In this document: positions 1-64,000 of the stretch, in pieces
Position numbering within the stretch: position 1 is the first letter of the stretch
How the letters are laid out: every line of letters starts with the position of its first letter
Source: a virus
Virus record (IMG/VR): IMGVR_UViG_3300047510_003392
Span: 9,234-73,233 of that record
Reading direction: 5' to 3' (one strand)
Length of the DNA: 64,000 nt
Notes under the pieces: model-generated
The model's database searches: none
What the model saw: only the letters and a program-made list of their open reading frames with translations
What the model was told of the DNA's origin: nothing
Translations under genes and position numbers: made by a program

Positions 1-577
1 TCAAATATAAACAAGCATTTTTATTATATCTGTGTGGTATAGATGATGATACTCTTGCTGCATCTTTGCGTTCCTCCGACCAATTTTGTCTGTAATTCGG
101 ATTATTTTTTCCGTATCTGTGTATTCCGTGCATCGGATTGTTCTTCCCAGATGCAGCGAAAGGATTTTTCTTGTAATATTCTTTTCTATGTCCGCTTATC
201 AGTTGCCGCGTGCTTTGTGAAAAAATCCTTCCCTTGTTGCTCTGTGATATTTTACGTTTTACAATTTTTGCTTTGTTCTTACCAAGCCGTTCTTCAAACG
301 ATTTTCCCTTATATGCTTCGGAAGTTTGATTTGATTGGCACGACTTACATACCGTCATTTTTCTGTCAGCCACACGCTTTGCTTTTATTTCTTTATAAAA
401 TATTTGACATCTACACTTCGGACATTTTCTCGACAGTTCTTCTTCGGTATATACAACTTTGGTTCGTCGGCTATTTAATTTATATCCACATTCTTGACAT
501 AGACATTTAGATTTTATCAAACATTTACTCTTTGTCCATATATCCTTGTTGCATTCAGGACAGCTTCTTCTCCACAT
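1..577 (-). CDS. Homing-endonuclease-like protein (CxxC zinc-finger repeats + NUMOD3-like motifs), 3' end outside window
   Basis: Not in ORF track. Manual translation from ATG 577: MWRRSCPECNK...CQEC...CPKC...CKSC...KGRIFSQSTRQLIS...GKNNPMHG; frame open to the window edge. Confidence 0.65.
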   Translation of the reverse strand, partial: MWRRSCPECNKDIWTKSKCLIKSKCLCQECGYKLNSRRTKVVYTEEELSRKCPKCRCQIFYKEIKAKRVADRKMTVCKSCQSNQTSEAYKGKSFEERLGKNKAKIVKRKISQSNKGRIFSQSTRQLISGHRKEYYKKNPFAASGKNNPMHGIHRYGKNNPNYRQNWSEERKDAARVSSSIPHRYNKNACLYL

Positions 578-710
578 TTTTATTCCTCCAGTATCTTTCC
601 ATAGCGGCTGCGTTGAGTCGCTCTTTATGCTTATCGTAATATCGCTTGGCTCTTGCTCGTTGCTGCTCAAGGAGTTCGTCTTTTGTCTTATGTAATTTTT
701 TTCGTCCCAT
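555..710 (-). CDS. Small basic helical protein (51 aa), paralog of 2391..2534
   Basis: Manual translation MGRKKLHKTKDELLEQQRARAKRYYDKHKERLNAAAMERYWRNKNVEKKLS; overlaps start of the downstream endonuclease gene. Confidence 0.75.
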   Translation of the reverse strand: MGRKKLHKTKDELLEQQRARAKRYYDKHKERLNAAAMERYWRNKNVEKKLS

Positions 711-768
711 TTGTTCATACTCCTATAAATATAACGTCATAGAATAAAACGTCATAAAAATAGTTATT

Positions 769-1665
769 TTATTTTATTATTTCTTCGTAGTCCCCGACTA
801 AATATTTATCTCTGTTTTTCTTGTATATTTCACGCATATTATCAGTTACTTGGATAAATCCCAACGAGTCAAATTTTGGACTTTCCCCCCAAATTTTTAG
901 CCATCGGTGATAATTTCGTGACTCTGTTATCCTTTGGCGGTCAGATGTCCCCAGTAGTTTGTCGTGTTGCCCAAGAAAATGACTGCTGCGTGCTCCAAAG
1001 TGCCATACAAGTGCTTTTGAAGTAACCACAAAGTCGTATCCTTCGAGTTGCATTCTTACACTCTGGTCGTGGTCTTCATAAGATGTGGGACGCCAAGCAT
1101 CTGAATTTTTCATAAAATACTTGGTTCGCATCATATATGATACGCCTTCTACTTTTCTAAAACCAGATGGGTTTGGAGATTGTACGAAATGATCGGCCCA
1201 ATATAAAAACTCCTCTTTTAGAAAATCGTGATGATATACACCAAACCCACCATTTACTGGGGCAAACATTGTTCCAACCCTATCTTCGTTATTGAATATG
1301 TTGGGTTCCAGACGCCAAGCACAAGCAACTAACGGTTTTTCTGTGCTTGAAACAAGATCATACAGCGGAGCATCGTATTTTTTTGATATATACATGTCCG
1401 AGTGTATCAAAGAAAATATGTCAGTTTTTACTTTTGACACCGCAACATTTACACCTCCACCAATTCCTCTTGGAACTTCATTTCTTTCATATATAGTTTC
1501 AATATCCGGTTGCTGTTTCAACCATTCGTAGGTTTCCTCGTCATTCTCACAAAATACAATTATTGGTTGGTTTTTATAAAAAGAGTTGTCTCTTATGGAC
1601 TCCACGGCGAGCCGTAAGTAAGGCAAACTTTTATATGTGTTCAAGACCCATGTAAATTTACTCAT
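769..1665 (-). CDS. Glycosyltransferase family 2-like
   Basis: GT-A features: LIHSDMY DxD-like motif, SYEDHD, VWHFG. Confidence 0.8.
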   Translation of the reverse strand: MSKFTWVLNTYKSLPYLRLAVESIRDNSFYKNQPIIVFCENDEETYEWLKQQPDIETIYERNEVPRGIGGGVNVAVSKVKTDIFSLIHSDMYISKKYDAPLYDLVSSTEKPLVACAWRLEPNIFNNEDRVGTMFAPVNGGFGVYHHDFLKEEFLYWADHFVQSPNPSGFRKVEGVSYMMRTKYFMKNSDAWRPTSYEDHDQSVRMQLEGYDFVVTSKALVWHFGARSSHFLGQHDKLLGTSDRQRITESRNYHRWLKIWGESPKFDSLGFIQVTDNMREIYKKNRDKYLVGDYEEIIK

Positions 1666-2398
1666 TGTTCTTTTTTCCTAATTTATATTCTTTTATTTCA
1701 CTTTCTGTGGCTGTTCCGAATTGTATTTTCGTGGCCAAAGATAATTTTCGCTTTGTTTCTTCGCTATGTGGCTTTCTCTTCTTGCCCATTCTAGACAATG
1801 CCATATTTTTTATCCATTCTGGGGATAATTTCCTTCCTTTTATTGAATTTGACATGTTTCGTCGCATTTCATCTGTCCATTTCCTACCAGTCATTGCTGC
1901 GGATAATTTTTCTCTAGTTTCATCTGTAATAACCCAATCTCTGCTTACTTTTTTCTGCGAGTCTGACATTTTTTTCTTACTTTCTTCGGAAAAAATTCGT
2001 CCTTTCAACTTTTTAGAGCGTTTTGCTCTGGACTCTATAGATTGCTTTGCGTTATTTCCTCCGTCGGTAAGATTGTATCCTAGCGGGTTGTCATTTACAA
2101 ATGTGCTAAACATTTTTATATAAAATCTTTCCAGTTCATTCAATCTACCAATGTCGGTATTATGCTCTAAAATATAACATTTGAACCTTTTCGGATATTT
2201 CCTCAATTTTCGTTGAAACAAATAGGCTTTTTGCTTTCTTATATGCGAAATACATCTGCTTTTTATTTTTTGATATGTCTGTCCAACATAACAAGGATAC
2301 TCCACCCCATCTCTTGTTTCTGTCCATAGATATACTACGTGGGACTTGTTGTCTCCAAGATATTCGCCAGTCTCTCCATTGTAGCAAAGTTTATACAT
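1658..2398 (-). CDS. GIY-YIG homing endonuclease with NUMOD3 repeats
   Basis: VVYLW...YVGQT...R, ELERFYI, GYNLTDGG, then HSEETKRKLS-type NUMOD3 repeats. Start reassigned to ATG 2398, which overlaps the stop of the small upstream ORF. Confidence 0.85.
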   Translation of the reverse strand: MYKLCYNGETGEYLGDNKSHVVYLWTETRDGVEYPCYVGQTYQKIKSRCISHIRKQKAYLFQRKLRKYPKRFKCYILEHNTDIGRLNELERFYIKMFSTFVNDNPLGYNLTDGGNNAKQSIESRAKRSKKLKGRIFSEESKKKMSDSQKKVSRDWVITDETREKLSAAMTGRKWTDEMRRNMSNSIKGRKLSPEWIKNMALSRMGKKRKPHSEETKRKLSLATKIQFGTATESEIKEYKLGKKNNE

Positions 2399-2534
2399 CC
2401 AATTTAGACTTCCAATAGCGTGCCATGCGTTCATCATTGAGCCGCTTCTTATTTCTTTCATAGAACCGCTTGGATCGCTGGCGTTGCTGCTCAAGCAACT
2501 CTTCTCTTGTTCTGTGTAGTTTCTTTCGTCCCAT
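2391..2534 (-). CDS. Small basic helical protein (47 aa), paralog of 555..710
   Basis: Manual translation MGRKKLHRTREELLEQQRQRSKRFYERNKKRLNDERMARYWKSKLDV; ATGTATAA start/stop overlap with the GIY-YIG gene. Confidence 0.75.
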   Translation of the reverse strand: MGRKKLHRTREELLEQQRQRSKRFYERNKKRLNDERMARYWKSKLDV

Positions 2535-2589
2535 ATAGTATTCATCAACTATAAATATAGCGTTGTGACATAAAACGTCGTATAAATAC

Positions 2590-3384
2590 TTATTTTATTT
2601 CATATTTTTCTGCCTCTGCTCTAAGAGCCATATAATCGTTGTACATATTTGTTTTTACAAAGAAATTCTTCATTCCAGTTTCAGCAAGGCGACAATATGT
2701 TGGAATATCCAATCCAGCCACACCTCTTTTTACCGTGAGAGAATTATGATGTAGAATACAGGCTCTATCAACTACACCAATCTTATATCCAAGTTTTTTA
2801 GCGGTCAGAGCAAACAGCCAATCTGGTCCCCATCCATACATAAGGTCCGAATCTATACTTCCAACCGCCTCAATCAATCTGCGAGAAATTAGAGGACATT
2901 GAAAATCAGAATATACAACTTGTCTTATTTCCTTAGAACATCTGCTATGCATTCCTTTCCAATGACATTGTTGGTTTGGCTCTATGTTGTAAAAAGATGG
3001 AGCAACTATATCGTATTCTATATCGGTGTACGCTACCGGAAACTCTAGATACACCAGCTTAAACATTTCTTCGCGTAATGTTTTAACAAAATTGTATGGA
3101 TGAACTGTAAGGTCGTTACTAAGAAACAATAAAGAATCATATTGCGGATTTTCTTTTACAAACTCCATCGAGGCATTCAATCCACCGCCAAAATATACGT
3201 TTGTTTCCAACTGAAATGAAGTATATTTACTTCTACCTTCAGGTTTAGATGCGTTATCTAATACAAACAACTCATAATCGTCTCTTTCATACGGCTTTAG
3301 AGACTCATACAGCATATCTGTATAGTCTGGCATATTATGATTTAGAATAATTGCGGCGGTTTTACCCATAACTGGTTCCTCCAT
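2590..3384 (-). CDS. Glycosyltransferase family 2-like
   Basis: IILNHN, VLDNAS, FLSNDL, YGWGPD, ILHH motifs; start may be 3369. Confidence 0.75.
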   Translation of the reverse strand: MEEPVMGKTAAIILNHNMPDYTDMLYESLKPYERDDYELFVLDNASKPEGRSKYTSFQLETNVYFGGGLNASMEFVKENPQYDSLLFLSNDLTVHPYNFVKTLREEMFKLVYLEFPVAYTDIEYDIVAPSFYNIEPNQQCHWKGMHSRCSKEIRQVVYSDFQCPLISRRLIEAVGSIDSDLMYGWGPDWLFALTAKKLGYKIGVVDRACILHHNSLTVKRGVAGLDIPTYCRLAETGMKNFFVKTNMYNDYMALRAEAEKYEIK

Positions 3385-3787
3385 TGAATATTTTCATTTT
3401 GATACTTTTACCAGACATCTCGGCGGGTTCTATAAAGAACTTTTTGTCTGGCGCTGTAATGCTAAAGAATAGTTCAAGTTCTTCTTCGTCATCCGCAAAC
3501 ATCATAAACGATTCTTCTGTGCCACTCTCTCTACACTTAAACAAGTTGTATTTTGTAGTGGTCACAGTAGTATATCCTTCTCTGTGTTTCATTGCCTCGG
3601 ATATAATCATAAATTCGGCTGCGATGATTGCCGCTACTTGTATAGTTGTTACAATATTAGTACGCCAAGTGTCATTCAGTATAGCGTCCTTTATATAGAA
3701 CAAAGACATAACCATTAGTGGCAGGCCAATGATGGAAAATACAACCATCAAATAAAAATATAAACTTTTTTTAGGCTTAGAAGTCAT
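3362..3787 (-). CDS. Hypothetical membrane protein (2 TM)
   Basis: Two hydrophobic segments; upstream sigma70-like promoter. Confidence 0.6.
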   Translation of the reverse strand: MTSKPKKSLYFYLMVVFSIIGLPLMVMSLFYIKDAILNDTWRTNIVTTIQVAAIIAAEFMIISEAMKHREGYTTVTTTKYNLFKCRESGTEESFMMFADDEEELELFFSITAPDKKFFIEPAEMSGKSIKMKIFNGGTSYG

Positions 3788-3794
3788 TTTTAAT

Positions 3795-3822
3795 ATGATA
3801 GAGCATTTAACTAATCTGTCAA
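3795..3822 (-). promoter_or_regulatory. sigma70-type promoter
   Basis: TTGACA-N16-TATCAT on the minus strand just upstream of ATG 3787. Confidence 0.6.
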
Positions 3823-4509
3823 TTAATTAAATGTCATTCCGTGCTTTAAAAAGATTTCTTTCAATGCATATTTTAATGGAAGATGTCTAATCAGCAATCG
3901 TTCTAGCATTTTTAGGTCATATGGATATACTTTTTCCAGACTACACTGTGTATAAGGATCGGTAGCTCCTTGTTCTATGATACCATACGGTCCCCAATGT
4001 GCCTGAACTAAAAATCCTCCACTATCTATTGCCCTACGAAGTTGTTTTCGTGTTAGTACCCAACAAGCTTGGTGTTGGTTGGCAGCTACCCATTTTTTCT
4101 CGTATGCTTTTTGAACCATTGGGCCATAATATTCGCACAAATTTACTATAATTTTTTTGTCCTCTTTCTGCTCATACAATAAAAATCCAGCAACTTGATT
4201 ATCTGGCAGCGTGTAGTTATATTCCAAAAATGCATCTAAATTATCTTCGGTGATAAGGATGTCATTTTCCGTGTATATAAACAAATCAAAATCGTCTATG
4301 GCATCTGCCATTTCCCACCTACAAGGATAGGGCAATCCTTGTGTAATTTCTTCAGGGTGTATGACCTGCTTTTCCTTCATCAGCGGAACCGTCGTGTGTA
4401 TAGTTATGTCCGCTTTATATTTTTTCATGGATCGGTATTCTTTTAGTACTTGGTCCAAATACTGTAATTGAGTTTTGCCAAAGTTATTTACACATATTTT
4501 TGTTTTCAT
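3823..4509 (-). CDS. Putative glycosyltransferase (GT-A-like)
   Basis: FIYTENDILI motif; context within glycan cluster. Confidence 0.5.
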   Translation of the reverse strand: MKTKICVNNFGKTQLQYLDQVLKEYRSMKKYKADITIHTTVPLMKEKQVIHPEEITQGLPYPCRWEMADAIDDFDLFIYTENDILITEDNLDAFLEYNYTLPDNQVAGFLLYEQKEDKKIIVNLCEYYGPMVQKAYEKKWVAANQHQACWVLTRKQLRRAIDSGGFLVQAHWGPYGIIEQGATDPYTQCSLEKVYPYDLKMLERLLIRHLPLKYALKEIFLKHGMTFN

Positions 4510-5375
4510 AGGATGTTGATAATTTGTTGAGCACGAGTTTCTGCACGATGGTATACATTTACTTTACTATATATTCTTTCCGATAAAGTTTCACGAACAT
4601 ATTCATTGTTCAGTAAATATTCTATTTTCTCGACGGCTTCTTTTGGGTTAGAATAATACATTATGTCTCTACCGTCCACGAAAAGATCATATATCCCTGT
4701 GGATGTAGATATTCTATTTGTAACTACGGCAAGTTTGCAGCCGCCTGCTTCAAATAATCTACGAGTTACTTCGTCATATCTGGCATACTGAAACGCTATA
4801 GTACCAGAATTATAAAATGATGTATTTTCTTGAGCAGGTATTTTTTTGTTTATGAACTTATCTCCAAGAGCAGATTGAATATAATCAACGCCGGGTCTAT
4901 CTCCACAGGTTGTGATACATACGTTTTTCCTTGGCACTTCTTCTTTATATTTGAATAAAAACTCATCTCCCCAATGGTTGAGCCAATATACGTTTTTAAA
5001 TCCCATCTCCTTGTATCTTGCACAACATCTCGCGTCCGGTGTATATATCGCATCCGCTATTTTTGCTCTTTCAAATCCTTGCCCAAATGTTTGTGGCTCG
5101 TCTCCCATATCAAGTATTAGTTTTGTTTTACTGATAGTTTTTAGTTTCTTTAGAGAGATATCTAGAGAAGGTGATGCCCAAGGCCAAAAAGCACCTATGA
5201 AATCATATTTATCTGCATTAGGATACAATCTATCCAAATTACAATTGCCAGCATCAAACTTATATACATCTACATTATGTCCCAACCGTTTGAAAGCAAA
5301 TGAAAGTCCGAGAGGGCAATTCCAATAGTCCTCCGGTTGACTTTCATCTCCGTGCCATAACATTGCTATGTTCAT
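4506..5375 (-). CDS. Glycosyltransferase, CgeB/Glyco_trans_1_2-like
   Basis: RRLFEAGGC, LFVDGRDIMYY, C-terminal HRAETRAQQI pattern. Confidence 0.75.
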   Translation of the reverse strand: MNIAMLWHGDESQPEDYWNCPLGLSFAFKRLGHNVDVYKFDAGNCNLDRLYPNADKYDFIGAFWPWASPSLDISLKKLKTISKTKLILDMGDEPQTFGQGFERAKIADAIYTPDARCCARYKEMGFKNVYWLNHWGDEFLFKYKEEVPRKNVCITTCGDRPGVDYIQSALGDKFINKKIPAQENTSFYNSGTIAFQYARYDEVTRRLFEAGGCKLAVVTNRISTSTGIYDLFVDGRDIMYYSNPKEAVEKIEYLLNNEYVRETLSERIYSKVNVYHRAETRAQQIINIL

Positions 5376-6196
5376 AGTTTTTCAAGTATTTTATCCACCG
5401 CTTGGAATATATTGTATTTTTGACGAAAGCCAAGATTTCTTATCTTTTCACAATCCATAAAGAAGTTCGGCGCTTGAACTATTTGATGAAACTCTGGTAC
5501 GTCAACATATGTTATTTTACTCGTTGAGCCAGTCTTTTTGATTACATAGTCTAGAATATCTATCAGCTTTATACTTTCTTCCGCGCCTATGTTATATATT
5601 TCATTAAACTTTCCACTATATGTCGCCAAGTTTATGGCCGCACATACATCTTCAACGTGCATAAAGTTTCTGTAATTGTCGCCCTTGTATATGCTTACTG
5701 GATCGTTTCTGACAATGTTTCCGATGAGATACTCCAGTGCGTTTTTCTTTTTTCCTGCACCAACATCTCCGCCAATTACATTACACAAACGTAATATTCT
5801 ATAATTTCTGTGGAATGTGCGGCAAAACGATTCTGTCAGATCTTCGGCGGTTTTTTTAGTTATTGAATAAAATCCCTTGGGATTGCACGGATCTCCTTCT
5901 TTGGCTGGGCGATACTTGGTATACCCCTCACCATATACAAACCAACTACTTACAAAGTTGAATGTGCCTTGAACATTTGGCAATACATCCATTAGCTTAT
6001 TTAGATTAGTATTGATATCCTTATGGAGATCGTCGAATAAATGATAGTTGTGAGTGGTGCTAATAAGATATAGCACATCTCTCATATTCTCAGACCAATT
6101 TTCATCACGAGGCATTATTATGCTTTTTTGTGGATATAGTTTGGCAAAATTACTGCCAACAAATCCTGAACCGCCAAATATTGTTAGTTCGTCCAT
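5372..6196 (-). CDS. NAD-dependent epimerase/dehydratase (extended SDR)
   Basis: GGSGFVG, SSWFVYG, YSITK catalytic YxxxK, RNFMHVED; start reassigned to MDELTIFGG. Confidence 0.9.
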   Translation of the reverse strand: MDELTIFGGSGFVGSNFAKLYPQKSIIMPRDENWSENMRDVLYLISTTHNYHLFDDLHKDINTNLNKLMDVLPNVQGTFNFVSSWFVYGEGYTKYRPAKEGDPCNPKGFYSITKKTAEDLTESFCRTFHRNYRILRLCNVIGGDVGAGKKKNALEYLIGNIVRNDPVSIYKGDNYRNFMHVEDVCAAINLATYSGKFNEIYNIGAEESIKLIDILDYVIKKTGSTSKITYVDVPEFHQIVQAPNFFMDCEKIRNLGFRQKYNIFQAVDKILEKL

Positions 6197-7494
6197 GTTG
6201 ATAATACAGTTTCGATATGATTTAGATTGTCCGACGATATTGTTGGTGCACATCCCACGAAGAATACAAGATCAAGAACTTTATTTGATTCTGGGTATTT
6301 CTTATAGTCGTCAAGATGTTTGTATCCATTATGCACGAGCAGGTTTCCAGCAAAATAGTTTCTCGTCTGTACCCCATTCTTTTCCAAGAATGCAACAAGC
6401 GTTTCTTTTTGCTTTCTATCTCTGCAAATAATTGGGACACCAAAAGGAACCCAATCTGTTTCGGCGAATGTGTTTGGAAAATTCAAACCGTCAACATATT
6501 TCTTCAATGTAGATTGTATTGCATCCTTATTAGATTGTCTTGTCTTACAGATATAATCAAGTTTCTTCAACTGCTCCAAACCTATAGCAGCTTGTAGGTC
6601 CAATGGTTTCAGGTTCCAACCAATTCTGTTGAATACATATTTGTGGTCGATGATAAGCTCTGGGAACTCTGGTAGCCAGTTTGAGAATCTCTTATTACAC
6701 GAACCATTGCACAGCAAGTTTGCTGCCCCCACGCAATAGCAATCTCTACCCCAAGTACCAAAGCTTCTGGCCAAGTCAACAATTTCCTGTATATCCGAGG
6801 ATACCATTCCACCTTCAAGTGTTGTTATTTCGTGTGCTGGATAAAAAGAACAACTGGAAGCTATGGCGTATTCGTTTAGATATTTTCCGCGCCACTTGGA
6901 ACCGAGAGAATCGCAATTATCCAAAAGGAGTCTCAGGTTATGCTTTTTAGTAATAGCAAGCATTTCATCCATGTCAGGAGGATTTCCCAATACTGGACTC
7001 AAAAATACTGCCTTGGTTTTTTCAGTTATCTTTTCTTCGATCTTTACCAAATCAAAATTCAATGTAGACCATTCAATGTCTATAAATACGGGCTTTAGAT
7101 TATTATGTACAATTGCAGATACGGTGGTTGGAAATCCTACCGCAGAAACAATGATCTCATCCCCATCTTTCCATCCAAAATATTCCTTGCACGCCGCAAT
7201 AAGCAATAAGTTGGCACTCGATCCGCTATTGCAGAAGAATGAAAACTTGTTATTGATATGTCTTCCGAACTCTCTTTCAAATCTTGCACAAGTTTCTCCG
7301 GAAGAAGACCACTTTCCAAATAACAGTGTTTCTATGGCAGCTACCAGTTCGCTGTTATCAAAGTATGGACCTGAATAGTATACCTTCTTTTTGTCTTTTG
7401 CCACTATATTGTGAGCAAACTTTGGCACAAATCCATATTTGGATGTCATGCTTTCTATGAATTTAGAAATATCTTCTTTTTGATTGTTTTCCAT
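6184..7494 (-). CDS. rfbH: CDP-6-deoxy-D-xylo-4-hexulose 3-dehydrase (E1, DdhC/RfbH), DegT/DnrJ family
   Basis: NSGSSANLL, DNCDSLGS; SFYPAH with His replacing the PLP Lys; WGRDCYC...C...C Fe-S Cys cluster; YFAGNL. Confidence 0.88.
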   Translation of the reverse strand: MENNQKEDISKFIESMTSKYGFVPKFAHNIVAKDKKKVYYSGPYFDNSELVAAIETLLFGKWSSSGETCARFEREFGRHINNKFSFFCNSGSSANLLLIAACKEYFGWKDGDEIIVSAVGFPTTVSAIVHNNLKPVFIDIEWSTLNFDLVKIEEKITEKTKAVFLSPVLGNPPDMDEMLAITKKHNLRLLLDNCDSLGSKWRGKYLNEYAIASSCSFYPAHEITTLEGGMVSSDIQEIVDLARSFGTWGRDCYCVGAANLLCNGSCNKRFSNWLPEFPELIIDHKYVFNRIGWNLKPLDLQAAIGLEQLKKLDYICKTRQSNKDAIQSTLKKYVDGLNFPNTFAETDWVPFGVPIICRDRKQKETLVAFLEKNGVQTRNYFAGNLLVHNGYKHLDDYKKYPESNKVLDLVFFVGCAPTISSDNLNHIETVLSTWTN

Positions 7495-7498
7495 AAAT

Positions 7499-8227
7499 TT
7501 AAAAATAATTGCAGGTTTTATTATATACTTCTTCCCAATTTACTACTGGACTCATATATTTTGGTTCGCAGTGAGTAGAATATCCAGGTATAGAATTTAT
7601 TAGAGTTTTTCCTTCTTTTGCAAGATGTCTGAATTTATCAAAATCTCTAGTTAATCCTTTCTGGATATCGCAGTATTTTACGTGTATGGCGAAATCTCTT
7701 CGCAACGTACTTCCTTTGCACGCATATGTGTTGGTAGTATTTGGTATCGTGCGCCAATGAGCGCTGGGCGTGCATCCAACCTTTGATACCAAGTCTTCAT
7801 ACATTTCATAAAAATATTTATCGTTATGATCGTATAATGTTATGTAATCCACGTCAATATATTTAAATCCTTCTCTCAATATTTTTGGCCAACCAACATT
7901 GTGTAAATAATCATCCTCTACAAAATATAATATGTCTTCGTCGGAAAAGTCGGATGCGATAGCTGTATCCAGTAGATTCAAGAAGCTTTGGGCGTCGCTG
8001 CCACCTGTTTTTTCATATAAATTGAACTTTCCCTTGTATTTTTCATTTTCCAAGAAATGTCCGCTTCCAGAAAGAACACCATCAAAGCATACATTGAGTT
8101 CGCAGTGCTCATCTATAGTATTAAGAAAACTATTAAAGCATCCTTCCCTACTAAAGAAGGATGGTCTTTCTTTGTTGGCAGAATTGCTGGAGAACTTGCA
8201 GTGTCTGGCAAATATTTTTATTTTCAT
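7499..8227 (-). CDS. Putative glycosyltransferase
   Basis: YFVEDDYLH, LYDHNDKY, PGYSTH motifs. Confidence 0.65.
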   Translation of the reverse strand: MKIKIFARHCKFSSNSANKERPSFFSREGCFNSFLNTIDEHCELNVCFDGVLSGSGHFLENEKYKGKFNLYEKTGGSDAQSFLNLLDTAIASDFSDEDILYFVEDDYLHNVGWPKILREGFKYIDVDYITLYDHNDKYFYEMYEDLVSKVGCTPSAHWRTIPNTTNTYACKGSTLRRDFAIHVKYCDIQKGLTRDFDKFRHLAKEGKTLINSIPGYSTHCEPKYMSPVVNWEEVYNKTCNYF

Positions 8228-8985
8228 TCTATCTTTAAGTTTAGATAAGGTTCTACGGTATTATACTCGAACCCAAAAATAACATCTTTTCCACGGAATG
8301 GCTCAGAAAACTCTTGATGCACGAGTGCTGTCCAGTCCTTGTCCTTGTTATGACTCCAGCAACTTACCTTCTTTAACATAGTTTCTTTGGATCTCACCCA
8401 AGAGTAGTGATGAATGAACGGCTTTCCTTTGTATGTAACATTTCGTGCTTTGCTGTCGTATGGCACATAGTCAAATACGCCAGAACGTTCATTTTCGTGC
8501 ATTATGAACTGGTCGGCAGTGTATGTACCTTTTTCTACGAGCGCGATAGAATCTTGCCAATCTTTGCATTGATACTTGAAATCTCTGAAATAGAAATAAT
8601 TTGCCAACTTATAACTCATTAGAGGTCCGCTCTGCTGCTCTGTCCACCAAGCGTTGAATTCTTCCGGCACAATTATTTCGTCTGTATCAAGAAACATAAA
8701 ATAATCTGTGTCATCTGGGGCAACTTCTATTCCTATCTTACGTGAAATATTACAATGCCAACGAGAACTTTCTGTGCTACAATAATCGAATTCAATAAAC
8801 TCGGCATCTGGATTTTCTCCCGCCGATCTAAGCAATAATGCTCGGTCCTGTTCAGTTCCATCGTGAAAATGAGTGCAGAATGGAACGATGACTTTGTGAG
8901 AAACCTTGAGTGCAGCGTCTACGCACGGTTTAAGAAACACATAATCGTTTGTGCAGTAGTTTATAATCGTAGTTATTTTCTTCAT
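8224..8985 (-). CDS. Glycosyltransferase family 2-like
   Basis: FLDTDE, HHYSWVRS...KKV motifs. Confidence 0.7.
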   Translation of the reverse strand: MKKITTIINYCTNDYVFLKPCVDAALKVSHKVIVPFCTHFHDGTEQDRALLLRSAGENPDAEFIEFDYCSTESSRWHCNISRKIGIEVAPDDTDYFMFLDTDEIIVPEEFNAWWTEQQSGPLMSYKLANYFYFRDFKYQCKDWQDSIALVEKGTYTADQFIMHENERSGVFDYVPYDSKARNVTYKGKPFIHHYSWVRSKETMLKKVSCWSHNKDKDWTALVHQEFSEPFRGKDVIFGFEYNTVEPYLNLKIE

Positions 8986-8986
8986 A

Positions 8987-9808
8987 TTAGTTGTTTATGG
9001 TGTAGCTGCTGTAGTTGATATCTCTTTGCCAATCGGTTCGTTCAAACTTCAACGACACAGATTTTGCATCTATAATGTCTACAGGATGTCCAACATCTTT
9101 CATTATTTCATCAATGTCTCCCATTTTCTCTCTCGGTATAGCAACGTGATCGCAGGGATATTCTGTATTAATTCTTACCAATACATACCCCAGCGACAAT
9201 ATTTTGTTCAATAGCATTTCAGAGTTTTTTCCAAATGAATTCAGCCACTGGTTTTCCACTTCTATAAACATTATTGGTCTAGAATTGCGAATCATTGTGT
9301 CTGCACCCTCTAACAAAAAGATTTCAGAACCTTGTACATCTATTTTCACGAAAGAAGCTCCGGAATTTATGACATTATCAATTTTTATCATTTCTACCAT
9401 ATCACCACCAACACCGACTTTAGTTGCTCCTATATTGATTCCCTGTGGTCTATCCACATCAACATAGTCCATTTGAATCATTTTATTTTCATTTCCTAAT
9501 GCCACATTGAAACAAAATACATTTCTAAGGTCGTTTATGAATACATTACCACATAGCTGTTGATATATTACTCGCAATGGCTCGAATGATATCACTTTCC
9601 CACTACTTCCTGCCAATTTTGCCATTGTTATTGTATGATATCCAAGATTGGCACCACAGTCTAAACAAATATCGCCAAATTTTATTACATTTTTTGCTAC
9701 ATTATAGAAATGCGGCTCAAAATCATTTTTTTGAATCAGTGCTTGTCCAAGAGCATCGTTGGGCAAGACCATAAACTTACCGTGTACTGTATCTGTTATT
9801 GCTGGCAT
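8987..9808 (-). CDS. FkbM family methyltransferase
   Basis: LDCGANLGYH, FEP, KIDVQGSE. Confidence 0.9.
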   Translation of the reverse strand: MPAITDTVHGKFMVLPNDALGQALIQKNDFEPHFYNVAKNVIKFGDICLDCGANLGYHTITMAKLAGSSGKVISFEPLRVIYQQLCGNVFINDLRNVFCFNVALGNENKMIQMDYVDVDRPQGINIGATKVGVGGDMVEMIKIDNVINSGASFVKIDVQGSEIFLLEGADTMIRNSRPIMFIEVENQWLNSFGKNSEMLLNKILSLGYVLVRINTEYPCDHVAIPREKMGDIDEIMKDVGHPVDIIDAKSVSLKFERTDWQRDINYSSYTINN

Positions 9809-9809
9809 A

Positions 9810-10757
9810 TTATTTTATAAAAACTTCGTTAAACTTATTCATTACATTCCGAGGAGAGTATCTTTCTGAATATACATCATAATTTACCTTGGGGTCAATT
9901 ATATTTTTAATATTTTCGAATATATAATCTATTTGTTCTTTGTTAGAATAATATATTCCAGCATCTCTTAATATTTCTATATGCTGTCGTTCTCTGCTAT
10001 CAAAATATGTTATAACTGGTTTATTTGCACAAGAAAACTCTGCTATGGCAAGTCCAAAAGTTTCTCCTCTGTGTCTGGCGTGTATCATGGCATCACAAGT
10101 GTTAATAAACATTCCCTTGATTGACATATCATATGTAAATGGAAAATGAATTATATTAGGCAAATTTTTACAAAACGGTCTAGCACCAACAAACAGAAAG
10201 TATGTATTTTTATTTTTTCGTGCACATTCATACACAGATTCTTGTACAAATTTAATGTCAAAACTATCAGCGCCTCCATGATATCCAAATACAAACGAAT
10301 CGTTCGGAATACCAAGGGTTCCTCGTAAATTTCTGTTCTCCGGATTCTTTTCTACCATATACGGGACATAAGGCATATTTCCTCTGTAGCAAAAGTTGGA
10401 TAGCCATTCCGAAATATATGCGTACACTTCTCCGTGAGGTTCTTTCGCCGGAAAAACTGCGTGCACGGCGGTTTTGCATGATTTGCAAATTTTTTTGTCG
10501 TTTTCTCCAGATTTTGTTATGTAAAATAAATCTACTTTATTTTTTTCACATATCTTATCTACATTTGAAAAATCATCATACAGTTCAACTTTAAACCTAG
10601 TTTTAAATTTATTGTACGCAGAAAGCTTCGACGGTTCAGAGTGTGCGATTATGATCGATTGATTGCCCAATATTTCTTCGTTATATTTTGCATAATCGTA
10701 CATGGCAACTTCTGTACCTCTGTATCCCAATTGTTCGCTATGAAATGCTATTTTCAT
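9810..10757 (-). CDS. Glycosyltransferase GT-B (GT4-like), paralog of 10738..11700
   Basis: RGTEVAMYDYA, CDAMIHARHRGETFGLAIAEF. Confidence 0.8.
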   Translation of the reverse strand: MKIAFHSEQLGYRGTEVAMYDYAKYNEEILGNQSIIIAHSEPSKLSAYNKFKTRFKVELYDDFSNVDKICEKNKVDLFYITKSGENDKKICKSCKTAVHAVFPAKEPHGEVYAYISEWLSNFCYRGNMPYVPYMVEKNPENRNLRGTLGIPNDSFVFGYHGGADSFDIKFVQESVYECARKNKNTYFLFVGARPFCKNLPNIIHFPFTYDMSIKGMFINTCDAMIHARHRGETFGLAIAEFSCANKPVITYFDSRERQHIEILRDAGIYYSNKEQIDYIFENIKNIIDPKVNYDVYSERYSPRNVMNKFNEVFIK

Positions 10758-11700
10758 TATCTATGAATACTTGTTTAAACTGTTTCATTACATTTTTTGG
10801 GGAGAACTTGGTTGAATAACAATCCCAATTCACATCTTTCACATAATTTTTATCTATCTGCATTAAATATGCAATCAAATCGTTTCCATCTTTGTATAGC
10901 AGAGCTTTTTCTCCCAAGATATCTATATGTGCTCTCATATACCACCAATAAGGAGCATCGTAAGTAAAAATTGGCTTATTTCTTGAAGAAAATTCCGCAA
11001 CCGCTAGTCCGAATGTTTCTCCATCAGATCTTGCGTGCAACATCGCATCACAAGTGTTAATAAATTTTGTTTTATAAAAATTACTTGGATTATACGGTAA
11101 GAACTTTACACGCGGATGTTCTACAAACTTTTCCGTGTTCAAGAATATTGCCCACATATCTTTTCTATTTTGTAGTGCATACATCAACGCCTGCTTTGCA
11201 AATATTAAATCAAATTGCTTACTTCCACCCAATCTGCCGACAACAAACGCATCCATTGGAATTCCTAGTTCTTCGTGGAGCGTTTCATTGGTGTCGGGCA
11301 AATTTACCATATGAGGAACCCATTCTTTTCTATCAAACCTTTTTGCCAACCATTCACTAACTCCAGCATATACGTCGCCGTGAGGTTCCTCCATGCTAAA
11401 AATACAATGTATAGCATTTTTACAATTCGTTGGAAGCAATCCTTCGCTTCTTCCACCAGCTTTTGCAGTATAAAATAAGTCTATATTTTCTTTATCAATT
11501 ATATATGGAATTTCCGACTCACTTTCATATAGCTCACACTTGAATTCTGTATATTTTTCTATGGGAGATGTTGATTCCGGTCTAGAACTTATGATTACGG
11601 GCTCAATCCCAAGATGGTCTCTTATACCGGCGGAATAGTCATAGGCAACCGTGCCACAGCCTCTTTGGTCCAGTTGTTTTACGTGTACTGCTATTTTCAT
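10738..11700 (-). CDS. Glycosyltransferase GT-B (GT4-like)
   Basis: RGCGTVAYDY, CDAMLHARSDGETFGLAVAEF. Confidence 0.8.
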   Translation of the reverse strand: MKIAVHVKQLDQRGCGTVAYDYSAGIRDHLGIEPVIISSRPESTSPIEKYTEFKCELYESESEIPYIIDKENIDLFYTAKAGGRSEGLLPTNCKNAIHCIFSMEEPHGDVYAGVSEWLAKRFDRKEWVPHMVNLPDTNETLHEELGIPMDAFVVGRLGGSKQFDLIFAKQALMYALQNRKDMWAIFLNTEKFVEHPRVKFLPYNPSNFYKTKFINTCDAMLHARSDGETFGLAVAEFSSRNKPIFTYDAPYWWYMRAHIDILGEKALLYKDGNDLIAYLMQIDKNYVKDVNWDCYSTKFSPKNVMKQFKQVFIDNENSIS

Positions 11701-12434
11701 GGTACGATTCTCCGAAGCGTATGCATTTCTGGAGACAAATTCTTAAGGTTTTTCCAGTCATCCCATTTTGCACTTATGAATTTACCAGAAACTCCATCAC
11801 TTTTTTCAGAAATCAACCATTCTACTAGTTGCATTGCAGGTTCTGGGTCGTCTCCATTTTCACTTTGGCGCTTTGCCTTTTCATACTCTTGAATGCCGAT
11901 TATTTCTGGTCCCGCATTTATTGGCCCGTCCACAATTCCAGTTTTTATTGCACCAGGAGCTACAGCATTAATATCCAAGGTCGGCTCTTCCAAGGCCATC
12001 GTTTCTACCAACCTAACTACAGCAGTTTTTGCTACTGCGTATGCAGAAAAATATGCTCTGCCATTTCCGGCACCACCTCCAGCCATACATACTATCTTTT
12101 GCCGCTTGTCGGTGCGCATCAATGGATAAAATTCTCTCAAAACATTATATGTTCCGTCCAAGTTTATTCTTATTGTTTGTGACCAATTTTCCGGATTTGT
12201 CTTTGATACTTTACCCAGTTCACCCTGCGTCCCAGCACACGTAATGATTGCATCAAAATAAACATCGCAATCAAGAAAGTAGTTAGCCCATCCACGTACT
12301 TCTTCTATATTTGATACATCGCAAGGATATTTTGAAGAACGAGAAAGACCATAGACATTGTGTCCATTTTTCTCAAACCTATCAGATAGCATCTTTCCAA
12401 TACCAAAAGTATTACCTGTTATTAGAATGTTCAT
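11697..12434 (-). CDS. Short-chain dehydrogenase/reductase
   Basis: ITGNTFGIG, YAVAK, NAVAPG; start reassigned to MNILITG. Confidence 0.9.
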   Translation of the reverse strand: MNILITGNTFGIGKMLSDRFEKNGHNVYGLSRSSKYPCDVSNIEEVRGWANYFLDCDVYFDAIITCAGTQGELGKVSKTNPENWSQTIRINLDGTYNVLREFYPLMRTDKRQKIVCMAGGGAGNGRAYFSAYAVAKTAVVRLVETMALEEPTLDINAVAPGAIKTGIVDGPINAGPEIIGIQEYEKAKRQSENGDDPEPAMQLVEWLISEKSDGVSGKFISAKWDDWKNLKNLSPEMHTLRRIVP

Positions 12435-13155
12435 CGTTCGATTTCTTAATTGATGGAATGAGAGACAGGCCAAGATTGTATTTTTGGTCCAATTGAATCA
12501 GATTGTGTATTTCTCTTCCGAGTGTGTCATTGGTATATGGTCCACCAGCTTTTAGATAAGACAACTTACCTATACGTTTATCTGTTTGCAATCCTGCGGT
12601 TATATCTGACGAATTTGCTCCCACCGCCTTTGCAACTTTATCTATTTCATTTATAAATGCAATAGACATCGCCAAATATGAATTCAATGCGTGTTTTACC
12701 ATTTCAGCAGACTCCAAACTCATCCAAATTATATCGGAAGACAATGGACGAAACAATTCGGTAAGTACATCTTTTGAGAATCTATCGCATCCAACAACAA
12801 TTCGTTCTGGGTTCAGAAAATCATTTATTGCTCTACCTCGCCTTAGATTTTCTGGAGAACAGGCAATTCTGATATCTGTATATACGTTCTCCAGCATTCT
12901 GCACGTTCCAACTGGAACTTGGGTGGATATCAAAGCAATAGCATTATTTTTGGCAAATGGAAGTACTCTTCCCAACCATTCAAATATAATTTTTGAATCT
13001 GGCTTTCCGTCTTTATCAACCGGCGTGTCATAGCAAACCCAAATAACGTCACTATCTCCAACCTTAGAATCATCAACATTTACTTGATGAAATTGTTCCA
13101 TACAAGCGGCAGTTATATATGCCAAATGTCCGTGTCCTATTACTGATATTTTCAT
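12412..13155 (-). CDS. Shortened UDP-glucose/GDP-mannose dehydrogenase-like protein lacking the catalytic Cys
   Basis: IGHGHLA, DTP, STQVPVGT, SPENLRRG, SAEMVKHALN; the GGSC motif position reads YTNDT; no C-terminal domain. Confidence 0.75.
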   Translation of the reverse strand: MKISVIGHGHLAYITAACMEQFHQVNVDDSKVGDSDVIWVCYDTPVDKDGKPDSKIIFEWLGRVLPFAKNNAIALISTQVPVGTCRMLENVYTDIRIACSPENLRRGRAINDFLNPERIVVGCDRFSKDVLTELFRPLSSDIIWMSLESAEMVKHALNSYLAMSIAFINEIDKVAKAVGANSSDITAGLQTDKRIGKLSYLKAGGPYTNDTLGREIHNLIQLDQKYNLGLSLIPSIKKSNDEHSNNR

Positions 13156-13158
13156 AAT

Positions 13159-13842
13159 TTATCCTTGTCCCATGTTGGCTTGTTTAGACCAGTTTTGGTT
13201 ATAAAACAAGTTTTGCGCACGTTGCCTGTCTATTGTTTTATCATGAATGATAGCCCAATCTACTTCTTTTGGAAGCATGGTGACATATTCCGCACCCATC
13301 ACAGTTTCGTGTAGTGGCTTTTGCCATTGTATCTTTAGACTATTTTTGTATATACGAGATTGATAATCGCCGTGATTCCAATTTATTATTGGTTCATTGC
13401 CAAAATATTCCGGTAATGTACTAAGATGCCATCCCCACATCGCGGCATCTTGCTGAGTTGCTCCTCGTACAATATTTACTCTCGGGACTCTATATAATTC
13501 AACTTTTGGGTTTGATTTTATCAACTCTTGCATATTTTGCAACAGTTCGGGCCGCAGATACTCGTCTGCGTCAAGCTGAACAATATAATCTCCAACACAA
13601 CGCTTGCTACCATAATTTTTATGTTCTGCGAAGTTTTTATTTAGCGCGTGTTGAATTACACTAAATCCGTAGCTTTTTCCTTTTTCGAGTATCTTTTTGG
13701 TATCCTCGTTGTCGGAAAAATCATCGAGAATAACAACTTCGTCGCTAGAAGCATTTGACTCGATGTGAGTGTTGAGCCTCTCAACTAACCCAAGAAGCTC
13801 AACAGTCTCATTCTTACATGTAACCAAATAACTTATTTTCAC
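13159..13842 (-). CDS. Glycosyltransferase family 2
   Basis: ILDDFS, QLDADE, PRVN, DYQSRIY, LHE. Confidence 0.85.
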   Translation of the reverse strand: MKISYLVTCKNETVELLGLVERLNTHIESNASSDEVVILDDFSDNEDTKKILEKGKSYGFSVIQHALNKNFAEHKNYGSKRCVGDYIVQLDADEYLRPELLQNMQELIKSNPKVELYRVPRVNIVRGATQQDAAMWGWHLSTLPEYFGNEPIINWNHGDYQSRIYKNSLKIQWQKPLHETVMGAEYVTMLPKEVDWAIIHDKTIDRQRAQNLFYNQNWSKQANMGQG

Positions 13843-15137
13843 GATGTCGTCGGAGTTATTTTTTTGAATTTTGGAAGCGTAATTCCTACCTTCTTTTCGA
13901 AGACGGGAAGATGTTTGTCTAACACATCTACTAGTACTTTCCCAGCAGCTTCAAGACTAAACTTTTCTGCATTTTGAACACGCAGTTTTTCGGCGTTTGG
14001 AATATAGTTTATATAGTTTGTGTATATATCTTCCAACTTCTGTGCAGCAACGCTGTAGTTTGCATTAAACCACTGACCTTCTTTTACCAGCCATTCGTTG
14101 CACGCACTTGGAGGTACGTTTACCATTGTACCAGGTAACAAGTTTGCAAGATTCTCTGGAAGAAAATCTACGTGACCACTCCAATTAGTAGTAAGTAGCG
14201 GTTTTCCGCTTAGAGTTGCCTCTAGCAACGGTCTTCCAAATCCTTCACCGTGCGTAAGGCTTACGTGAGCTTTTACCTTTGGATGATTATATAAACGATT
14301 CAACTCTGTAGTAGTCAGTTCACCGTGTATTAGGTATATATTAGGAAGAGTTCCAGATATAGGCGCACGAATGTCGTTTATTTTTTTAAGTATTTCGGTT
14401 TTATCTATCTTCGAGAATGTTGCCCCGCTAGTCTTGAGAATCAACGCTGGTGCATTTTTCTTGTTCTTAAATACTTCACTAAATATCTTTACAAGCATTC
14501 CGACATCTTTTCTGTCTGCGCCAAGGTCGCCTTGAATCCAATGTCCTACGAACAGATAGCAGAATGTTTCTGGTATTGCATTTAGTGCAGAATCTATTTC
14601 TTCGGACGGTTCGTTCGTTTTCTTGTAAATACTTGTATCTACCCCCTCGAATACAACTTCAATCGGTTTATTAAGTTGAATTTTCTCTACTACCCCAGTT
14701 CTTTCGTCTCTGCGGTCATAAACAGTTTTTACAAATACTTCTTTGGCAAAATTAGAAGGAACGATATTCAAGTTCATTCTATTAAGACCTTCCAACCACT
14801 CTGGTTTTGGTACAGTACTTTCAATACCCGCCGTCACTCCGATATTATATTTTCCTCGTGGCTGGAATTCGTTTGGAATGGATACTTGCACAAACAATTC
14901 GGGTTGTGCAGTTAGTTGTGTGGTCAATATTCTATTCTTGATTTCTCTAACCATAGGACGGCTTTCGTCGTCCAACATGGTATTGGGGCATACTCCCCAT
15001 CGCATTGGTACGATCTTAACGTCGAACTTATCATACTTGATAATGTCAGCCGCTAATGCGAAGCAATGGTCGCCATATCCAGAGCGCGATGCTATTGGAC
15101 CTTGTATGACACATACTGGTTTAATTTCGTTACTCAT
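13839..15137 (-). CDS. Glycosyltransferase GT4-like
   Basis: SRSGYG, RKDVG, GEGFGRPLLEA, WSGHVDF. Confidence 0.85.
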   Translation of the reverse strand: MSNEIKPVCVIQGPIASRSGYGDHCFALAADIIKYDKFDVKIVPMRWGVCPNTMLDDESRPMVREIKNRILTTQLTAQPELFVQVSIPNEFQPRGKYNIGVTAGIESTVPKPEWLEGLNRMNLNIVPSNFAKEVFVKTVYDRRDERTGVVEKIQLNKPIEVVFEGVDTSIYKKTNEPSEEIDSALNAIPETFCYLFVGHWIQGDLGADRKDVGMLVKIFSEVFKNKKNAPALILKTSGATFSKIDKTEILKKINDIRAPISGTLPNIYLIHGELTTTELNRLYNHPKVKAHVSLTHGEGFGRPLLEATLSGKPLLTTNWSGHVDFLPENLANLLPGTMVNVPPSACNEWLVKEGQWFNANYSVAAQKLEDIYTNYINYIPNAEKLRVQNAEKFSLEAAGKVLVDVLDKHLPVFEKKVGITLPKFKKITPTTS

Positions 15138-15156
15138 TTATATAACCTTTTGTTTG

Positions 15157-15348
15157 TTATGGTGCTGTACCCGGCGTGTTTTGACCTTCTTGTTCTTGAA
15201 TAATAGCTTCCATCTCAGATTTAACATCGTTGATGCGATCTTTGAAGTCAGTCATAACAACTCGCTTTTCCATTTCGATTTCACGAAGTTGCTTGGCAAG
15301 TTCGTAGATTTTTGTCTTTGCTTCTTCTTTAGTCAATGCTTTAGCCAT
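15157..15348 (-). CDS. Hypothetical coiled-coil protein
   Basis: 63-aa ORF in operon with AAGGA RBS. Confidence 0.6.
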   Translation of the reverse strand: MAKALTKEEAKTKIYELAKQLREIEMEKRVVMTDFKDRINDVKSEMEAIIQEQEGQNTPGTAP

Positions 15349-15356
15349 AATGTTCC

Positions 15357-16835
15357 TTATTTGTTATATTTTTTTAGTACTTCATCCTTGTTGATCTTTG
15401 GAATTGGAAATCCAAGACTGTTATTTGGCATGTTGTGCCCAACATATTCGTCGTGACGATGAAGATTAAATCTTTCGCGACCTTTCCAGTTTGCCATCAT
15501 ATTTTCTAAGCCAGATGCCATTTTTTCACACATGCTTTCTGCACTTAGTCCACCAACTCCGCACATCCATTCTCTACCTTCCAGTGCATACTCACGGCGC
15601 TTTTCCTTGCTGGTCAAATACCAATACATAAATGCTTCAGCACAATCTTCCCACTTGGCATAATCGGCAAGAATATATGGAGTAGGAATACTACCTTGCA
15701 TCATTCTTGCACCCGGAAAGATTGGTGTAACCCATCTACCGTGTTTCTTATATCTACCATCGGCATTAGTTCCCCATCCATTTTCAAATTGGACAGGATT
15801 TCCGGCATCGTCTGTAAATCCGCACTGGTCCTGAAGTCCTCCCGTAACCGTAACGATGATTGGAGTACCCGCCATTACACTCTCCGCAGTAGCAATACCA
15901 AATCCCTCGTTGTCGGAAAGATTTACCGTCACATCTGCCATGTTGTAGAGTTGATTCATTCTTTCTGGTAGAACCTTTTCAACGCTGAATATCACATCAT
16001 AGTTCGGGCAAAATGCCTGCTTACACGCGGGCAAATCAGTGCCTGCTTCATCTACTGGGTGTGTATGTAGAAACAATACGCACTTTGCTGCTTCTTCTTT
16101 TGGTAGATTGTCGCAGAATGCTCTGTAGGCAAGCATTATTGTACTGGTTTGCTTACGACGAATATTTCTATTGTTATAGAATATTACAAACTTATAGTCC
16201 TTCTTGAAATACTGTCTGCGTATTAGTTGCAGTTCACTTAGTTCAGCATCTGTGGTCAACGGTCTAAACATCTTGCGATTGATGCCGTGCGGTACATACG
16301 ATACAGTTGTAGGATTATTTAGTGTAGTTCCAAGAATATTCTTTACGATATTTTCTGTCTGCTTGCTGATACAACCAATCCAATCGCACGATTCATAATA
16401 TGGACGATTATACATAGGATATGGAAGATCGTCCCAGATGCTATAGAACCCGATTGGAATCTTCTGACGCAATTCACGCTCGATTTGATATAACCAGATC
16501 CAAAAACGCGGATCAGTAAAATGAAGCAGCGCATCAGGCTTTTCCATCTTAATAACTTCGTTTAGAAGATTGGCGTCGCCATAACCATCAACCGGATATA
16601 GGCGAACGTATGCGTCGTCTATGCCAGCAACTTGGTTGGTGGCTTGGTCAAGATTCATTATCTTGCCTTTTTCAGGATGCGTAACGCTACCTGCCATTTG
16701 TACCCAGTTGTATTTGCCTGCCAAGCCTGTAACAAACTCTCTTGCCATTGTAGCAATACCAGAATGCATTCTCAGGTCATCGCAAAGCAGTATAATCTTC
16801 TTTCTGTCCTTCTGAGGAATATAACTATTTACCAT
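15357..16835 (-). CDS. Glycosyltransferase GT4-like
   Basis: DDLRMHSG, NRNIRRK, NEGFGIATAES, TGGLQDQ. Confidence 0.85.
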   Translation of the reverse strand: MVNSYIPQKDRKKIILLCDDLRMHSGIATMAREFVTGLAGKYNWVQMAGSVTHPEKGKIMNLDQATNQVAGIDDAYVRLYPVDGYGDANLLNEVIKMEKPDALLHFTDPRFWIWLYQIERELRQKIPIGFYSIWDDLPYPMYNRPYYESCDWIGCISKQTENIVKNILGTTLNNPTTVSYVPHGINRKMFRPLTTDAELSELQLIRRQYFKKDYKFVIFYNNRNIRRKQTSTIMLAYRAFCDNLPKEEAAKCVLFLHTHPVDEAGTDLPACKQAFCPNYDVIFSVEKVLPERMNQLYNMADVTVNLSDNEGFGIATAESVMAGTPIIVTVTGGLQDQCGFTDDAGNPVQFENGWGTNADGRYKKHGRWVTPIFPGARMMQGSIPTPYILADYAKWEDCAEAFMYWYLTSKEKRREYALEGREWMCGVGGLSAESMCEKMASGLENMMANWKGRERFNLHRHDEYVGHNMPNNSLGFPIPKINKDEVLKKYNK

Positions 16836-16847
16836 ATATAACCTTGT

Positions 16848-16875
16848 ATTATGTTTTAAATCTGCGTTATGTCAA
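16848..16875 (-). promoter_or_regulatory. sigma70-type promoter
   Basis: TTGACA-N16-CATAAT upstream of ATG 16835. Confidence 0.55.
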
Positions 16876-16880
16876 ATTAT

Positions 16881-17090
16881 TTAAAATGCAGAACCGCTGA
16901 TTTGTAAAGAATTTTCTTCGTTGAGCTTCTTTCTGAACTCTGGATCGTTGATATAAAGATATACACAGCGATTTACGAGTTTTTGCAGCGTCATTCCGCT
17001 TGATACACCTGCTTCCTTGAAAGCAGTATATTTGTCCTTGAACAGGTGTACAGAAGTGAATGATGTTTCGTGGCTAGTTTTTAGTTTCAT
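16881..17090 (-). CDS. Small hypothetical protein, possibly ribbon-helix-helix DNA-binding
   Basis: Beta strand (TSVHLF) followed by two helices (TLQKLVNRCVYLY). Confidence 0.5.
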   Translation of the reverse strand: MKLKTSHETSFTSVHLFKDKYTAFKEAGVSSGMTLQKLVNRCVYLYINDPEFRKKLNEENSLQISGSAF

Positions 17091-17155
17091 ATATATGATT
17101 GTTAGATTTCTCTATATACATATATATGAAACTAGGTTTTCCGTATATATAAAAA

Positions 17156-18271
17156 TTATGCATCTATGATTTTTGGTTCTTTTACATTGCCCCGTTTCCA
17201 TAGTAACCACTCACTTTCCCAAATATATTTAATGTTGTATCCCAGAAGCTTCAATTTATCAAAGCGTTCAAACGTTTTTTTATATGCTTCAGACGCGGTC
17301 TGACCACCACGGCAACGTATTTTTGTGTTACCGTCATATGTTTTTGGGTTGCCGTGCCAATAATCTCCCAGATATTCAAAAATAGTTTTTGTTCTTTTAT
17401 CAAGCCCATCAACTACATATTTCGTTGATGGTATTGAAAAATTTCTAAACTTTTTAGGTATTTTACAATAATCTAAAAACTCGGACTCTCCTCTCGATGT
17501 CATTCCGGCATCAAAACATTTTCTACAACCTCTCGGTCCATCTTTGCGCAAATGAGAATGCGGCGTCATAAAAAAAGGACCGTGTTTCTTGCATATAATT
17601 ACTACTTTGTCCGCACTAGTTTTATATTCAACCTTGGAATAGTCATATTTGTCCCCGTGAAGTTTAATTGCATTTTTTATAAATTCTTCCTTGGTTCCCT
17701 TCCTACATTCCAAACAATTAAATCCAGCCAAATGTGCCTTTGGTAGTTGCTCAACCACCCCATGTCGCTTACATATTATTTTTACTTTTTTTGAAGAGTG
17801 GATGTATTTTGCCAGTGAATAGTCGTATCTGTCACCGTGTATTTTTTTGGACTCTATAATAAACTCGTCGGTCGTATAACTCAACTTCTCATGTCCACAC
17901 TTTCTGCACCCAAACCCTCTGAGGTGGGTGACCGCTTTTTGTTCAAATTTCCCGTGAACTTTACATATTATTTTTATCTTACTTGCCGCAGATTTATATT
18001 TGACCAGCGAGTAATCATATTTTTCTCCGTGAATTAATTTTGCTTTATCCAAAAATTCATATAATGAAAACCGTAAATTGTCATGTTGACATTTTGAACA
18101 GCCTTTTCCTCTAGAATGATTGGTTGCCGACTGTTGGAACACGCCGTGGATTTTACATACAATTTTTACGCGATCAAATGCAGTTCTATATTGAACCAAA
18201 GAGTAATCATAAGTATCCCCGTGCACCCTGCGAGCATCCGTTATAAATTCTGCGGTTGTTTTCCGGCGCAT
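17156..18271 (-). CDS. Homing endonuclease with DUF723-like zinc-binding repeats and C-terminal Vsr/PD-(D/E)xK-like domain
   Basis: Four HGDKYDYS...C..HG...H..G.GC..C repeats; VDG...EYLGDYWHG...IWESEW. Confidence 0.8.
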   Translation of the reverse strand: MRRKTTAEFITDARRVHGDTYDYSLVQYRTAFDRVKIVCKIHGVFQQSATNHSRGKGCSKCQHDNLRFSLYEFLDKAKLIHGEKYDYSLVKYKSAASKIKIICKVHGKFEQKAVTHLRGFGCRKCGHEKLSYTTDEFIIESKKIHGDRYDYSLAKYIHSSKKVKIICKRHGVVEQLPKAHLAGFNCLECRKGTKEEFIKNAIKLHGDKYDYSKVEYKTSADKVVIICKKHGPFFMTPHSHLRKDGPRGCRKCFDAGMTSRGESEFLDYCKIPKKFRNFSIPSTKYVVDGLDKRTKTIFEYLGDYWHGNPKTYDGNTKIRCRGGQTASEAYKKTFERFDKLKLLGYNIKYIWESEWLLWKRGNVKEPKIIDA

Positions 18272-18279
18272 AAAAACTA

Positions 18280-19290
18280 TTAGCCTTCTTTTCCATTACA
18301 ATAAAGTTCTCCGGTATCGTTCTTGAGTGTCTTGAAGATACAATACTTGCAGTTTTTGCGGCCCTTGCCAGGATTCTTTAGAAACACAGCGTCTTTATTA
18401 TATTCGCCGTTGTCATCAAAACCATTTTTTATAAAGTCAAGAAAAGCAGATTCTACTTCTTTCATGTTCATCTTTCCATCTGGTGGCGATATACGTTGAA
18501 TACGCTGCTGCGGAAACTCAGCATCTTCAAGCAACTTACGCTTGACTACAAAGAACTCAACTTCTATATCAGACATAGGCACCTTGAATACCTGATGATA
18601 AAATCTCTTATATAGCAATAGTTGATCAATCTTTGTTCTATCTGCCTTTTGATATTTGTTCCAGCCAAGACGACTTGTCTTGAAATCTAAAATAAGTATC
18701 TTGTTGGTCGTTTTATCCTTGAACACGATATCCAGAAAGCCTTTGTATGTTATAGTATTGTTCTTTAGCGGTATTTCAAGCGGTAGTTCTATTCCCACTA
18801 CATCATACTTCTTTGACGGAAAATGCTTGCTGCGTATGGCATAACTGGTTACGTGGTCAAGAATAGTTCTGCCATCCGACTTGAACTCTGCTACTTGAGA
18901 TGGCGTAACCAATCCAAGTTCTTCTATATCTTCAGCAGACAATGTAGATACTTGCTCATCAGTTGCCAGTTTGAGTTGTTTTAGTTCTTCATCAAACGCT
19001 GATATGAACTTAGCATAACAATCAAACTCATCTGCTGCCGACGAGCCTACATTATATAACAATCTAAGATATTCTTGTAATGCTTCATGAATGCCAGTTC
19101 CAAACGCAGTATTGATATTGGCTTCATATGGTGCCAACTTGTCTATATACGACAACTTCCATTGCTGCGGGCACTTTAGCCACATAGCATATTGAGAAAA
19201 ACTTACGGTCTTGTTCTTCTTCTTTTCTTCAGTTGGAGTTACAGTAGGCACTTCTGCTACTGGTTCGGCGTAAAAATCATTTATAGACAT
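18280..19290 (-). CDS. Cas4/RecB-like PD-(D/E)XK exonuclease
   Basis: SFSQ...CP, FGTGIHE, GFLD, LDFKT, QLLLY, C-terminal CKYC...C; start reassigned to MSIND behind a TTGACA-N16-TATACT promoter. Confidence 0.85.
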   Translation of the reverse strand: MSINDFYAEPVAEVPTVTPTEEKKKNKTVSFSQYAMWLKCPQQWKLSYIDKLAPYEANINTAFGTGIHEALQEYLRLLYNVGSSAADEFDCYAKFISAFDEELKQLKLATDEQVSTLSAEDIEELGLVTPSQVAEFKSDGRTILDHVTSYAIRSKHFPSKKYDVVGIELPLEIPLKNNTITYKGFLDIVFKDKTTNKILILDFKTSRLGWNKYQKADRTKIDQLLLYKRFYHQVFKVPMSDIEVEFFVVKRKLLEDAEFPQQRIQRISPPDGKMNMKEVESAFLDFIKNGFDDNGEYNKDAVFLKNPGKGRKNCKYCIFKTLKNDTGELYCNGKEG

Positions 19291-19371
19291 AAAATCAGTA
19301 TATATCAAGTATTGTTGATGTCAATTGTAAAGAGTTTATATTTATTTACATAAACAAAAAATATATCATAT

Positions 19372-19836
19372 ATGGATAATAAAACATTCACACACATTCT
19401 ACAGAAAAAGGGAGTATTGCGTACTTTTTCGGTGGCAAAGGTTGTAAAGAAGAAAGACATAGATGAGTTAAAAACTTTGATCAAAAGTATTGCGTCGAAT
19501 GATGAAGAGTATAATCAGATGCTAAAAGAAGAAATGGCTAAACTATCTGATATGCATAGCGATAAAAATCCAATACCTGGCATCATATACAATAATGATG
19601 AGTTGTCAGCACGCAGAAACTTGATATATGCCATCGCAAACAAGTTCTCAAAAAATATCAAGAGCATGAACTTTGATAAGGGAGAACTTGCTTTCTTGAT
19701 TTCTTCCATCGTGGCTAAACTTGAGTTAGAGCACGAAGATTTTATCAAACTAAGTGAAGAACTTGATAATGAACTTGGCGAAGATGGCGACGAAGATGAT
19801 GAAGATCAAGAAGATGGCGATGAATACAAATACTAA
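19372..19836 (+). CDS. Hypothetical protein with acidic C-terminal tail
   Basis: 154-aa ORF; ATATTTAT motif upstream on the sense strand. Confidence 0.65.
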   Translation: MDNKTFTHILQKKGVLRTFSVAKVVKKKDIDELKTLIKSIASNDEEYNQMLKEEMAKLSDMHSDKNPIPGIIYNNDELSARRNLIYAIANKFSKNIKSMNFDKGELAFLISSIVAKLELEHEDFIKLSEELDNELGEDGDEDDEDQEDGDEYKY

Positions 19837-20450
19837 AACTTTTGTATCCAGATCTTCATAAACTTTTCTACGTGTTCGTTCAGTTTTGGATTTAGCAATA
19901 GTTCCTCAGTAGTCATCTTGCCTTCATCTTCCCACTCAATCCGATGTTGTGCGGCGGATTTGATTTTTGGATTGTTGGCTTCTTCGTGGTCATTGGCGGG
20001 CAATACAAACTTCTTTACGCCATCAACGATGCTATACTTGCTGATATGACACAGCACTCCTTTGGTTTCATTCTTCAAGAAGTATAGTTCATCTTTCTCG
20101 TATACATCATATCGCACATCCGTAACGATATAAAAGTCATAGTCTGATTCATCAATCGTTTTCTTGGCAAGATCAATCCAGTATCTGCCATTAGTACGCT
20201 TGCGTTGAGCATCGCCATACCATACAAGCATAGGACGAATAAGAACTTTTTCTTCAGGAACTTGTGTAAAAGCAGATATGCCAAGGTTTTCCAATAAAAA
20301 CTTATCGCAATGCTGCTTTAGCGGGTCAGCAAATGCGACCTTCTTGACGCTATAACCAGCCTGCTGTAGTTTCATTTCTACAATAGAAGCAAATGTATCT
20401 TTACCGCTGCGGGCTGCGCCTCCAACTCCTATAACATTTTTATTAGACAT
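19833..20450 (-). CDS. Deoxynucleoside monophosphate kinase (T4 gp1-like)
   Basis: GAARSGKDT, FADPLK, R..L..YG...R, TDVRY; start reassigned to MSNKN. Confidence 0.8.
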   Translation of the reverse strand: MSNKNVIGVGGAARSGKDTFASIVEMKLQQAGYSVKKVAFADPLKQHCDKFLLENLGISAFTQVPEEKVLIRPMLVWYGDAQRKRTNGRYWIDLAKKTIDESDYDFYIVTDVRYDVYEKDELYFLKNETKGVLCHISKYSIVDGVKKFVLPANDHEEANNPKIKSAAQHRIEWEDEGKMTTEELLLNPKLNEHVEKFMKIWIQKF

Positions 20451-20454
20451 ATGT

Positions 20455-20889
20455 TTATTCCCATTTACGGTGATCTTCTGCCACCCATTCCCAACCATCA
20501 TATTCAGCAATATGCCATTTTACATCGTCGGGCACTTCAACGATTTTTATTTTACAACTGCTTCCACTTGCTGCCTCTGATCCAAGTTCTTCAATCGCCT
20601 CAATCAAAAACTTATTGGTTCTGTCATCTGTAAACCCGTCGCCTATGCGATAATCATGTGGATTTTTTTGCTCTTGAGGATTTGGTATAGAAAACGCAAG
20701 ATTGTCGCGGCTATATTTTCCATGGTCAGTCAGATCATATGCAGGAACAAGTTTGCTCCTGAGCGTGGGTTCAGTAGTATATTCATACTTGAAGAAATAA
20801 CAACTTATGCCTGCTTTTTCGCAGTATAGTTTTAGTGCTTCAGGTGATAGACCAAACCCTCCATAAGATGCGTTGATGGCTACTTTCAT
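20455..20889 (-). CDS. Conserved phage hypothetical protein
   Basis: INASYGGFGLS...IVEVPDDVKWHIAEYDGWEWVAE, a pattern common in large phages. Confidence 0.7.
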   Translation of the reverse strand: MKVAINASYGGFGLSPEALKLYCEKAGISCYFFKYEYTTEPTLRSKLVPAYDLTDHGKYSRDNLAFSIPNPQEQKNPHDYRIGDGFTDDRTNKFLIEAIEELGSEAASGSSCKIKIVEVPDDVKWHIAEYDGWEWVAEDHRKWE

Positions 20890-20892
20890 ATG

Positions 20893-21363
20893 TTATGCCT
20901 CCATTAGTTCTTTGATTTGCTTTTCGTTATATCCGTATTTGCCAACAATGCCAACAATATCAGCCTTTGTCAAGATGGATATATACTCAAGCACATTTCT
21001 TTCGCTGTCTTGAAAATGGTTGGATAGCAGAGTGAGTAGAGCAGGATTATACTTCTCACTCTTGCTCTTGATATATGGATAAAATGCCTTACGCTTTGGC
21101 ACAAAAGCAATCAGAACCTTATAAAACTCTTTGGGAGATAATACGCCGCTATATTTCTGTACGTGATTCAATGTATCAATAAGTTCAGGTTGCATGCTTA
21201 GAAAACGGCATACCATAAAGTTGGACCAACTCTTTTTGTCGGCGTCGGTAAGTTTGTCAAAATAATCAATGTCCTGCTTTTCGCGAACATGATTGATATG
21301 ATCAAACAATCCCTTGGGCTTTGTTATGGCAGCAATAGTTTCTGTTGCTTTTTTTCTTGGCAT
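20893..21363 (-). CDS. Clamp loader small subunit (T4 gp62-like)
   Basis: LFDHIN...FMVCRFLSM...PKRKAFYPYIK pattern; replication neighbourhood. Confidence 0.7.
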   Translation of the reverse strand: MPRKKATETIAAITKPKGLFDHINHVREKQDIDYFDKLTDADKKSWSNFMVCRFLSMQPELIDTLNHVQKYSGVLSPKEFYKVLIAFVPKRKAFYPYIKSKSEKYNPALLTLLSNHFQDSERNVLEYISILTKADIVGIVGKYGYNEKQIKELMEA

Positions 21364-21364
21364 T

Positions 21365-21574
21365 TTAGGATTTAGTCCAGACACGCTTATCGTATTGTAC
21401 AAAGGTTGTCAATCCAAAGCCATTCTTGGCATTGGACCATACACCAGCATCATTTTTTGACGATGTAATCTTTGTAAATACAGCAGAAGTTGATTCTACA
21501 GGCTTAGTCAAGTAAAACTTGCTGCCAATAGCCAACTTGCCAAACTCAATCTGCTTTGTTGTTTCGTCGCTCAT
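21365..21574 (-). CDS. Hypothetical protein
   Basis: ORF in operon; GAGGA RBS before MSDETTK. Confidence 0.55.
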   Translation of the reverse strand: MSDETTKQIEFGKLAIGSKFYLTKPVESTSAVFTKITSSKNDAGVWSNAKNGFGLTTFVQYDKRVWTKS

Positions 21575-21890
21575 TTTTGTTTTCCTCTTTTGGTAGTTCA
21601 ACCGGTTCTTTGTCCTTTGATAAAAGACGCTGAACGTGCTGTTCTAATCTATGAAATCGTGATTGATATTCTGTATGTTTGCCTGATAGTTTATCCAACT
21701 TGCTGGTTTGACGCTTTAGATTGTCAAATATTATTCTTAGTGTTTCTGTGATGGCGTTGCCATTTTCAACTATAGTAGTTTTATTTGTCTTGTCCATCTT
21801 CTTTATCATAAGATAAAACTTATAACAAGAATACGCCAGACACAACTCAATAATGAATACCGCAGCCAGAAGTATATAAAAAAAGGTCAT
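21546..21890 (-). CDS. Hypothetical membrane-anchored coiled-coil protein
   Basis: N-terminal TM segment, heptad-rich remainder. Confidence 0.55.
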   Translation of the reverse strand: MTFFYILLAAVFIIELCLAYSCYKFYLMIKKMDKTNKTTIVENGNAITETLRIIFDNLKRQTSKLDKLSGKHTEYQSRFHRLEQHVQRLLSKDKEPVELPKEENKNERRNNKAD

Positions 21891-21931
21891 AAATAAATAC
21901 CCCGATAATATAAATCAGGGTATTGTTGTTG

Positions 21932-22591
21932 TCAAGATGCTATTTCTTGCCTTATTTCGGTAACATTATCCAAGAAATGTATCCAACTTGGATGATGTGC
22001 GATTTGTATGGTTGAACTTACTGGCACAGCCCTTGGTGCCTTTGGCTTGCGAATAAGTTTTAGCCCAGCCTGCTCTGGTGTTTTATCACCTTTCTTGCTG
22101 TTTATTTCTTTATGACACCATACCATATTCTCAAACGTATTCTTGCCACCCTTGGTTCTAGGAATAACGTGGTCAATGTTGCCGTCTTTCCAAGAAATCT
22201 GACGACCCGTATATTGACATACTCCACCATCACGCTTACGAATGCTTTCTTTGGTCGGACGAGGAGTAACTACAGGCATCTTGCTATAGTTTGGCTGAAT
22301 AATGACACGCGGAGCCCGAATAGTCATATTAGAGGTATGTATAGCAAGATCATAATCTCTTATAGGCAGATTCTTCCAAGTTTCCCAATCAACCGGCTGA
22401 ACATATTCTGGATTATCCCAATCCACGCTGCCATTTTCATCCACAGGAAAGTTCATATCTATGGCAAGAGCAGGCGGATTATTGCCATCAACCCCGCCCA
22501 GCATAGAAATAAGAGCCTCCTTGACAGTCTTTGTATTCAAAGCCTGCCATAAGTTATTTAGGCACAATACTGGTTGGGAGATAACATTCAT
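21932..22591 (-). CDS. HNH endonuclease (McrA-like)
   Basis: RDGGVCQYTG, IDHVIPRTKGG, N..KGDKTP. Confidence 0.9.
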   Translation of the reverse strand: MNVISQPVLCLNNLWQALNTKTVKEALISMLGGVDGNNPPALAIDMNFPVDENGSVDWDNPEYVQPVDWETWKNLPIRDYDLAIHTSNMTIRAPRVIIQPNYSKMPVVTPRPTKESIRKRDGGVCQYTGRQISWKDGNIDHVIPRTKGGKNTFENMVWCHKEINSKKGDKTPEQAGLKLIRKPKAPRAVPVSSTIQIAHHPSWIHFLDNVTEIRQEIAS

Positions 22592-22643
22592 AATATATCC
22601 TTTCAGATATAACTATGACTACAATAATATAAAAAGTCAAGTG

Positions 22644-22847
22644 TTATTTCTTGGCAGGTATAACTTTTTCAATCCTGAAGTATGGGTCAAAGTCAATCTC
22701 CATATCATCATCAAATAATACAACGGTTCTATTGGCCTTTTGTATTACCGTGGTTACTTTCATTTTTTTACCTGTTGAAGATATTACAACATCTCCAACT
22801 TCAAGACGCTTGGCGATTTTGTCTGTATGTGCTGTTTTTGTCATCAT
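22644..22847 (-). CDS. Hypothetical protein
   Basis: 67-aa ORF with ATATTTAT motif upstream. Confidence 0.55.
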   Translation of the reverse strand: MMTKTAHTDKIAKRLEVGDVVISSTGKKMKVTTVIQKANRTVVLFDDDMEIDFDPYFRIEKVIPAKK

Positions 22848-22856
22848 AAATAAATA

Positions 22857-23042
22857 TTAGTATTTTGTAGAAAGATGCCAATATCCGCAATAGCTACATT
22901 TGTATGGTGTTCTATCACTACGATACTCTGTCAGTATTCTTTTAGCATCACGAATCGCATCGTTGCGAGATTCATAGTTTGTTTTAGTTTCGCAAGATAG
23001 TTTATGATGGTTATTGAGTTTGGTAATATGCTTTCTTTTCAT
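22857..23042 (-). CDS. Small zinc-ribbon-like phage protein
   Basis: C..K..Y...A...YKCSYCGYWHLS. Confidence 0.6.
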   Translation of the reverse strand: MKRKHITKLNNHHKLSCETKTNYESRNDAIRDAKRILTEYRSDRTPYKCSYCGYWHLSTKY

Positions 23043-23074
23043 AACATATTATGCGAAGAATATATAGTGTCAAT

Positions 23075-23107
23075 AAAAAATCCCCCAAAGTAACTTGGGG
23101 GATTTTG
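23075..23107. terminator. Intrinsic terminator
   Basis: AAAAAATCCCCCAA-AGTAAC-TTGGGGGATTTT hairpin with U-tracts. Confidence 0.75.
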
Positions 23108-23128
23108 TTACAGCTATGCTTCTTATCG

Positions 23129-23335
23129 TTAGGCAATGACCGAACGAAGAGCAGCAACCTGGCGACCAGTCAAGCGGATACGGGTGAACTTACCAGTTTC
23201 CGGATTTGTGCCACCAAGAGTGAGAAACGTAGAAACGCTCTTCTTGTTAGCCTTAGAGAAGTACAGAGCAAAACCATCGTTGATGACGGTAGTAGCAGTC
23301 TTCTTACCATTGTGTGTCTTTGTAACCTTTTTCAT
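23129..23335 (-). CDS. Small basic hypothetical protein with its own promoter and terminator
   Basis: 68 aa; TTGACA-N16-CATAAT upstream (about 23392-23419) and terminator downstream. Confidence 0.6.
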   Translation of the reverse strand: MKKVTKTHNGKKTATTVINDGFALYFSKANKKSVSTFLTLGGTNPETGKFTRIRLTGRQVAALRSVIA

Positions 23336-23401
23336 ATGTTTATGTAGTTTGTTTTGTGTTTTATTATTCTTATGTTGAATAAGATAAATACATTATGTAG
23401 A

Positions 23402-24361
23402 TTACTCGCAGATTGTCAATAGATTTTCGCGAGAAATCTTAGTTATAGCGAGTTCTTTCTGCTTAAACTCGAAGTCAAGGTGTAGATTACCTTTGTAATT
23501 GGCATAAATGGACGGCATCATAGTGGGAAAGTCGGCGTGAGCACGCGGATTTTTACCGGGCAATGACTCGCTGAAATGAAACAATGGAATAACGCCAGTT
23601 GGCCAAGTTGATATTGCCGTCTCAAAAGCAAACTCCTCACTGGTTGAGTCGGGATTACACATATGATGAAGATTGTCAAATGTGATTGGAATGCCCAGCC
23701 GCTTGTATGTGTTTTCATACAATGCCATTACACTCCAACTCTTTAGCTTATCTTCGTTCTCCAACACTAAACGACTACGCACACCGTCGCTCATATTATG
23801 ATATACTTTCTGAAATCTATCTGTTGTTTCGGCGTAGTTACCGTTGTTATAACAGTTCATATGAATATTGATAGGAGCTTCATAGCTTCGTGGAAGCTCA
23901 AGCATATCCATAATCATAGCGTGTTGATCCAAGTCTCGTATAGAGTTTTCAACAACTTTTGGATTTGGACTGGCAGGCACAACAAACTGGTCCGGATGCA
24001 TGCTACAACGAATGCTGTGTTTCTTGATGGTGTTTGCCGCAGCACTAAACTCGGCGTATATAGCATCAGCATTGTAAAAATCATCCACACCAAAACTCAA
24101 ATCTGGATGTGTCATTAGCGGAAACACATTACTACCGATACGATAGTTCCAGTTATTGACCGCACATTCTTTTAGAATAGCATGAATAGTTTTGATATTG
24201 TTATATGAACGGTCAGCAAGAACTTTCATTGCTTGCTTCTTGCCCAACTTTTTATATTGGGCATATGTCATTACATTGAACTTGGTTTCTTGCTCTTGTA
24301 GTCCTACGTGGATACAACAAAGAGATGGAGTAATATTAGATGGTAAAATCATGACATACAT
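23402..24361 (-). CDS. uvsE: UV DNA damage endonuclease
   Basis: YRIGSNVFP, SMHPDQF, NIH, LENED, FDNLHH, HFSE, HAD, EFKQKE. Confidence 0.92.
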   Translation of the reverse strand: MYVMILPSNITPSLCCIHVGLQEQETKFNVMTYAQYKKLGKKQAMKVLADRSYNNIKTIHAILKECAVNNWNYRIGSNVFPLMTHPDLSFGVDDFYNADAIYAEFSAAANTIKKHSIRCSMHPDQFVVPASPNPKVVENSIRDLDQHAMIMDMLELPRSYEAPINIHMNCYNNGNYAETTDRFQKVYHNMSDGVRSRLVLENEDKLKSWSVMALYENTYKRLGIPITFDNLHHMCNPDSTSEEFAFETAISTWPTGVIPLFHFSESLPGKNPRAHADFPTMMPSIYANYKGNLHLDFEFKQKELAITKISRENLLTICE

Positions 24362-24389
24362 ATTATACCATAAAATGTTGTTGTCAAAG

Positions 24390-25066
24390 CAATAAAAAAG
24401 AGCCTCTAAATAACTTAATAACAGCCAGTCGCTTATTCTATATTTGTAAGTTTAAAACTCGCCATTCCGCCGTAGGAAATTTTTTCCCACGCATAGTTTT
24501 TATATTTTTCTTTGATTTTTTGGAGCATCACTTCTCCGGTTTTATGCAAGTTATCCATGTCATCGTTTTCGTGCGGCCATTCTTCAAAAATTATTTCTCT
24601 AATTTTTATTTTGTTTAAGTCTATAGATTCTAGTATTTCACAATCTAATCCCTCGGTATCTATGGATAATTGAAAAATTTCATTTATTTCCAGTAACTCG
24701 CACATAGTACTAAACTTGACAGTTTCTATCGTGATAGACCCAGATAAATGCGGATACGTTTTTCTGCGCATTAAACTGCTCAATCCACTGTGTCCATATA
24801 GGTGCAAATTCGCTTCGCCTTCTTTAACTGATATCCCTTTATTAAAATATATAATATTGTGTTTTTTACTCAACGTAGAATAATTTGATTGTAATTCATT
24901 TAATAGTTGAACATTTGGTTCCACCAAAACAACACGCACACTTTCTGTCAATCCTTCTATCATCCGCTGAAATTCGTCGTTTCCTACATTGGCACCAATT
25001 TGAACATATGTATTCATTTAATAATATATATAAAGGATTGGCATAAAACCAATAAAAAAGAGCCTC
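24390..25066. repeat. 17-bp direct repeat CAATAAAAAAGAGCCTC flanking the FkbM gene
   Basis: Identical copies at 24390-24406 and 25050-25066; the second copy is one arm of a terminator hairpin. Confidence 0.75.
24433..25017 (-). CDS. FkbM family methyltransferase
   Basis: QIGANVG, VEPN, IDTEGLD. Confidence 0.8.
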   Translation of the reverse strand: MNTYVQIGANVGNDEFQRMIEGLTESVRVVLVEPNVQLLNELQSNYSTLSKKHNIIYFNKGISVKEGEANLHLYGHSGLSSLMRRKTYPHLSGSITIETVKFSTMCELLEINEIFQLSIDTEGLDCEILESIDLNKIKIREIIFEEWPHENDDMDNLHKTGEVMLQKIKEKYKNYAWEKISYGGMASFKLTNIE

Positions 25067-25080
25067 GTTGGAGGCTCTTG
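25054..25080 (-). terminator. Intrinsic terminator
   Basis: AAGAGCCTC-GTTG-GAGGCTCTT hairpin with U-tract on the minus strand. Confidence 0.75.
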
Positions 25081-25107
25081 TTTATAACCAAGTTGTGGTA
25101 TGTTATA

Positions 25108-25824
25108 TTAGAACTTGACGGTAACAAATCCACCAACCCAACTATCGTTGGTTGTGACAGAGTTATTGAGGTAATTATGGCGATAGCCAGCACCAACAAC
25201 GACATTCTGTGCTTCATACACCAAGTCAAGCTTACCAGTTACATAATAATACGAATCCTTGACAGTAGGACCACGACGCTCGGGCAGAGCATCCTTGGCA
25301 CCAACCCATCCAAGGGTAGCGGCAGGAACCAACTTGAAACCCTTAGCAAGCAAGAAAAGGTTGATTGGCTGGCTGAGAGAGCCTTCGGCAAACACCTGAC
25401 GTAGATTCAGGTCATAGCCTGCGGCTACGGTTGGGCTCAAGAAAGCATCATAAGCCAGAGAGCCAAACACTTCAACGCTATAATTTGTTTCGCCTTTTGC
25501 TGGTGCAGCCTTGGGATAAAAATATCCAACGCCACCGACCTTGAGGGTGGTTGCCTTGTCAATAGCATATCCCTGCGTCAAGGCCACGTCAAGCTCGCGA
25601 ACGGTTGTATTCAAATTGTCGAAGTTCCATAGACCAAGCACAGTCAAACTGGTCTTGGATGGCAGATTGACGGTGACTTCGGAAGTACCTACATTGGTTC
25701 CTCCAGCAACTCCGCGAAACACATAGTCACTCTCAAATCCAGCAGTAGCCGATACTGTCTGGGAAAAAGAAACCGATGTGATTGCAATCAATCCTACGAT
25801 TAGTTTAGTAATATATTTCTTCAT
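25108..25824 (-). CDS. Outer-membrane beta-barrel protein (TorF/TIGR02001-like)
   Basis: Signal peptide, SDYVFRG motif, ELD, alternating beta strands, C-terminal Phe. Confidence 0.75.
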   Translation of the reverse strand: MKKYITKLIVGLIAITSVSFSQTVSATAGFESDYVFRGVAGGTNVGTSEVTVNLPSKTSLTVLGLWNFDNLNTTVRELDVALTQGYAIDKATTLKVGGVGYFYPKAAPAKGETNYSVEVFGSLAYDAFLSPTVAAGYDLNLRQVFAEGSLSQPINLFLLAKGFKLVPAATLGWVGAKDALPERRGPTVKDSYYYVTGKLDLVYEAQNVVVGAGYRHNYLNNSVTTNDSWVGGFVTVKF

Positions 25825-25902
25825 ATTTATTTTATATTTAGTTATTGTTTCTTCACGTTTTTCGCAAAGTACCGATAACTATACGATATAAAATCTTTTA
25901 TG

Positions 25903-26592
25903 TCAATATATAAAATCCGGGTTGGTTCGCGTGGAATATTTTCTAATATAATCTTTTGATTTAAAAAAAGGATGCAATCTAGCATAACTTCCATTTGTTA
26001 TTTGTAAATTCAACACATTTTTTCCGACGAGCCTATCTGCTTCCCAAGCTCCAAATTTTTTTGCAAAGTCGATGATCTTCTTCGATCCAGAAGGCGAAAT
26101 TATATACGCATAGCATCCAGCAAAATGTTCTCCGGTAAATTCTCTATCTGAGGTCCATTTGTTGGAGTTTAAAAAATCTTTTACTCCCGTTGGGTGTTCC
26201 TTGGAAAGTATTTCATTATAATTGCTTCTATATGGTCTGCTAGGATCTAAATGACACACATCTTGTATTTGATCTATAATGTCGTCTATATTTCTTAGCA
26301 ATAATCCATCGTGTTCTAGTATTAGAACTTTCTCATTTATATCTACACACTTTTGCCACAAACAATAATGACTCGCAAAGCAAGCTTGTGTGGCAAGTTC
26401 TGTTGCTTTTTTTATCATAAACTCTTCGGACATTTTTACATCATATTCCGAAAAAAATTTATTTAGTGTTTTTGGTACTATGGCATCAAAGTAACACGCA
26501 TCTATACCAAATTTAATACAAGATTCGTATGCATCTTTTGCAAGTTTAGTCGAAAATTCATGACCTAATATACGAATAATAAAACCTTTCAT
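25903..26592 (-). CDS. Glycosyltransferase family 25-like
   Basis: FDAI, ACFASHYCLW, ILEHD, AYIISP.G..K. Confidence 0.8.
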   Translation of the reverse strand: MKGFIIRILGHEFSTKLAKDAYESCIKFGIDACYFDAIVPKTLNKFFSEYDVKMSEEFMIKKATELATQACFASHYCLWQKCVDINEKVLILEHDGLLLRNIDDIIDQIQDVCHLDPSRPYRSNYNEILSKEHPTGVKDFLNSNKWTSDREFTGEHFAGCYAYIISPSGSKKIIDFAKKFGAWEADRLVGKNVLNLQITNGSYARLHPFFKSKDYIRKYSTRTNPDFIY

Positions 26593-26596
26593 AAAA

Positions 26597-26977
26597 TGGT
26601 GGACGTGAGGGGAGTTGAACCCCTGTGCTGTATAATATAACTACAACCATATACATGCTTATCTCTTATAATCCGACTAAGTTTGGTAGAGCACCACTTA
26701 GAAGTTGAGGACTCGTGTTTCTCGCTGTTGTTACGACCCTCGTCCTTACAACAGCAAGCAGATGGTCGAGCGTTTTATTCTATATATCTGCGTCAATAGA
26801 TAAAACGGGTAGCAACTTAGGCTACAGCAACTTCGCTCTTACGGCTTACGCTTAGGAACGATGTCTTAGCAAGATTTCTCTTAGCATTTATTTTTTCCAA
26901 CGGGTATTATACAGAGACATTAGACTCTGTGCATGCGGACTGCATCTACACTATATAGTAGAATCCAGAACACGCCC
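26597..26977 (-). ncRNA. ssrA: tmRNA
   Basis: 5' GGGCGTG / 3' CACGTCC-ACCA acceptor with G3.U70; TTCTGGATTCTAC D-region; GCATGC/GCATGT helix 2; T arm AGGGGTTCAACTCCCCT; tag frame 26885-26817 after AAATAAAT: AKRNLAKTSFLSVSRKSEVAVA*. Confidence 0.93.
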
Positions 26978-26990
26978 ATAATAAAAAATA

Positions 26991-27170
26991 GAAAACGTGT
27001 AGGGGCTAGGTGTTTGGGCACCGGCACCGGAAATACATTCGGGTATTTCATCCTATCCCAACAACTTCGGCTATTTAGACAAGAATAAAACTTGATGCCT
27101 ACTATGATGTTATGTGAGAATAGTCGCAAGTTTTACAAACAACGACTCTTTTAACTACCCTACACGCTTC
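26991..27170 (-). ncRNA. Unannotated 180-nt structured RNA upstream of tmRNA
   Basis: 13-bp closing stem GAAGCGUGUAGGG/CCCUACACGUUUU plus internal helices UAAAACUUG/CAAGUUUUA and GAAAUAC/GUAUUUC; upstream TTGACA promoter. Confidence 0.65.
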
Positions 27171-27304
27171 TAAAAGTGATTCAAAGAACGACAACTATAA
27201 TTATCTAGATATATCGTCTTGTCAATACTTTTTATTTGAGGAAATTTTTATAAAAATTATATTCTGGTTGACATATACAATACTTAGAATAATATTTTAT
27301 TTTT

Positions 27305-27658
27305 ATGTATAAACTATTTCTTGATGATGTAAGAGAACCGGAACAAGTGACTTGGGTAAAACTACCAGATGGTCCTTGGGAAATTGTGCGTAACTATGGT
27401 CAATTCGTTGAGCATATCTCAAAGAATGGTATTCCATCATTTGTTGCCTTTGACCACGACCTTGCGGAAGAGCATTATGGTGCTAACCCAAGAAGTGAAT
27501 TCAAAGAGAAAACGGGATATCATTGTGCCAAGTGGCTGATTGAAAAGTGTATGAACGAAGACACAAACTTTCCGCACTATGTTGTTCATAGCATGAATCC
27601 CGTAGGAAAGATGAATATCACCAGTTTGGTTGAAAACTTCAAGAATACCATCAAGTGA
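27305..27658 (+). CDS. Cyclic-phosphate-processing receiver domain protein
   Basis: LFLDDVR, FDHDL, TGYHCAKWL, HSMNPVG. Confidence 0.8.
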   Translation: MYKLFLDDVREPEQVTWVKLPDGPWEIVRNYGQFVEHISKNGIPSFVAFDHDLAEEHYGANPRSEFKEKTGYHCAKWLIEKCMNEDTNFPHYVVHSMNPVGKMNITSLVENFKNTIK

Positions 27659-28320
27659 AGAAGTTATCATTCAAGAGTTCTGAGCAAAAGATATGGTTTG
27701 TGTCCGACTTACACGTTGGACACAACAAGCCATTTATATTAAACCCTCGCTTTTACAATAATGTAAATGAGGCAGTTCAGCACACTTTTGATATGATGTA
27801 TAGTCATATTGGTCCAGATGATATACTATTCAATCTTGGCGATATGGTATGCGGTGCAGGCCAAGCTTCAGAAGAATATGCCAAAAGAGTGGTAAATATA
27901 CCTTGTAAGCAACATTACTATATTTGGGGCAATCATAGTGCTGGCATCAAGGGGTTATATGACAAAGTAAGAAATGATATTGGCTTGCTTGCAGATGACA
28001 TTGATATGTATCCTCTTCCATATCCAAATAGTCCATTTATTTTTCTTGGACATTATGCGGAAGTATTCATTGATAGCACGCCAGTTGTATTGACTCATTA
28101 TCCTATTGCTTCGTGGAATCATATGGGGGATGGTGGGTATAATATCCACGGTCATTGTCATAGAAGCATGAAAGAGGATAATAGTCTTAAGCGTCTTGAT
28201 GTAGGATGGGATTGGAAAAAGCGACCTGTTGAATGGAATGAGATTGTGCGAGAACTTAAATCAAACAAGTTTAGCCCAGTGGATCATCATGGTGCAGACA
28301 CCAGTTCTTTTTTTGAATAA
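27655..28320 (+). CDS. Calcineurin-like metallophosphoesterase
   Basis: SDLHVGH, LGD, GNH, THYP, HGHCH, DVG. Confidence 0.85.
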   Translation: MKKLSFKSSEQKIWFVSDLHVGHNKPFILNPRFYNNVNEAVQHTFDMMYSHIGPDDILFNLGDMVCGAGQASEEYAKRVVNIPCKQHYYIWGNHSAGIKGLYDKVRNDIGLLADDIDMYPLPYPNSPFIFLGHYAEVFIDSTPVVLTHYPIASWNHMGDGGYNIHGHCHRSMKEDNSLKRLDVGWDWKKRPVEWNEIVRELKSNKFSPVDHHGADTSSFFE

Positions 28321-28325
28321 AATTT

Positions 28326-28808
28326 ATGAAAAAACTAATACACAAAGATGGTAATCTGCTTACAGCAACGGACGTTGAAGTAATTGCTCATCAAGCCAAC
28401 TGCCAAAACATATTTGGAGCAGGTATTGCCAAAAGCATAAAAGAAATGTATCCCAAGGCATATCACGCAGATACTATGGCATACAAGGATGGTAAGGCAG
28501 TGCTTGGAAGTTATAGTTTTTGTCATATGGATGGAAATCCTTTCAAGAAGATTTTCAACCTATATGGTCAAAATTTGTATGGCTCAAAGACTAGAATGAC
28601 AAACTACAATGCGTTGTATGATGCTCTTGAAGGTATGAAGAACTATCTTGTAGACAATGACGAAGATTTGCCAGTTCCGAATATTGGATTTCCATATCTT
28701 ATGGGATGTGGACTTGGCGGTGGCGATTGGAGAATAGTAGAAAGATTGATTGAAGTCGCCTTTCACAACTATGAAGGTGATATAGTAATATATAAATTAA
28801 AAGGATAA
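28326..28808 (+). CDS. Macro domain protein (ADP-ribose processing)
   Basis: GNLL, HQANC..FGAGIA, NLYGQ, PYLMGCGLGGGDW. Confidence 0.88.
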   Translation: MKKLIHKDGNLLTATDVEVIAHQANCQNIFGAGIAKSIKEMYPKAYHADTMAYKDGKAVLGSYSFCHMDGNPFKKIFNLYGQNLYGSKTRMTNYNALYDALEGMKNYLVDNDEDLPVPNIGFPYLMGCGLGGGDWRIVERLIEVAFHNYEGDIVIYKLKG

Positions 28809-28809
28809 C

Positions 28810-28845
28810 AAAAAAGCCCCGAGAAATCGGGGCTTTTGTTTTTTT
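28810..28845. terminator. Bidirectional intrinsic terminator
   Basis: AAAAAAGCCCCGA-GAAA-TCGGGGCTTTTG between convergent genes. Confidence 0.85.
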
Positions 28846-28860
28846 ACTAAATTTGCTTAT

Positions 28861-29547
28861 TTACCAAACAAGCGTTACCATTCCTGCACCGCCGGTTCCC
28901 TCGGTTTTGACAGGAGTACTGCTTTCTCCGGAGTATCCGCCGCCACCACCGCCGCCTGGCAAATCGCCATCGGTTGCGGTAATGAGCCTTGAACATGGGC
29001 CAGCATCGTAATATGCGGCATTTCCGCCGTTACCTCCACCCGCTGCTGCACCAGATGCACCAAGAGACCCGGTCAGAGAGTGACCAAATTGGGAGAAAGA
29101 TGCACCCGTATCAAGTCCATCTCCTGCGGAGATTCCATTTCCTAGTCCGCCAGCCGCCGATCCGCCACCAGCAGCGCCATAATTTCCATACGCACCCAAG
29201 AACGTTCCTCCGGTTCCTCCTGTGTATTTTGTACTTCCGGTGTTAAATGCCGTTTGACCGGTAATTGTTCCATCGGATCTTCCACCAGCAGCTTGAAGAA
29301 CGATTACGCTGGCAGATATAAAATTTGATACTCCTCCGTTGCCAAGACCATCCGCATTGGGTTGGCCTATGTTTATGGTGTATGACCCAGATTCGACGCT
29401 GAACGACTTTACGGCATAAGAGGCACCAGATCCTCCAGTACCATTAGGATTTCCATTTCCACCGGCTCCCCAGCAGGAAGCAGTGATATTTCTCAGAGAT
29501 TCCGTAACGGCTAATATTCCGGACGTGTAGTATGTTGTTGTAGGCAT
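28861..29547 (-). CDS. Glycine-rich virion-associated protein
   Basis: WGAGG.G, PGGGGGG, G.GGAG.V glycine-rich domain typical of tail proteins. Confidence 0.65.
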   Translation of the reverse strand: MPTTTYYTSGILAVTESLRNITASCWGAGGNGNPNGTGGSGASYAVKSFSVESGSYTINIGQPNADGLGNGGVSNFISASVIVLQAAGGRSDGTITGQTAFNTGSTKYTGGTGGTFLGAYGNYGAAGGGSAAGGLGNGISAGDGLDTGASFSQFGHSLTGSLGASGAAAGGGNGGNAAYYDAGPCSRLITATDGDLPGGGGGGGYSGESSTPVKTEGTGGAGMVTLVW

Positions 29548-29622
29548 AATTTATAATATGATTATTGTTCAGTTATAATTATAATATATTTTCAATAAAA
29601 CTTAACTTTTATCATATATAAG

Positions 29623-29654
29623 AAAAATCCCACCGCAGGGTGGGATTTTATTTT
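29623..29654 (-). terminator. Intrinsic terminator
   Basis: AAAATCCCACC-GCAG-GGTGGGATTTT. Confidence 0.75.
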
Positions 29655-30075
29655 ATACATCAGTTGGTGATGGAGTAGGAGTTGGTGTAGGAGATAATGG
29701 ATCAAATGTAGGTTCTGGAGTTGGTGTAGGTGTTGCCCAAGGAGGTGGCAAATATGCAATTGGAGGATTTATTAAGTTATCAATTTGTTGATCTATCGAC
29801 GAGCGCATTGATGCAAGTTTTTCTGCACCCAGAGATTCTTCCACCCATTCCTGAACAATAGCTTCTGTAAGTTGTTCGTATGGTATAAATGGACGACTGC
29901 CAGAAACAAATGGAGATATTGTTTGTGCTCCAAACATTTGATAGCTATGACTTCCAGAGTCAGGACTGCAATTTCCGGTATAATACCAGTGTACTATATA
30001 TACCACATTTTCTAAACCCTCTTGATGTGTATATGTTTGTAATGTAGGAAATGTCCAAGTATATGTATTTGCCAT
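29653..30075 (-). CDS. Tail-fibre-associated protein with Pro/Thr tail
   Basis: YTWT...NVVYIVHW...FIPYEQLTE..V.EWV...PPW pattern common beside tail fibres. Confidence 0.6.
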   Translation of the reverse strand: MANTYTWTFPTLQTYTHQEGLENVVYIVHWYYTGNCSPDSGSHSYQMFGAQTISPFVSGSRPFIPYEQLTEAIVQEWVEESLGAEKLASMRSSIDQQIDNLINPPIAYLPPPWATPTPTPEPTFDPLSPTPTPTPSPTDV

Positions 30076-30083
30076 AATGTTAT

Positions 30084-33000
30084 TTAAAATAAATATGTTG
30101 TTCCAGAAGTTCTATTATTACCAACAAACGGTATAGGATATGATGAAGCACTGGGGTTATAATTTGTATATATGTCAATTGATTCTATTACTGCGCCTGC
30201 TCGTGGGAATCCTCCAGTTTGACTGCTGTATTGATTGGTCAAATTTACTTGTGCTCGCACAATACTTCCAGATCGTATATTCTCGCCGTGTATCCACGCT
30301 GTTCCTGTACCATAGCCTGCTACTTTTATTTGACCTTGTGTAATTGAGCCAGAATAAAAAGATATTGCCTCTATACTTGCAGTTATTAATGAACTTTGGC
30401 CATTTATTCTTTCACCAACAACAAAATTAGTGGTCATGTTTTGGAATTCTACCCAGTATCCATTTGGTTGTATTCTTACCTCAAAATCAAATTCAGTTGG
30501 CAACACTTCGGCGGAAAGATTTGCTGCGGTTAGTGCCTTAAAAGTACCTCCATTGATACTATAATCTACATCAAGTGAAGCTGGCTTTGTAAGTCTGAAC
30601 TGTTCAGTTTGATTTCCTGTGAGAAGATGATAATATCTTGGTTCTTGTGCTCTAAACCCTGTTATATTTCTACATTTCCAAGGTAGTTTAAACGATGCAG
30701 AACCAAATAGTCCCGCCGTTCTTAGCCGCCCGTCTCCAGTAAATCCAAATGAACCAGAAGTAATAGTTTTTAAATCCGTTGTTTTTTCTGTACCATTGAA
30801 TCGTAAAGCAAGCAGTCCGTTTCCATTGCCTTGATTAAGCTCAAACCAATTAGTGTCTGCGACTTGTGTCCAAAATCTTGCGACTCCTAATCCTTGACCG
30901 ACAGAAGCTCCTGATACAATAGAAAAATTATATGGATCATATCCACCGTCAACATTTCTAACTATCCAATTGGACAAGCCAAAACTGTTTCCTGCTCCTT
31001 GAAATCCTCTTGTATAAAGACCGCCGTGTCTAACATTTTGATAATATATATTTTTATTATCGTTGCTTCCTACCGCAGGTGTTGGTTGATTTTGATTTAT
31101 AGAGCCAAGCCAGCCTTCTATCATAGGCACGGCGTCCAAGTTATCTATGACTAAACCGTCCGTGGTGCTACCTACACTAAATGTTCTCATGCAGTTTTTC
31201 CACTGCCCATTAGTTTTTACATTTGTTATTACAACATTTTTAATCGTACCAGTGTTCAGTCCTCCATAAAATCTTTGTGCATCATTTTCTGATGCTGGAT
31301 ATATATGGTCATATGGATGATGCTCATAGTTTTTTATTACACAGTTTGTGAATACTGAAAAAGTTGGAGCACGAGTACCGTTGCTATATATTCCCCACGA
31401 CATCATATTTTCAAACGTAGGTTCAAACGCAGCAGATTGTGTAGATACATGCAGAGCTTTGAATGGATTGTGTTGATTTTGAGCCCAGTAAGCAAATGTA
31501 GAATAGAATGTTCCAATTGCCATGTTTGGCCATTGCCATTCAACATATGGTCGCAATATACTGCCCGTAAGCGGCGCAGTTGCTCCTGTATTTATAATGG
31601 TTCTTGCCAAAGAGCCGCTATCCAAGTTTGCTCCATTTGTAAATATTATACTAGATGATGGAAATACATCTGCTCTACCACTTACATTACCTATACTACA
31701 CGTTAAATACGATACTCCCGCCGGTAATGTAACCGACGCTGTGCATAGCGTCCAACTGCCACCAAGATTATAACTTGATGAAATTATAGTTGAACCATAT
31801 TGTACAGCAACTTCCACAGATCCCGTTGTTAGCATATTACACAATAGTGTACACAAGGTATATGTGCTATTAGGCAACAACCCAGATACCGTTTGAGATA
31901 CTCTAGCATTAGACCCAGTAGAATTTAATCTGTCAACTGTTAGATTAGTATTATCTATGATTGAATATGGATATGTAACATCCGACGCCACATTTACCGC
32001 ATTTTTTGTCCACGTTGCATCGCTGAAAGTAGTTCCCCATCTTAAAAACTGATATAGCGAATGTGTAAATTTTGGTATTGCTTCATGTATAGGAGAATCT
32101 TCAAACGTACCATTCTGATAATGTCTGCGATATATATAATAGTACGGCGTGTTGTTGACTACAGATCTATCTTCCCACGATTGTGATACAAACGGGAAGG
32201 TGCCAATACTGTTTCCAGCACTTGGTGTAAATACTGAACTTGTACTTTTAAATATTTGAGAAGGAAATGTGGCGTTGTTTCCCGCTACTCCGACATTATC
32301 GTTTGTCCAAACTATCCACACCGACGCACTACTAGGCTCAAATCTAAGTCTTGCTGGAAAACTTTGGCTAACTGGCATGAATGGTACAATATTGAATACA
32401 TTTTCACTTTCTACTCCCATCAAGTAGTTATTATCTTTATATGTCTTTGCCTTGAAATAATATTTTTGACCAAGCTGCCAATTATTTCCATAATGGTCGC
32501 TTCTAAATCTTTGTACCGGGTCTGATGTAAATCTAAAAGCATTTGCTCTGTTCCAATAACCAGATGAATGTGAAAATACAAGTCCATCTATAGTACAATC
32601 CGAAAAATTTTCCCAAACTGAAGAAGCTCCATAAATTTTTATATTCTTTAGTGTAGTATTGTTGAAATATCTCCAATAAGTTTCGTATGTGAGTTGATGA
32701 ATAGGAAATATTTGCTGAAATTTTAGGTCTTGTATATAGCAGTTTTTGAAAGCATCAAAAGATTGTCCATAAGTCGAGCCACCATATCGGTAATGGTTAT
32801 ATGCCGTAACAATGAATATATTTTTAAAAACAGAATTAATTTGACTTCCCATGAATGGACTACCGTCCGGATTTCTTCTGTCTGTATTGACATCCATGTA
32901 TTTATTTGGCACACCAGTACCTGGAATATAAAAGTGTGCCATCGGAATTGTTCTGATGAAATTTATTACTGACGCATTTCTGTTTTCCGAAAATGTATTG

Positions 33001-33827
33001 AACGTATAGGTTCCTTGTGCAACATTCAGTACATCCAAATTTCTCGCCTGCACACAGCTAAAATATGGATAACTAATCAAACAATTTCTCATTACTACGC
33101 AGCCTTTTTCGTCTGTATTGATACCACTCATATTAATACGATCCGTCCATCTTGCTTCGGAATAATCCGTTATTACTATGTTTGGTATAAATACTTTACA
33201 TCCATTCGGTACTGCTGCTCCTCCACTCGCTATGCTGCCTCCAAAATATACTTGGTTGGTAAAATAGTCTGCAAATGTAGAACCAGTATGTATTGTATTT
33301 TCATCGGTACAACCCTGCTTAAAAAAATAACCTCTGTCGTCGTTAGCGGTATATTGTATAAGATCTGGGTATGGTCCCCAAGAAAATCCATTTGGTCTTA
33401 CTGTTACATTTGCCCACAAATTAAATCTATCTTCTGGCAATGAAGCCGTGGCAGAGCCTGGACTTTTTTCTATAAATAATCCTGGTATATAATCTGTACA
33501 CCACGCCGTAAACGTTTGACCCGGCTGACCATTCCCAGTTCCTAAACTAATAAGCTCGCCTTCTACTCGCAATGTTCCACCGTCGTCAATATTGATCAAT
33601 GAGGCATTTGTATTTAATGCACCTCTGCCCAATCCAACTCTTATACCAGAACCAGTACTTTCATTTTTTATGAGTAGTGTTCCCTGTATCACATTCATGT
33701 TTAACCACCATTTTGTTTGGGTAGTGTTTATGGTTGCCACTGCACCGTTGTATATATCCAAGGTGTCGTTATTTGCCCAAGGAAGAGTATCTAAGTTTAG
33801 ACTCGATGTAACTAGAAATGTTGCCAT
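30084..33827 (-). CDS. Large virion structural/tail-spike-like protein (beta-helix, Fn3-like and CBM-like segments)
   Basis: 1247 aa, Asn/Ser/Thr/aromatic-rich beta repeats, WEDRSVVNNTPYYY Fn3-like motif. Confidence 0.55.
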   Translation of the reverse strand: MATFLVTSSLNLDTLPWANNDTLDIYNGAVATINTTQTKWWLNMNVIQGTLLIKNESTGSGIRVGLGRGALNTNASLINIDDGGTLRVEGELISLGTGNGQPGQTFTAWCTDYIPGLFIEKSPGSATASLPEDRFNLWANVTVRPNGFSWGPYPDLIQYTANDDRGYFFKQGCTDENTIHTGSTFADYFTNQVYFGGSIASGGAAVPNGCKVFIPNIVITDYSEARWTDRINMSGINTDEKGCVVMRNCLISYPYFSCVQARNLDVLNVAQGTYTFNTFSENRNASVINFIRTIPMAHFYIPGTGVPNKYMDVNTDRRNPDGSPFMGSQINSVFKNIFIVTAYNHYRYGGSTYGQSFDAFKNCYIQDLKFQQIFPIHQLTYETYWRYFNNTTLKNIKIYGASSVWENFSDCTIDGLVFSHSSGYWNRANAFRFTSDPVQRFRSDHYGNNWQLGQKYYFKAKTYKDNNYLMGVESENVFNIVPFMPVSQSFPARLRFEPSSASVWIVWTNDNVGVAGNNATFPSQIFKSTSSVFTPSAGNSIGTFPFVSQSWEDRSVVNNTPYYYIYRRHYQNGTFEDSPIHEAIPKFTHSLYQFLRWGTTFSDATWTKNAVNVASDVTYPYSIIDNTNLTVDRLNSTGSNARVSQTVSGLLPNSTYTLCTLLCNMLTTGSVEVAVQYGSTIISSSYNLGGSWTLCTASVTLPAGVSYLTCSIGNVSGRADVFPSSSIIFTNGANLDSGSLARTIINTGATAPLTGSILRPYVEWQWPNMAIGTFYSTFAYWAQNQHNPFKALHVSTQSAAFEPTFENMMSWGIYSNGTRAPTFSVFTNCVIKNYEHHPYDHIYPASENDAQRFYGGLNTGTIKNVVITNVKTNGQWKNCMRTFSVGSTTDGLVIDNLDAVPMIEGWLGSINQNQPTPAVGSNDNKNIYYQNVRHGGLYTRGFQGAGNSFGLSNWIVRNVDGGYDPYNFSIVSGASVGQGLGVARFWTQVADTNWFELNQGNGNGLLALRFNGTEKTTDLKTITSGSFGFTGDGRLRTAGLFGSASFKLPWKCRNITGFRAQEPRYYHLLTGNQTEQFRLTKPASLDVDYSINGGTFKALTAANLSAEVLPTEFDFEVRIQPNGYWVEFQNMTTNFVVGERINGQSSLITASIEAISFYSGSITQGQIKVAGYGTGTAWIHGENIRSGSIVRAQVNLTNQYSSQTGGFPRAGAVIESIDIYTNYNPSASSYPIPFVGNNRTSGTTYLF

Positions 33828-33837
33828 ATATTTTTAT

Positions 33838-34266
33838 TTATGCATTTACATTAAGTTGTAATGTACATTTTTGTATGTTTGTGGCCGCAGTTGGCACATA
33901 AAACGAAATAATGTCATTAGCAGCAATAGAAGATGTGCTCCATGTAGTAACATCATCACTTGAAGCCTTTAATGAGCCACTAATAGTTGGATATCTGCTA
34001 GAAGAACCTGGCATAGAGTTATTTTCTGTTGGTGGATAATTGTCATATGTTGTTTTCCATATATCAATTGATATAACTCCGGTTTGGTCGGCAAACATTT
34101 TCCAAGATTTTATTACACACGCTCTTGGAACTTGAATAAATCCATAAGTTCCAGGTGCAATAGGAAACCCGCCCCCATCAAGTGATATACCAATTCCGTT
34201 CAAGCCGGGCGACATAGTATAACTTGATGTTGCTGCGTATTTGGATGCGATGGGAACTATGCTCAT
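33838..34266 (-). CDS. Virion-associated hypothetical protein
   Basis: DGGG..I..G..G...VP..C.I.SW...ADQTG.I.IDIWK pattern; start reassigned to MSIVP. Confidence 0.55.
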   Translation of the reverse strand: MSIVPIASKYAATSSYTMSPGLNGIGISLDGGGFPIAPGTYGFIQVPRACVIKSWKMFADQTGVISIDIWKTTYDNYPPTENNSMPGSSSRYPTISGSLKASSDDVTTWSTSSIAANDIISFYVPTAATNIQKCTLQLNVNA

Positions 34267-34292
34267 ATTATAGTAATAATATATATAAATAT

Positions 34293-34329
34293 AAAAAAAT
34301 AGGGCAGATTTTATCATCTGCCCTTTTTA
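34293..34329 (-). terminator. Intrinsic terminator
   Basis: AGGGCAGAT-TTTATC-ATCTGCCCT hairpin flanked by A/T tracts. Confidence 0.65.
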
Positions 34330-34344
34330 TATTTTATCTATTCA

Positions 34345-35199
34345 CTAAAACTTCCTGTTTCTGAAGCGTTTTGCTGCTTGTCCTTGAAACTTTCTTATGT
34401 CTGCTCCCGCATTTGCCTTCAAGAACTCTATGATCTTTTTCAACACTTGCATAAGCATTTTGACATCTTCTTTGGCATCGTGCCAGCCATCGATCTTTAC
34501 TCCAAGTGCTTGTCCTAACTTACCAAGACTTGAGCTATAGCTTTTGTATTTTGTTTTAGCCAGCAAGCCATCTAATACCTTCTTGGCTTCTGGGTTTGTT
34601 TCTAATGCTTGTAATGCTGGGATGAAAAAGAATCTGGATATATTCACTGTATCTAACACAGGATATTTCTTCATTGGCGGCAAACCGTGCAGTTTTCGCC
34701 TTGCTGCAATAACTTTCATATCAAATGTAGCATTGTGGGCTAATATCACAACATTCTGAAATCCATCTAAAAACTTCTCAAACTCAATCAGTGCTTCTTT
34801 TTCGTCAAGCTTTTCTGCGTTTGGCACATCATAGCCAGTCATCTTGAGTGCGTCTCTTGGATGAAGGTCTGGCTTACCATACTTCTTTTGTCTGCGTGCC
34901 ATTTCTTTATCAAGATGTTTTGCTTCAGCACTATTTGGATCATTCAATGCGTTGTTTAGTGCAGGTCCAATATTTATCTTTTTGCTAAACTCGCCGATTT
35001 CATTGAATGTTGAACCATCATATACCATAGCAGCAATATGTGTTACTTGAATATATGATGTGTTTGGTTCTAAGCCAACGGTTTCTGTGTCAAACAATAC
35101 TATTGTTTTACCGTCAAACTGCAAAAACTTTTCTAATACTTCACGTATATTAAAGGAATATAGCTTGGCTTCTTTTAGTATGTCTTTGAGTTTGATCAT
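34345..35199 (-). CDS. DEDDh 3'-5' exonuclease (DnaQ-like) with MIKLKDILKE leader
   Basis: FDTETVG, AHNATFD, LDT, WHDAKED. Confidence 0.88.
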   Translation of the reverse strand: MIKLKDILKEAKLYSFNIREVLEKFLQFDGKTIVLFDTETVGLEPNTSYIQVTHIAAMVYDGSTFNEIGEFSKKINIGPALNNALNDPNSAEAKHLDKEMARRQKKYGKPDLHPRDALKMTGYDVPNAEKLDEKEALIEFEKFLDGFQNVVILAHNATFDMKVIAARRKLHGLPPMKKYPVLDTVNISRFFFIPALQALETNPEAKKVLDGLLAKTKYKSYSSSLGKLGQALGVKIDGWHDAKEDVKMLMQVLKKIIEFLKANAGADIRKFQGQAAKRFRNRKF

Positions 35200-35220
35200 A
35201 TCTATAAATATAATGATATA

Positions 35221-35249
35221 AAAAAAGAGGGTGGATTTCTCCACCCTCT
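35221..35249 (-). terminator. Intrinsic terminator
   Basis: AGAGGGTGGA-TTTC-TCCACCCTCT followed by U6 on the minus strand. Confidence 0.8.
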
Positions 35250-35270
35250 ATGGTTTTCTTTTTTATTGGC

Positions 35271-35342
35271 TTATTTTGAGTAATCTTGATCAAAAATAAT
35301 GACCAAGCCCAAAATAGCCCAACATACAACGGCTGCTACCAT
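35271..35342 (-). CDS. 23-aa hydrophobic peptide
   Basis: MVAAVVCWAILGLVIIFDQDYSK with AGGAG RBS, 5' hairpin, own promoter-like motif and terminator. Confidence 0.55.
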   Translation of the reverse strand: MVAAVVCWAILGLVIIFDQDYSK

Positions 35343-35479
35343 GATATGTTTCTCCTATCTTAGAGCCACAGACCCTAGGGTTTGGTGGCTGTTATAACTG
35401 AGCATATAACTATATGCCCGATATTATAATAAATAGAGAAAATACATCGCCGAGAATATATTGTTGTTATAAAAAGTGC

Positions 35480-36286
35480 TTATTCTGGTGCAATAAATCC
35501 AACCTTCTCCACGATTTCTTTACCTTTTGGACTTAGTGTAAACTCTATAAACTTTGCTGCTTGAGGACTTGGTGCTGCATTTACATAATAAAATGTTGGA
35601 CGAGCATATGGATATGTTTTCTTTAGTATAGACTCCTTGGTTGGCAAAGCATTATCAATCGGCACAACTTTTATGCCGGGTGATTTGATATATGCCAATC
35701 CAACATAACCAATGGCATTTGGATTTTTACTTACTTCAGCGAGGATTTGTTCATTGCCAGCCAACTTTTGTGATGACTTTACATAATCACGCTTGTTCAT
35801 TGCCATTTCCTTGAAGTCGGAATATGTGCCAGAAGATGTATTTCTGGTATAGATTGAAATCTTACCTTGCTTTCCACCAATCATAGCCCAATCAGTTACA
35901 TCGCCTGTAAATATTTGTTCTATTTGGCGGCGAGATAGTTTGGCTATTGGATTTTTTGCATTCACGATTATAGCCATTCCATCATATGCGACGATGATTG
36001 GCTTTAGTGTGACGCCTTTTGATGCTGCGGTAGACATTTCGGTTGCCTTTGCTCTACGAGAACTCATTCCAATGTCTGCTGTGCCATCAATAATAGCAGA
36101 CAATCCAGTTGTAGAACCTTCGGCGGCAATTTCAAATGCAACATCTTTGTTGAATGTTTTGTACTCTTCAGCAAGTGTAGGCACAAGCTTTGCTCCAAGC
36201 GTATCTGATCCTTTGATAATCAGTTTCTGGGAATAGCCTATTGGGGCGATTAGCAATGCGATTAGTGATATTAGTATTTTCTTCAT
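35480..36286 (-). CDS. pstS: Phosphate ABC transporter substrate-binding protein
   Basis: Signal peptide, KGSDT, GSTTG, DIGMSSR, RNTSSGT, AIGYVG, YPYARP. Confidence 0.93.
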   Translation of the reverse strand: MKKILISLIALLIAPIGYSQKLIIKGSDTLGAKLVPTLAEEYKTFNKDVAFEIAAEGSTTGLSAIIDGTADIGMSSRRAKATEMSTAASKGVTLKPIIVAYDGMAIIVNAKNPIAKLSRRQIEQIFTGDVTDWAMIGGKQGKISIYTRNTSSGTYSDFKEMAMNKRDYVKSSQKLAGNEQILAEVSKNPNAIGYVGLAYIKSPGIKVVPIDNALPTKESILKKTYPYARPTFYYVNAAPSPQAAKFIEFTLSPKGKEIVEKVGFIAPE

Positions 36287-36292
36287 AATATA

Positions 36293-37528
36293 TTAGAACT
36301 GAATTTGTAGTTGCGAACGAACTCCGCGTGTTGTGGCTTTGGTTGTATTATTCTTTACTTCGCCAGATAATGCCCCAAGTTGGAACTTCATATCTTGACC
36401 TCTGATATACCAGTTTGCTCCAACATAATATTCATTGAAAAGGTTCATATTTGCTGAAGCTGGTGCTGAACGAACAACATCGCTTAGATTTACTCCACGG
36501 TTGTCTGTATCAAGACGCTGATATCTAAAAACAAACTCAATGGTTTCATTGAAATATACCGTAGGTTGAACAAACCAACCATATGGGCTTGCATCATTAT
36601 TTCCTGCACCTTTGTCAATATTGGCATACAGATATTCTGCCATCAGAGTATATCTTAGATATGATACGTCAAGATATAAAGAGTGTATGCTCAAATCATA
36701 TCCCTTTCCTATGTTGGATACTCCAAATCCACCTTGGTCTGGTAATATACCTATGCCATATCCAATAATAGCATTTCCATTTTCAGGCAGCTTGGCGGTA
36801 AATCCAACATTTCCCCATAATGCCTTTTTGTTGTTGCCTGCATTTCCAGATGAAGAAGCACCAGCAAATGTTTCATCTCTTTGTGGGTTTGTTATTGCCG
36901 CACTATATACAAGACCATATTTGTTTGTTAGTTCTTTTTTACCATCAACAAATACTCCTATACGATAGCTTGCTGCACCCAATCTTCTGCCATTGTTGCT
37001 TTCAACGAAATATCTTGTTACTCCAGAACGTTCTATTGAACGTAGATTGCCGCTGGTTGCTCTTTCTTCGTATGCGACATTTACTTTTCTAAGACCAAAG
37101 TTAAAAGTCAAATCTGGCGTTGGTTTATATTCTACAATAGCGTCGTCATATCCACCACTCGCAAAATCATACGTCATTGTTGCTCCCCAGCCAGCACCTA
37201 CGCCAGCCTTGAGTGTAAAATACATACGGCGTGTAAAAAACTGGTCAGTATATGCTGGCTTGGCTGCGGTATGAACATCTGTGCTTAGATTAGCATACTG
37301 AAGTTGCATTCTCATACCTACGCTCAATCTATCCGTGGATTTTCCGCCAGCGATGGCTTGTGATGGTATTGTATTATTTTCTCGCACCAAATCAGCACGT
37401 ATATCTTCTGCCTCCTGATTGGTTAGAATACCTTTTCGTATAAGTGCTTCAATAAGAGCACCGCTGTCTTGAGCGAGAGAAGGTATGATTAGCAACGCAA
37501 ATATCAATGGATATAGAATTTTCTTCAT
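36293..37528 (-). CDS. Phosphate-selective porin (OprO/OprP family)
   Basis: Signal peptide, LIRKGILT N-terminal helix, RR.YF, SS/SG..RSIERS, C-terminal QIQF; co-transcribed with pstS. Confidence 0.8.
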   Translation of the reverse strand: MKKILYPLIFALLIIPSLAQDSGALIEALIRKGILTNQEAEDIRADLVRENNTIPSQAIAGGKSTDRLSVGMRMQLQYANLSTDVHTAAKPAYTDQFFTRRMYFTLKAGVGAGWGATMTYDFASGGYDDAIVEYKPTPDLTFNFGLRKVNVAYEERATSGNLRSIERSGVTRYFVESNNGRRLGAASYRIGVFVDGKKELTNKYGLVYSAAITNPQRDETFAGASSSGNAGNNKKALWGNVGFTAKLPENGNAIIGYGIGILPDQGGFGVSNIGKGYDLSIHSLYLDVSYLRYTLMAEYLYANIDKGAGNNDASPYGWFVQPTVYFNETIEFVFRYQRLDTDNRGVNLSDVVRSAPASANMNLFNEYYVGANWYIRGQDMKFQLGALSGEVKNNTTKATTRGVRSQLQIQF

Positions 37529-37544
37529 ACATCCATACATAGCG

Positions 37545-37584
37545 ATTATAAAAATCTGTGACTATGCTGTCACTAACTTGTAAC
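37545..37584 (-). promoter_or_regulatory. Pho-box-like triple repeat with -10 TATAAT
   Basis: CTGTGAC-N4-CTGTCAC-N4-TTGTAAC (11-bp period, 37556-37584) next to TATAAT (37545-37550), no TTGACA, upstream of porin-pstS. Confidence 0.75.
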
Positions 37585-37604
37585 ACGTTCTGAGAAAAAT
37601 ATTT

Positions 37605-38213
37605 TTATCTGACTACTAAACTTGTAGTTTCACTTTTTACAAGTCCAGCAGTATTGCGTGCTTCTACTTTATAGTTTCCTGAATCAGCAGTTGTAATATT
37701 GGCTAGTTTTAGGCTTGCATTTGTTTTGCCCGCTAAAACTACATTATTTTTATACCATACAAATCTTAATGGCCCAGTTGCAGCAGCATCAACATTTGCT
37801 TTTATAGTAATATCATCGCCAACATATGCATCTGCTTGTAGACTATATAAATCACCTTCAAGCAACCAAAAGTTTCTGCTTATTCTGGTTAGTTTCCATT
37901 GCGAACCCATTTTTCGCGTTCTAAAAGCATCATCTGATTGTAGTATAACTACGCCATTTTCACCAACAATATTTATTGTACCATCTGATAATGCTGTGCC
38001 ATATATTTCTGTACCCGTGCCAAATACATTAGTTCTTTCAAATGGCACAACAAATCTAACCGTCGAGTTATTTGGCGTTTGCATCGCAATCAAATAACCA
38101 GAATCTCTGTTTGTTATTTTATATTCAGTGTTTGTGCTTATGGTTTTTACATCCAAAGCATATGATGTAAGAGCAACTGTCAAGAATGTCAGTAGTAGAA
38201 ATATCTTTTTCAT
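37605..38213 (-). CDS. Secreted protein with C-terminal immunoglobulin domain
   Basis: Signal peptide; FVWYKN...L.L.N.TTADSGNY.V.A.N.AG I-set motif. Confidence 0.8.
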   Translation of the reverse strand: MKKIFLLLTFLTVALTSYALDVKTISTNTEYKITNRDSGYLIAMQTPNNSTVRFVVPFERTNVFGTGTEIYGTALSDGTINIVGENGVVILQSDDAFRTRKMGSQWKLTRISRNFWLLEGDLYSLQADAYVGDDITIKANVDAAATGPLRFVWYKNNVVLAGKTNASLKLANITTADSGNYKVEARNTAGLVKSETTSLVVR

Positions 38214-38331
38214 ATGCCATATAACTATAATATATATGGCATGAAAATGTTATAAACCGTTGATTAGTTTCTAATCATGCTGACTATTCACATCACTAAT
38301 ATATGGCGTGAATAATCAAACCTCAATAATT

Positions 38332-38676
38332 TTATCCGCGAATAATCTGAATCTTTACTTGATTAGGAGCAACTGGCGTAACAACAACAATAGCAAGTGT
38401 ATCACTATCAGCAGTGCCCCAGTTATTGGTTGCACGTAGCTTGTATGTGCCTGCATCTGTTAGAGCAATGGCGTTGAATACAAGATTTGCACCAGTAGCA
38501 ACTTGCACATCATTCTTGAACCACGCATAAGTGATAGGTGCAGTACCTTGTGCTTCACCAGCAAGTGTGATCTTTGTGCCAGTGTATTCTGTCGATGATG
38601 CAGGAGTTGTTTGAGCAAACAAACTCGTAACCGAAACTAACAATGCGAATATGCCTGAGAATAGTAGTTTTTTCAT
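38332..38676 (-). CDS. Secreted single immunoglobulin-domain protein
   Basis: Signal peptide; GTAPITYAWFKN...DAGTYKLRATNNWG. Confidence 0.8.
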   Translation of the reverse strand: MKKLLFSGIFALLVSVTSLFAQTTPASSTEYTGTKITLAGEAQGTAPITYAWFKNDVQVATGANLVFNAIALTDAGTYKLRATNNWGTADSDTLAIVVVTPVAPNQVKIQIIRG

Positions 38677-38754
38677 AATTTATGGATTTTATCTTTCAAC
38701 CATAAATATGTGCGTATATATGAAAAACGTATATATAAAAACTTATTGGAAAAA

Positions 38755-38916
38755 TCACCAACGATGTATTACGCCAGCAATAATAAACATATTGGTGATG
38801 ATATAAAAAAGTACAATGATGGTGCGAATAAATGCAACTTTATCTGCTTCACAATTATCTTCACTTGCTTTTTCACCAAGTGATTTTGCCCATATTCTCC
38901 AAAATGATTTTAGCAT
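38755..38916 (-). CDS. Small membrane protein of a type seen in T4-like phages (53 aa)
   Basis: Manual translation MLKSFWRIWAKSLGEKASEDNCEADKVAFIRTIIV...AGVIHRW. Confidence 0.65.
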   Translation of the reverse strand: MLKSFWRIWAKSLGEKASEDNCEADKVAFIRTIIVLFYIITNMFIIAGVIHRW

Positions 38917-38923
38917 AAATTAT

Positions 38924-39013
38924 TGGTGGGCATAGTCGGACTCGAACCGACACGGACAATTTAACGTCCAAGAGTTTTTAAGACTCTTGTGGCTCCCATT
39001 ACACCATATGCCC
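38924..39013 (-). tRNA. tRNA-Leu(TAA)
   Basis: Cloverleaf, long variable arm, CCA. Confidence 0.92.
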
Positions 39014-39020
39014 AAAAAAC

Positions 39021-39097
39021 TGGTGGTCGCGAGGGGACTTGAACCCCTGACACCATCGATGTAAACGATGTGCTCTAACCAACTGAGCTACGCGACC
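39021..39097 (-). tRNA. tRNA-Val(TAC)
   Basis: Canonical cloverleaf, CCA. Confidence 0.95.
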
Positions 39098-39102
39098 AAA
39101 TA

Positions 39103-39975
39103 TTAAATTTTTCCAAATTGTTTTTTCTGCCAATATCCTACAGGTTTTGTTTGTATTTCATATGTCTTACACCATTTTCTAACAGCATTTCCAGATACTC
39201 CATATTGTTTTCCGATGCTTTCTATTGGAACAGAATCTATCAGATTTGTCAAGTGCTCTTTTGAGGGACGTTCTACTTTTCTACAATAATGCTTTGGTTT
39301 TGTTCTCCAGTTGGGGTCTTTAGGAATTTTGGGAACCCGTTCAATTTCTACTTTATCCAGATAAGACAATAACTTTATTCCGTTCTTTTCTGCAACCTTT
39401 CTTATTCTACTGTAATATCTAGAACCCTTTTGTGTGCTTATTGCTTTTGCTATATCTGTTATGCAATTGTATTTTTTACACGCCTCCAATATTTGCTCAT
39501 CGCCAACTTTCATATTTTTTCTATGAGAAGTTTCTGTTTGTGAGTGGCAGTTAGGACACAAAAATCGGAGATTTTCTCTTCTATTATCTCTCCAATTTCC
39601 ATCTTTGTGGTCTACTTCTAGTGTTATTGGAAGGTCGTTATAAGAATTTATATTACATTTTTCACACTTATATTCTCGTCCAATTTCTCGCAATGCTCTT
39701 GTTAAGATATTTCCGTGAACTCTTTTATCTCGCGTCGAAAATATCAATATTTCATTGGCAGATTTTCTTGTATTTTCTGCTCTTCTTTTAGCTCCTTTCA
39801 ACATCCCCGCCACACTTGATTGGAAGTGTGAAGTGTCAATACCATATTCTTTTATTTTTCGACTGATATGGTTATGTCCTCCGCCCGACATTGGGCAATT
39901 TACAATACGCATTACTTCTGTGACCGATTTCGCTTTTTTTGCGGCATCTTCTAATATTTGTTTAGTGTATTTCAT
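39103..39975 (-). CDS. HNH homing endonuclease inside tRNA cluster
   Basis: CEKC, LEVDHKDGN..DNRRENLRFLCPNCHSQT, C-terminal HTH. Confidence 0.88.
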   Translation of the reverse strand: MKYTKQILEDAAKKAKSVTEVMRIVNCPMSGGGHNHISRKIKEYGIDTSHFQSSVAGMLKGAKRRAENTRKSANEILIFSTRDKRVHGNILTRALREIGREYKCEKCNINSYNDLPITLEVDHKDGNWRDNRRENLRFLCPNCHSQTETSHRKNMKVGDEQILEACKKYNCITDIAKAISTQKGSRYYSRIRKVAEKNGIKLLSYLDKVEIERVPKIPKDPNWRTKPKHYCRKVERPSKEHLTNLIDSVPIESIGKQYGVSGNAVRKWCKTYEIQTKPVGYWQKKQFGKI

Positions 39976-40031
39976 ATACAATAAATAGTATACACGATAC
40001 AAAAAACATCACCCGTTTACTATTTTTTTAA

Positions 40032-40123
40032 TGGTAGCATCGGTGGGGCTCGAACCCACACGGGAATATTTCACCCATCGGTTTTTGAGACCGACCTGTT
40101 TGACCAATTACAAGCACGATGCC
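40032..40123 (-). tRNA. tRNA-Leu(CAA)
   Basis: Cloverleaf, long variable arm, CCA. Confidence 0.88.
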
Positions 40124-40130
40124 AAAAGAA

Positions 40131-40219
40131 TGGTGGGCGAGACAGGACTCGAACCTGCACTCCATAATATAAGGAAAAAGTTCCTAAGACTTTCGCGGCT
40201 ACCGTTACGCCACTCGCCC
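40131..40219 (-). tRNA. tRNA-Leu(TAG)
   Basis: Cloverleaf, long variable arm, CCA. Confidence 0.92.
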
Positions 40220-40253
40220 AATTCAAAGAACACCTACACTCTACACACTTTAT

Positions 40254-40607
40254 TTATTTCGTCAAGAACTTTCTACGATAAACTGCATATCCCAATCCAA
40301 TCATTCCTGCAAACAATGCATATGTAGACGGTTCAGGTACAGCAGGACCGCAATAATCTTTATCATAACCACCTCCGCCGCCATAATATGGACGCTTGTA
40401 TTTATCGTCATCATCGTCATCATCGTCATCATCTTCATCGTCATCATCCCAATCATAACTGCTGCTCATACTAATCATCTGCACAGGGTCTGTATATGAC
40501 GGCTGAAATGTGCTCATAATATCATAATTACCAAAATCTACAACAGAGTCATTGGCAAAAATGCCGCTAACAAACATAGTAAAGATAAACAATAGTTTCT
40601 TATTCAT
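40254..40607 (-). CDS. PEP-CTERM sorting-domain protein with poly-Asp tract
   Basis: Signal peptide; VPEPSTYALFAGMIGLGYAVYRRK C-terminus. Confidence 0.9.
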   Translation of the reverse strand: MNKKLLFIFTMFVSGIFANDSVVDFGNYDIMSTFQPSYTDPVQMISMSSSYDWDDDDEDDDDDDDDDDKYKRPYYGGGGGYDKDYCGPAVPEPSTYALFAGMIGLGYAVYRRKFLTK

Positions 40608-40674
40608 ATAACATAACTATACAGATTTTTGTGCTATACTCAAGCATAAAATCTATAATAAGTAAAACAACGTA

Positions 40675-41121
40675 TTATATCTTATAATCTTCGTGCTGTA
40701 TGCTCTTTAGATTATTGTGTATATAATCTACCCAATAATCAAGTTCGTGTGATTCATCTACTTTCAAATGATATTCATTTGGTTGCGTAAACAACTTTGT
40801 TGTATCACTAAAATCTCGCACCGGTTTTCTTGCCATTAATATTACATAAGCATCTTTGGCTCCAAATGCTTCTCGTGCTGCTGCTGTAGGACATACAAAA
40901 TCTGCTATGGCATATACACCTGTTCTATTTACGATATCGCACAATATGCCCATTCTTTTTGCGTGTTCTATTCTATCAGCTACATCAAAAGTAAGATCTT
41001 TATTTATTTTGGCTCTTATTTCATCGGCATTGAAATGAACAGCGTTCATTGCTTTTGCCAACGCAGTAGATAATGTTGTTTTGCCCGAACCGGGTAGTCC
41101 CATAACAAGTATTTTTTTCAT
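40675..41121 (-). CDS. cysC: Adenylylsulfate kinase-like P-loop kinase
   Basis: MGLPGSGKTT, NADEIR, DLTF...RIE, DFVCP. Confidence 0.75.
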   Translation of the reverse strand: MKKILVMGLPGSGKTTLSTALAKAMNAVHFNADEIRAKINKDLTFDVADRIEHAKRMGILCDIVNRTGVYAIADFVCPTAAAREAFGAKDAYVILMARKPVRDFSDTTKLFTQPNEYHLKVDESHELDYWVDYIHNNLKSIQHEDYKI

Positions 41122-41164
41122 AATATTTAAAATATAAATTATTTTTTAATTCTTCAATTTATAA

Positions 41165-41869
41165 TTACATCCACTTGCCATAAATTTTATAATCTTCCGC
41201 ATATCTTTTTTTTACAAATTCTTCTATAATTTTTGATGTCTCGTACTTCTCTACTTTGTTGCTATTGAAATGAAATTTTGGTAATGACTTTGCACTTTTT
41301 TCTTCCATATATTTTTTAACCTTATCCATTTCATTGATATTGAATATATCCGAAAACACAGTTGGATCTCTGCCAATACTCTGTACAATAGAGTTGGTGT
41401 GACTGATTGCTTTTTTCCAAGCCATTTCACGATCTGAGGTTTTTGTTTTTATTCCACGAATAAATTCTTCTACACTTATATATTTTCCAAACACATTATG
41501 TCGCATCACAAGATGAGTATATGCACTATAAAATCTAGAAAGAGGGTCACGGATAACACAAAAAGATTTGGTACTGTCGTTTTTTTTACGACGACGAGGT
41601 ATTTCCAAATGCTGCAATCGCTTGATTATTCTTCTTTGGATTGGAGATTTTCTTTTTAGCATCGCTCTGTCAACCGCACCATTATAAGTGGAAAATTCCA
41701 CATTCATGTCAGATATTTTTTCGTTATTGACTTTGGCAATTGCCTCTATTTCTTTATATACTCCATCATCGTTAATGAGTTCAATCCATCCATTGATGGT
41801 AGTGTTACCACATTTAAACAAACGATAATACAAAAGTTCATCGGGTATTACTTGAATTATTTTTGGCAT
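41165..41869 (-). CDS. Sulfotransferase family 2
   Basis: KCGNTT PAPS loop, RDPLSRFYSAY, Y..DY. Confidence 0.75.
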   Translation of the reverse strand: MPKIIQVIPDELLYYRLFKCGNTTINGWIELINDDGVYKEIEAIAKVNNEKISDMNVEFSTYNGAVDRAMLKRKSPIQRRIIKRLQHLEIPRRRKKNDSTKSFCVIRDPLSRFYSAYTHLVMRHNVFGKYISVEEFIRGIKTKTSDREMAWKKAISHTNSIVQSIGRDPTVFSDIFNINEMDKVKKYMEEKSAKSLPKFHFNSNKVEKYETSKIIEEFVKKRYAEDYKIYGKWM

Positions 41870-41881
41870 GTTTAATATATA

Positions 41882-42781
41882 CTATCCATCTTCTCTTCTA
41901 TCTCTAAAATATTGTAGAATTAGTTCTGTATTATAAGTATTGTTGTTTGCTAGTTCGAGTATTCCTTGCGAGTTAATATATATGTCTTTTAGAGTTAATT
42001 CGGGAACGGACGAATATCGCGTTTTATATTTTCTGTGTTCGAAGTTTCCGTGCCATTCGTGATAAATTATACCATTTATATATGCTACATCATTTAGTAT
42101 GTAATCTTTTATTGCAGTTTTCCAATTTATATATTGATGGCTATCGTCGTGAATTTTTGAATTTACTATATCTCGAATGCGGTCTGTTTTTGGTGTATCA
42201 AATATGCTGTGAACGAACATATTATCTCCTCCGCCTAAAAAACAATATGGATATAATCCACCGTGTTTCCACATTTCTCTTCTAGCCGCCCAAGCATAAC
42301 CAACACTCCCATTAACTTGCAAATTATTATGCGAGATAAATGCTCGGTGTATCAAATTATTCATAAAAGATTGGCGTACTTCTTTTATTTTTCCATACTC
42401 ATCTGTGACGGATACTTTGTTATACATCTGCACTAATTTGACACTATTCAACGCGATAGAAGTTTGATCGTACCAGTCATCGTTTGAAAAAAATATGTCG
42501 TGGTCAATCCACGCAATTTTGCTATATTTTTCGGGTATATAATCGACGCAAGAATTTATGCACGCCTCTTTTTGAAAGAATATATTTTTCTCTGAAACTT
42601 TTATTTTCCTTATGGAATCTATATCTTTGGTCTCAAAAGAATCGGACAGCGACAATTCTATTCCATATAAAGGTATATTTTTTGATTTTATATATCTTAA
42701 AAATCTATGTAAATTTCTAGACAATGATTTATAACCTACCCAGTTATAGTGGACTACTACTATTGCCATATCGTTTTCCAT
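41882..42781 (-). CDS. Putative glycosyltransferase (GT-A)
   Basis: FQKE, AWIDHDI, GYAWAARR, GGGD, HEWHG. Confidence 0.65.
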   Translation of the reverse strand: MENDMAIVVVHYNWVGYKSLSRNLHRFLRYIKSKNIPLYGIELSLSDSFETKDIDSIRKIKVSEKNIFFQKEACINSCVDYIPEKYSKIAWIDHDIFFSNDDWYDQTSIALNSVKLVQMYNKVSVTDEYGKIKEVRQSFMNNLIHRAFISHNNLQVNGSVGYAWAARREMWKHGGLYPYCFLGGGDNMFVHSIFDTPKTDRIRDIVNSKIHDDSHQYINWKTAIKDYILNDVAYINGIIYHEWHGNFEHRKYKTRYSSVPELTLKDIYINSQGILELANNNTYNTELILQYFRDRREDG

Positions 42782-42837
42782 ATCAATATATATAAAATTT
42801 ATATATAATGGTTAACCCGAGTAGTAGTATTTATATT

Positions 42838-42923
42838 TGGTGCTAGGGGCGGGATTCGAACCCGCGAAGCCTTACGGCGAGAGCTTATGAAACTCCTTGT
42901 TTTAGCCACTTACCTACCCTAAC
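42838..42923 (-). tRNA. tRNA with CAT anticodon and long (class II) variable arm
   Basis: GTTAGGG/CCCTAGC-ACCA, anticodon loop TTCATAA, V-arm GCC-GTAA-GGC, canonical T arm. Confidence 0.8.
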
Positions 42924-42927
42924 AATT

Positions 42928-43021
42928 TGGTAGTCCCAGAGGGAATCGAACCCCCGCTCGGCACTAATCAGGTGCGCACAGGTTATAAATCTGTCGGTGC
43001 TTCCAGTTACACTATGGGACC
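42928..43021 (-). tRNA. tRNA-Ile(TAT) with long variable arm
   Basis: Anticodon loop TTTATAA, V-arm GCAC-CTGATTA-GTGC, CCA. Confidence 0.82.
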
Positions 43022-43072
43022 AAAAGTAAAGAACGATGATAAGTATGGATATTTTTCGTCAGAAGTCAATAA

Positions 43073-44065
43073 CTATTTTTCAATTAAGTTTTGTTTGAAT
43101 ATTTTCCAGCAGTTTTCCCAAGTCCAATATGAACCATTCATCGCAACTATATCACGGTTTAGTTTTAGCGATTTGTTGATACAATCTTCAAGATTATCTC
43201 CCATATATCCAGTCAATCCATCTTGAACAATATCTATTGGACCAGAAACAGGATATGCTGCTATTGGCGTGCCTAAACTCATTGCTTCTATCAAAACTAT
43301 ACCAAATGTGTCTGTTTTGCTGGGAAAACAAAATACATCCGCGTTTATATATTCATTTGCTAAATCTTTTCCGGTTTTGTATCCAAGGAACTTTACATTT
43401 TTATATTTTTTCTCTAAATGTTTTCTATATGGGCCATCACCAACCAAGCGAACTTCATATTTGTCTTGTAGAACACACAAGTCATCCAGATTTTTTTCAA
43501 GGGATATTCTGCCAACATATAGCACAACAGGAACTTCATTATTTTTTCTTTGCGTTGTTGGCGTCAGCAGATTTTTATCAACACCTCTTGTCCATATAAC
43601 CATATCAACGTCAAAATTGTTTTTACTCAGTTCATTCATCATTGACTTGGTAGTAACCAATACTCTGCCAGAATGTTTATGAAACCATCTTACATAAGAA
43701 TATGTGATACACTTTGGTATTTTATACATTTCATTCACATACTCTGGAAACTTTGTGTGATATGAAGTGTTGTATTTGTATTTCTTACTATCACAATATA
43801 GTTTGGCGAAAAGTCCAAGCGGACCTTCGGTGGAAATATGAATATAGTCTGGATTGTATTCTTCTATCTTTTTTCCTAATCCGAATGGCAGGCTCATTTT
43901 TACTTCTGGATATCTTGGCATACTAAAATGCTTATACATTTCCGGTGAAATAAAGCATACCGTATATCCATCATTTTCCGCCTGTATCTTTATATTCTTG
44001 TATGTAGTTACAACGCCGTTTATTTGCGTGAAAAGATTATCCGTTACTATTAGTATCTTTTTCAT
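43073..44065 (-). CDS. agt: GT4 diacylglycerol glycosyltransferase, Agt-like
   Basis: IVTD...QINGVVTT, YPEVKM, HISTEGPLG, TSYHTKFPEY, RWFH, WTRGVD, VGRISLEKN, TDTFGIVLIEA; overlaps plcP. Confidence 0.8.
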   Translation of the reverse strand: MKKILIVTDNLFTQINGVVTTYKNIKIQAENDGYTVCFISPEMYKHFSMPRYPEVKMSLPFGLGKKIEEYNPDYIHISTEGPLGLFAKLYCDSKKYKYNTSYHTKFPEYVNEMYKIPKCITYSYVRWFHKHSGRVLVTTKSMMNELSKNNFDVDMVIWTRGVDKNLLTPTTQRKNNEVPVVLYVGRISLEKNLDDLCVLQDKYEVRLVGDGPYRKHLEKKYKNVKFLGYKTGKDLANEYINADVFCFPSKTDTFGIVLIEAMSLGTPIAAYPVSGPIDIVQDGLTGYMGDNLEDCINKSLKLNRDIVAMNGSYWTWENCWKIFKQNLIEK

Positions 44066-44804
44066 TATAGTGTATCAACTCAAATGTTCCATTATGGTGT
44101 TCTACTATGGCGGTCAATGATTCTACCCAATCGCCGCAGTTCATATAATGAACATCATTTATATGTTTCATTTCTGGATGATGTATATGACCGCATATTA
44201 CGCCAACATATCCTTTTCTTTTACAATGATTGGATATATTAGTCTCAAACTTGAATATGAAATCAACGGCCTTTTTGACGCGATGTTTTAGATATTTGCT
44301 GAAACTCCAATAACCAAATCCAAGTTTATGTCTTATCCAGTTATATTTTGTATTTAGTGCAAGAATAAAGTCATATCCTTTGTCTCCAAGAAAACTAAGC
44401 CACGGAGCCAATCTTGTTATACCATCAAATAAATCTCCGTGAACAACAAGATATTTTTCACCATATACACTAATATGTTCTATTTCATTACATAACTTGA
44501 TGTTTCCTACTTCAAGTTCATATGGCAGCATCAACCTGAAAAACTCATCGTGATTGCCAATAACATATACTATTTTGGTATCATTACGATGTAGTTTCAA
44601 CAATCGTCTAATAACTTCAGAATGGCTGTTTTTCCATTTTGACCTGTTTTGCTGAAACTTCCAACCGTCTATGACATCACCGACAAGATATAGAGTCTCG
44701 CAACTGTTACATTTTAGAAAATTTTCTACCTCTTTCGCCTTGCTATTTTTAGAACCGAGATGCAGGTCGGATATAAAAATAGAGCGATATTTAGGTAGTT
44801 TCAT
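44037..44804 (-). CDS. plcP: PlcP-type phospholipase C (LpxH-like metallophosphoesterase)
   Basis: FISDLHLG, LVGDVIDGW, GNHDE, HGDLFD, LGDKGY, YWSFSKYLK..VK.AV, ICGHIH, NCGDWVES. Confidence 0.85.
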   Translation of the reverse strand: MKLPKYRSIFISDLHLGSKNSKAKEVENFLKCNSCETLYLVGDVIDGWKFQQNRSKWKNSHSEVIRRLLKLHRNDTKIVYVIGNHDEFFRLMLPYELEVGNIKLCNEIEHISVYGEKYLVVHGDLFDGITRLAPWLSFLGDKGYDFILALNTKYNWIRHKLGFGYWSFSKYLKHRVKKAVDFIFKFETNISNHCKRKGYVGVICGHIHHPEMKHINDVHYMNCGDWVESLTAIVEHHNGTFELIHYNEKDTNSNG

Positions 44805-45107
44805 TTAGTCCGCTTTATCTCCAAACATAAACTTGTTGGCAATAACATCTATGTTATGAAATGCTATGCTAACCTTATCTATCATCCAAGGGTCTAACTT
44901 TACAGTTTCACTTGCCATAATCTCTTTTATACGCTTACACTTTTCTTCTATGGCAGTTAGTTGATATTCAATCATATCCTGCTGGCGTTCTGGATTTAGT
45001 TCAACGTCATCCTTTATCATTTTCTGTCCCTTGAACCAGTCCTGATCCATTGCGGCTGTTTCTTCTACAATTTCACGAATAAGTGCTTTAAGTTCTGATT
45101 TCTTCAT
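44805..45107 (-). CDS. Hypothetical protein with MKKSELKALIREIVEE leader
   Basis: Start reassigned to 45107, downstream of terminator and ATATTTAT motif. Confidence 0.65.
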   Translation of the reverse strand: MKKSELKALIREIVEETAAMDQDWFKGQKMIKDDVELNPERQQDMIEYQLTAIEEKCKRIKEIMASETVKLDPWMIDKVSIAFHNIDVIANKFMFGDKAD

Positions 45108-45132
45108 ATAATAATAAATATATACACCAAAC

Positions 45133-45161
45133 AAAAAAACCCAGCATTTACGCTGGGTTTT
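45133..45161 (-). terminator. Intrinsic terminator
   Basis: AAAACCCAGC-ATTTAC-GCTGGGTTTT. Confidence 0.8.
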
Positions 45162-45186
45162 CGTGAGTTGATATATATTAACTATA

Positions 45187-47151
45187 TCAAGGCTTTGGAG
45201 GCAGGAATGTGCCTGTACCAGCATTGACTGGATATACTCCACTCAAGTTGGCAGCAAAACTCAATGCACTCAAATCTGTTACTCCCTTGGCATTGAATGT
45301 AAGTGCCGAGGTCTTTAGCAGATTGGACAGCGTGATACTGCCACCCGCAGTCAGGGTCAAGGGGCCGACCACAGAGTTGGTCGCCTGTGCAGATGTATTG
45401 AAGATGTCCGCACCGCTGGTGACGCTAGTAACGCCGCCGTTCAATAGACCAATGTTAGCAGAAGCAAGTTCAACAACATTGATTGCACCGGTACCAGTAG
45501 TGATAGAGATCAAGCCAAAGTTGTTGTTTGGCTGAGTCAGTGCCACTTCAGCATTGTTGGTGTTTACAGTAACATTACCACGAACATCAGCAGATGTAGC
45601 AGGTACTTGAGTAACTGTGGAGCCCTCAAGACCAACTGTAGATACAGTCAAGTTACCACCAACAACGGTAGTACCAAGAACTGTGCTGCGAGCCTGTGTG
45701 ATATTAGCATCAGCAGTAGCAGTTAGCGTAACATTACCGAGGTTGTTTAGACCAGCAGGGTCGTTAAGAGTAACATTGCCACCAGACAGATTGCTAGTAG
45801 CAGCAGTCACACGGCTAGTAGCCAGCAACTGTACGATGTCGTTCTTGCTAGCAGCAACCAGATTGCCAGTAACAGCAACACGGTTCAAGTTCAGCGTAGC
45901 GTCTTCAAGGATAGTAGCATTACCACCAACGGTCAGACTTACAGGACCAAAACTGTGCTTGGCGCGTGTAATATTAGTGTCGCCAGTTGTAACAAAGGCT
46001 GTTGGACCGTATACGAACAGTCCTTCAGCACCATCAACGATGCTAGGAGCGGTGAATGTAGTGTTACCTGTGCTAGCAATAGCAACCTTATTCAGCGAGA
46101 CGCGGGAGTTGGCAGATACATTAGTATCACCAGTTCCGCTGCTGGCAACATCAGTAAGATTTACCATGTTACCAGACAATGTCAGGTTACCAGAAGCAAG
46201 TGCGGTATAGTTAGTAGTAGCAGCAGTGCTGGCTACAACAATATTGTTACCAGACACAGTCACATTTGTGCTAGAAACTCTGGGTAGAGAAATGTCCTTA
46301 CCAGACACAGCCAGATTAGCAACATTGAGTGTACCAGTTCCCTGCGTAACTGCACCAGCAGCAATATTACCGGTGGCATTGATAGTGATGTTACCCGTGG
46401 ATGTAATAAATCCATTCGGAGCAATCACGACGCTTCCGCCAGATGTAGACACATCAGTCTTGCCGTTGAGCACCATGGGAGCAGATGCAGACGAGCCAAT
46501 CGTGGCTGTGCCACCATAGGTATTGACAACAAGGTTACCAGTTACTACAGCACCACCGATATTAGCAGCACGCGAAGCAATTGTGATGCTGTCACCAACA
46601 GACTGAATGATGGCACCATCATTTACAGTGACACCGTTAACCAGAACGCTGGTGGGTAGATTGTCTTGGCTGGGCAACTTACCATTGGTATTCCAGTATC
46701 CAAGAGATACAGTGGGATCATCCACAGTGCTAACATACAGTCCAGCAACATTGATGGTGCTGGTGCCGCCGATCAAAACGCCGCCCGGATTAAGGATAAA
46801 CACTTTGCCATTGGACTCAATAGCACCGTTGATTGTAGATGCTGCTCCGCCAGTAACAATGTTTAGAACAGATGAACCGGCAGACGGCAGTGTATATTCG
46901 ATGCGTTCACCCGTATTGAATGTGCTTGTACCGCTACCAAATGCCTGCCAAGACAACACGGCCTTGTTTGGTGCAGAAACATTCAGCGTGGTCGCTGTTC
47001 CTGTTACATTTACACCCGTTGTGGTTTGTAGATTGCTGACATCAATGCTAGGAATAGCAAAGACATAACCAGCGAATACAAACGCCATGAACAAAGAAAA
47101 AGTCTTTGTCCAAAACGAGTTATTTCGTGTATTAGTATTATTGTATTTCAT
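45187..47151 (-). CDS. Filamentous haemagglutinin/TPS-domain beta-helical secreted protein
   Basis: Long signal peptide; W..F, VLN.VTGG..S.ING...SNG.VFILNPGG TPS motif; beta-helix repeats. Confidence 0.85.
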   Translation of the reverse strand: MKYNNTNTRNNSFWTKTFSLFMAFVFAGYVFAIPSIDVSNLQTTTGVNVTGTATTLNVSAPNKAVLSWQAFGSGTSTFNTGERIEYTLPSAGSSVLNIVTGGAASTINGAIESNGKVFILNPGGVLIGGTSTINVAGLYVSTVDDPTVSLGYWNTNGKLPSQDNLPTSVLVNGVTVNDGAIIQSVGDSITIASRAANIGGAVVTGNLVVNTYGGTATIGSSASAPMVLNGKTDVSTSGGSVVIAPNGFITSTGNITINATGNIAAGAVTQGTGTLNVANLAVSGKDISLPRVSSTNVTVSGNNIVVASTAATTNYTALASGNLTLSGNMVNLTDVASSGTGDTNVSANSRVSLNKVAIASTGNTTFTAPSIVDGAEGLFVYGPTAFVTTGDTNITRAKHSFGPVSLTVGGNATILEDATLNLNRVAVTGNLVAASKNDIVQLLATSRVTAATSNLSGGNVTLNDPAGLNNLGNVTLTATADANITQARSTVLGTTVVGGNLTVSTVGLEGSTVTQVPATSADVRGNVTVNTNNAEVALTQPNNNFGLISITTGTGAINVVELASANIGLLNGGVTSVTSGADIFNTSAQATNSVVGPLTLTAGGSITLSNLLKTSALTFNAKGVTDLSALSFAANLSGVYPVNAGTGTFLPPKP

Positions 47152-47276
47152 ATTTATTTTTATGTATTTGTCTTTTACGACTTTGAACCGATAAATATGC
47201 AGATTTATACGACTAAATCAAGCAAAAACTTCTTATATATATTTTTATATATACGATTTGATATATATTATCACTT

Positions 47277-47702
47277 ATGTACACATATAAATGCCGCATC
47301 AACAAAGTTTTAGACGGTGACACCGTTGAAATAGATTTGGACTTGGGTTTCAATACGACTCTTGCTAACCAAAAAGTAAGATTGCTTGGTATAGACGCAC
47401 CAGAGTCTCGTACAACAAATAAAGAAGAAAAAGTGCGTGGTAATATTTCTAAAAAGAAACTACAAGAAAAACTACCTATAGGCTGTTCTGTAAAGATTAT
47501 TACTCACAAAAACGACAACAACGACGACAAGTTTGGTCGCATACTTGGCGAGTTTATTCTTGATGATGGCACCAATCTAAACAAATGGATGATAGAGAAT
47601 AACTATGCTGTTCCTTATCTTGGTGAAAATAAGGAACTGGTGCAAGAAGCACATCAAATCAATAAGAAGAAACTTATTGAGCGTGGCGAGTTGACTGCTT
47701 AA
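47277..47702 (+). CDS. Thermonuclease (SNase family)
   Basis: VLDGDT, RLLGIDAPE, DKFGRILG, YAVPY. Confidence 0.9.
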   Translation: MYTYKCRINKVLDGDTVEIDLDLGFNTTLANQKVRLLGIDAPESRTTNKEEKVRGNISKKKLQEKLPIGCSVKIITHKNDNNDDKFGRILGEFILDDGTNLNKWMIENNYAVPYLGENKELVQEAHQINKKKLIERGELTA

Positions 47703-48379
47703 CTATCCAACTCTCTTGGGTCGATTATATTCCAGCCATCTGGCTTGCGGGTGTCACCGAACTTACGATTATACATCCAATATAGTTTGGTGATTATTTC
47801 TGGCCATACAAACACTTTTGCGTTTGTGCCAATCAACTTGAGTGTGCTCTTATCAAAATATCTTCCGCGAATAATGATTGGACCGCCATCTTTGTTTTTA
47901 CAGTTGATAAAAGTAAATCTGCGTGTCTTTGGACGATCTTGCTGGTCATAGATGCTATAATCACCAAGTAGTATGTCGTTGAATACACAACTGCTAAAAG
48001 TAACATCGTGTACGCCGCCCTTTATACCAATATCACATACTTCATTTAATGCATATGGCGATTTGATTGTTTGACGCACACCATCATTTACAAATGTGCA
48101 ATCTGTAAAAGCAACATTAGCTCCACGAACCATATCAAATGCTCGTGCGGTTCCATTTTTGAATATACAGTTCTTATATTCAAGACCAAACGTTAGTGAT
48201 GCTTTACCGCCCCACCTAGTGTCTTGACCGTCTATAGTGCAGTTGTTTACAGCACTATCATCATTTTGACTAAAGCAGAAAACAGATAATCCGTCGGTTC
48301 TGTTGTCTGGTGTATCTGGATTAAACGTGTTTGATTTATCAAACGTTTGATTTTCTATTACGATATTTGTTGTAGCCAT
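47699..48379 (-). CDS. Pectin-lyase-like beta-helix protein
   Basis: Repeated F.NC.F / F.DC.F strands. Confidence 0.5.
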   Translation of the reverse strand: MATTNIVIENQTFDKSNTFNPDTPDNRTDGLSVFCFSQNDDSAVNNCTIDGQDTRWGGKASLTFGLEYKNCIFKNGTARAFDMVRGANVAFTDCTFVNDGVRQTIKSPYALNEVCDIGIKGGVHDVTFSSCVFNDILLGDYSIYDQQDRPKTRRFTFINCKNKDGGPIIIRGRYFDKSTLKLIGTNAKVFVWPEIITKLYWMYNRKFGDTRKPDGWNIIDPRELDS

Positions 48380-48420
48380 AATGGCTATAAATATCGTTTT
48401 TGAGGAAAAATTTACACGGC

Positions 48421-48669
48421 TTAGTTTGTAGGTGCGCTACTTGGTGTTACTTCGGGCGTAGCCATCGGAAATTCGACATTATTTTCAAGTTTCTTGCTTG
48501 ATGCAAAATAACTAGCAACTTCTGTCATAGTCAATCCAGTAGACTCCAACAATGGATGTAAATAGTCTACTCTATTTTGACGAGTGTTTTTGTGACCGCC
48601 CAATTTATCCAAAAGATGTGCCATGTTCCAAGAAGAGCTGGCCATAGCGATGAGTTCTTGCGAGTTCAT
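48421..48669 (-). CDS. Hypothetical protein
   Basis: ORF with TATTTATA upstream. Confidence 0.55.
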   Translation of the reverse strand: MNSQELIAMASSSWNMAHLLDKLGGHKNTRQNRVDYLHPLLESTGLTMTEVASYFASSKKLENNVEFPMATPEVTPSSAPTN

Positions 48670-48744
48670 ATTTTATTTAATATAAATATAAGCCAGTTAA
48701 CATAAAATATAATCATAGATTATAAATTATTTTTATGATAAAAA

Positions 48745-49443
48745 CTAAGGTTTAGTCACAGAATACAGAAATTTGTTTTTAAACCCAAAAAATTTAAATT
48801 CAGATTCTTGTACAAGATCTCTAGTGTGTATTATTTTTACATCAAACCCAGCAGAAACGAGTTTGTTAAAAAAATCTTGTTTTCCATACAACCTTACTCT
48901 GTTTACTTGTCCGTATAATTCTTTTCTTTGTTCCGGAGTATTTGCGCTTTCATGATATATGGTAGTATCTCCTTTAGTTGGTATTACAAATATTCCGTTT
49001 CCTCCAACTTTCAGCGTTCTGAACATTTCGGAAATTGCGGCAGTATCGTTTTGTATATGTTCTAGTACATGACTGCAATATATAAAATCAAAATAGTTAT
49101 CTTCTATATCCAAACTTGTTAACGCCGAATGATCACAACCAAATTTAAGTTTTAAATCAATCGCGTGATAGTTTCTCATTCCAATTTTTTTCAACAAAGG
49201 TTCGATGGAATCTTCAGGGCATATATGTAATATTTTTGCTCGCGGAAATAGCCATTTTTCTTGAGATGTTATATATTTCCAAGAAAATCTGTGGCGTTCG
49301 AGTGAACCACATTTTGGACATTTAGCTTTTGGTCTGGGAGGATTTCCGTGAGGTATAAACTGTTTTATTTTGCAATTGCAAATTGTGCAAAATCCTTTTG
49401 CGGTAGAGTCGTTTATAGCGTTTTTAATAAAAATTGGAGACAT
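48745..49443 (-). CDS. Class I SAM-dependent methyltransferase
   Basis: CPKCGSLERHR, LHICPE, FDFIYCSHVLEH, YGQ..RVRLYG. Confidence 0.85.
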   Translation of the reverse strand: MSPIFIKNAINDSTAKGFCTICNCKIKQFIPHGNPPRPKAKCPKCGSLERHRFSWKYITSQEKWLFPRAKILHICPEDSIEPLLKKIGMRNYHAIDLKLKFGCDHSALTSLDIEDNYFDFIYCSHVLEHIQNDTAAISEMFRTLKVGGNGIFVIPTKGDTTIYHESANTPEQRKELYGQVNRVRLYGKQDFFNKLVSAGFDVKIIHTRDLVQESEFKFFGFKNKFLYSVTKP

Positions 49444-49479
49444 ATATATACATATATACGAATTATAAAACTAATCAAG

Positions 49480-49515
49480 AAAAAAAAAGAGCAACCCGTC
49501 AGGTTGCTCTTTTTT
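49480..49515. terminator. Intrinsic terminator
   Basis: A9-GAGCAACC-CGTCA-GGTTGCTC-T6. Confidence 0.8.
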
Positions 49516-49532
49516 GATAAATGGCTAAACTA

Positions 49533-49820
49533 TCAAGCCGCAGGAGTTGTTGCTGGGGTATTAGCTGCCTTGGCTGCCAAAATTTCTGCTTTCTTTTGAA
49601 GCTGGGCTGCTCTCTTTTGTGGATTGAATGCCGCCAACAATTGCGTCTTTGTTATGCTGTGCTGCGTCAGTAATGTTTTCAAATACGCGGCAGCTTCTTC
49701 CAAAGTTGCTTTATTGGCTTGTCGCTTTAGTTTTTTTGTTAGCGCAAGTCTTCCGCCACAAGTACCAGCGAGTAATAGTAGTTCTTCTTTAGTCATAGGT
49801 TCTAAAATTTGATTGTTCAA
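49533..49820 (-). CDS. Basic Ala/Lys-rich hypothetical protein
   Basis: ORF between TATTTATA motif and terminator. Confidence 0.55.
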   Translation of the reverse strand: MNNQILEPMTKEELLLLAGTCGGRLALTKKLKRQANKATLEEAAAYLKTLLTQHSITKTQLLAAFNPQKRAAQLQKKAEILAAKAANTPATTPAA

Positions 49821-49910
49821 CTATAAATATAATTAAGAAGTACAAAATAGCCAAAAATTAAAGTATTTTATTTTTAATAGTCTAATAAACTATCGCACCA
49901 TTGCTCTTGG

Positions 49911-50600
49911 TTATACGATACCCTGCGAGTGGTTTGTAAAAAATAATTCAACGCAATTTCTTATTTTTCTCGGCACATCAACCGCATAAATTTTTCCCAT
50001 CTTATTATGGTCGTGTATCACCCATCTAACTAGACCATATTCGTTTATAATAACAACTCTGGGTATGAGTTTGAACATTTCTTGATGTGCTGCTTGATGT
50101 ATCCAAAACTGTGGAGTTTTTTGACACACCGATATAAATCCCATTCCTGCACATCGCGTGGTGTTCACCGCTTCCACCGGGTTCTCCGCGTCGGGAATAT
50201 AATATTCCTTTTTGGATTTAAGATCATACTTGGTTCCTACAGCATATACAATAAACGACTCGTATTTATCTTTGTTTTCTGAATACGTATTTTGTATTTT
50301 CTCTATGTATGTTGGACCCATATAATCGTCACAGTCTTGCCTTGTTTGAACATCAAATTTTATTGCATTAGATTTTAATTCTCCCATTCTAGAAAATAAT
50401 GAATAATTTTTTATTCCGTACTTCTCCAGTTCGGTTTTAATGAAAAATCTATGCATGTCTCGCACACAAATAAGAAGATGAAAATTTTTATTTGTCTGCT
50501 GGTGCAAACTTGGAAAATATACACTCTTCATCAATTCAAAATAATTATTGAAGGCGATGTCGTCTTCTAAATTTATTCTCGTTATAATTGCGTGATTCAT
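49911..50600 (-). CDS. Putative glycosyltransferase (rhamnosyltransferase-like)
   Basis: ITRIN, PSL.QQTNKNF, TRQDCDD, VIHDHN. Confidence 0.7.
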   Translation of the reverse strand: MNHAIITRINLEDDIAFNNYFELMKSVYFPSLHQQTNKNFHLLICVRDMHRFFIKTELEKYGIKNYSLFSRMGELKSNAIKFDVQTRQDCDDYMGPTYIEKIQNTYSENKDKYESFIVYAVGTKYDLKSKKEYYIPDAENPVEAVNTTRCAGMGFISVCQKTPQFWIHQAAHQEMFKLIPRVVIINEYGLVRWVIHDHNKMGKIYAVDVPRKIRNCVELFFTNHSQGIV

Positions 50601-50623
50601 CGTAAAATATAATTATCCGATAT

Positions 50624-50713
50624 TGGCGGAAGAGGTGAGATTCGAACTCACGGTGACATTACTGCCACGACGGTTTTCAAGACCGTTGCCTTAAACCACT
50701 CAGCCACTCTTCC
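50624..50713 (-). tRNA. tRNA-Ser(TGA)
   Basis: Canonical, long variable arm, GCCA end. Confidence 0.95.
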
Positions 50714-50723
50714 ATACAAATAA

Positions 50724-51473
50724 TTATATAACAATTGAAGTTTGCATATGTGCTTGAATATATATTTCTTCCGTCCATTCGTCAATGAAAATTTTATTAT
50801 GAAGACCCATACCTTGCCGTATGTTGTTTTCGCACATTCTAGAATACGCTATTTTAGCTTTATCGATATGGTATGAATACGATAATCTCCTATAGTGAAG
50901 AAGTTTTAACACGTCCTCGCCATATTTTGATGGAATAACTTCTCCGACGGGGCTGGCATCATGACTGCCCGCAGACCATCGCATATCGGTTATTTTTTGT
51001 GGATTAAAAATTACATTTTTTGTATATGCAATAGACCGTTTTCCTCTTTTAACTTGGCGTGTAATAGGAAATTTTGGGTCCGGAAAATCGAGGGAAGCCA
51101 TATCATATCCAACTACATTCGGATATGTTACCCGTTGGGCTTTAAATTGTAAAAGAATATCATATATTTTTGGATGATACAACAACTCATCATTATCACA
51201 CACAATCATCCAATCAAAATTTTCCGCACCATCTTTCCATGCGCTGTTTCTTATTTCTCCCAAAAGAACGTCGTCTACGTATTGCCCGGTATCTTTTGAC
51301 CACGTTTGTATTTTTGTTTTACCTTTTCCTAAATCTAAGGCAATTTCAACACTTCTATCCGAACTGTGGCCATCTATTATAAGAATTTCATCGACCCAAG
51401 GTTCGTAATGGTTGATGAAGAACGGCATAATCCGTTCTTCATCTTTGCATACTGTTACTACTTTTATTTTCAT
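50724..51473 (-). CDS. Glycosyltransferase family 2 (tandem copy 1)
   Basis: KDEERIMPFF, DGHSSD, VCDNDE, LLHY. Confidence 0.8.
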   Translation of the reverse strand: MKIKVVTVCKDEERIMPFFINHYEPWVDEILIIDGHSSDRSVEIALDLGKGKTKIQTWSKDTGQYVDDVLLGEIRNSAWKDGAENFDWMIVCDNDELLYHPKIYDILLQFKAQRVTYPNVVGYDMASLDFPDPKFPITRQVKRGKRSIAYTKNVIFNPQKITDMRWSAGSHDASPVGEVIPSKYGEDVLKLLHYRRLSYSYHIDKAKIAYSRMCENNIRQGMGLHNKIFIDEWTEEIYIQAHMQTSIVI

Positions 51474-51502
51474 GCAATTTAGTCGCGACTCAATAAAAAT
51501 AA

Positions 51503-52249
51503 TTATATAACAATTGAAGTTTTCGAATATTCTTGGACATATGTTTCTTCAGACCACTCAATAATTTCTTTGTAATGATGCCCCATATTATATCGTATGT
51601 TATTTTCGGACAGCTTAGAGTGCCTTATTTTAGCTTTATTAATATAATATGAATAAGACAATCTGCTATAATGAAGAAGTTTTAACACATCGTCTCCATA
51701 TTTTGGATAAATAATCTCCCCCACCGGTGCGCTGTTATGACTGCCCTCGCTCCACCCCATGCTTGATATTTTTTTTGGGTTGAATATTATATTTTTTGTA
51801 TAATTGCGAGACCTTATTCCGGTTTTGATTTGGTCCACAATCGGTAAATTGCAATCTGGAAAATCCAGCGAAGCCATATCATATCCTACTACATTTGGTA
51901 TCGTTATACCTCGTTTATTAAAATCTAGGAGCGTATCATATATTTTTGGATGATACAACAACTCATCGTTGTCGCAGACAACCATCCAATCAAAATTTTC
52001 TGCGCCATCTTTCCACGCAGTGTTTCGTATTTCTTGTAGAACAATATCATCTAAGTAATGTCCAGTATCTTTTGACCACGTTTGTATTTTTGTTTTACCT
52101 TTTCCTAAATCTAAGGCAATTTCAACACTCTTATCTGTACTATACCGGTCGATTACAAGTATTTCGTCTACCCATGGTTCGTAATTTTTAATAAAAAACG
52201 GCATAATCCGTTCTTCATTTTTACACACCGTTACTACTTTGATTTTCAT
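51503..52249 (-). CDS. Glycosyltransferase family 2 (tandem copy 2)
   Basis: Near-identical N-half to 50724..51473. Confidence 0.8.
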   Translation of the reverse strand: MKIKVVTVCKNEERIMPFFIKNYEPWVDEILVIDRYSTDKSVEIALDLGKGKTKIQTWSKDTGHYLDDIVLQEIRNTAWKDGAENFDWMVVCDNDELLYHPKIYDTLLDFNKRGITIPNVVGYDMASLDFPDCNLPIVDQIKTGIRSRNYTKNIIFNPKKISSMGWSEGSHNSAPVGEIIYPKYGDDVLKLLHYSRLSYSYYINKAKIRHSKLSENNIRYNMGHHYKEIIEWSEETYVQEYSKTSIVI

Positions 52250-52263
52250 ATAATTTATAAACT

Positions 52264-52355
52264 TGGCGGTGAGTATAGGATTTGAACCTATGGTAGGATT
52301 TTACTCCTACAACGCTTTAGCAAAGCGCCGCTATAGACCACTCAGCCAACTCACC
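52264..52355 (-). tRNA. tRNA-Ser(GCT)
   Basis: Canonical, long variable arm, GCCA end. Confidence 0.95.
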
Positions 52356-52417
52356 ATATAACAAAAGAACCCTACGATATAAGTAGGGTTCTGTCAAGAT
52401 TATAAATTTATTATATC

Positions 52418-52801
52418 TTATTTAGAAGTACTTACTTCTATAGCATCTAATGGCGTAGGTGCTGTTGTATAACCCGGCTTTTTTGTTTCTCTTGCTCTAC
52501 AACAATCATCGCATTTGCAGGTAGTTGAACTGCCGCCGCCAACAAAAAATCCATATTCATGTTTTTCTGTGTTGGCAAAGATGCCAACTTCTTTTCTGCC
52601 ACCAAGCAACAACAATCCGCATAGCAGAATAACAAGCAGTAGTATTACAACAGGAGTAATCTTTGTTTTACATCTGCCATCGCAATCTGGTTCAGACACA
52701 AACAATGATACAATAAATGCCCATATTGCCAAAATGACATTACGAACTGCACGAACAACACTGCCAATTAATCCTAATATATAGTTTATTATAGTTTTCA
52801 T
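52418..52801 (-). CDS. Hypothetical membrane protein, Cys-rich C-terminus
   Basis: Two hydrophobic segments; CKCDDCC. Confidence 0.55.
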   Translation of the reverse strand: MKTIINYILGLIGSVVRAVRNVILAIWAFIVSLFVSEPDCDGRCKTKITPVVILLLVILLCGLLLLGGRKEVGIFANTEKHEYGFFVGGGSSTTCKCDDCCRARETKKPGYTTAPTPLDAIEVSTSK

Positions 52802-52813
52802 ATGTGTAAAAAG

Positions 52814-53524
52814 TTATATTCTACCACCTTGACTCATAATCCAGTTTTGTGCAACTCTATTTCGTGGTAGTATTTTTGCCCACGAGTTTATCTTTCCATA
52901 CAACCCACTCGCAATAGTACCGGCATTAGCTGCTCTACTTTCGCTATTATCAATGATAATCATATTCTGCCCACCAAATAATCCTTGAAAATGACCTATA
53001 TTACTTTGAACTTCTTGCCACATTTTTTCTACTTGTGTGGGAGGCAATGTACGAACTCGGTTTGCATTTCTTTCTTGAGCAGTTTCCAAGTCTGTATTCA
53101 CCATCACCATCATTGTATCATAACCAAACTGTTTTAGCCACGCATTTGTTTTTGATATTTTGTTATAATCTTTACCCGTTCCATCTATTACAATACCAAG
53201 TCTTCCATCTACCCAATCTTCTTCTCTTTGGTATGTTAGTTCTTTTGCTCTGCCTCTAATTTGCTGCCCCTTTGGGGAATATATAGAATCTGGCGTCAGT
53301 GGCATTCCAGCTTTTTTCATCAATGTTTCATATACAATATCAGAATTCAATATTTTGAATCCCATACCTTCAAATCCAATCTGTCTTACAATATAACTTT
53401 TACCAGAACCTGGTCCGCCTGCCATAAATACTGCCTTGAATATAATAGGATCATCTACACCTTCATTGATACCAAGGCTTTCGAGCATCAACTTTTTATG
53501 CTTTTCAAATGTGTTTATATCCAT
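52814..53524 (-). CDS. P-loop kinase (zeta-toxin/AAA_33-like)
   Basis: MAGGPGSGKS, NSD, IDGTG, RNANRVR, IDNS. Confidence 0.75.
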   Translation of the reverse strand: MDINTFEKHKKLMLESLGINEGVDDPIIFKAVFMAGGPGSGKSYIVRQIGFEGMGFKILNSDIVYETLMKKAGMPLTPDSIYSPKGQQIRGRAKELTYQREEDWVDGRLGIVIDGTGKDYNKISKTNAWLKQFGYDTMMVMVNTDLETAQERNANRVRTLPPTQVEKMWQEVQSNIGHFQGLFGGQNMIIIDNSESRAANAGTIASGLYGKINSWAKILPRNRVAQNWIMSQGGRI

Positions 53525-53562
53525 ATCTTATTATAAGTATAAGGATATATACGAAGTAAACA

Positions 53563-54159
53563 CTATTTTTTCCACGCAAACCCGATACCAAGATCGTCTG
53601 CATCATTATCACAAGCATTTGGTGTTACATTCCAAATATCCAAATTTAGATTATTTATAAATTTATTTGGACCATAATGATACGCCGTGTCGTGAAACCC
53701 AACAATTCCAGCACCTGAAAGGTATTTTGTATATTCCCAGTCGTTTAGAACTTGATTGATGCTGTGGTTTCCATCTATGAATATAAAATCAAACTGCGTT
53801 ATTCCGATTGAATTCGCATATTTCATCACAACATCAATATTGGATGAGTTTTCTCTGATGGTGTATATGTTTTCATCCTTATTGTTCAAGAACGTCTTTT
53901 CCACAATATCAACGCCAAGATAAGCGGTTTCTTTCAGCTTGTTTTTTAGCAATATCTGTGTGAATGAATCTTGACCGTTTCTGTTAACTCCAATTTCAAG
54001 GATTGACTTGCAATATGGCTTGACTCTTGAAAAATAACTAAGCAACGCAGCCTTGTTTCCCTCCGTAATTTCGCGAGGGCAATTTTTTGTACAGCCGTCG
54101 ATTTCATCAAACGGCGAATGAGTGCGTATATCAATTACTAAATCAGTGTTCCATTGCAT
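53563..54159 (-). CDS. Class I SAM-dependent methyltransferase (Methyltransf_24-like)
   Basis: LEIGV, FIFIDGNHS, GFHD. Confidence 0.8.
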   Translation of the reverse strand: MQWNTDLVIDIRTHSPFDEIDGCTKNCPREITEGNKAALLSYFSRVKPYCKSILEIGVNRNGQDSFTQILLKNKLKETAYLGVDIVEKTFLNNKDENIYTIRENSSNIDVVMKYANSIGITQFDFIFIDGNHSINQVLNDWEYTKYLSGAGIVGFHDTAYHYGPNKFINNLNLDIWNVTPNACDNDADDLGIGFAWKK

Positions 54160-54203
54160 AATGTATATCTATATTTTATTATAAATATACGTATATATAA
54201 AAA

Positions 54204-54371
54204 CTATTTATCTAATCTTGTGTATCTAGAATATACAGATTCTGGTACAGAGTTCTGTTTTAGGAACTTATCTGCCATCTTAGCAATTTTTTTGTGGGAT
54301 ACTCCATCATAAAATGCATCAGATATTTCTTTGGCAGTTATTGGCTTTATGGACTTTTTCTTTTTTGGCAT
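54204..54371 (-). CDS. Small hypothetical protein (55 aa)
   Basis: Manual translation MPKKKKSIKPITAKEISDAFYDG...; fills the intergenic gap. Confidence 0.45.
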   Translation of the reverse strand: MPKKKKSIKPITAKEISDAFYDGVSHKKIAKMADKFLKQNSVPESVYSRYTRLDK

Positions 54372-54374
54372 ATA

Positions 54375-54995
54375 TCACCGCACATAAAGTGCGTCTCCCC
54401 ACCGACAATGGGTTATTTCGGTTTCTACTCTGGAAAATCCGAATGAGCTAAGATAATTGTCCATTTCATGGATTAAACAGCAATTTTTATATAAAGGCTC
54501 TTCATTTACCTCGGAATATATGTATTTTATTGAGTCCATTATTTTTCCACAACCTTTTAGTGCCAAAAGTTCAGCACCCTGTATATCAAGGTTGATAAAA
54601 TTTCTAGAACTAAATGATATATTATTTTCAGTAAATAATGTATCAAGTCTTTTGGTATTGAATTCTTTTACTTCGGTAACTTGTATTCCAGGATAGTAAT
54701 CTTTATGTGTTCCAAATTCAAGAATTGAAGACGATTGCCCATTGTTTGTTATATAAAACTTTGTTGGTTGGCCATCAACGTCGCTAACTACACAATGGAT
54801 TATTTTTTCATCGGGCTGAAGCGCAGTGTTAGCGGACAGGTCCGAAATAATTTTGTCGTTACCATCTATCCAAACTGTATTATACAGTCCTACCTTCTGA
54901 TAATCTTGTCTTTCTTCCAAATAATGAGAACCTATGTGTATTATTCCTGTTGGAGTTCCGTATTTTTTGACTATTGTCTCAATATTGATAAGCAT
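54375..54995 (-). CDS. FkbM family methyltransferase
   Basis: HIGSH..EE, SSSILE, NLDIQGAEL, EVN, WGDALY. Confidence 0.88.
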   Translation of the reverse strand: MLINIETIVKKYGTPTGIIHIGSHYLEERQDYQKVGLYNTVWIDGNDKIISDLSANTALQPDEKIIHCVVSDVDGQPTKFYITNNGQSSSILEFGTHKDYYPGIQVTEVKEFNTKRLDTLFTENNISFSSRNFINLDIQGAELLALKGCGKIMDSIKYIYSEVNEEPLYKNCCLIHEMDNYLSSFGFSRVETEITHCRWGDALYVR

Positions 54996-55004
54996 TTTAT
55001 AAAA

Positions 55005-55081
55005 TGGTCGGCGCGGAGGGATTCGAACCCCCGACGGCTTGCTCCCAAAGCAAGTGCACTACCAGGCTGTGCTACGCGCCG
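55005..55081 (-). tRNA. tRNA-Pro(TGG)
   Basis: Canonical cloverleaf, CCA. Confidence 0.95.
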
Positions 55082-55129
55082 AAATGGTGTACAAATACAC
55101 CGGTTATACCGTACACCACGATATAACTA

Positions 55130-55357
55130 TTACTTACTCTCAACAAACTTGTAGAGTTTTTCAGCAATTTGCATTGCTTCTTCTACACGATTGTCTGGTG
55201 CAATCGGTAATGTTGCCTTGCTGGTTTTTTCAGCCTCGTATCGTATCGCTTCTTGAGAGAAGTGATAACGATTATCAGCCATATCAAGTGCTTTGTTAAG
55301 CACTTCCCAACGAATTTCATAACCGCTCTTACCTTTTTGTGTATTTGTGTCTTTCAT
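55130..55357 (-). CDS. Conserved phage hypothetical protein
   Basis: KSGYEIRWEVL..A...AEKLYKFV pattern of T4-like phage small proteins. Confidence 0.6.
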   Translation of the reverse strand: MKDTNTQKGKSGYEIRWEVLNKALDMADNRYHFSQEAIRYEAEKTSKATLPIAPDNRVEEAMQIAEKLYKFVESK

Positions 55358-55413
55358 TGTGTGTGTATGAAATGATTTGCATTATTGCATCTCATTTCGC
55401 ACATCATAATGAA

Positions 55414-56034
55414 TTAAAAATCTATTTTGTCAAGTTTATAAAAATATGCATCCCATCTATTTTCTAGGCATTTATATCCGTGTGTTTCCATAACTCTTAT
55501 AATAGAATTTAAATAATCTTTGCCATCGTGTCTATGTTGAGTGTTGTGCTCAATCGACCATATTTTTATATTATATTGATTAAAATCAAAAGTAGATATT
55601 ATATCATATTCAGACCCTTCTGTGTCTAAACTAATATAGTCTATGTTTGTTGGCGATTGATGTTTTTGTAGAACGTCGTTTAAAGAAATCGTATACAAAT
55701 CAATTTTATTTTTTACTTTTCTATCTCTCTTTTCATTAAAAGACTGAGAAAATCCACTCAACTCAGAACATATAGAAAATTGCATTTTTTCGCCACTAAT
55801 CTTCCAGACAGGGCAAGTTTCTAACTTTGCAGTCCTGTTGTTCTTAATTTGAGGAATAAATTGAGGGTTTGGTTCACATAATATTCCCGTCCATCCGTAT
55901 TCTCTTTCGAGAAGACACGTATTGGAGTTATGCTCTCCATTTCCTACTCCAATTTCTACAAAATATCCATTTCTTTTTCCATTGAGAAAGTTTATTACGT
56001 ATCTATCTTGGCCTAATTGAGAGTATTCATGCAT
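55414..56034 (-). CDS. FkbM/Methyltransf_21 methyltransferase
   Basis: SQLGQD, FVEIGVGNG, GWTGILCEP, SLDTEGSE. Confidence 0.88.
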   Translation of the reverse strand: MHEYSQLGQDRYVINFLNGKRNGYFVEIGVGNGEHNSNTCLLEREYGWTGILCEPNPQFIPQIKNNRTAKLETCPVWKISGEKMQFSICSELSGFSQSFNEKRDRKVKNKIDLYTISLNDVLQKHQSPTNIDYISLDTEGSEYDIISTFDFNQYNIKIWSIEHNTQHRHDGKDYLNSIIRVMETHGYKCLENRWDAYFYKLDKIDF

Positions 56035-56068
56035 ATTAAATTTATATAAATATTTGTCGTTAGTATCG

Positions 56069-56360
56069 TATGCGACGCCACGAAGGGACTGCCCTAGTTA
56101 TGTGTGAAAATATTGGGAGGACTAATGATTACCTCCATTCCAACTCCGATATTTCAGTTATTCAGTCAGATGATACCGTCGCATCATAATGGTTCGCAAT
56201 GTCATATGTTATTCTACATACAAACCATACCTCTGGTAGCTTCGGTTGGCCAACCTAGGCTTCAGCATAGTACCTTACTTACTAATCGGAGCAGAAACTT
56301 ATCCATACTCTTCATATGAATAATGCGTTAGTCCCATTTGATAAGACTTTTTCCGCCACA
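56069..56360 (-). ncRNA. Unannotated ~290-nt structured RNA downstream of tRNA-Ala
   Basis: Nested helices GGGACUAA/UUAGUCCU, GCUCCGAU/AUCGGAGU, UUAUUCAUA/UAUGGAUAA, AUGGUUUGUA/UGCGAACCAU; long-range AUGCGACG/CGUCGCAU; G-U pairs favour the minus strand. Confidence 0.65.
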
Positions 56361-56364
56361 AAAA

Positions 56365-56440
56365 TGGTGGACCCAACAGGGTTCGAACCTGCGACCTTCT
56401 GCTTGCAAAGCAGCTTCTCTACCAACTGAGATATGAGCCC
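56365..56440 (-). tRNA. tRNA-Ala(TGC)
   Basis: Cloverleaf with G3.U70, CCA. Confidence 0.95.
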
Positions 56441-56498
56441 ATTATTTAAAAGAACAAAGATAACTATGATCTAGTTTAACCAAAAGTCAATAAGAAAA

Positions 56499-56573
56499 TG
56501 GTGGTAGAGGTGGATCCTGACACCACAACCTGTCCGTTATCAACAGACTGCTCTTCCTTTGAGCTACTCTACC
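56499..56573 (-). tRNA. tRNA-Ile(GAT), atypical T loop
   Basis: Cloverleaf, anticodon loop TTGATAA, T loop GTCAGGA, CCA. Confidence 0.85.
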
Positions 56574-56605
56574 ATAAAATTATTTATAATTCATATATAT
56601 GAAAT

Positions 56606-57574
56606 ATGAATAAAGAAATCTTGTTGAGTTTGTACGACGACGACCCTAGAAAAAAATATAAATGTAAAAATTTAAAACAAGATGGTGATTTTTTTGAAAT
56701 CGAGTATCAATCTCCGAACAATATAAACTTTGGAAGCATTACGTTGTTCGTTGAATTGATTGAAAAAAAGATTAAATTTAGATTTAATGCACTAAGAGGC
56801 GGATTCTATAGTTTGATGGGTCGTCAAATATCGGGGTTAATTCCCATCATCAATAGTCCCCACTTACAAGGATTTGATATATCAATTGACGGTTCAAACA
56901 CTTGGAATTTATTTAAACACGATGTTTCTTTTGATTTATACAAACTATTATTTAAACAAAACAATAATATAAAACTTGCATTTCCATATTGTGGACCAAC
57001 GTTGTGCGATAATAGAAAGCAGTTCTGTAAGTTAGATTTATATTCACTAAATAGTTTGCTAAATAAATACTTTTCATTGTCTGATACGCAAGAAGAATAC
57101 TATAATAAATTAGTTAACGAATACTCTATAAATTTTGATAATACGATAGGTATAATGTATCGCGGCACAGACAAATATTTGGAAATGAGACAAGTGGATC
57201 CAAAAAATTTTGTAAAACAGGCAAAAATATTATTGGAAAAAAATCCAAACTTAAATATTTTCTTACAGACAGACCAAACGCAAGTAAAAGATTTATTTAA
57301 AATTGAATTTGGAAATAAATTTTTTTTCCTACAAAATATACCGTCAACAGATGGAATAAAAAGCGTTCATAAACTTATAAACGATTTAGAAAAACGGCAT
57401 TCATATGTCCAAAGTTTAGAAGTTGCTTGTCGATTTTTATCGAAATGTAAGTATTTAATTACATCAAGTGGCAATATGGGTTGGACAATATCCGGTTATA
57501 GAGGAAATACAACTAACTTATGGCAATTTAATCACAATGGAAAATTGGTTGTTCCGAATAACACAATTCAATGA
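56606..57574 (+). CDS. Putative fucosyltransferase (NodZ/GT23-like)
   Basis: IGIMYRGTDK, IFLQTD, LSKCKYLITSSGN. Confidence 0.65.
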   Translation: MNKEILLSLYDDDPRKKYKCKNLKQDGDFFEIEYQSPNNINFGSITLFVELIEKKIKFRFNALRGGFYSLMGRQISGLIPIINSPHLQGFDISIDGSNTWNLFKHDVSFDLYKLLFKQNNNIKLAFPYCGPTLCDNRKQFCKLDLYSLNSLLNKYFSLSDTQEEYYNKLVNEYSINFDNTIGIMYRGTDKYLEMRQVDPKNFVKQAKILLEKNPNLNIFLQTDQTQVKDLFKIEFGNKFFFLQNIPSTDGIKSVHKLINDLEKRHSYVQSLEVACRFLSKCKYLITSSGNMGWTISGYRGNTTNLWQFNHNGKLVVPNNTIQ

Positions 57575-57608
57575 TGGTAGTAGTGACAGCCACATTAGCT
57601 ATTCTAGC

Positions 57609-57788
57609 TTATAAATCAAGATCAGTAAAATCATTCAGTATACCATCATATCGCTTATCTTGTTTGTATATTTCGAGTATACGTTGATGTTCATAATCGC
57701 TGGTTGGTATCCATTTAGGTTCTTCACCTTTCAGGAATATAACCGTGTATGATCTGTTTTTGTCAACTGCTCTACGTATCATCAGCAT
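57609..57788 (-). CDS. Small hypothetical protein (59 aa)
   Basis: Manual translation MLMIRRAVDKNRSYTVIFLKGEEPKWIPT...; fills the intergenic gap. Confidence 0.45.
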   Translation of the reverse strand: MLMIRRAVDKNRSYTVIFLKGEEPKWIPTSDYEHQRILEIYKQDKRYDGILNDFTDLDL

Positions 57789-57806
57789 CCGATATAATTG
57801 AACTTA

Positions 57807-58442
57807 TTACTTTTTCTTCCACGTATAATTTTCTGGATATTTAAATAGTTCAAAATCTAGACGAAACCTATTATAAATGAATTTTTTGTTTTTCTCGGTT
57901 AACAATATGTTTTTATCGATGTCAAATTTACTTTTATTGCTATGAATTTTTTTGACGAATTTTGTTCCAAGTTTATGCATTAATTTTTCAATTTCTGCAT
58001 TAAAGGCTTCAAATTTAAAGATATCATCTACAATGAGTTGTCCATCCAAATCGTATAAATACCTGTATTGCTGGCATGTCTTATGCGAAGATTGATGCCG
58101 ATATGTACTATACATCCACGATGTAAATTTTTTCAATAAATCGGGTTCCTTCAATTCTGAAATTTTTGGATTATCTCTGTTTTGCCAAAAATATTCTGAT
58201 ACTACACGGTCGTATGGATTTCTTACAAAAGCAAACTTATAATATTTTTCAAATACTTCTGGATATATCTCTCTGATTGTTGGTCCTGGTAAATGCCGCC
58301 AAGCTGCACTTATGCCGTTATATTCTATTTTTAGATCTATATCTCTAACTTTTCCTGTTAACTCAAGATAGTCTTCTATTGTAGACCCACCATTTTTTGG
58401 AATGTGTATAAAAATACATTTATGTTTGTGACTTATTGGCAT
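57807..58442 (-). CDS. Sulfotransferase family 2
   Basis: FIHIPKNGGSTI, FVRNPYDRVVSEY, DFELFKY; start reassigned to MPISH. Confidence 0.88.
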   Translation of the reverse strand: MPISHKHKCIFIHIPKNGGSTIEDYLELTGKVRDIDLKIEYNGISAAWRHLPGPTIREIYPEVFEKYYKFAFVRNPYDRVVSEYFWQNRDNPKISELKEPDLLKKFTSWMYSTYRHQSSHKTCQQYRYLYDLDGQLIVDDIFKFEAFNAEIEKLMHKLGTKFVKKIHSNKSKFDIDKNILLTEKNKKFIYNRFRLDFELFKYPENYTWKKK

Positions 58443-58496
58443 ATATTTATATATATATATGGTTATATAAACTAAATTATTAATATGTAAGGCGTT

Positions 58497-59126
58497 ATGA
58501 TGAAATACGATAAAATATTTGTGATAGGGTTCAGTCGCACGGGCACAACAAGCTTGCACACTTTATTTAAGCACTGCCAACTGCGTCCTTATCACGGAAG
58601 AAATTGGGAATTGGAAAAATATGATGCGTTTAGTGACGGACTTTGTGCTAAAGGAGAAAGATCCGACTTTGAAAAGTTATATGAAAAATATCCAAAATCG
58701 TTGTTTATATTAAATACGCGACCATTAAAAAAATGGTTAATAAGCAGAGGATTACACATGTATATGAGAAACAAAGATGGGTTTGAACCAGAAAATCCGC
58801 AAACGTATGTAAACTGGATTCTTCAGCGAGACAAACATTACTTGGAAGTATTAAGATTTTTTCAAAATGATTGTCGAAGACTTTTGGTAATTAATATAGA
58901 AAAAGAAAATTGGTGTAGCATAGTTTCTAAACGATTGATACAAAAAGAATTGCCCGATGTATTTAAGAATAAATTAAATAAAGAAGTGTTGAACCCGGCG
59001 GGAGTAAAAATTATTGAAAATTCAATAAATCAAGCGTTTTTACAACTGCAATATTCAGAAGAGCAACAGATGAGTTTGATGGTAAATAATCCATTGATTC
59101 TGTTATATAAAAACAACATTAGATAA
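58497..59126 (+). CDS. Sulfotransferase (Sulfotransfer_4-like)
   Basis: IGFSRTGTTSL, YPKSLFILNTR...W..S. Confidence 0.8.
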   Translation: MMKYDKIFVIGFSRTGTTSLHTLFKHCQLRPYHGRNWELEKYDAFSDGLCAKGERSDFEKLYEKYPKSLFILNTRPLKKWLISRGLHMYMRNKDGFEPENPQTYVNWILQRDKHYLEVLRFFQNDCRRLLVINIEKENWCSIVSKRLIQKELPDVFKNKLNKEVLNPAGVKIIENSINQAFLQLQYSEEQQMSLMVNNPLILLYKNNIR

Positions 59127-59136
59127 TTGGATTTAT

Positions 59137-59210
59137 TGGCTGTTCCTCATGGATTCGAACCATGACAAAGCGAGTCAAAGTCGCTTGTGCTACCATTACA
59201 CCAAGGAACA
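59137..59210 (-). tRNA. tRNA-Gln(TTG)
   Basis: Canonical, U1-A72, GCCA end. Confidence 0.93.
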
Positions 59211-59218
59211 AAATAAAC

Positions 59219-59294
59219 TGGTAGCCCCAGTGGGTCACGATCCCACCTCTCCTGCTTGAAAGGCAGGCGAACTCAACCATTATTCTATAGGGCC
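59219..59294 (-). tRNA. tRNA-Glu(TTC), atypical T loop
   Basis: Cloverleaf, T loop ATCGTGA, CCA. Confidence 0.85.
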
Positions 59295-59301
59295 AATAAA
59301 T

Positions 59302-59375
59302 TGGGGCTCCCAACGGAAATCAAATCCGCTTGCTCTATACAAACAGTATAGTGGTGTCTCAAAACCTGTGGGAGC
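59302..59375 (-). tRNA. Degenerate tRNA-like gene (GTT at anticodon position, C73)
   Basis: Perfect GCTCCCA/TGGGAGC acceptor + CCCA; anticodon loop CTGTTTG lacks purine 37. Confidence 0.55.
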
Positions 59376-59411
59376 ATAATTAAAACATTGTCGCCATATT
59401 GCGACTCAAAA

Positions 59412-59486
59412 TGGCGGGAGTACTAGGAATTTAACCTAGATTACAACGTTCGTAGCGTTGCGTGTTATACATTACACTATACTCCC
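59412..59486 (-). tRNA. tRNA-Arg(ACG), atypical elbow
   Basis: Cloverleaf; D loop has GT instead of GG, T loop TTAAATT. Confidence 0.85.
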
Positions 59487-59492
59487 GTAAAT

Positions 59493-59555
59493 TGGTCCCT
59501 TCACTACCATAGGGGATCGCCACGGTTGGTAGGACAGCGGATCAGGCTGGTGGCT
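59493..59555. ncRNA. Small pseudoknotted/kissing-loop element between tRNA-Tyr and tRNA-Arg
   Basis: GC-rich island with GCCAC/GTGGC, CAGC/GCTG, TCCC/GGGA stems and CTACCA/TGGTAG cross-pairing. Confidence 0.45.
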
Positions 59556-59569
59556 TCTTCATATGAAGT

Positions 59570-59656
59570 TGGTGGTGGCAGTTGGACTCGAACCAACGAA
59601 GGCCGAAAGGCCGAATGATTTACAGTCATTTGCACTTGCCGCTATGCGATGCCACC
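59570..59656 (-). tRNA. tRNA-Tyr(GTA)
   Basis: Canonical class II cloverleaf, CCA. Confidence 0.95.
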
Positions 59657-59666
59657 AGTAAAATTT

Positions 59667-59743
59667 TGGCGGGGTGCATCGGATTTGCACCGACTATCTA
59701 TAGATTGACAATCTATCGCTTGTGCTTCATAAGCTCCCACCCC
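59667..59743 (-). tRNA. tRNA-Asp(GTC), atypical elbow
   Basis: Anticodon loop TTGTCAA, D loop with AG, T loop TGCAAAT, GCCA end. Confidence 0.8.
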
Positions 59744-59751
59744 ATAAAATT

Positions 59752-59857
59752 TGGTCAGCACGAAAGGATTTTCACCAATACGATGAAGTTTTTGTCTAGA
59801 ATATTCTTCATCAGATATCTCACTGATACCCGCGTCTAATATTTTCGCCACATGCTG
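59752..59857 (-). tRNA. Degenerate Leu-like tRNA body with very long variable arm (GTG at anticodon position)
   Basis: CAGCATG/CGTGCTG-ACCA acceptor, GTGGCGAAA...AGACGC Leu-type D arm, GATGAAG/CTTCATC V-stem, weak T stem. Confidence 0.5.
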
Positions 59858-59866
59858 ATTAAAAAA

Positions 59867-59940
59867 TGGTAGGGCACGACGGTACTGCCCCGTCTTTTTT
59901 GGTTTAAAAGACCAAAACTTCACTTTAAAGTTTGTGCCCC
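59867..59940 (-). tRNA. tRNA-Lys(TTT), atypical elbow
   Basis: Anticodon loop CTTTTAA, T loop GGCAGTA, CCA. Confidence 0.85.
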
Positions 59941-59949
59941 ATAAATGAA

Positions 59950-60178
59950 TTACCAGCGTGGGGCTCTCACCCACCATACACTATTTTTCTCCGTAATGGC
60001 CCGAACATATCGTGCACTCTGTTCTTGGATTATCAAACGCTTCTTTTGCCTTGGCTCACGTTTAGCGAATGATATCCGGCTTATCGGGCGTCGTACCTAT
60101 CACTTGGTCTTGCAGAAACGACCCGCAAGATTGCTGATGTGTATGCTACGACCGCTAAGACTTTGCGTCTTACTGGTA
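59950..60178 (-). ncRNA. Unannotated ~230-nt RNA with tRNA-like ends and a large structured insert
   Basis: UACCAGU/GCUGGUA acceptor-like stem, T-arm-like GUGGG-UGAGAGC-CCCAC, CAUACAC/GUGUAUG helix enclosing further hairpins. Confidence 0.65.
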
Positions 60179-60187
60179 AAGTAAAGA

Positions 60188-60261
60188 TGGCACGGACGGA
60201 GAGAATCGCACTCTCGTCATCGGTTTTGGAGACCGAGGCACTACTAATATACCACGTCCGT
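60188..60261 (-). tRNA. tRNA-Trp(CCA), atypical elbow
   Basis: Anticodon loop CTCCAAA, D loop with AG, T loop TGCGATT, GCCA end. Confidence 0.87.
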
Positions 60262-60263
60262 AT

Positions 60264-61445
60264 TTAAATTAATTTATTCAATCCATCCCCAACGATGGTT
60301 TTATGATCGAATGCTAAAGTGGGCAGTTGTTTAATATCAAACCATCTTGCATCTTCTGCGTCATCTTGACCAGAAACTTTTTTGTTTGCGTATTCTTCTG
60401 GAAGAACTATACCGAACGCATAAGATTTAGACCAAGCATCTTTGGTGTCTCTTGGATCTCTGCCAGAACCTTCATATACACCAACCGGAACAATCATATT
60501 TTCCAAGTTTGCTATATACAATCCAGTTTCTTCTTGTAATTCTCTTATTGCCGCCTGCTTCGGAGTTTCTCTGCCAGGTTTCCATTCTTCTCCACGTTTT
60601 GCATTTGTGTCTATGAATCCACCAGGCAATGCCCACTTACCACCTTCAACGCCAGCTTTTCTTTTGATAAGTAAAATTTTATATCCATCAGCATCTTTCT
60701 TCAGAACAATGTTATCAACCGTTGGATTTGGTCCTTTGTATCTATAGTTAGAAGCTGTCTCAAACTGGTTACCACTATAATCTTTGTTGATTACTTTTTC
60801 GACAAAGGTATATGAACTTGGAACAAGAAATATAGCTTGTGATGGTTGAAGCAGATGTACTGTACCTGTTCTATCTATTACAACATCATATCCCATCTGT
60901 CTCAACAACGTGTTAAAATATACCATAGACTTTTTAGCTGGACCAGCACTACCTTCAATCTTGTTGCTTATATAATTCATTAGCCCATAAACATATTTAC
61001 CATCCGTATCTACTGGATATAGCAAATCTTTTGAGTTAGCGTCAAATTCGGTTAGAAGATCTACAAACGAAGATTGAAATTTCTTTTCGTATATACCTTT
61101 GAGCTTGTTTAAATCGGATGCCTTTGAGCTATAATTCTCAAGGTCCATTACTTTGTTGGTATTCAACTTTAACACATTTACGAATGGTCTGTCTTTTCCA
61201 AACAAATAGTTTTTGTCTTGTAGATCGTCGAATACATCATCCAATTTATAAGCGTATAATCCAACTGGCGTTGAATATGGGGTTTTTGGATTTAACCCAA
61301 CCTTTTCTATGGATGTAAATGTTATAAAATAACTCGGATCATCTTTATACTTTTTAAGTGCATCAATCGCCGAAACTTTAGGATTTTGTTCCGGATTTCT
61401 TCTTGCCTCATTCAATTGATATAATAAGTCTTTCAGTTTAATCAT
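60264..61445 (-). CDS. Nudix hydrolase (ADP-ribose pyrophosphatase-like) fused to unknown N-terminal domain, with MIKLKDLL leader
   Basis: [26 protein letters not shown] Nudix box, RDPR, DDA..ARWF, LAFDH. Confidence 0.85.
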
Positions 61446-61476
61446 ATCTTATAAATATGAACTTGTTTGAGTAAAA

Positions 61477-61551
61477 TGGTGGATCATCACGGTACTGCCC
61501 CGTGTTCTCAACGTTAAGAGCGTAGAGCATCACTTCTTATGCTTATGATCC
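61477..61551 (-). tRNA. tRNA-Lys(CTT), atypical elbow
   Basis: Anticodon loop CTCTTAA, T loop GGCAGTA, CCA. Confidence 0.85.
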
Positions 61552-61557
61552 ATAAAA

Positions 61558-61633
61558 TGGTGGGAATGGACGGTTATGCTCCGTCTCACATAGATTCACA
61601 ATCTATTATGCTTCTGATTACATCACAATCCCC
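61558..61633 (-). tRNA. tRNA-His(GTG), atypical elbow, A73
   Basis: Encoded G-1, anticodon loop TTGTGAA, T loop AGCATAA, ACCA end. Confidence 0.82.
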
Positions 61634-61638
61634 ATAAA

Positions 61639-61714
61639 TGGCTGTCCCAGCACGGCTCGAACGTGCGACCTTGAAATTAACAGTTTCTTGCTCTGCCAAC
61701 TGAGCTATGGGACA
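61639..61714 (-). tRNA. tRNA-Asn(GTT)
   Basis: Canonical cloverleaf, GCCA end. Confidence 0.93.
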
Positions 61715-61717
61715 ATA

Positions 61718-61808
61718 AATTGTAGAGAGTGTTTGGTCAAGAGTGCTTATTACGCTACGTGAACCCATTGCGATACCCCAATGGCTGTACCCTTTACTCT
61801 CTGTAAAT
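61718..61808 (-). ncRNA. Unannotated ~85-nt structured element upstream of tRNA-Asn
   Basis: Closing AGAGAGU/ACUCUCU stem, internal CCAUUG/CAAUGG hairpin. Confidence 0.4.
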
Positions 61809-61810
61809 TT

Positions 61811-61945
61811 TCATTTAAGATACTTTTTGGCTAATGGTGTCAATTCCATTCCAGCATCTTGAAGTTGTTTGACTGCTTCTTTTCTGGTTCTTATCTTGTT
61901 TTTTAATCTACCTTCTAGCGTTGGTAATTTGATTTTATTTTTCAT
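61811..61945 (-). CDS. Small basic hypothetical protein (44 aa)
   Basis: MKNKIKLPTLEG...; start reassigned because the longer ORF overlaps tRNA-Cys. Confidence 0.5.
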   Translation of the reverse strand: MKNKIKLPTLEGRLKNKIRTRKEAVKQLQDAGMELTPLAKKYLK

Positions 61946-61947
61946 AT

Positions 61948-62025
61948 TGGAGTATGTGACTGGACTTGCACCAGCATAAATGTCTTTTGCAGAGACCGCC
62001 CTATCTATTTCGGGCACACACATAC
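61948..62025 (-). tRNA. tRNA-Cys(GCA), atypical elbow
   Basis: Anticodon loop CTGCAAA, U73, T loop TGCAAGT, CCA. Confidence 0.85.
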
Positions 62026-62031
62026 ATAAAA

Positions 62032-62763
62032 TTATTCTAATATACTACCTCTATATATTTCTGCTTTTGGTTGGGATATTCCGTCGGGTAAATTTGCCAC
62101 AAGAATATTATTTTTTATATTAAATTTAGTAACTATTAAATTTTTAGCAGCAAGTTGATCCCAAGTCATACCAAAAGTGTCTATATACTTTACTGATTCG
62201 TCTTTTGAATTTAATATCGCTTTAAATTCCGGCGATATATATTTTTCACACTTTGCTTTAATAGCAAAGCCTCGTCTAATTAAGTCAGAATCTTGCCCAC
62301 TCATGGCATACAACCGTTCGTCATATCCATTCAGTCTTTTAAAGAGTTCATTTTTTATTGCAATTCTTCCATATGTTCCATCTTTCGGAACTCCGGTCCA
62401 CATCTGTAATAATTCCACTCCTTCTGCGAATTTTTTTCGTATTAATTCTAAACTTGTTCCGACGAAATTGTCACAATCTAAGTTGAATAATATATTTCCG
62501 CTTGCAAGAACGTGCGATGCGTTTTTAGCACAAGATGCGTGCCAAGGTCTTCCGGATATTTCATTCGCATATATTACTCTGTTAGACATATAAGGCAACC
62601 GGCTCATCATAAATTGATGAAGATTGTCCTTGGACCCATAATTAACAATAACCCATTCTGTATCTAAGTTATTTTTTATAACATTATATGTGTCATCTAT
62701 GGTTTGTTCAAATTGATATAATCTATTGGAACACGTTGTACAGAATGATATTTTCATACCCAA
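62032..62763 (-). CDS. Glycosyltransferase family 2/7-like
   Basis: ISFCTTC.NR, VNYGSKD, NLDCDN, LNGYDE, GQDSD. Confidence 0.8.
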   Translation of the reverse strand: MGMKISFCTTCSNRLYQFEQTIDDTYNVIKNNLDTEWVIVNYGSKDNLHQFMMSRLPYMSNRVIYANEISGRPWHASCAKNASHVLASGNILFNLDCDNFVGTSLELIRKKFAEGVELLQMWTGVPKDGTYGRIAIKNELFKRLNGYDERLYAMSGQDSDLIRRGFAIKAKCEKYISPEFKAILNSKDESVKYIDTFGMTWDQLAAKNLIVTKFNIKNNILVANLPDGISQPKAEIYRGSILE

Positions 62764-62786
62764 TATATATCAATTATACATAAGTT

Positions 62787-62862
62787 TGGTGCGGTAGACA
62801 GGGTTCGAACCTGCGACATCGAGCTTGGAAGGATCGCGCTCTACCAACTGAGCTACTACCGC
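62787..62862 (-). tRNA. tRNA-Gly(TCC)
   Basis: Canonical cloverleaf, ACCA end. Confidence 0.93.
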
Positions 62863-62877
62863 AAACATTTAAATCTA

Positions 62878-63522
62878 TTATTTCTTCCTTCTACGAACTT
62901 TTTTTCTTACACTACAATTATCTTTACACCTGAATAATGCCACACCCAGTATAATTGTCAAGGCCGCAGTGAAATATACTACTCTTTCATATGCTACCAA
63001 TTCATCCAACGCAATTTTTCTTGATTTTTCAGCAGCATCAAACTTATTTTCCAGTATCTTGTTTATGATTTCTGTGACTGGATCTATTACACGATACATT
63101 TCGCCATTATATAATTGATTATGTATTTCTTTTATATCTCCACGCACAGTCAATACTTGTATCTTTTTGATATATTCTGTTACACGCTGTGTGCGAATAA
63201 ACAACTCTTTGTCATCTATTGTTTCAACACCAGATACACTTCTCTTGTATGTATCTAGCAAAATGTGCTGCTGTTGTAACGTTTTTGTTAGTATGTTTCT
63301 AAACTGGTCTATAGTAATAAGGTCGTGAGAGACTTTGACTTGACTATCTACTAATGCCAGACCATATGAATCAAAAAGAGGACTAAGTGTATTTGTTACA
63401 ACTTCAAATTCTTTATACGAATGATCAATCTTTGAACGCAGCATTGAACTTGTATACAAACCTTTTGACACAAATATGGCCACAATAAAAAGCATCGCGA
63501 TAATAGCATGTTTTGATTTCAT
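62878..63522 (-). CDS. Two-TM protein with helical periplasmic domain
   Basis: N- and C-terminal TM segments, four-helix-like loop, basic tail; overlaps holin stop. Confidence 0.55.
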   Translation of the reverse strand: MKSKHAIIAMLFIVAIFVSKGLYTSSMLRSKIDHSYKEFEVVTNTLSPLFDSYGLALVDSQVKVSHDLITIDQFRNILTKTLQQQHILLDTYKRSVSGVETIDDKELFIRTQRVTEYIKKIQVLTVRGDIKEIHNQLYNGEMYRVIDPVTEIINKILENKFDAAEKSRKIALDELVAYERVVYFTAALTIILGVALFRCKDNCSVRKKVRRRKK

Positions 63523-63839
63523 CGTTTTTTGATAAACTTTTCTGGGTTTTTGGATACTTGCTTTGCTAATCTTGCCAATCCTTGTAATAACTCAGGTGAT
63601 ATTACACCAACAACACCATATATTATTGCTTTGGTAAGGCTGGCTATGTCAGTTTGTTCCAACATAAACCACGCTATTATAGAGCATATAGAAGCAGCAA
63701 ATATCTTTTTGAGTTGTTCTACCCACGGCATCTTACTTTCGTCTGTTAGCAATCTTGCGACCATGCCCGCCGCACCTATTAGTGCTACCAGCCATCCGCC
63801 AGTTAAAAACTCTCTTATTAGGTCTTTATCATCTGCCAT
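63519..63839 (-). CDS. Putative holin (LydA-like, 3 TM)
   Basis: 106 aa, three hydrophobic segments, basic C-terminus. Confidence 0.6.
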   Translation of the reverse strand: MADDKDLIREFLTGGWLVALIGAAGMVARLLTDESKMPWVEQLKKIFAASICSIIAWFMLEQTDIASLTKAIIYGVVGVISPELLQGLARLAKQVSKNPEKFIKKR

Positions 63840-64000
63840 ATATTTGTATATCTATAGATATAATATATATGTCAAAAAACTATATAAAAATTATTTACAA
63901 TTAGCAAATACGTAATACTACGCATTTCCCATTCCGAACCGCGTGGAGGTTTGTAAAAACTCGGAACACTAAAAGAATATATCTCAACGGGGTTGATTAC

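What the first reader, a model, noticed from the sequence alone, without database searches (positions are those of the whole stretch)
43073..44804. Phage-encoded PlcP-Agt phospholipid-to-glycolipid remodelling pair
Seen: overlapping genes for an LpxH-like metallophosphoesterase with the PlcP-specific LGDxxY...YWSxSxYLK..VKxAV segment, and a GT4 with the Agt-type signature (TD...Q.NGVV, HI.TEGPLG, TSYHT.FPEY, RWFH, W.RGVD). Known: in P-starved bacteria such as Sinorhizobium, Agrobacterium and SAR11, PlcP cleaves phospholipid head groups to diacylglycerol, and Agt glycosylates it to phosphorus-free glycolipids. Inference: the phage strips phosphorus from the host membrane for nucleotide synthesis while keeping the bilayer intact. 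With pstS and the porin 6-8 kb away, this would be an internal-plus-external phosphorus-scavenging system. I know pstS as a common phage gene but not this lipid pair.
Basis: partly seen in the sequence, partly recalled or inferred. Interest (0 to 1): 0.85.

Follow-up and report, generated by a model that had tools for sequence, protein, structure and literature searches.

The report
Phage-borne phospholipid-to-glycolipid remodelling genes
A large freshwater T4-like phage carries the two bacterial genes that swap phosphorus-containing membrane lipids for sugar lipids, so the virus probably mines its host's membrane for phosphorus, and the same cassette turns up in many other uncultured big phages.

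Summary
Two overlapping minus-strand genes lie at 44037-44804 (255-aa metallophosphoesterase) and 43073-44065 (330-aa GT4).

- **Phosphoesterase:** it is a PlcP, not an LpxH. It scores 56 and 43 bits against LpxH models with cut-offs of 134 and 190. It is 49% and 44% identical to the P. aeruginosa and S. meliloti PlcP homologues, but 24% to E. coli LpxH. A careful ML tree separates it from LpxH (100/99).
- **GT4:** it carries every residue shown essential in the characterised Pelagibacter Agt (GTcp). It is 37% identical to P. aeruginosa Agt1.
- **Contig:** it is viral. A 99%-identical relative links the cassette to rIIA, rIIB, a clamp loader and an RNA ligase, all T4-like genes.
- **Spread:** 135 IMG/VR contigs hold a close PlcP. 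Of the 80 kept, 29 have the Agt-type GT4 directly downstream, 45 a 237-aa GT2, and 3 a UDP-glucose dehydrogenase.
- **Constraint:** dN/dS is about 0.02-0.03 for both genes.
- **Context:** PstS and a phosphate porin lie 5.5-7.6 kb away.

I found no paper describing phage PlcP. Virome surveys list such genes as "lpxH" under LPS biosynthesis. Enzyme activity and the phosphorus-scavenging purpose remain inferred.

The parts
44037..44804 (-). plcP-like gene: a 255-aa Mn-type metallophosphoesterase, the predicted intracellular phospholipase C that releases diacylglycerol
   Evidence: ORF. Pfam Metallophos 45.2 bits. LpxH equivalog models score only 56 of 134 and 42.8 of 190 bits. 48.8% identity to the P. 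aeruginosa and 44.3% to the S. meliloti PlcP homologues, 23.8% over 122 aa to E. coli LpxH. Metal ligands D13, H15, D43, N84, H122, H206 and H208 are invariant. Tree. LpxH-like fold.
43073..44065 (-). agt-like gene: a 330-aa retaining GT4 glycosyltransferase, the predicted UDP-sugar:diacylglycerol glycosyltransferase
   Evidence: ORF. Pfam Glycos_transf_1 and Glyco_transf_4. GRISLEKN and FPSKTDTFG motifs and the H103/D252 dyad, matched against the GTcp features in PMC8231724. 36.8% identity over 329 aa to P. aeruginosa Agt1. GT-B model with pLDDT 90.6, nearest MshA, BshA and PimA.
44805..45107 (-). conserved ORF of about 100 aa directly upstream; its stop abuts the plcP start. Function unknown, and it may be co-transcribed
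   Evidence: the start at 45107 is my reading of the internal ATG after the terminator. A homologue precedes plcP only in the nearest relatives L033-L040. No Pfam family.
45135..45162 (-). terminator-like hairpin (12-bp stem plus T run) that closes the upstream TPS-domain gene and marks the 5' edge of the three-gene unit
   Evidence: with the sequence. This is a consensus match only.
35480..36286 (-). pstS, the periplasmic phosphate-binding protein (context: phosphate uptake from outside the cell)
   Evidence: PBP_like_2 130.1 bits. TIGR02136 231.8 bits against a cut-off of 206.6. phrog_5385.
36293..37540 (-). phosphate-selective porin O/P family protein (context)
   Evidence: PF07396 36 bits against a cut-off of 20.9, covering the whole profile. 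No NCBIfam or PHROG family.

Best explanation
The two genes are a phage-borne copy of the bacterial PlcP-Agt lipid-renovation pathway, carried as an auxiliary metabolic cassette by a T4-like phage of about 230 kb from lakes.

During infection the PlcP-like phosphoesterase would cut the phosphorylated head group off host glycerophospholipids, leaving diacylglycerol (DAG). The Agt-like GT4 would then add a sugar from a UDP-sugar to DAG. This gives phosphorus-free glycolipid (monoglycosyl- and possibly glucuronosyl-DAG), so the bilayer is kept.

The released phosphate esters would enter the host pool and support synthesis of the large phage genome when phosphate is scarce. The phage's PstS and phosphate porin would work alongside this from outside the cell.

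What is shown here: gene integrity, family membership by sequence, motifs, tree and synteny, viral origin, spread among phages, and purifying selection.

What is inferred: the two enzyme activities (my odds about 0.8) and the phosphorus-economy purpose (about 0.6).
For: **PlcP identity**
- The protein falls below both LpxH equivalog cut-offs (whole-contig search).
- It is 48.8% identical to the P. aeruginosa PlcP homologue and 44.3% to the S. meliloti one, against 23.8% over 122 aa to E. coli LpxH. That is the range characterised PlcPs show to each other: 46-47% in PMC8528852 and 51% in PMC9239053. My two comparators are 47% identical to each other.
- The lid segment LGDxxY...YWSxSxYLK...VKxAV is shared with both comparators and with phage Mosig, and is absent from E. 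coli LpxH.
- The careful ML tree (36 rows, 260 columns) splits 4 LpxH rows from 32 PlcP-like rows at 100/99. The window sits in a 30-row clade (98/97) that includes both named PlcPs.
- Two gammaproteobacterial genomes that hold a PlcP-like gene also hold a separate true LpxH over the cut-off, at 211 and 283 bits.

**Agt identity**
- All residues whose mutation abolishes GTcp activity have counterparts with matching spacing: G17, G81, G84, H103, T159, R160, R186, K191, D252, T253, F254, G255, E260 and W316.
- Of these, 10 are invariant in 41 aligned GT4 rows. R160 is R in 40 and W316 is W in 40.
- It is 36.8% identical to P. aeruginosa Agt1. It shares only short local matches with the other GT-like proteins of the window.

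**Synteny**
- The order plcP then agt, close together or overlapping, is the commonest bacterial arrangement (PMC4796936).
- I saw it in P. aeruginosa and in 9 of 29 bacterial loci on the same strand.

**Viral origin**
- The window lies in an IMG/VR record estimated 32% complete, with 17 tRNAs and a tmRNA.
- Record G011 has a 99%-identical cassette and is colinear with the contig over 12 segments at 83-99% identity. It carries RIIA (337 bits), RIIB (238 bits), a clamp loader, an RNA ligase and ribonucleotide reductase on the same 41-kb record.

**Spread among phages**
- 135 of 141 candidate stretches in IMG/VR encode a relative.
- Of the 80 kept, 27 have a full and 2 a truncated Agt-type GT4 directly downstream, 45 have a 237-aa GT2/GT21-like glycosyltransferase, and 3 have a UDP-glucose dehydrogenase.
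- G006 is a complete 369-kb record with terminal repeats and a terminase. It has the pair at 65.5% and 58.2% identity but shares little else with this contig.

**Constraint**
- dN/dS is 0.025 for plcP and 0.022-0.029 for agt against L033-L036.

**Phosphorus link**
- PstS and a phosphate porin are in the window.
- In Pelagibacter phage Mosig the PlcP homologue (46%) sits back-to-back with the gene annotated 'putative phosphate ABC transporter', which matches the window's PstS at 26% over 240 aa.
- The near-identical stretch is held by runs labelled freshwater, lake-water or aquatic metagenome, among 15 studies in all.
Against: - No enzyme assay exists for any phage copy.
- No PhoB-type control is visible. 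Pho-box-like sites are no commoner than chance (7 found, 7.1 expected) and none lies before plcP.
- The cassette sits among many glycan genes (GT2s, a sulfotransferase, an APS kinase, an epimerase), so a surface-glycan role cannot be dismissed from context alone.
- pstS is not near plcP in the other viral loci, within 6 kb on either side.
- Evidence for transcription is weak: three short contigs in two RNA libraries, where DNA carry-over is possible.
- PlcP releases phosphate esters, not free phosphate. No phage phosphatase was found among the 35 window ORFs scanned.
- 12 of 41 related GT4s have Glu instead of Asp at the catalytic position, a change that cut GTcp activity by more than 90%. The window copy has Asp.
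- The named comparators are strain homologues that I take to be orthologues of SMc00171 and PA3219/PA3218. I did not verify the locus tags.
Confidence: 0.68

Rival explanations
1. The chemistry is the same (phospholipid to DAG to glycolipid), but the benefit to the phage is not phosphorus supply. Changing the envelope lipids could block superinfecting phages, alter sensitivity to cationic antimicrobials or to grazers, or stabilise the membrane and control lysis timing.
For: - Bacterial lipid renovation changes antibiotic sensitivity (PMC8528852 abstract), ciliate predation (PMC9457565 abstract) and phage attachment (PMC9938194 title and abstract).
- The cassette lies in a region full of surface-glycan genes, next to a TPS-domain protein.
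- No Pho box was found before plcP.
- pstS is not linked to plcP in most viral loci.
Against: - The window also carries PstS and a phosphate porin.
- Mosig places its PlcP homologue beside a gene annotated as a phosphate ABC transporter that matches the window's PstS at 26%.
- In bacteria the pathway is induced specifically by phosphate starvation.
- The carriers are very large genomes (up to 369 kb), which have a high phosphorus demand per virion. That last point is my inference.
Confidence: 0.17
2. The pair acts on another lipid-linked substrate. The phosphoesterase would cleave a UDP- or pyrophosphate-linked lipid (LpxH-like, or an undecaprenyl-linked intermediate). The GT4 would be one of the phage's many LPS or capsule glycosyltransferases. 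This is the reading implied by current 'LpxH / LPS biosynthesis' annotations.
For: - The nearest solved fold is LpxH: ranks 1-24 in Foldseek, TM 0.50-0.56.
- Source annotations name the relatives LpxH.
- Virome surveys list viral lpxH under LPS biosynthesis (PMC10653327, PMC9611531).
- The neighbouring genes are glycan genes.
Against: - The protein falls below both LpxH equivalog cut-offs.
- Identity to E. coli LpxH is 24%, limited to the N-terminal core.
- It is separated from LpxH at 100/99 in the tree.
- True LpxH coexists as a separate gene in 2 of the 5 genomes checked.
- The GT4 carries the DAG-binding and catalytic residues of GTcp.
- The cassette moves as a unit between unrelated phages, independently of the glycan neighbours.
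- None of the 35 window ORFs scanned matched a lipid A gene.
Confidence: 0.1
3. Artefact: the cassette is cellular DNA mis-assembled or mis-binned into a 'viral' record, or it is a decaying passenger with no function.
For: - The record is a linear fragment estimated 32% complete.
- No terminase was found in the 5 related fragments (0 of 5).
- Some near relatives sit in bacterial MAG bins: L004, L005, L006 and L123.
Against: - The cassette is physically linked to rIIA and rIIB on record G011.
- It is present in a complete 369-kb record with terminal repeats and a terminase.
- Four independent IMG/VR records carry it at 99% identity with the same flanks.
- DNA contigs of other runs cover GT4, plcP and part of the upstream ORF. 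One is a 2087-nt contig in X10 spanning 42996-44998.
- dN/dS is about 0.02-0.03.
- The MAG-bin copies are at least 88% identical to viral ones and sit on short contigs, so they look mis-binned.
Confidence: 0.02

Closest known systems
PlcP, the intracellular phospholipase C of phosphate-starved bacteria (S. meliloti; Phaeobacter sp. MED193_17359; Pelagibacter HTCC7211 PB7211_983; P. aeruginosa PA3219; M. trichosporium OB3b)
   Same: It has the same metallophosphoesterase core with all metal ligands, and the same lid motifs. It is 44-49% identical to the S. meliloti and P. aeruginosa homologues, sits in the same tree clade, and has the same position directly upstream of a DAG glycosyltransferase.
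   Different: It is encoded by a virus. It belongs to a distinct clade of viral copies that are at least 60% identical to it (100/98 support), with Pelagibacter phage Mosig as sister (93/89). Bacterial copies are at most 51% identical. No Pho box is recognisable. It shows strong purifying selection inside phage populations.
Agt / GTcp, the GT4 UDP-sugar:diacylglycerol glycosyltransferase (A. tumefaciens atu2297; Pelagibacter HTCC7211 PB7211_960 = WP_008545403.1; P. aeruginosa Agt1 PA3218)
   Same: Similar length (330 against 334 aa). It has the His-Asp dyad with Asp rather than Glu, the GRxxxEKN and FPSxTDTFG motifs, the Gly-rich motif, and the Thr-Arg and C-terminal Trp implicated in DAG binding. 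It is 36.8% identical to P. aeruginosa Agt1 and lies downstream of plcP.
   Different: It is virus-encoded. The sugar donor is unknown: GTcp takes three UDP-sugars whereas P. aeruginosa Agt1 takes only UDP-glucose. I could not align GTcp itself, so the residue matches rest on motif spacing and on the alignment with P. aeruginosa Agt1.
LpxH, the UDP-2,3-diacylglucosamine diphosphatase of lipid A synthesis (the name current annotations give)
   Same: It has the same overall fold, a metallophosphoesterase core with an inserted helical lid, and the same metal-binding motifs.
   Different: It scores 56 and 43 bits against cut-offs of 134 and 190. Identity is 17-24%. The lid sequence differs. It forms a separate clade and coexists with true LpxH in bacteria.
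Known phage phosphorus-stress auxiliary genes (pstS and, from recall, phoA and phoH of cyanophages and pelagiphages)
   Same: They are host-derived genes carried by T4-like aquatic phages and tied to phosphate scarcity. pstS is present in this window and next to the PlcP homologue in Mosig.
   Different: Those genes bring in or signal external phosphate. This cassette would release phosphorus already locked in the host's own membrane.
Pelagibacter phage Mosig gene Mosig_00120 and Synechococcus phage S-SRM01 QPX48289.1 (deposited as LpxH-type hydrolases)
   Same: They are homologues in cultured T4-like (Kyanoviridae) phages, at 46% and 35% identity.
   Different: Neither record gave a hit to the Agt-type GT4 at E <= 1e-5. 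The S-SRM01 copy lacks the YWS lid motif and sits on a long branch. Neither term 'phosphate' nor 'lipid' occurs in the Mosig announcement.

Membership tests
PlcP (lipid-remodelling phospholipase C) | Calcineurin-like metallophosphoesterase with complete metal-binding motifs (DxH, GD, GNHD, H, GHxH) | tested here: met
   Pfam Metallophos 45.2 bits. D13, H15, D43, N84, H122, H206 and H208 are invariant in 7 sequences and in 29 sequences.
PlcP (lipid-remodelling phospholipase C) | Groups with experimentally studied PlcPs rather than with LpxH | tested here: met
   Careful ML tree: the LpxH/PlcP-like split has 100/99 support, and the window is inside a 98/97 clade with the S. meliloti and P. aeruginosa homologues. 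Identities are 44.3% and 48.8% against 23.8% to E. coli LpxH. Caveat: the comparators are strain homologues, not the exact published locus tags.
PlcP (lipid-remodelling phospholipase C) | PlcP-type lid segment (LGDxxY ... YWSxSxYLK ... VKxAV) | tested here: met
Present in the window, P. aeruginosa, S. meliloti (with small changes) and Mosig; absent from E. coli LpxH.
PlcP (lipid-remodelling phospholipase C) | Lies immediately upstream of a diacylglycerol-using lipid synthesis gene (agt, pgt or btaAB) | tested here: met
   29-nt overlap with the GT4. This arrangement is described in PMC4796936 and seen in P. aeruginosa.
PlcP (lipid-remodelling phospholipase C) | Induction by phosphate starvation through a Pho box | tested here: inconclusive
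   The E. coli-type consensus with up to 3 mismatches gave 7 hits against 7.1 expected, none before plcP. The host and its Pho box are unknown, and a phage promoter may drive the unit.
PlcP (lipid-remodelling phospholipase C) | Residues shown essential by mutagenesis, and Mn dependence (Wei et al. 2018, AEM) | not tested
   The paper is not held. Supplementary Fig. S5 of PMC9239053, which lists the key residues, is closed.
PlcP (lipid-remodelling phospholipase C) | Hydrolyses PE, PG or PC to diacylglycerol plus a phospho-head group | not testable with these tools
   Needs expression and lipidomics.
Agt / GTcp clade of GT4 | Retaining GT-B fold of family GT4 | tested here: met
   Pfam Glycos_transf_1 87.3 bits and Glyco_transf_4 46 bits. 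The model has pLDDT 90.6, and its best matches are MshA, BshA and PimA with TM up to 0.80.
Agt / GTcp clade of GT4 | Catalytic His-Asp dyad (Asp in place of the usual Glu) | tested here: met
   H103 and D252. The feature is described in PMC8231724. His is invariant in 41 aligned rows; the second position is Asp in 29 and Glu in 12.
Agt / GTcp clade of GT4 | UDP-sugar motifs GRVAxEKN and FPSxTDTFG | tested here: met
   GRISLEKN (185-192) and FPSKTDTFG (247-255), compared with the motifs quoted.
Agt / GTcp clade of GT4 | Residues whose Ala mutants inactivate GTcp (G16, G82, G85, H104, R163, R190, K195, D256, T257, F258, G259, E264, W320), plus T162 | tested here: met
   The counterparts are G17, G81, G84, H103, T159, R160, R186, K191, D252-G255, E260 and W316, with spacing equal to GTcp or within 2 residues. 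GTcp itself could not be fetched, so the correspondence rests on spacing and on the alignment with P. aeruginosa Agt1.
Agt / GTcp clade of GT4 | Well over 25% identity to clade members and under 25% to other GT4 enzymes (criterion stated in PMC8231724) | tested here: met
   36.8% over 329 aa to P. aeruginosa Agt1 and 34-43% to the GT4s beside bacterial plcP. Only short local matches to four other GT-like proteins of the window. 13-21% to solved GT4 structures.
Agt / GTcp clade of GT4 | Transfers glucose, galactose or glucuronic acid from a UDP-sugar to diacylglycerol | not testable with these tools
   Needs expression and lipidomics.
LpxH (lipid A pathway) | Scores above the curated equivalog cut-offs | tested here: not met
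   NF003743 56 bits against 134, and TIGR01854 42.8 bits against 190.35. 51.8 bits in the whole-contig search.
LpxH (lipid A pathway) | Accompanied by other lipid A genes | tested here: not met
   None of the 35 window ORFs scanned matched a lipid A enzyme. The other ORFs were not scanned.
Phage auxiliary metabolic gene | Host-type metabolic gene inside a bona fide viral genome, flanked by viral genes, intact and under selection | tested here: met
   IMG/VR record. Linked to rIIA, rIIB, a clamp loader and an RNA ligase in the 99% relative G011. Present in the complete record G006 with terminal repeats and a terminase. dN/dS 0.02-0.03.
Phage auxiliary metabolic gene | Expressed during infection | tested here: inconclusive
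   Two RNA-library runs hold short contigs (200-234 nt, 95-99% alike) inside agt and across the plcP start. These are assembled contigs, so they give no strand, and DNA carry-over is possible.

The most novel reading that the evidence does not exclude
Converting membrane phospholipid to glycolipid is a general, so far unrecognised strategy of large aquatic phages. A mobile plcP cassette has spread among unrelated T4-like and jumbo phages. It always travels with a sugar-transfer partner: an Agt-type GT4, a 237-aa GT2 seen here only in viral or mis-binned contigs that may make a different glycolipid, or a UDP-glucose dehydrogenase. Many of the 'viral lpxH / LPS biosynthesis' entries in virome surveys would then really be plcP. 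If so, viral infection moves phosphorus from host membranes into virions and changes the lipid make-up of lake and ocean bacteria, a term missing from aquatic phosphorus budgets.
Probability: 0.45. Interest if true: 0.8.

Novelty: new variant of a known kind. Interest (0 to 1): 0.7.

Why it matters
Phage genes for phosphate uptake (pstS) are textbook examples of viral metabolic reprogramming, but they only reach external phosphate. A phage-encoded PlcP-glycosyltransferase cassette would let the virus release phosphorus already built into the host membrane while keeping the cell intact until lysis.

The consequences would be practical:
- It would correct a systematic mis-annotation, since these genes are filed as LpxH under LPS biosynthesis.
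- It would add a viral route to glycolipid production in phosphorus-poor waters.
- It can be tested directly, because one carrier of the plcP gene, Pelagibacter phage Mosig, is in culture.

A 2025 study notes that little is known about how lipid remodelling strategies appear in infected cells (PMC12282109).

Tried and rejected
- **Papers not held:** the S. meliloti PlcP paper (PNAS 2010) and the PlcP manganese and mutagenesis paper (AEM 2018). PlcP's experimentally essential residues therefore could not be checked.
- **Supplements closed:** Table S2 of PMC4796936 and Fig. S5 of PMC9239053 may bear on the residue lists and on the plcP neighbourhood types.
- **PHROGs:** only weak, generic hits for both genes.
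- **PDB by sequence:** no PlcP or Agt structure. The best hit is LpxH at 32 bits; the GT4 gives C-terminal matches only.
- **Pho box:** no more sites than chance.
- **Promoters:** promoter-like sites are fewer than in shuffles, 9 against 15.0, so nothing is claimed.
- **Terminase search:** PF17289 found nothing in 5 related fragments (0 of 5), nor in G009 or G010. Viral origin was settled through G011 instead.
- **Relation to G006:** I tested whether the window phage is a close relative of the complete 369-kb record G006. It is not. Apart from the cassette, only 5 of the contig's 172 ORFs matched at E <= 1e-8.
- **Donor or host lineage:** unresolved. In 301 genomes of the order of G005, 143 have a PlcP-like gene. 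The best identity is 49%, apart from one contig at 60% that looks mis-binned.
- **Transcription:** RNA-library contigs cover only 3 small pieces, so they give no proof of expression.
- **Literature:** searches for phage-encoded PlcP returned no paper describing it. The library lacks most subscription journals.
- **Not used:** Complex prediction, because no binding between the two proteins is claimed.
Full report
**1. What is at the coordinates**

One search lists two minus-strand ORFs that fill the stated interval. One is 44037..44804 (255 aa) and the other 43073..44065 (330 aa). The second starts 29 nt inside the first.

- Pfam assigns the first ORF to the calcineurin-like phosphoesterases (Metallophos, 45.2 bits against a cut-off of 21.5).
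- Pfam assigns the second to GT4-type glycosyltransferases (Glycos_transf_1 87.3 bits, Glyco_transf_4 46 bits).
- Upstream lies a TPS-domain protein (45187-47151), then a strong terminator-like hairpin (45162-45135).
- After the hairpin comes a conserved ORF of about 100 aa whose stop codon abuts the phosphoesterase start.
- Downstream of the pair come tRNA-Ile and tRNA-Met.

**2. PlcP or LpxH?**

The curated LpxH equivalog models score 56 bits (cut-off 134) and 42.8 bits (cut-off 190), so the protein fails the LpxH membership test.

PLSDB holds some chromosomal-size or chromosomal-type records under plasmid labels. These gave named comparators:
- An S. meliloti record of 3.7 Mb with a single homologue.
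- A P. aeruginosa record in which the homologue overlaps a downstream 'glycosyltransferase family 1' gene by 4 nt. This is the PA3219-PA3218 arrangement described in PMC8528852 (passages read).

The window protein compares as follows:
- 48.8% identical over 246 aa to the P. aeruginosa protein.
- 44.3% to the S. meliloti protein.
- 46.3% to the Pelagibacter phage Mosig protein.
- 23.8% over 122 aa to E. coli LpxH.

The two bacterial comparators are 47% identical to each other. This matches the 46% reported for PA3219 against S. meliloti PlcP, so I take them to be the studied proteins' orthologues. I did not verify the locus tags.

The seven-sequence alignment shows all metal ligands invariant (D13, H15, D43, N84, H122, H206, H208). 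It also shows that the lid segment (LGDxxY, YWSxSxYLK, VKxAV) is shared with the PlcP comparators and Mosig but not with LpxH.

A careful ML tree gave these results:
- It used 36 rows. 34 were picked by hand from 53 representatives clustered at 88% identity, and 2 were the named comparators. Rows L121, L122 and L028 had been dropped earlier as duplicates or partial.
- Four LpxH-model hits separate from 32 PlcP-like rows with 100/99 support.
- The window sits in a 98/97 clade with both named PlcPs.
- An earlier quick tree of all 53 representatives agreed.

Two gammaproteobacterial genomes that carry a PlcP-like gene also carry a separate true LpxH over the cut-off (211 and 283 bits). In the other three genomes no match reached the cut-off.

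The AlphaFold model (pLDDT 81.4, low in the lid) matches LpxH structures best (ranks 1-24, TM 0.50-0.56, 17-23% identity). LpxH is thus the nearest solved fold but not the family.

**3. Agt or some other GT4?**

PMC8231724 (passages read) defines the Agt/GTcp clade by three sets of features:
- A His104-Asp256 dyad.
- The motifs GRVAxEKN and FPSxTDTFG.
- A list of residues whose alanine mutants are inactive, including the DAG-contacting Arg163 and Trp320.

The window GT4 has G17, G81, G84, H103, T159, R160, R186, K191, D252, T253, F254, G255, E260 and W316. It also has GRISLEKN and FPSKTDTFG, with spacing equal to GTcp's or within two residues.

In an alignment of 41 GT4s (the window, 39 from plcP loci, and P. 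aeruginosa Agt1) these positions are invariant or nearly so. The exceptions are T159 and D252, which is Asp in 29 rows and Glu in 12.

Other comparisons:
- Identity to P. aeruginosa Agt1 is 36.8% over 329 aa.
- Four other GT-like proteins of the window give only short local matches.
- Solved GT4 enzymes are 13-21% identical.
- The model (pLDDT 90.6) is a GT-B fold nearest MshA, BshA and PimA.
- The two best NCBIfam hits are lipid glycosyltransferases: N-acetylglucosaminyl-PG synthase and MGlc-DAG synthase. Both fall far below their cut-offs.

I could not fetch GTcp itself. The residue correspondence therefore rests on spacing and on P. aeruginosa Agt1.

**4. Synteny**

PMC4796936 (passages) reports that an agt homologue downstream of plcP is the commonest neighbourhood, found in more than 25% of the isolates analysed. 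In my 29 bacterial loci a GT4 at 36-52% identity lay directly downstream on the same strand in 9, and on the opposite strand in one.

**5. Is the contig a phage?**

- The window is bases 9234-73233 of an IMG/VR record of 73,233 bases. The record is linear and estimated 32% complete, which implies roughly 230 kb.
- It carries 17 tRNAs and a tmRNA, all on one strand. It also has an HNH endonuclease and exonuclease-type genes.
- Record G011, whose cassette is 99% identical, is colinear with the contig's last 21 kb (12 segments, 83-99% identity) and extends 28 kb further.
- That extension encodes RIIA (337.5 bits), RIIB (238.5 bits), a clamp loader (265 bits), an RNA ligase (254 bits) and both ribonucleotide reductase subunits. 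The cassette and T4-type genes therefore sit on one 41-kb record.
- The terminase domain PF17289 was found in 3 of 5 large related records and in 0 of 5 small fragments.

**6. Spread among viruses**

In the deposited phage collection (50,697 records), 5 records hold a relative of the PlcP:
- Mosig at 46%.
- S-SRM01, deposited twice, at 35%.
- One faecal contig at 42%.
- One metagenomic phage at 25%.

The GT4 has no relative above 29% identity at 80% coverage or more.

In IMG/VR, 135 of 141 candidate stretches encode a relative. The 80 best are 61-99% identical and lie on contigs up to 369 kb. What lies directly downstream of plcP in those 80:

| Downstream gene | Loci |
|---|---|
| Agt-type GT4, full length | 27 |
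| Agt-type GT4, cut by the contig end | 2 |
| 237-aa GT2/GT21-like glycosyltransferase (Glycos_transf_2 64-66 bits; Glyco_transf_21 up to 32 bits) | 45 |
| UDP-glucose dehydrogenase | 3 |
| Something else or nothing called | 3 |

So 77 of 80 viral plcP genes are followed by a gene of sugar transfer or sugar-nucleotide supply.

G006 is a complete 369-kb record with terminal repeats, a terminase and distant rIIA and rIIB. It has the pair at 65.5% and 58.2% identity. Apart from the cassette, only 5 of this contig's 172 ORFs matched it at E <= 1e-8. The cassette has therefore moved between unrelated large phages.

In the tree the close viral copies form one clade (100/98), with Mosig as sister (93/89). 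Bacterial copies are at most 51% identical. In 301 genomes of one bacterial order, 143 had a PlcP-like gene. The best identity was 49%, apart from one contig at 60% that looks mis-binned.

**7. Constraint and occurrence**

Against the four 99% relatives, plcP has 24 differences in 768 nt (21.5 synonymous). agt has 23-27 differences in 993 nt (21-24 synonymous). This gives dN/dS of 0.022-0.029. Three of the four relatives are the same variant.

20 of the 24 listed public runs, from 15 studies, hold the stretch or part of it. 3 of them are marked as possible sources of this DNA. The runs holding half or more of the sampled words are mostly labelled freshwater, lake-water or aquatic metagenome; five carry an uninformative label.

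Two RNA-library runs hold short contigs inside agt and across the plcP start. This is only a weak hint of transcription.

**8. Phosphorus context**

PstS (TIGR02136, 231.8 bits against a cut-off of 206.6) and a Porin_O_P protein lie 5.5-7.6 kb away on the same strand. In Mosig the PlcP homologue is back-to-back with the gene annotated 'putative phosphate ABC transporter', which matches the window's PstS at 26% over 240 aa.

A Pho-box-like site lies 16 nt upstream of the porin start. Such sites are no commoner in the window than chance.

**9. Mechanism, and what is inferred**

From the established bacterial pathway, the reaction sequence would be:
1. PlcP cleaves glycerophospholipid to DAG plus a phospho-head group.
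2. Agt transfers a sugar from a UDP-sugar to DAG.

That the phage proteins do the same follows from homology, conserved catalytic residues and conserved gene pairing. It has not been shown.

That the benefit is phosphorus for genome replication follows from three things: the pathway's starvation role in bacteria, the pstS and porin neighbours, and the large genomes of the carriers. It remains an inference. A membrane-surface role is the main rival.

**10. Novelty**

Six literature searches found no description of phage-encoded PlcP or Agt.
- Pelagimyophage papers do not mention it.
- Two virome papers list viral 'lpxH' under LPS biosynthesis.
- A global ocean AMG catalogue discusses other lipid genes.
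- A 2025 virocell study says little is known about lipid remodelling in infected cells.

The library lacks most subscription journals, so 'not found' is limited to what it holds. I rate this a new variant of a known kind: a known bacterial pathway, recruited and diversified by phages.

Noticed in passing
L049:6746-7459 and 44 other viral loci (for example L058:6910-7629): In 45 of the 51 viral plcP loci without an Agt-type GT4, a 237-aa GT2/GT21-like glycosyltransferase sits directly downstream. Its best NCBIfam hit is an arsenosugar-type GT at 60-64 bits, below the cut-off. Beside plcP it was seen only in viral contigs and in two MAG-bin contigs that look mis-binned. It may make a different glycolipid.
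   Followed up: partly
L048:3254-4081, L052:4180-5007, L057:3676-4500; also L032:5988-6557: A UDP-glucose dehydrogenase gene follows plcP in three viral loci. It follows plcP-agt in a marine gammaproteobacterial MAG. It would supply UDP-glucuronic acid, the donor for glucuronosyl-DAG.
   Followed up: partly
window 26597-26977: ARAGORN calls a tmRNA gene with a 22-residue tag peptide inside the phage fragment. It sits with 17 tRNA genes spread over 38.9-62.9 kb, all on the minus strand and interleaved with small ORFs and HNH endonucleases.
   Followed up: no
window 45187-47151: A 654-aa protein with a two-partner-secretion (TPS) N-terminal domain (60 bits) and DUF5649 repeats lies just upstream of the cassette. 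It is 99% identical in one close relative but only 79% in three others whose cassette is 99% identical, so it is a fast-changing, possibly host-recognition, protein.
   Followed up: no
window 44805-45107: A conserved ORF of about 100 aa with no known family sits between a terminator-like hairpin and plcP. It is kept in that position only in the nearest relatives (L033-L040, 52-75% identity) and could be a third member of the transcription unit.
   Followed up: partly
window 40675-41869: A sulfotransferase (Sulfotransfer_2, 40.5 bits) lies next to a short APS-kinase-like protein (53 bits) just downstream of the cassette. This suggests phage-directed sulfation of some acceptor. The kinase, but not the sulfotransferase, is kept in the 99% relatives.
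   Followed up: no
window 769-16835: A large glycan-building cluster holds a GT2, a GT1-like protein, an epimerase/dehydratase, an aminotransferase, an FkbM methyltransferase and two large GT4-like proteins. It also holds a nucleotide-sugar dehydrogenase ORF (12412-13155) that matches only positions 72-298 of the 413-position model, so that gene may be split or truncated.
   Followed up: no
window 37556-37573: A Pho-box-like direct repeat (3 mismatches to the E. coli-type consensus) lies 16 nt upstream of the phosphate-porin start. Taken alone it is not significant: 7 such sites in the window against 7.1 expected.
   Followed up: partly
L004, L005 (= L122, L121), L006, L123: Contigs in bacterial MAG bins named Haliscomenobacter, Polynucleobacter and Bacteroidia carry viral-clade plcP. 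L004 and L005 are at least 88% identical to many IMG/VR copies. The same Polynucleobacter and Haliscomenobacter bins also hold separate, more distant plcP-like genes (L118 and L120, 44% and 37% identical to the window's). The viral-clade contigs look like mis-binned phage DNA.
   Followed up: partly
G011 (L145, L146) compared with own contig 52188-73233: The close relative packs the region that corresponds to 21 kb of this contig into 11.6 kb. The tRNA and small-ORF region of the window is therefore swollen by insertions compared with its relative.
   Followed up: no

Follow-up and report, generated by a model that had tools for sequence, protein, structure and literature searches.

Textbooks list G18, pseudouridine 55, and the T-Psi-C loop among the features of cytoplasmic tRNA that do not vary. 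Phage T5 has tRNAs that evade tRNA-targeting defenses by changes in the anticodon loop; in these evasion tRNAs, the sequence departs from that of the host at the site read by the nuclease. According to the literature, pseudouridine 55 is universal among cellular tRNAs, and it is the outer G19-C56 face of the elbow that is recognized by the ribosome, RNase P, and T-boxes.

Several natural tRNAs are reported to depart from this pattern. The non-proteogenic tRNA-Gly of S. aureus lacks G18, G19, and U55, is limited to Gly, has an extra 31-38 pair, and is excluded from translation via weak EF-Tu determinants (PMC13443448). The tRNA-Pyl of Desulfitobacterium hafniense and Methanosarcina is described as having neither G18G19 nor T-Psi-C; its D loop measures 5 nt, its anticodon stem 6 bp, and its variable loop 3 nt, a single base serves as connector, and the D. 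hafniense species combines G55 with U54.A58 and purine 57 (PMC1851642). In type II mitochondrial tRNAs, G18, G19, and T-Psi-C are not conserved and the D-loop/T-loop interaction is lost (PMC7609411). Outside tRNA, one survey assigns 88.7% of T loops to UGNRA and 10.9% to CGNRA, lists a GGAAG T loop in rRNA, and describes the intercalating base as almost always A, bonded to the sugar edge of G2 (bioRxiv 2022.12.26.521914). The T loop is also a target of attack: a CRISPR-associated Schlafen (Cash) nuclease cleaves tRNA at the UUC motif, on the 5′ side of U55, and no longer does so when either U54 or U55 is mutated; whether phage tRNAs escape T-loop–cutting nucleases is a question that the authors of that report leave open (PMC13462974, 2026).

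We found no description of an A18/G55 tRNA elbow in the literature searched. Here, we describe phage tRNA genes that are very probably genuine and most likely functional and in which, judging from their sequences, conserved elbow contacts appear to be swapped for alternative combinations that change together. The elbow positions covary, the variants recur in many tRNA lineages of one freshwater phage group, and cloverleaf and identity elements are kept.

A phage tRNA array with exchanged elbow nucleotides

The source DNA is a fragment of a large freshwater phage. In the window, i.e., the entire 64,000-nt stretch analyzed, a covariance model run without filters revealed 24 tRNA or tRNA-like genes, each encoded on the minus strand together with its CCA end; the 10 noncanonical genes and five internal controls are listed in Table 1. 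The U54-U55-C56 triad is kept in 14 of the 24 genes and absent in 10. Six genes (both Lys, His, Asp, Trp, and Cys) carry G55, and the D loop of each contains AG and no GG. GG is present in 16 of the 18 U55 genes, while the remaining two contain GU with A56 or GA with U56; the former is Arg(ACG), with a U-A 19-56 pair in place of G-C. A18 is found in 6/6 G55 genes and 0/18 U55 genes, a distribution with an exact chance of 1 in 134,596 in the window table. Positions 54 and 58 are exchanged to A54/U58 in His and Glu and to G54/G58 in both Lys genes and Ile(GAT). The preliminary description of this DNA had reported AG together with G55 in the six genes, the U19/A56 exchange in Arg(ACG), and these 54/58 exchanges; all of them are present in the sequence, and every loop that it listed lies where it had been placed. 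Another 19/56 exchange, A19/U56 in the tRNA-like gene, had been overlooked. The pattern is confirmed and goes further than that description had claimed.

Table 1. Noncanonical tRNA genes and internal controls in the window.
Gene	Position	Strand	Nucleotides	D loop	T loop (54–60)	Support
tRNA-Gly(TCC)	62787..62862	minus	canonical elbow, internal control			ARAGORN, Rfam
tRNA-Cys(GCA)	61948..62025	minus	A18 G19, U54 G55 C56, discriminator U73	GAAATAGATA	TGCAAGT	model R1, 47.3 bits
tRNA-Asn(GTT)	61639..61714	minus	canonical elbow, internal control			ARAGORN, Rfam
tRNA-His(GTG)	61558..61632	minus	A18 G19, A54 G55 C56 A57 U58, A73	AATCAGAA	AGCATAA	Rfam, 43.6 bits
tRNA-Lys(CTT)	61477..61551	minus	A8, A18 G19, G54 G55 C56 A57 G58, A73	AAGAAGTG	GGCAGTA	model, 61.9 bits
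tRNA-Trp(CCA)	60188..60261	minus	A18 G19, U54 G55 C56 G57 A58, A1-U72, G73	ATTAGTA	TGCGATT	ARAGORN, Rfam, model
tRNA-Lys(TTT)	59867..59940	minus	A8/U14, A18 G19, G54 G55 C56 A57 G58, A73	TAAAGTG	GGCAGTA	model, 57 bits
tRNA-Asp(GTC)	59667..59743	minus	A18 G19, U54 G55 C56 A57 A58, G73	ATGAAGCAC	TGCAAAT	Rfam, 42.4 bits
tRNA-Tyr(GTA)	59570..59656	minus	canonical elbow, internal control			ARAGORN, Rfam
tRNA-Arg(ACG)	59412..59486	minus	G18 U19, U54 U55 A56	AATGTATA	TTAAATT	ARAGORN, Rfam, model
tRNA-like gene	59302..59375	minus	G18 A19, U54 U55 U56, C73			model, 38.6 bits
tRNA-Glu(TTC)	59219..59294	minus	G18 G19, A54 U55 C56 G57 U58	AATGGTTGA	ATCGTGA	ARAGORN, Rfam, model
tRNA-Gln(TTG)	59137..59210	minus	canonical elbow, internal control			ARAGORN, Rfam
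tRNA-Ile(GAT)	56499..56573	minus	G18 G19, G54 U55 C56 A57 G58, U53.U61 mismatch	AAAGGAA	GTCAGGA	Rfam, 46.9 bits
tRNA-Ala(TGC)	56365..56440	minus	canonical elbow, internal control			ARAGORN, Rfam

The array shares with canonical bacterial and phage tRNAs (RF00005 and T5) the cloverleaf, a 7-nt anticodon loop with U33, a 7-nt T loop, purine 57, G19-C56 in most genes, the encoded CCA, and clustering between small phage genes. It differs in that G18 and U55 are jointly changed to A18 and G55, positions 54/58 and 19/56 are also exchanged, and the Rfam and ARAGORN scores of the variants fall or vanish.

Elbow positions change together in related loci

The comparison set comprised this contig and 28 related loci (29 sources). 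Since every related locus was retrieved by its match to the 3′ half of the G55-type His tRNA, each of them holds at least one G55-type gene by construction, and frequencies in the clade are biased. A cloverleaf scan combined with ARAGORN yielded 160 unique tRNAs from the 29 sources. Two weak scan-only matches and two tRNAs with D loops too short for 18/19 assignment were dropped; in the resulting 156 tRNAs, positions 18 and 19 were assigned blind to the T loop.

Positions 18/55 were G/U in 98 of these tRNAs, A/G in 55, and other in 3 (Fisher test, 2e-41, uncorrected for relatedness). Of the 57 assigned tRNAs with G55, 55 had A in place of G18 in the D loop. Positions 19/56 were G-C in 147 tRNAs, U-A in 8, and other in 1, while 54/58 were U-A in 117, A-U in 17, G-G in 13, C-A in 4, U-U in 4, and A-A in 1. 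The set obtained with the covariance model only (171 unique matches with a 7-nt T loop) contained 96 tRNAs with U55 and GG, 57 with G55 and AG, and 18 others, mostly 19/56 variants.

Clustering at 80% identity produced 75 clusters, 40 of which were U55-only, 32 G55-only, and 3 mixed. The closest pairs of the mixed clusters (Phe, Trp, and Tyr; 87, 85, and 89% identical, respectively) differ at both 18 and 55; the Trp orthologue in L028, 85% identical, has G18 with U55. In a gapless set of 19 tRNAs of identical architecture, 18-55 ranked 12th among 1953 column pairs by corrected mutual information, directly after 11 Watson-Crick stem pairs and with zero exceptions.

Other elbow states were also found in relatives of window genes. 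The L001 gene at the position of Ile(GAT) has A18 with A54 G55 and U58, and relatives of Arg(ACG) in L001, L011, L020, and L025 have GG with TTC. The tRNA-like gene is absent from the same interval of L001 and was seen in four sources. Trp (13 sources) and Asp (6 sources) are present as identical or near-identical copies in independent contigs. Overall, the G55 type spans at least 20 anticodon families in the related loci. In L009, G55 was present in 21 of 22 model matches, and all 22 were without a UUC T loop; in phage T5, used as a control, 0 of 27 tRNA matches had G55.

Variant tRNAs retain the cloverleaf and identity elements

The variant genes have a cloverleaf with 7/4/5/5-bp stems and 7-nt anticodon and T loops, and form 18 to 21 of 20 to 21 stem pairs. 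The conserved G18 G19/U54 U55 C56 set is incomplete in all 10; the partners change together. U33 and a purine at 37 are present in nine; the exception is the tRNA-like gene, which has GTT at the anticodon position within the loop CTGTTTG and thus U37. Other irregularities are U53.U61 in Ile(GAT), U28.U42 in Lys(CTT), and an ambiguous 5′ register in Cys, which starts either at 62023, with an A1.C72 mismatch, or at 62025, with a 3-nt connector. The minimum-free-energy fold was not a cloverleaf for 4 of the 10 noncanonical genes [Cys, Asp, Glu, and Ile(GAT)]; the same was true of Gly among four canonical controls. Lys(TTT) and the tRNA-like gene yielded cloverleaf folds with z of −2.9 and −3.8, respectively.

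In eight G55-type families, 70 of 136 stem pair positions vary on both sides yet stay paired, and 7 include some non-pair; the cloverleaf scan, which required a CCA end and no more than two stem mismatches, favors well-paired stems in this count. Discriminators and identity nucleotides (Cys U73, Trp A1-U72 and G73, Asp G73, and Lys A73) follow what we take to be E. coli–type identity rules. His has an encoded G at −1 (position 61633), as do all seven unique His variants. Given the compensatory changes in their stems and their retained identity elements, the variants are, as far as can be judged from their sequences, most likely working tRNAs. The view of the preliminary description that the changes are compensatory rather than a result of decay is thus well supported: both partners are switched together in close orthologues, stems are re-paired, identity elements are kept, and the covariation of 18/55, 19/56, and 54/58 that it had proposed to look for among relatives is seen across the 156 unique tRNAs, in counts uncorrected for relatedness.

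A proposed alternative elbow

The main variant combines A18 and G55 with the retained, exposed G19-C56 pair. A UUCRA T loop with an intercalating G18 would be exchanged for a UGNRA-type T loop with an intercalating adenosine, A18, which would bond to the sugar edge of G55. In the minor variants, G19-C56 is replaced by U19-A56 or A19-U56, and U54.A58 by A54.U58, G54.G58, or C54.A58; by analogy, A54.U58 and G54.G58 may be tolerated in tRNA. Since the L shape is presumably kept, RNase P, synthetases, and the ribosome should still accept the variant tRNAs.

The variant T loops begin with UGCAA, UGCGA, CGCAA, UGAGA, GGCAG, or GGAAG, in keeping with the UGNRA, CGNRA, and GGAAG types of T loop reported for other RNAs. 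The U/C-G-N-R-A consensus is matched by Trp (UGCGA) and by Asp and Cys (UGCAA); the 171 unique model matches include 20 UGCAA, 10 UGCGA, 3 CGCAA, 1 CGCGA, and 2 UGAGA loops. The loops of His (AGCAU) and Lys (GGCAG) fall outside UGNRA; GGCAG resembles the GGAAG class of rRNA. As in the T loops of the FMN and cobalamin riboswitches, the base varying in step with G55 is an adenosine; in contrast to riboswitch and rRNA T loops, the motif here lies in the T arm of tRNA, and the adenosine is D-loop position 18.

The variants share the absence of G18 and U55 with the S. aureus tRNA-Gly, but they have normal 7-nt anticodon loops, retain G19-C56 (G19 in 147/156), and cover ~20 anticodon families; we therefore do not assign them to that type. 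They also resemble tRNA-Pyl, particularly that of D. hafniense with its G55, but are not tRNA-Pyl: the window genes have D loops of 7 to 10 nt, 5-bp anticodon stems, variable loops of 4 to 5 nt, and 2-base connectors, and none has a CUA anticodon. As in type II mitochondrial tRNAs, G18 and T-Psi-C are dispensed with; unlike there, the strict covariation argues for a D-loop/T-loop interaction that persists with a different chemistry.

As a recurrent, strictly paired natural exchange in tRNAs of ~20 specificities that are normal in other respects, A18/G55 would mean that the elbow can be built in a second workable way and would connect the T loop of tRNA with the general T-loop motif known from other RNAs. 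The variants are ready substrates for studying the roles of pseudouridine 55, m5U54, and Gm18, for sorting enzymes that read the inner or the outer elbow layer, and for addressing the escape of phage tRNAs from T-loop–cutting defense nucleases.

Possible causes of elbow exchange

A G at position 55 rules out pseudouridine formation there. Each variant removes the U54-U55-C56 triad; pseudouridine 55 would be impossible in the G55 variants, m5U54 and Gm18 are probably absent, and the tRNAs should be poor substrates for nucleases reading UUC in the T loop. Bypass of T54/pseudouridine-55 modification or escape from elbow- or T-loop–directed nucleases is thus a plausible benefit. As the selective cause, escape from T-loop–directed attack is possible and is put forward tentatively; independence from host T-loop modification by TruB/TrmA seems unlikely, and some other cause quite unlikely. 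In its most specific form, which we consider doubtful, the escape reading holds that large freshwater phages rebuilt G18.Psi55 into A18.G55, with 19/56 and 54/58 swaps, to erase UUC for Cash-type nucleases, yet left the outer G19-C56 face available to RNase P and the ribosome, and that the L009 set (>20 tRNAs) was fully converted. If true, the L009 set would be the first natural one to decode without T-Psi-C, and the exchange would be a counter-defense by compensated double mutation. Unlike those of T5 evasion tRNAs, the changes here lie in the elbow and T loop and need a compensating second change; nuclease escape is in this case a proposal. Since only 6 of the 24 window genes have G55, pressure against UUC, if any, is incomplete in the window.

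The mixture of canonical and variant elbows in one array (10/24 non-UUC in the window), the close orthologues found in either state (Trp, Phe, and Tyr), and the resemblance of the variant to a T-loop type stable elsewhere are also what would be expected if structurally equivalent elbows had been reached by double substitution in phage tRNAs that evolve fast and are released from part of the host constraints. Such near-neutral drift, with no adaptive benefit, is conceivable though not probable. The 22 of 22 L009 matches without UUC would be hard to reach undirected, and because, in addition, T5 has no G55 in 27 matches and pseudouridine 55 is described as universal in cells, the balance between the two states appears strongly shifted in this phage group. 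A scenario in which the phage uses the UUC T loop to destroy or disable the tRNAs of its host, with its own motif-free tRNAs exempt, would fit the loss of U54, U55, or C56 in every variant and the full conversion of L009; we consider it very unlikely, as UUC is kept by 14 of the 24 window tRNAs and a search of three phage fragments (an estimated 30 to 64% complete) detected no Schlafen-type domain.

Two further explanations would deny the variants a role in translation. The S. aureus tRNA-Gly, which lacks G18-G19 and U55 and is excluded from translation via weak EF-Tu determinants (PMC13443448), sets a precedent for tRNAs that are charged, kept off the ribosome, and feed another aminoacyl-transfer reaction, and the array lies among glycosyl-, sulfo-, and methyltransferase genes. 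However, the at least 20 anticodon families and the nearly whole L009 set look like a decoding set, G19-C56 is retained in 147/156, and no aminoacyl-transferase gene was noted among 18 window ORFs scanned against Pfam, which makes such a role highly improbable. Decaying pseudogenes or chance cloverleaves out of use might be suspected from the low or absent scores with standard tools and from the further departures noted above for Ile(GAT), Lys(CTT), Cys, and the tRNA-like gene. The probability of this is minimal, given the near-identical or identical copies in many independent contigs (Trp, 13 sources; Asp, 6), the both-side compensatory change at 70 stem positions, the intact anticodon loops with U33 and encoded CCA ends, and the near absence (3/156) of A18/U55 or G18/G55 intermediates.

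Detection by standard tools

ARAGORN with default settings found 3 of the 10 noncanonical window genes and missed 7, including Cys; Lys(CTT) was not called even at 60% thresholds. Rfam RF00005 at its gathering threshold of 29 bits recovered six (His, Asp, Trp, Arg, Glu, and Ile) and missed four, of which Lys(TTT) reached 35.5 bits with laxer filters, while Lys(CTT), Cys, and the tRNA-like gene had no Rfam match even at E up to 10. Since default ARAGORN and the Rfam gathering threshold miss variant genes, phage tRNA counts in metagenomes may be too low. With model R1, all 10 variant genes scored between 38.6 and 69.9 bits.

Variant tRNA elbows in the window

When ARAGORN was run with default settings, 17 tRNA genes were detected in the window; Rfam at the gathering score gave 20. 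Our own scan required a cloverleaf with U33 and a terminal CCA, left the D- and T-loop sequences unconstrained, and picked up 21 minus-strand genes. A covariance model built from 127 related tRNAs and run unfiltered revealed 24 tRNA or tRNA-like genes, every one on the minus strand, and its next best match was the tRNA-like end of the tmRNA. Three variant genes, Lys(CTT), Cys, and a tRNA-like gene, escape Rfam detection entirely. The variant genes have the architecture of tRNA, yet they lack the combination of G18G19 with T-Psi-C.

All T loops quoted in the preliminary description were found in place in the window. As it had noted, Lys(TTT), Lys(CTT), His, Asp, Trp, and Cys combine an AG D loop with G55 (six of six, none with GG). 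The GG D loop is present in 16 of 18 genes with U55. One exception is Arg(ACG), where GU (U19) occurs together with A56, as had also been claimed; the other is the tRNA-like gene, where a GA D loop meets a UUU T loop, i.e., A19/U56. The reported exchanges at positions 54/58 are likewise real: A54/U58 in His and Glu, and G54/G58 in both Lys genes and Ile(GAT). Overall, the U54-U55-C56 motif (UUC) is absent from 10 of 24 genes and kept in 14. The observation is thus confirmed, and it reaches further than first stated. In the related set described below, 21 unique tRNAs have A8 where U8 is expected; 19 of these belong to the G55 type (A18/G55 in place of G18/U55), and the two Lys genes in the window are among them. 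Since Lys(TTT) has A8 and U14, an 8/14 swap is possible.

The tRNA-like gene has the anticodon loop CTGTTTG (U37, G38), C73, and a CCA end; it is carried by four sources and is missing from the same interval of the syntenic relative L001. For the Cys gene, a perfect 7-bp acceptor stem is obtained by starting at position 62025, at the cost of a connector of 3 bases. In the related loci L006 and L011, the orthologue is one base shorter at this site, and the standard layout fits. Outside the variant set, tRNA-Met(CAT) and tRNA-Ile(TAT) have class-II-like bodies, while their anticodons usually belong to short-arm tRNAs.

Positions of features discussed in the text (window coordinates unless a related locus is named)
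Feature	Position	Strand	Remarks
tRNA-like gene	59302-59375	minus	perfect cloverleaf; not in the preliminary, ARAGORN default, or Rfam lists
two tRNA-Lys genes	59867-59940, 61477-61551	minus	A8 in place of conserved U8
tRNA-Cys gene	61948-62025	minus	5′ register ambiguous
tRNA-Met(CAT)	42838-42923	minus	86 nt; long variable arm; A73
tRNA-Ile(TAT)	42928-43021	minus	94 nt; long variable arm; A73
tmRNA gene	26597-26977	minus	ARAGORN, Rfam
Trp-Lys(TTT) spacer	59941-60187	minus	~245 bases; 86% identical to L001:11916-12149
ORF	59642-59977		111 aa; overlaps the end of the spacer
manA-RNA-like match	56106-56378	minus	34.8 bits, below the gathering score of 55.2; directly downstream of tRNA-Ala
HDV-like ribozyme families	63893-63967	minus	weak matches, 28.3 and 26.7 bits, each below the gathering score
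phosphate-selective porin O/P domain and TPS (two-partner secretion) domain genes	36293-37540 and 45187-47151	minus	unusual phage cargo
tRNA array of L009	L009:4000-6830	plus	dense; more than 20 tRNAs, none with a UUC T loop

Covariation across related loci

With the NUDIX gene lying inside the array as a protein query, one syntenic relative (L001) was recovered, and the exact 28-base pattern of the His gene was found at 10 loci in viral contigs and 17 in metagenome contigs. In total, 160 unique tRNA sequences came from the 28 loci and the record of the window; 156 remained once two weak scan-only matches and two sequences with D loops too short to assign were left out. Since the D loop varies in length, neither the MAFFT alignment (A1) nor the model-fitted alignments (A2 and A3) gave a single column for position 18; we therefore located positions 18 and 19 with a rule that takes no account of the T loop, and used gapless subsets of the same architecture. 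Among the 156 tRNAs, positions 18/55 are G/U in 98, A/G in 55, and other in 3 (Fisher test of 18 versus 55, 2e-41, kinship ignored). Positions 19/56 are G-C in 147, U-A in 8, and other in 1, and positions 54/58 are U-A in 117, A-U in 17, G-G in 13, C-A in 4, U-U in 4, and A-A in 1. A second set, restricted to 176 unique covariance-model matches, repeated this pattern: of the 171 whose T loop has 7 nt, 96 combine U55 with GG and 57 combine G55 with AG; the remaining 18 are mostly 19/56 variants and truncated or misaligned matches.

Because the sequences are related, they were also grouped into clusters by anticodon family. A cutoff of 80% identity gave 75 clusters, of which 40 contain U55 alone, 32 contain G55 alone, and 3 are mixed. 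In the mixed Phe (L024 versus L006, 87% identical), Trp (window versus L028, 85%), and Tyr (L002 versus L014, 89%) pairs, the acceptor and T stems are common to both members, and both 18 and 55 differ. With respect to relatedness, these three clusters are the most telling evidence. When 19 tRNAs of one architecture were compared as a gapless subset, corrected mutual information placed 18-55 12th among 1953 column pairs, immediately behind 11 stem pairs and with no exceptions. The signal was weaker in subsets with 8-nt D loops, where the register is mixed and the pair came 64th of 2346 and 374th of 2211. In the control, the unrelated, tRNA-rich phage T5, none of 27 model matches had G55; one T5 Ile gene has a UUU T loop with a GA D loop.

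At the related locus L009, 21 of 22 model matches have G55 and UUC is absent in 22 of 22. Three tRNAs of this locus (Leu CAA, Arg GCG, and Thr TGT) have C33 for U33, and for its two UGAGA T loops a partner of A56 is not evident.

Probable maintenance of the variant genes

Stem pairs were counted in the eight G55-type families with at least three unique members, obtained with a scan permitting up to two mismatches. Of 136 stem pair positions, 70 vary on both sides yet stay paired, and 7 include some non-pair. In His, whose T arm and 3′ acceptor strand were set by the search pattern and are thus uninformative, both sides change in four of five anticodon-stem pairs, and a G at −1 is encoded in seven of seven variants. 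Cys has U73, Trp has A1-U72 and G73, Asp has G73, and Lys has A73, which we take to agree with bacterial identity rules. The predicted stability of the variant genes (z of −1.0 to −3.8) is no worse than that of four canonical neighbors (−0.6 to −1.5); the cloverleaf is not universally the minimum-free-energy fold in either variant or canonical genes. The same tRNA sequences recur across many contigs, the window's Trp in 13 sources. The proposal of the preliminary description that the elbow changes are compensatory rather than signs of decay is well supported by the covariation and the stem changes.

An assembly artefact was rejected since identical sequences are found in many independent contigs. 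A mitochondrial or other organellar origin was also rejected, as the contig bears a phage holin, HNH endonucleases, and a tmRNA.

A proposed structure of the variant elbow

In canonical tRNA, G18 intercalates between positions 57 and 58 and bonds pseudouridine 55, while G19 and C56 form a pair whose outer face is a stacking surface for the ribosome (A-site finger, L5, and L1 stalk), RNase P, and T-boxes (PMC4810234). According to a 2022 preprint (bioRxiv 2022.12.26.521914), most T loops of RNAs other than tRNA are of the UGNRA (88.7%) or CGNRA (10.9%) type, their intercalator is almost exclusively an adenosine joined through two hydrogen bonds to the sugar edge of the position-2 G, and a GGAAG T loop is on record in rRNA. 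The variant T loops are UGCAA, UGCGA, CGCAA, UGAGA, GGCAG, and GGAAG, with A as the partner at 18, and they fall within the UGNRA, CGNRA, and GGAAG classes described in that preprint. The variant tRNAs may therefore swap the tRNA-specific T-loop solution for the general one with G19-C56 retained. The L shape and the outer elbow face would then be preserved, and all readers of U54, U55, or G18 would necessarily be affected. Pseudouridine-55 formation is impossible on G55 tRNAs, and m5U54 and Gm18 are, we presume from the specificities of the enzymes, probably lost as well.

The closest known deviant elbows all differ from this one. In the non-proteogenic tRNA-Gly of Staphylococcus aureus, G19 is also lost and the tRNA is excluded from translation (PMC13443448); tRNA-Pyl has G55 in D. 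hafniense within an architecture quite unlike that of the phage genes (PMC1851642); and in type II mitochondrial tRNAs, the D/T interaction is lost altogether (PMC7609411). The terms "phage" and "G55" do not occur in a 2020 review devoted to non-canonical tRNAs, and no description of an A18/G55 elbow in phage tRNAs was found in the main texts covered by the literature searches.

Possible reasons for the elbow change

The main tRNA cleavage site of the CRISPR-associated Schlafen nuclease Cash lies at the UUC motif of the T loop, on the 5′ side of U55, and a single mutation of U54 or U55 is enough to abolish cleavage; the authors of that work name the targeting of phage tRNAs as an open question (2026, PMC13462974). 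Each variant elbow drops one member of the UUC triad. Escape from T-loop-directed attack is a plausible, unproven explanation that fits both the loss of UUC and the conversion of the L009 array. The same sequences would also be expected if the tRNAs had become independent of the modification enzymes of the host, or if a neutral equilibrium had shifted. Searches for PF04326 (Schlafen AlbA_2), PF01743 (CCA-adding/poly(A) polymerase), and PF01509 (TruB) gave no matches in three phage fragments, which carries little weight because these are 30 to 64% complete. The adaptive reading is now directly testable.

Phage and genomic surroundings

The virus record comprises 73,233 bases, by tool estimate ~32% of the complete genome, and the closest relative is a 138-kb contig rated 64% complete; the phage is therefore large. 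DNA runs containing the stretch are labeled freshwater or lake metagenome and come from 16 studies; no RNA run was listed among the sequencing runs containing it. Among deposited phage genomes, window positions 54000-64000 had no megablast match, and neither the His plus Lys(CTT) region nor the L009 array had a blastn match. The 28-nt His pattern had no matches in species genomes and thus gave no host or prophage lead. A more generic pattern for G55 T arms, with 14-16 specified bases, would be expected to match cellular genomes hundreds to thousands of times by chance.

The spacer between Trp and Lys(TTT) has no Rfam match and is a candidate conserved noncoding RNA, judging from its similarity to L001. 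Genes around the tRNAs are of the cargo type and encode sulfotransferases, glycosyltransferases, FkbM methyltransferases, a NUDIX protein, an HNH endonuclease, and a holin-like protein. The tag peptide of the phage tmRNA ends in AVA, and its T loop, TTCAACT, is canonical, in contrast to those of many tRNAs of the same genome.
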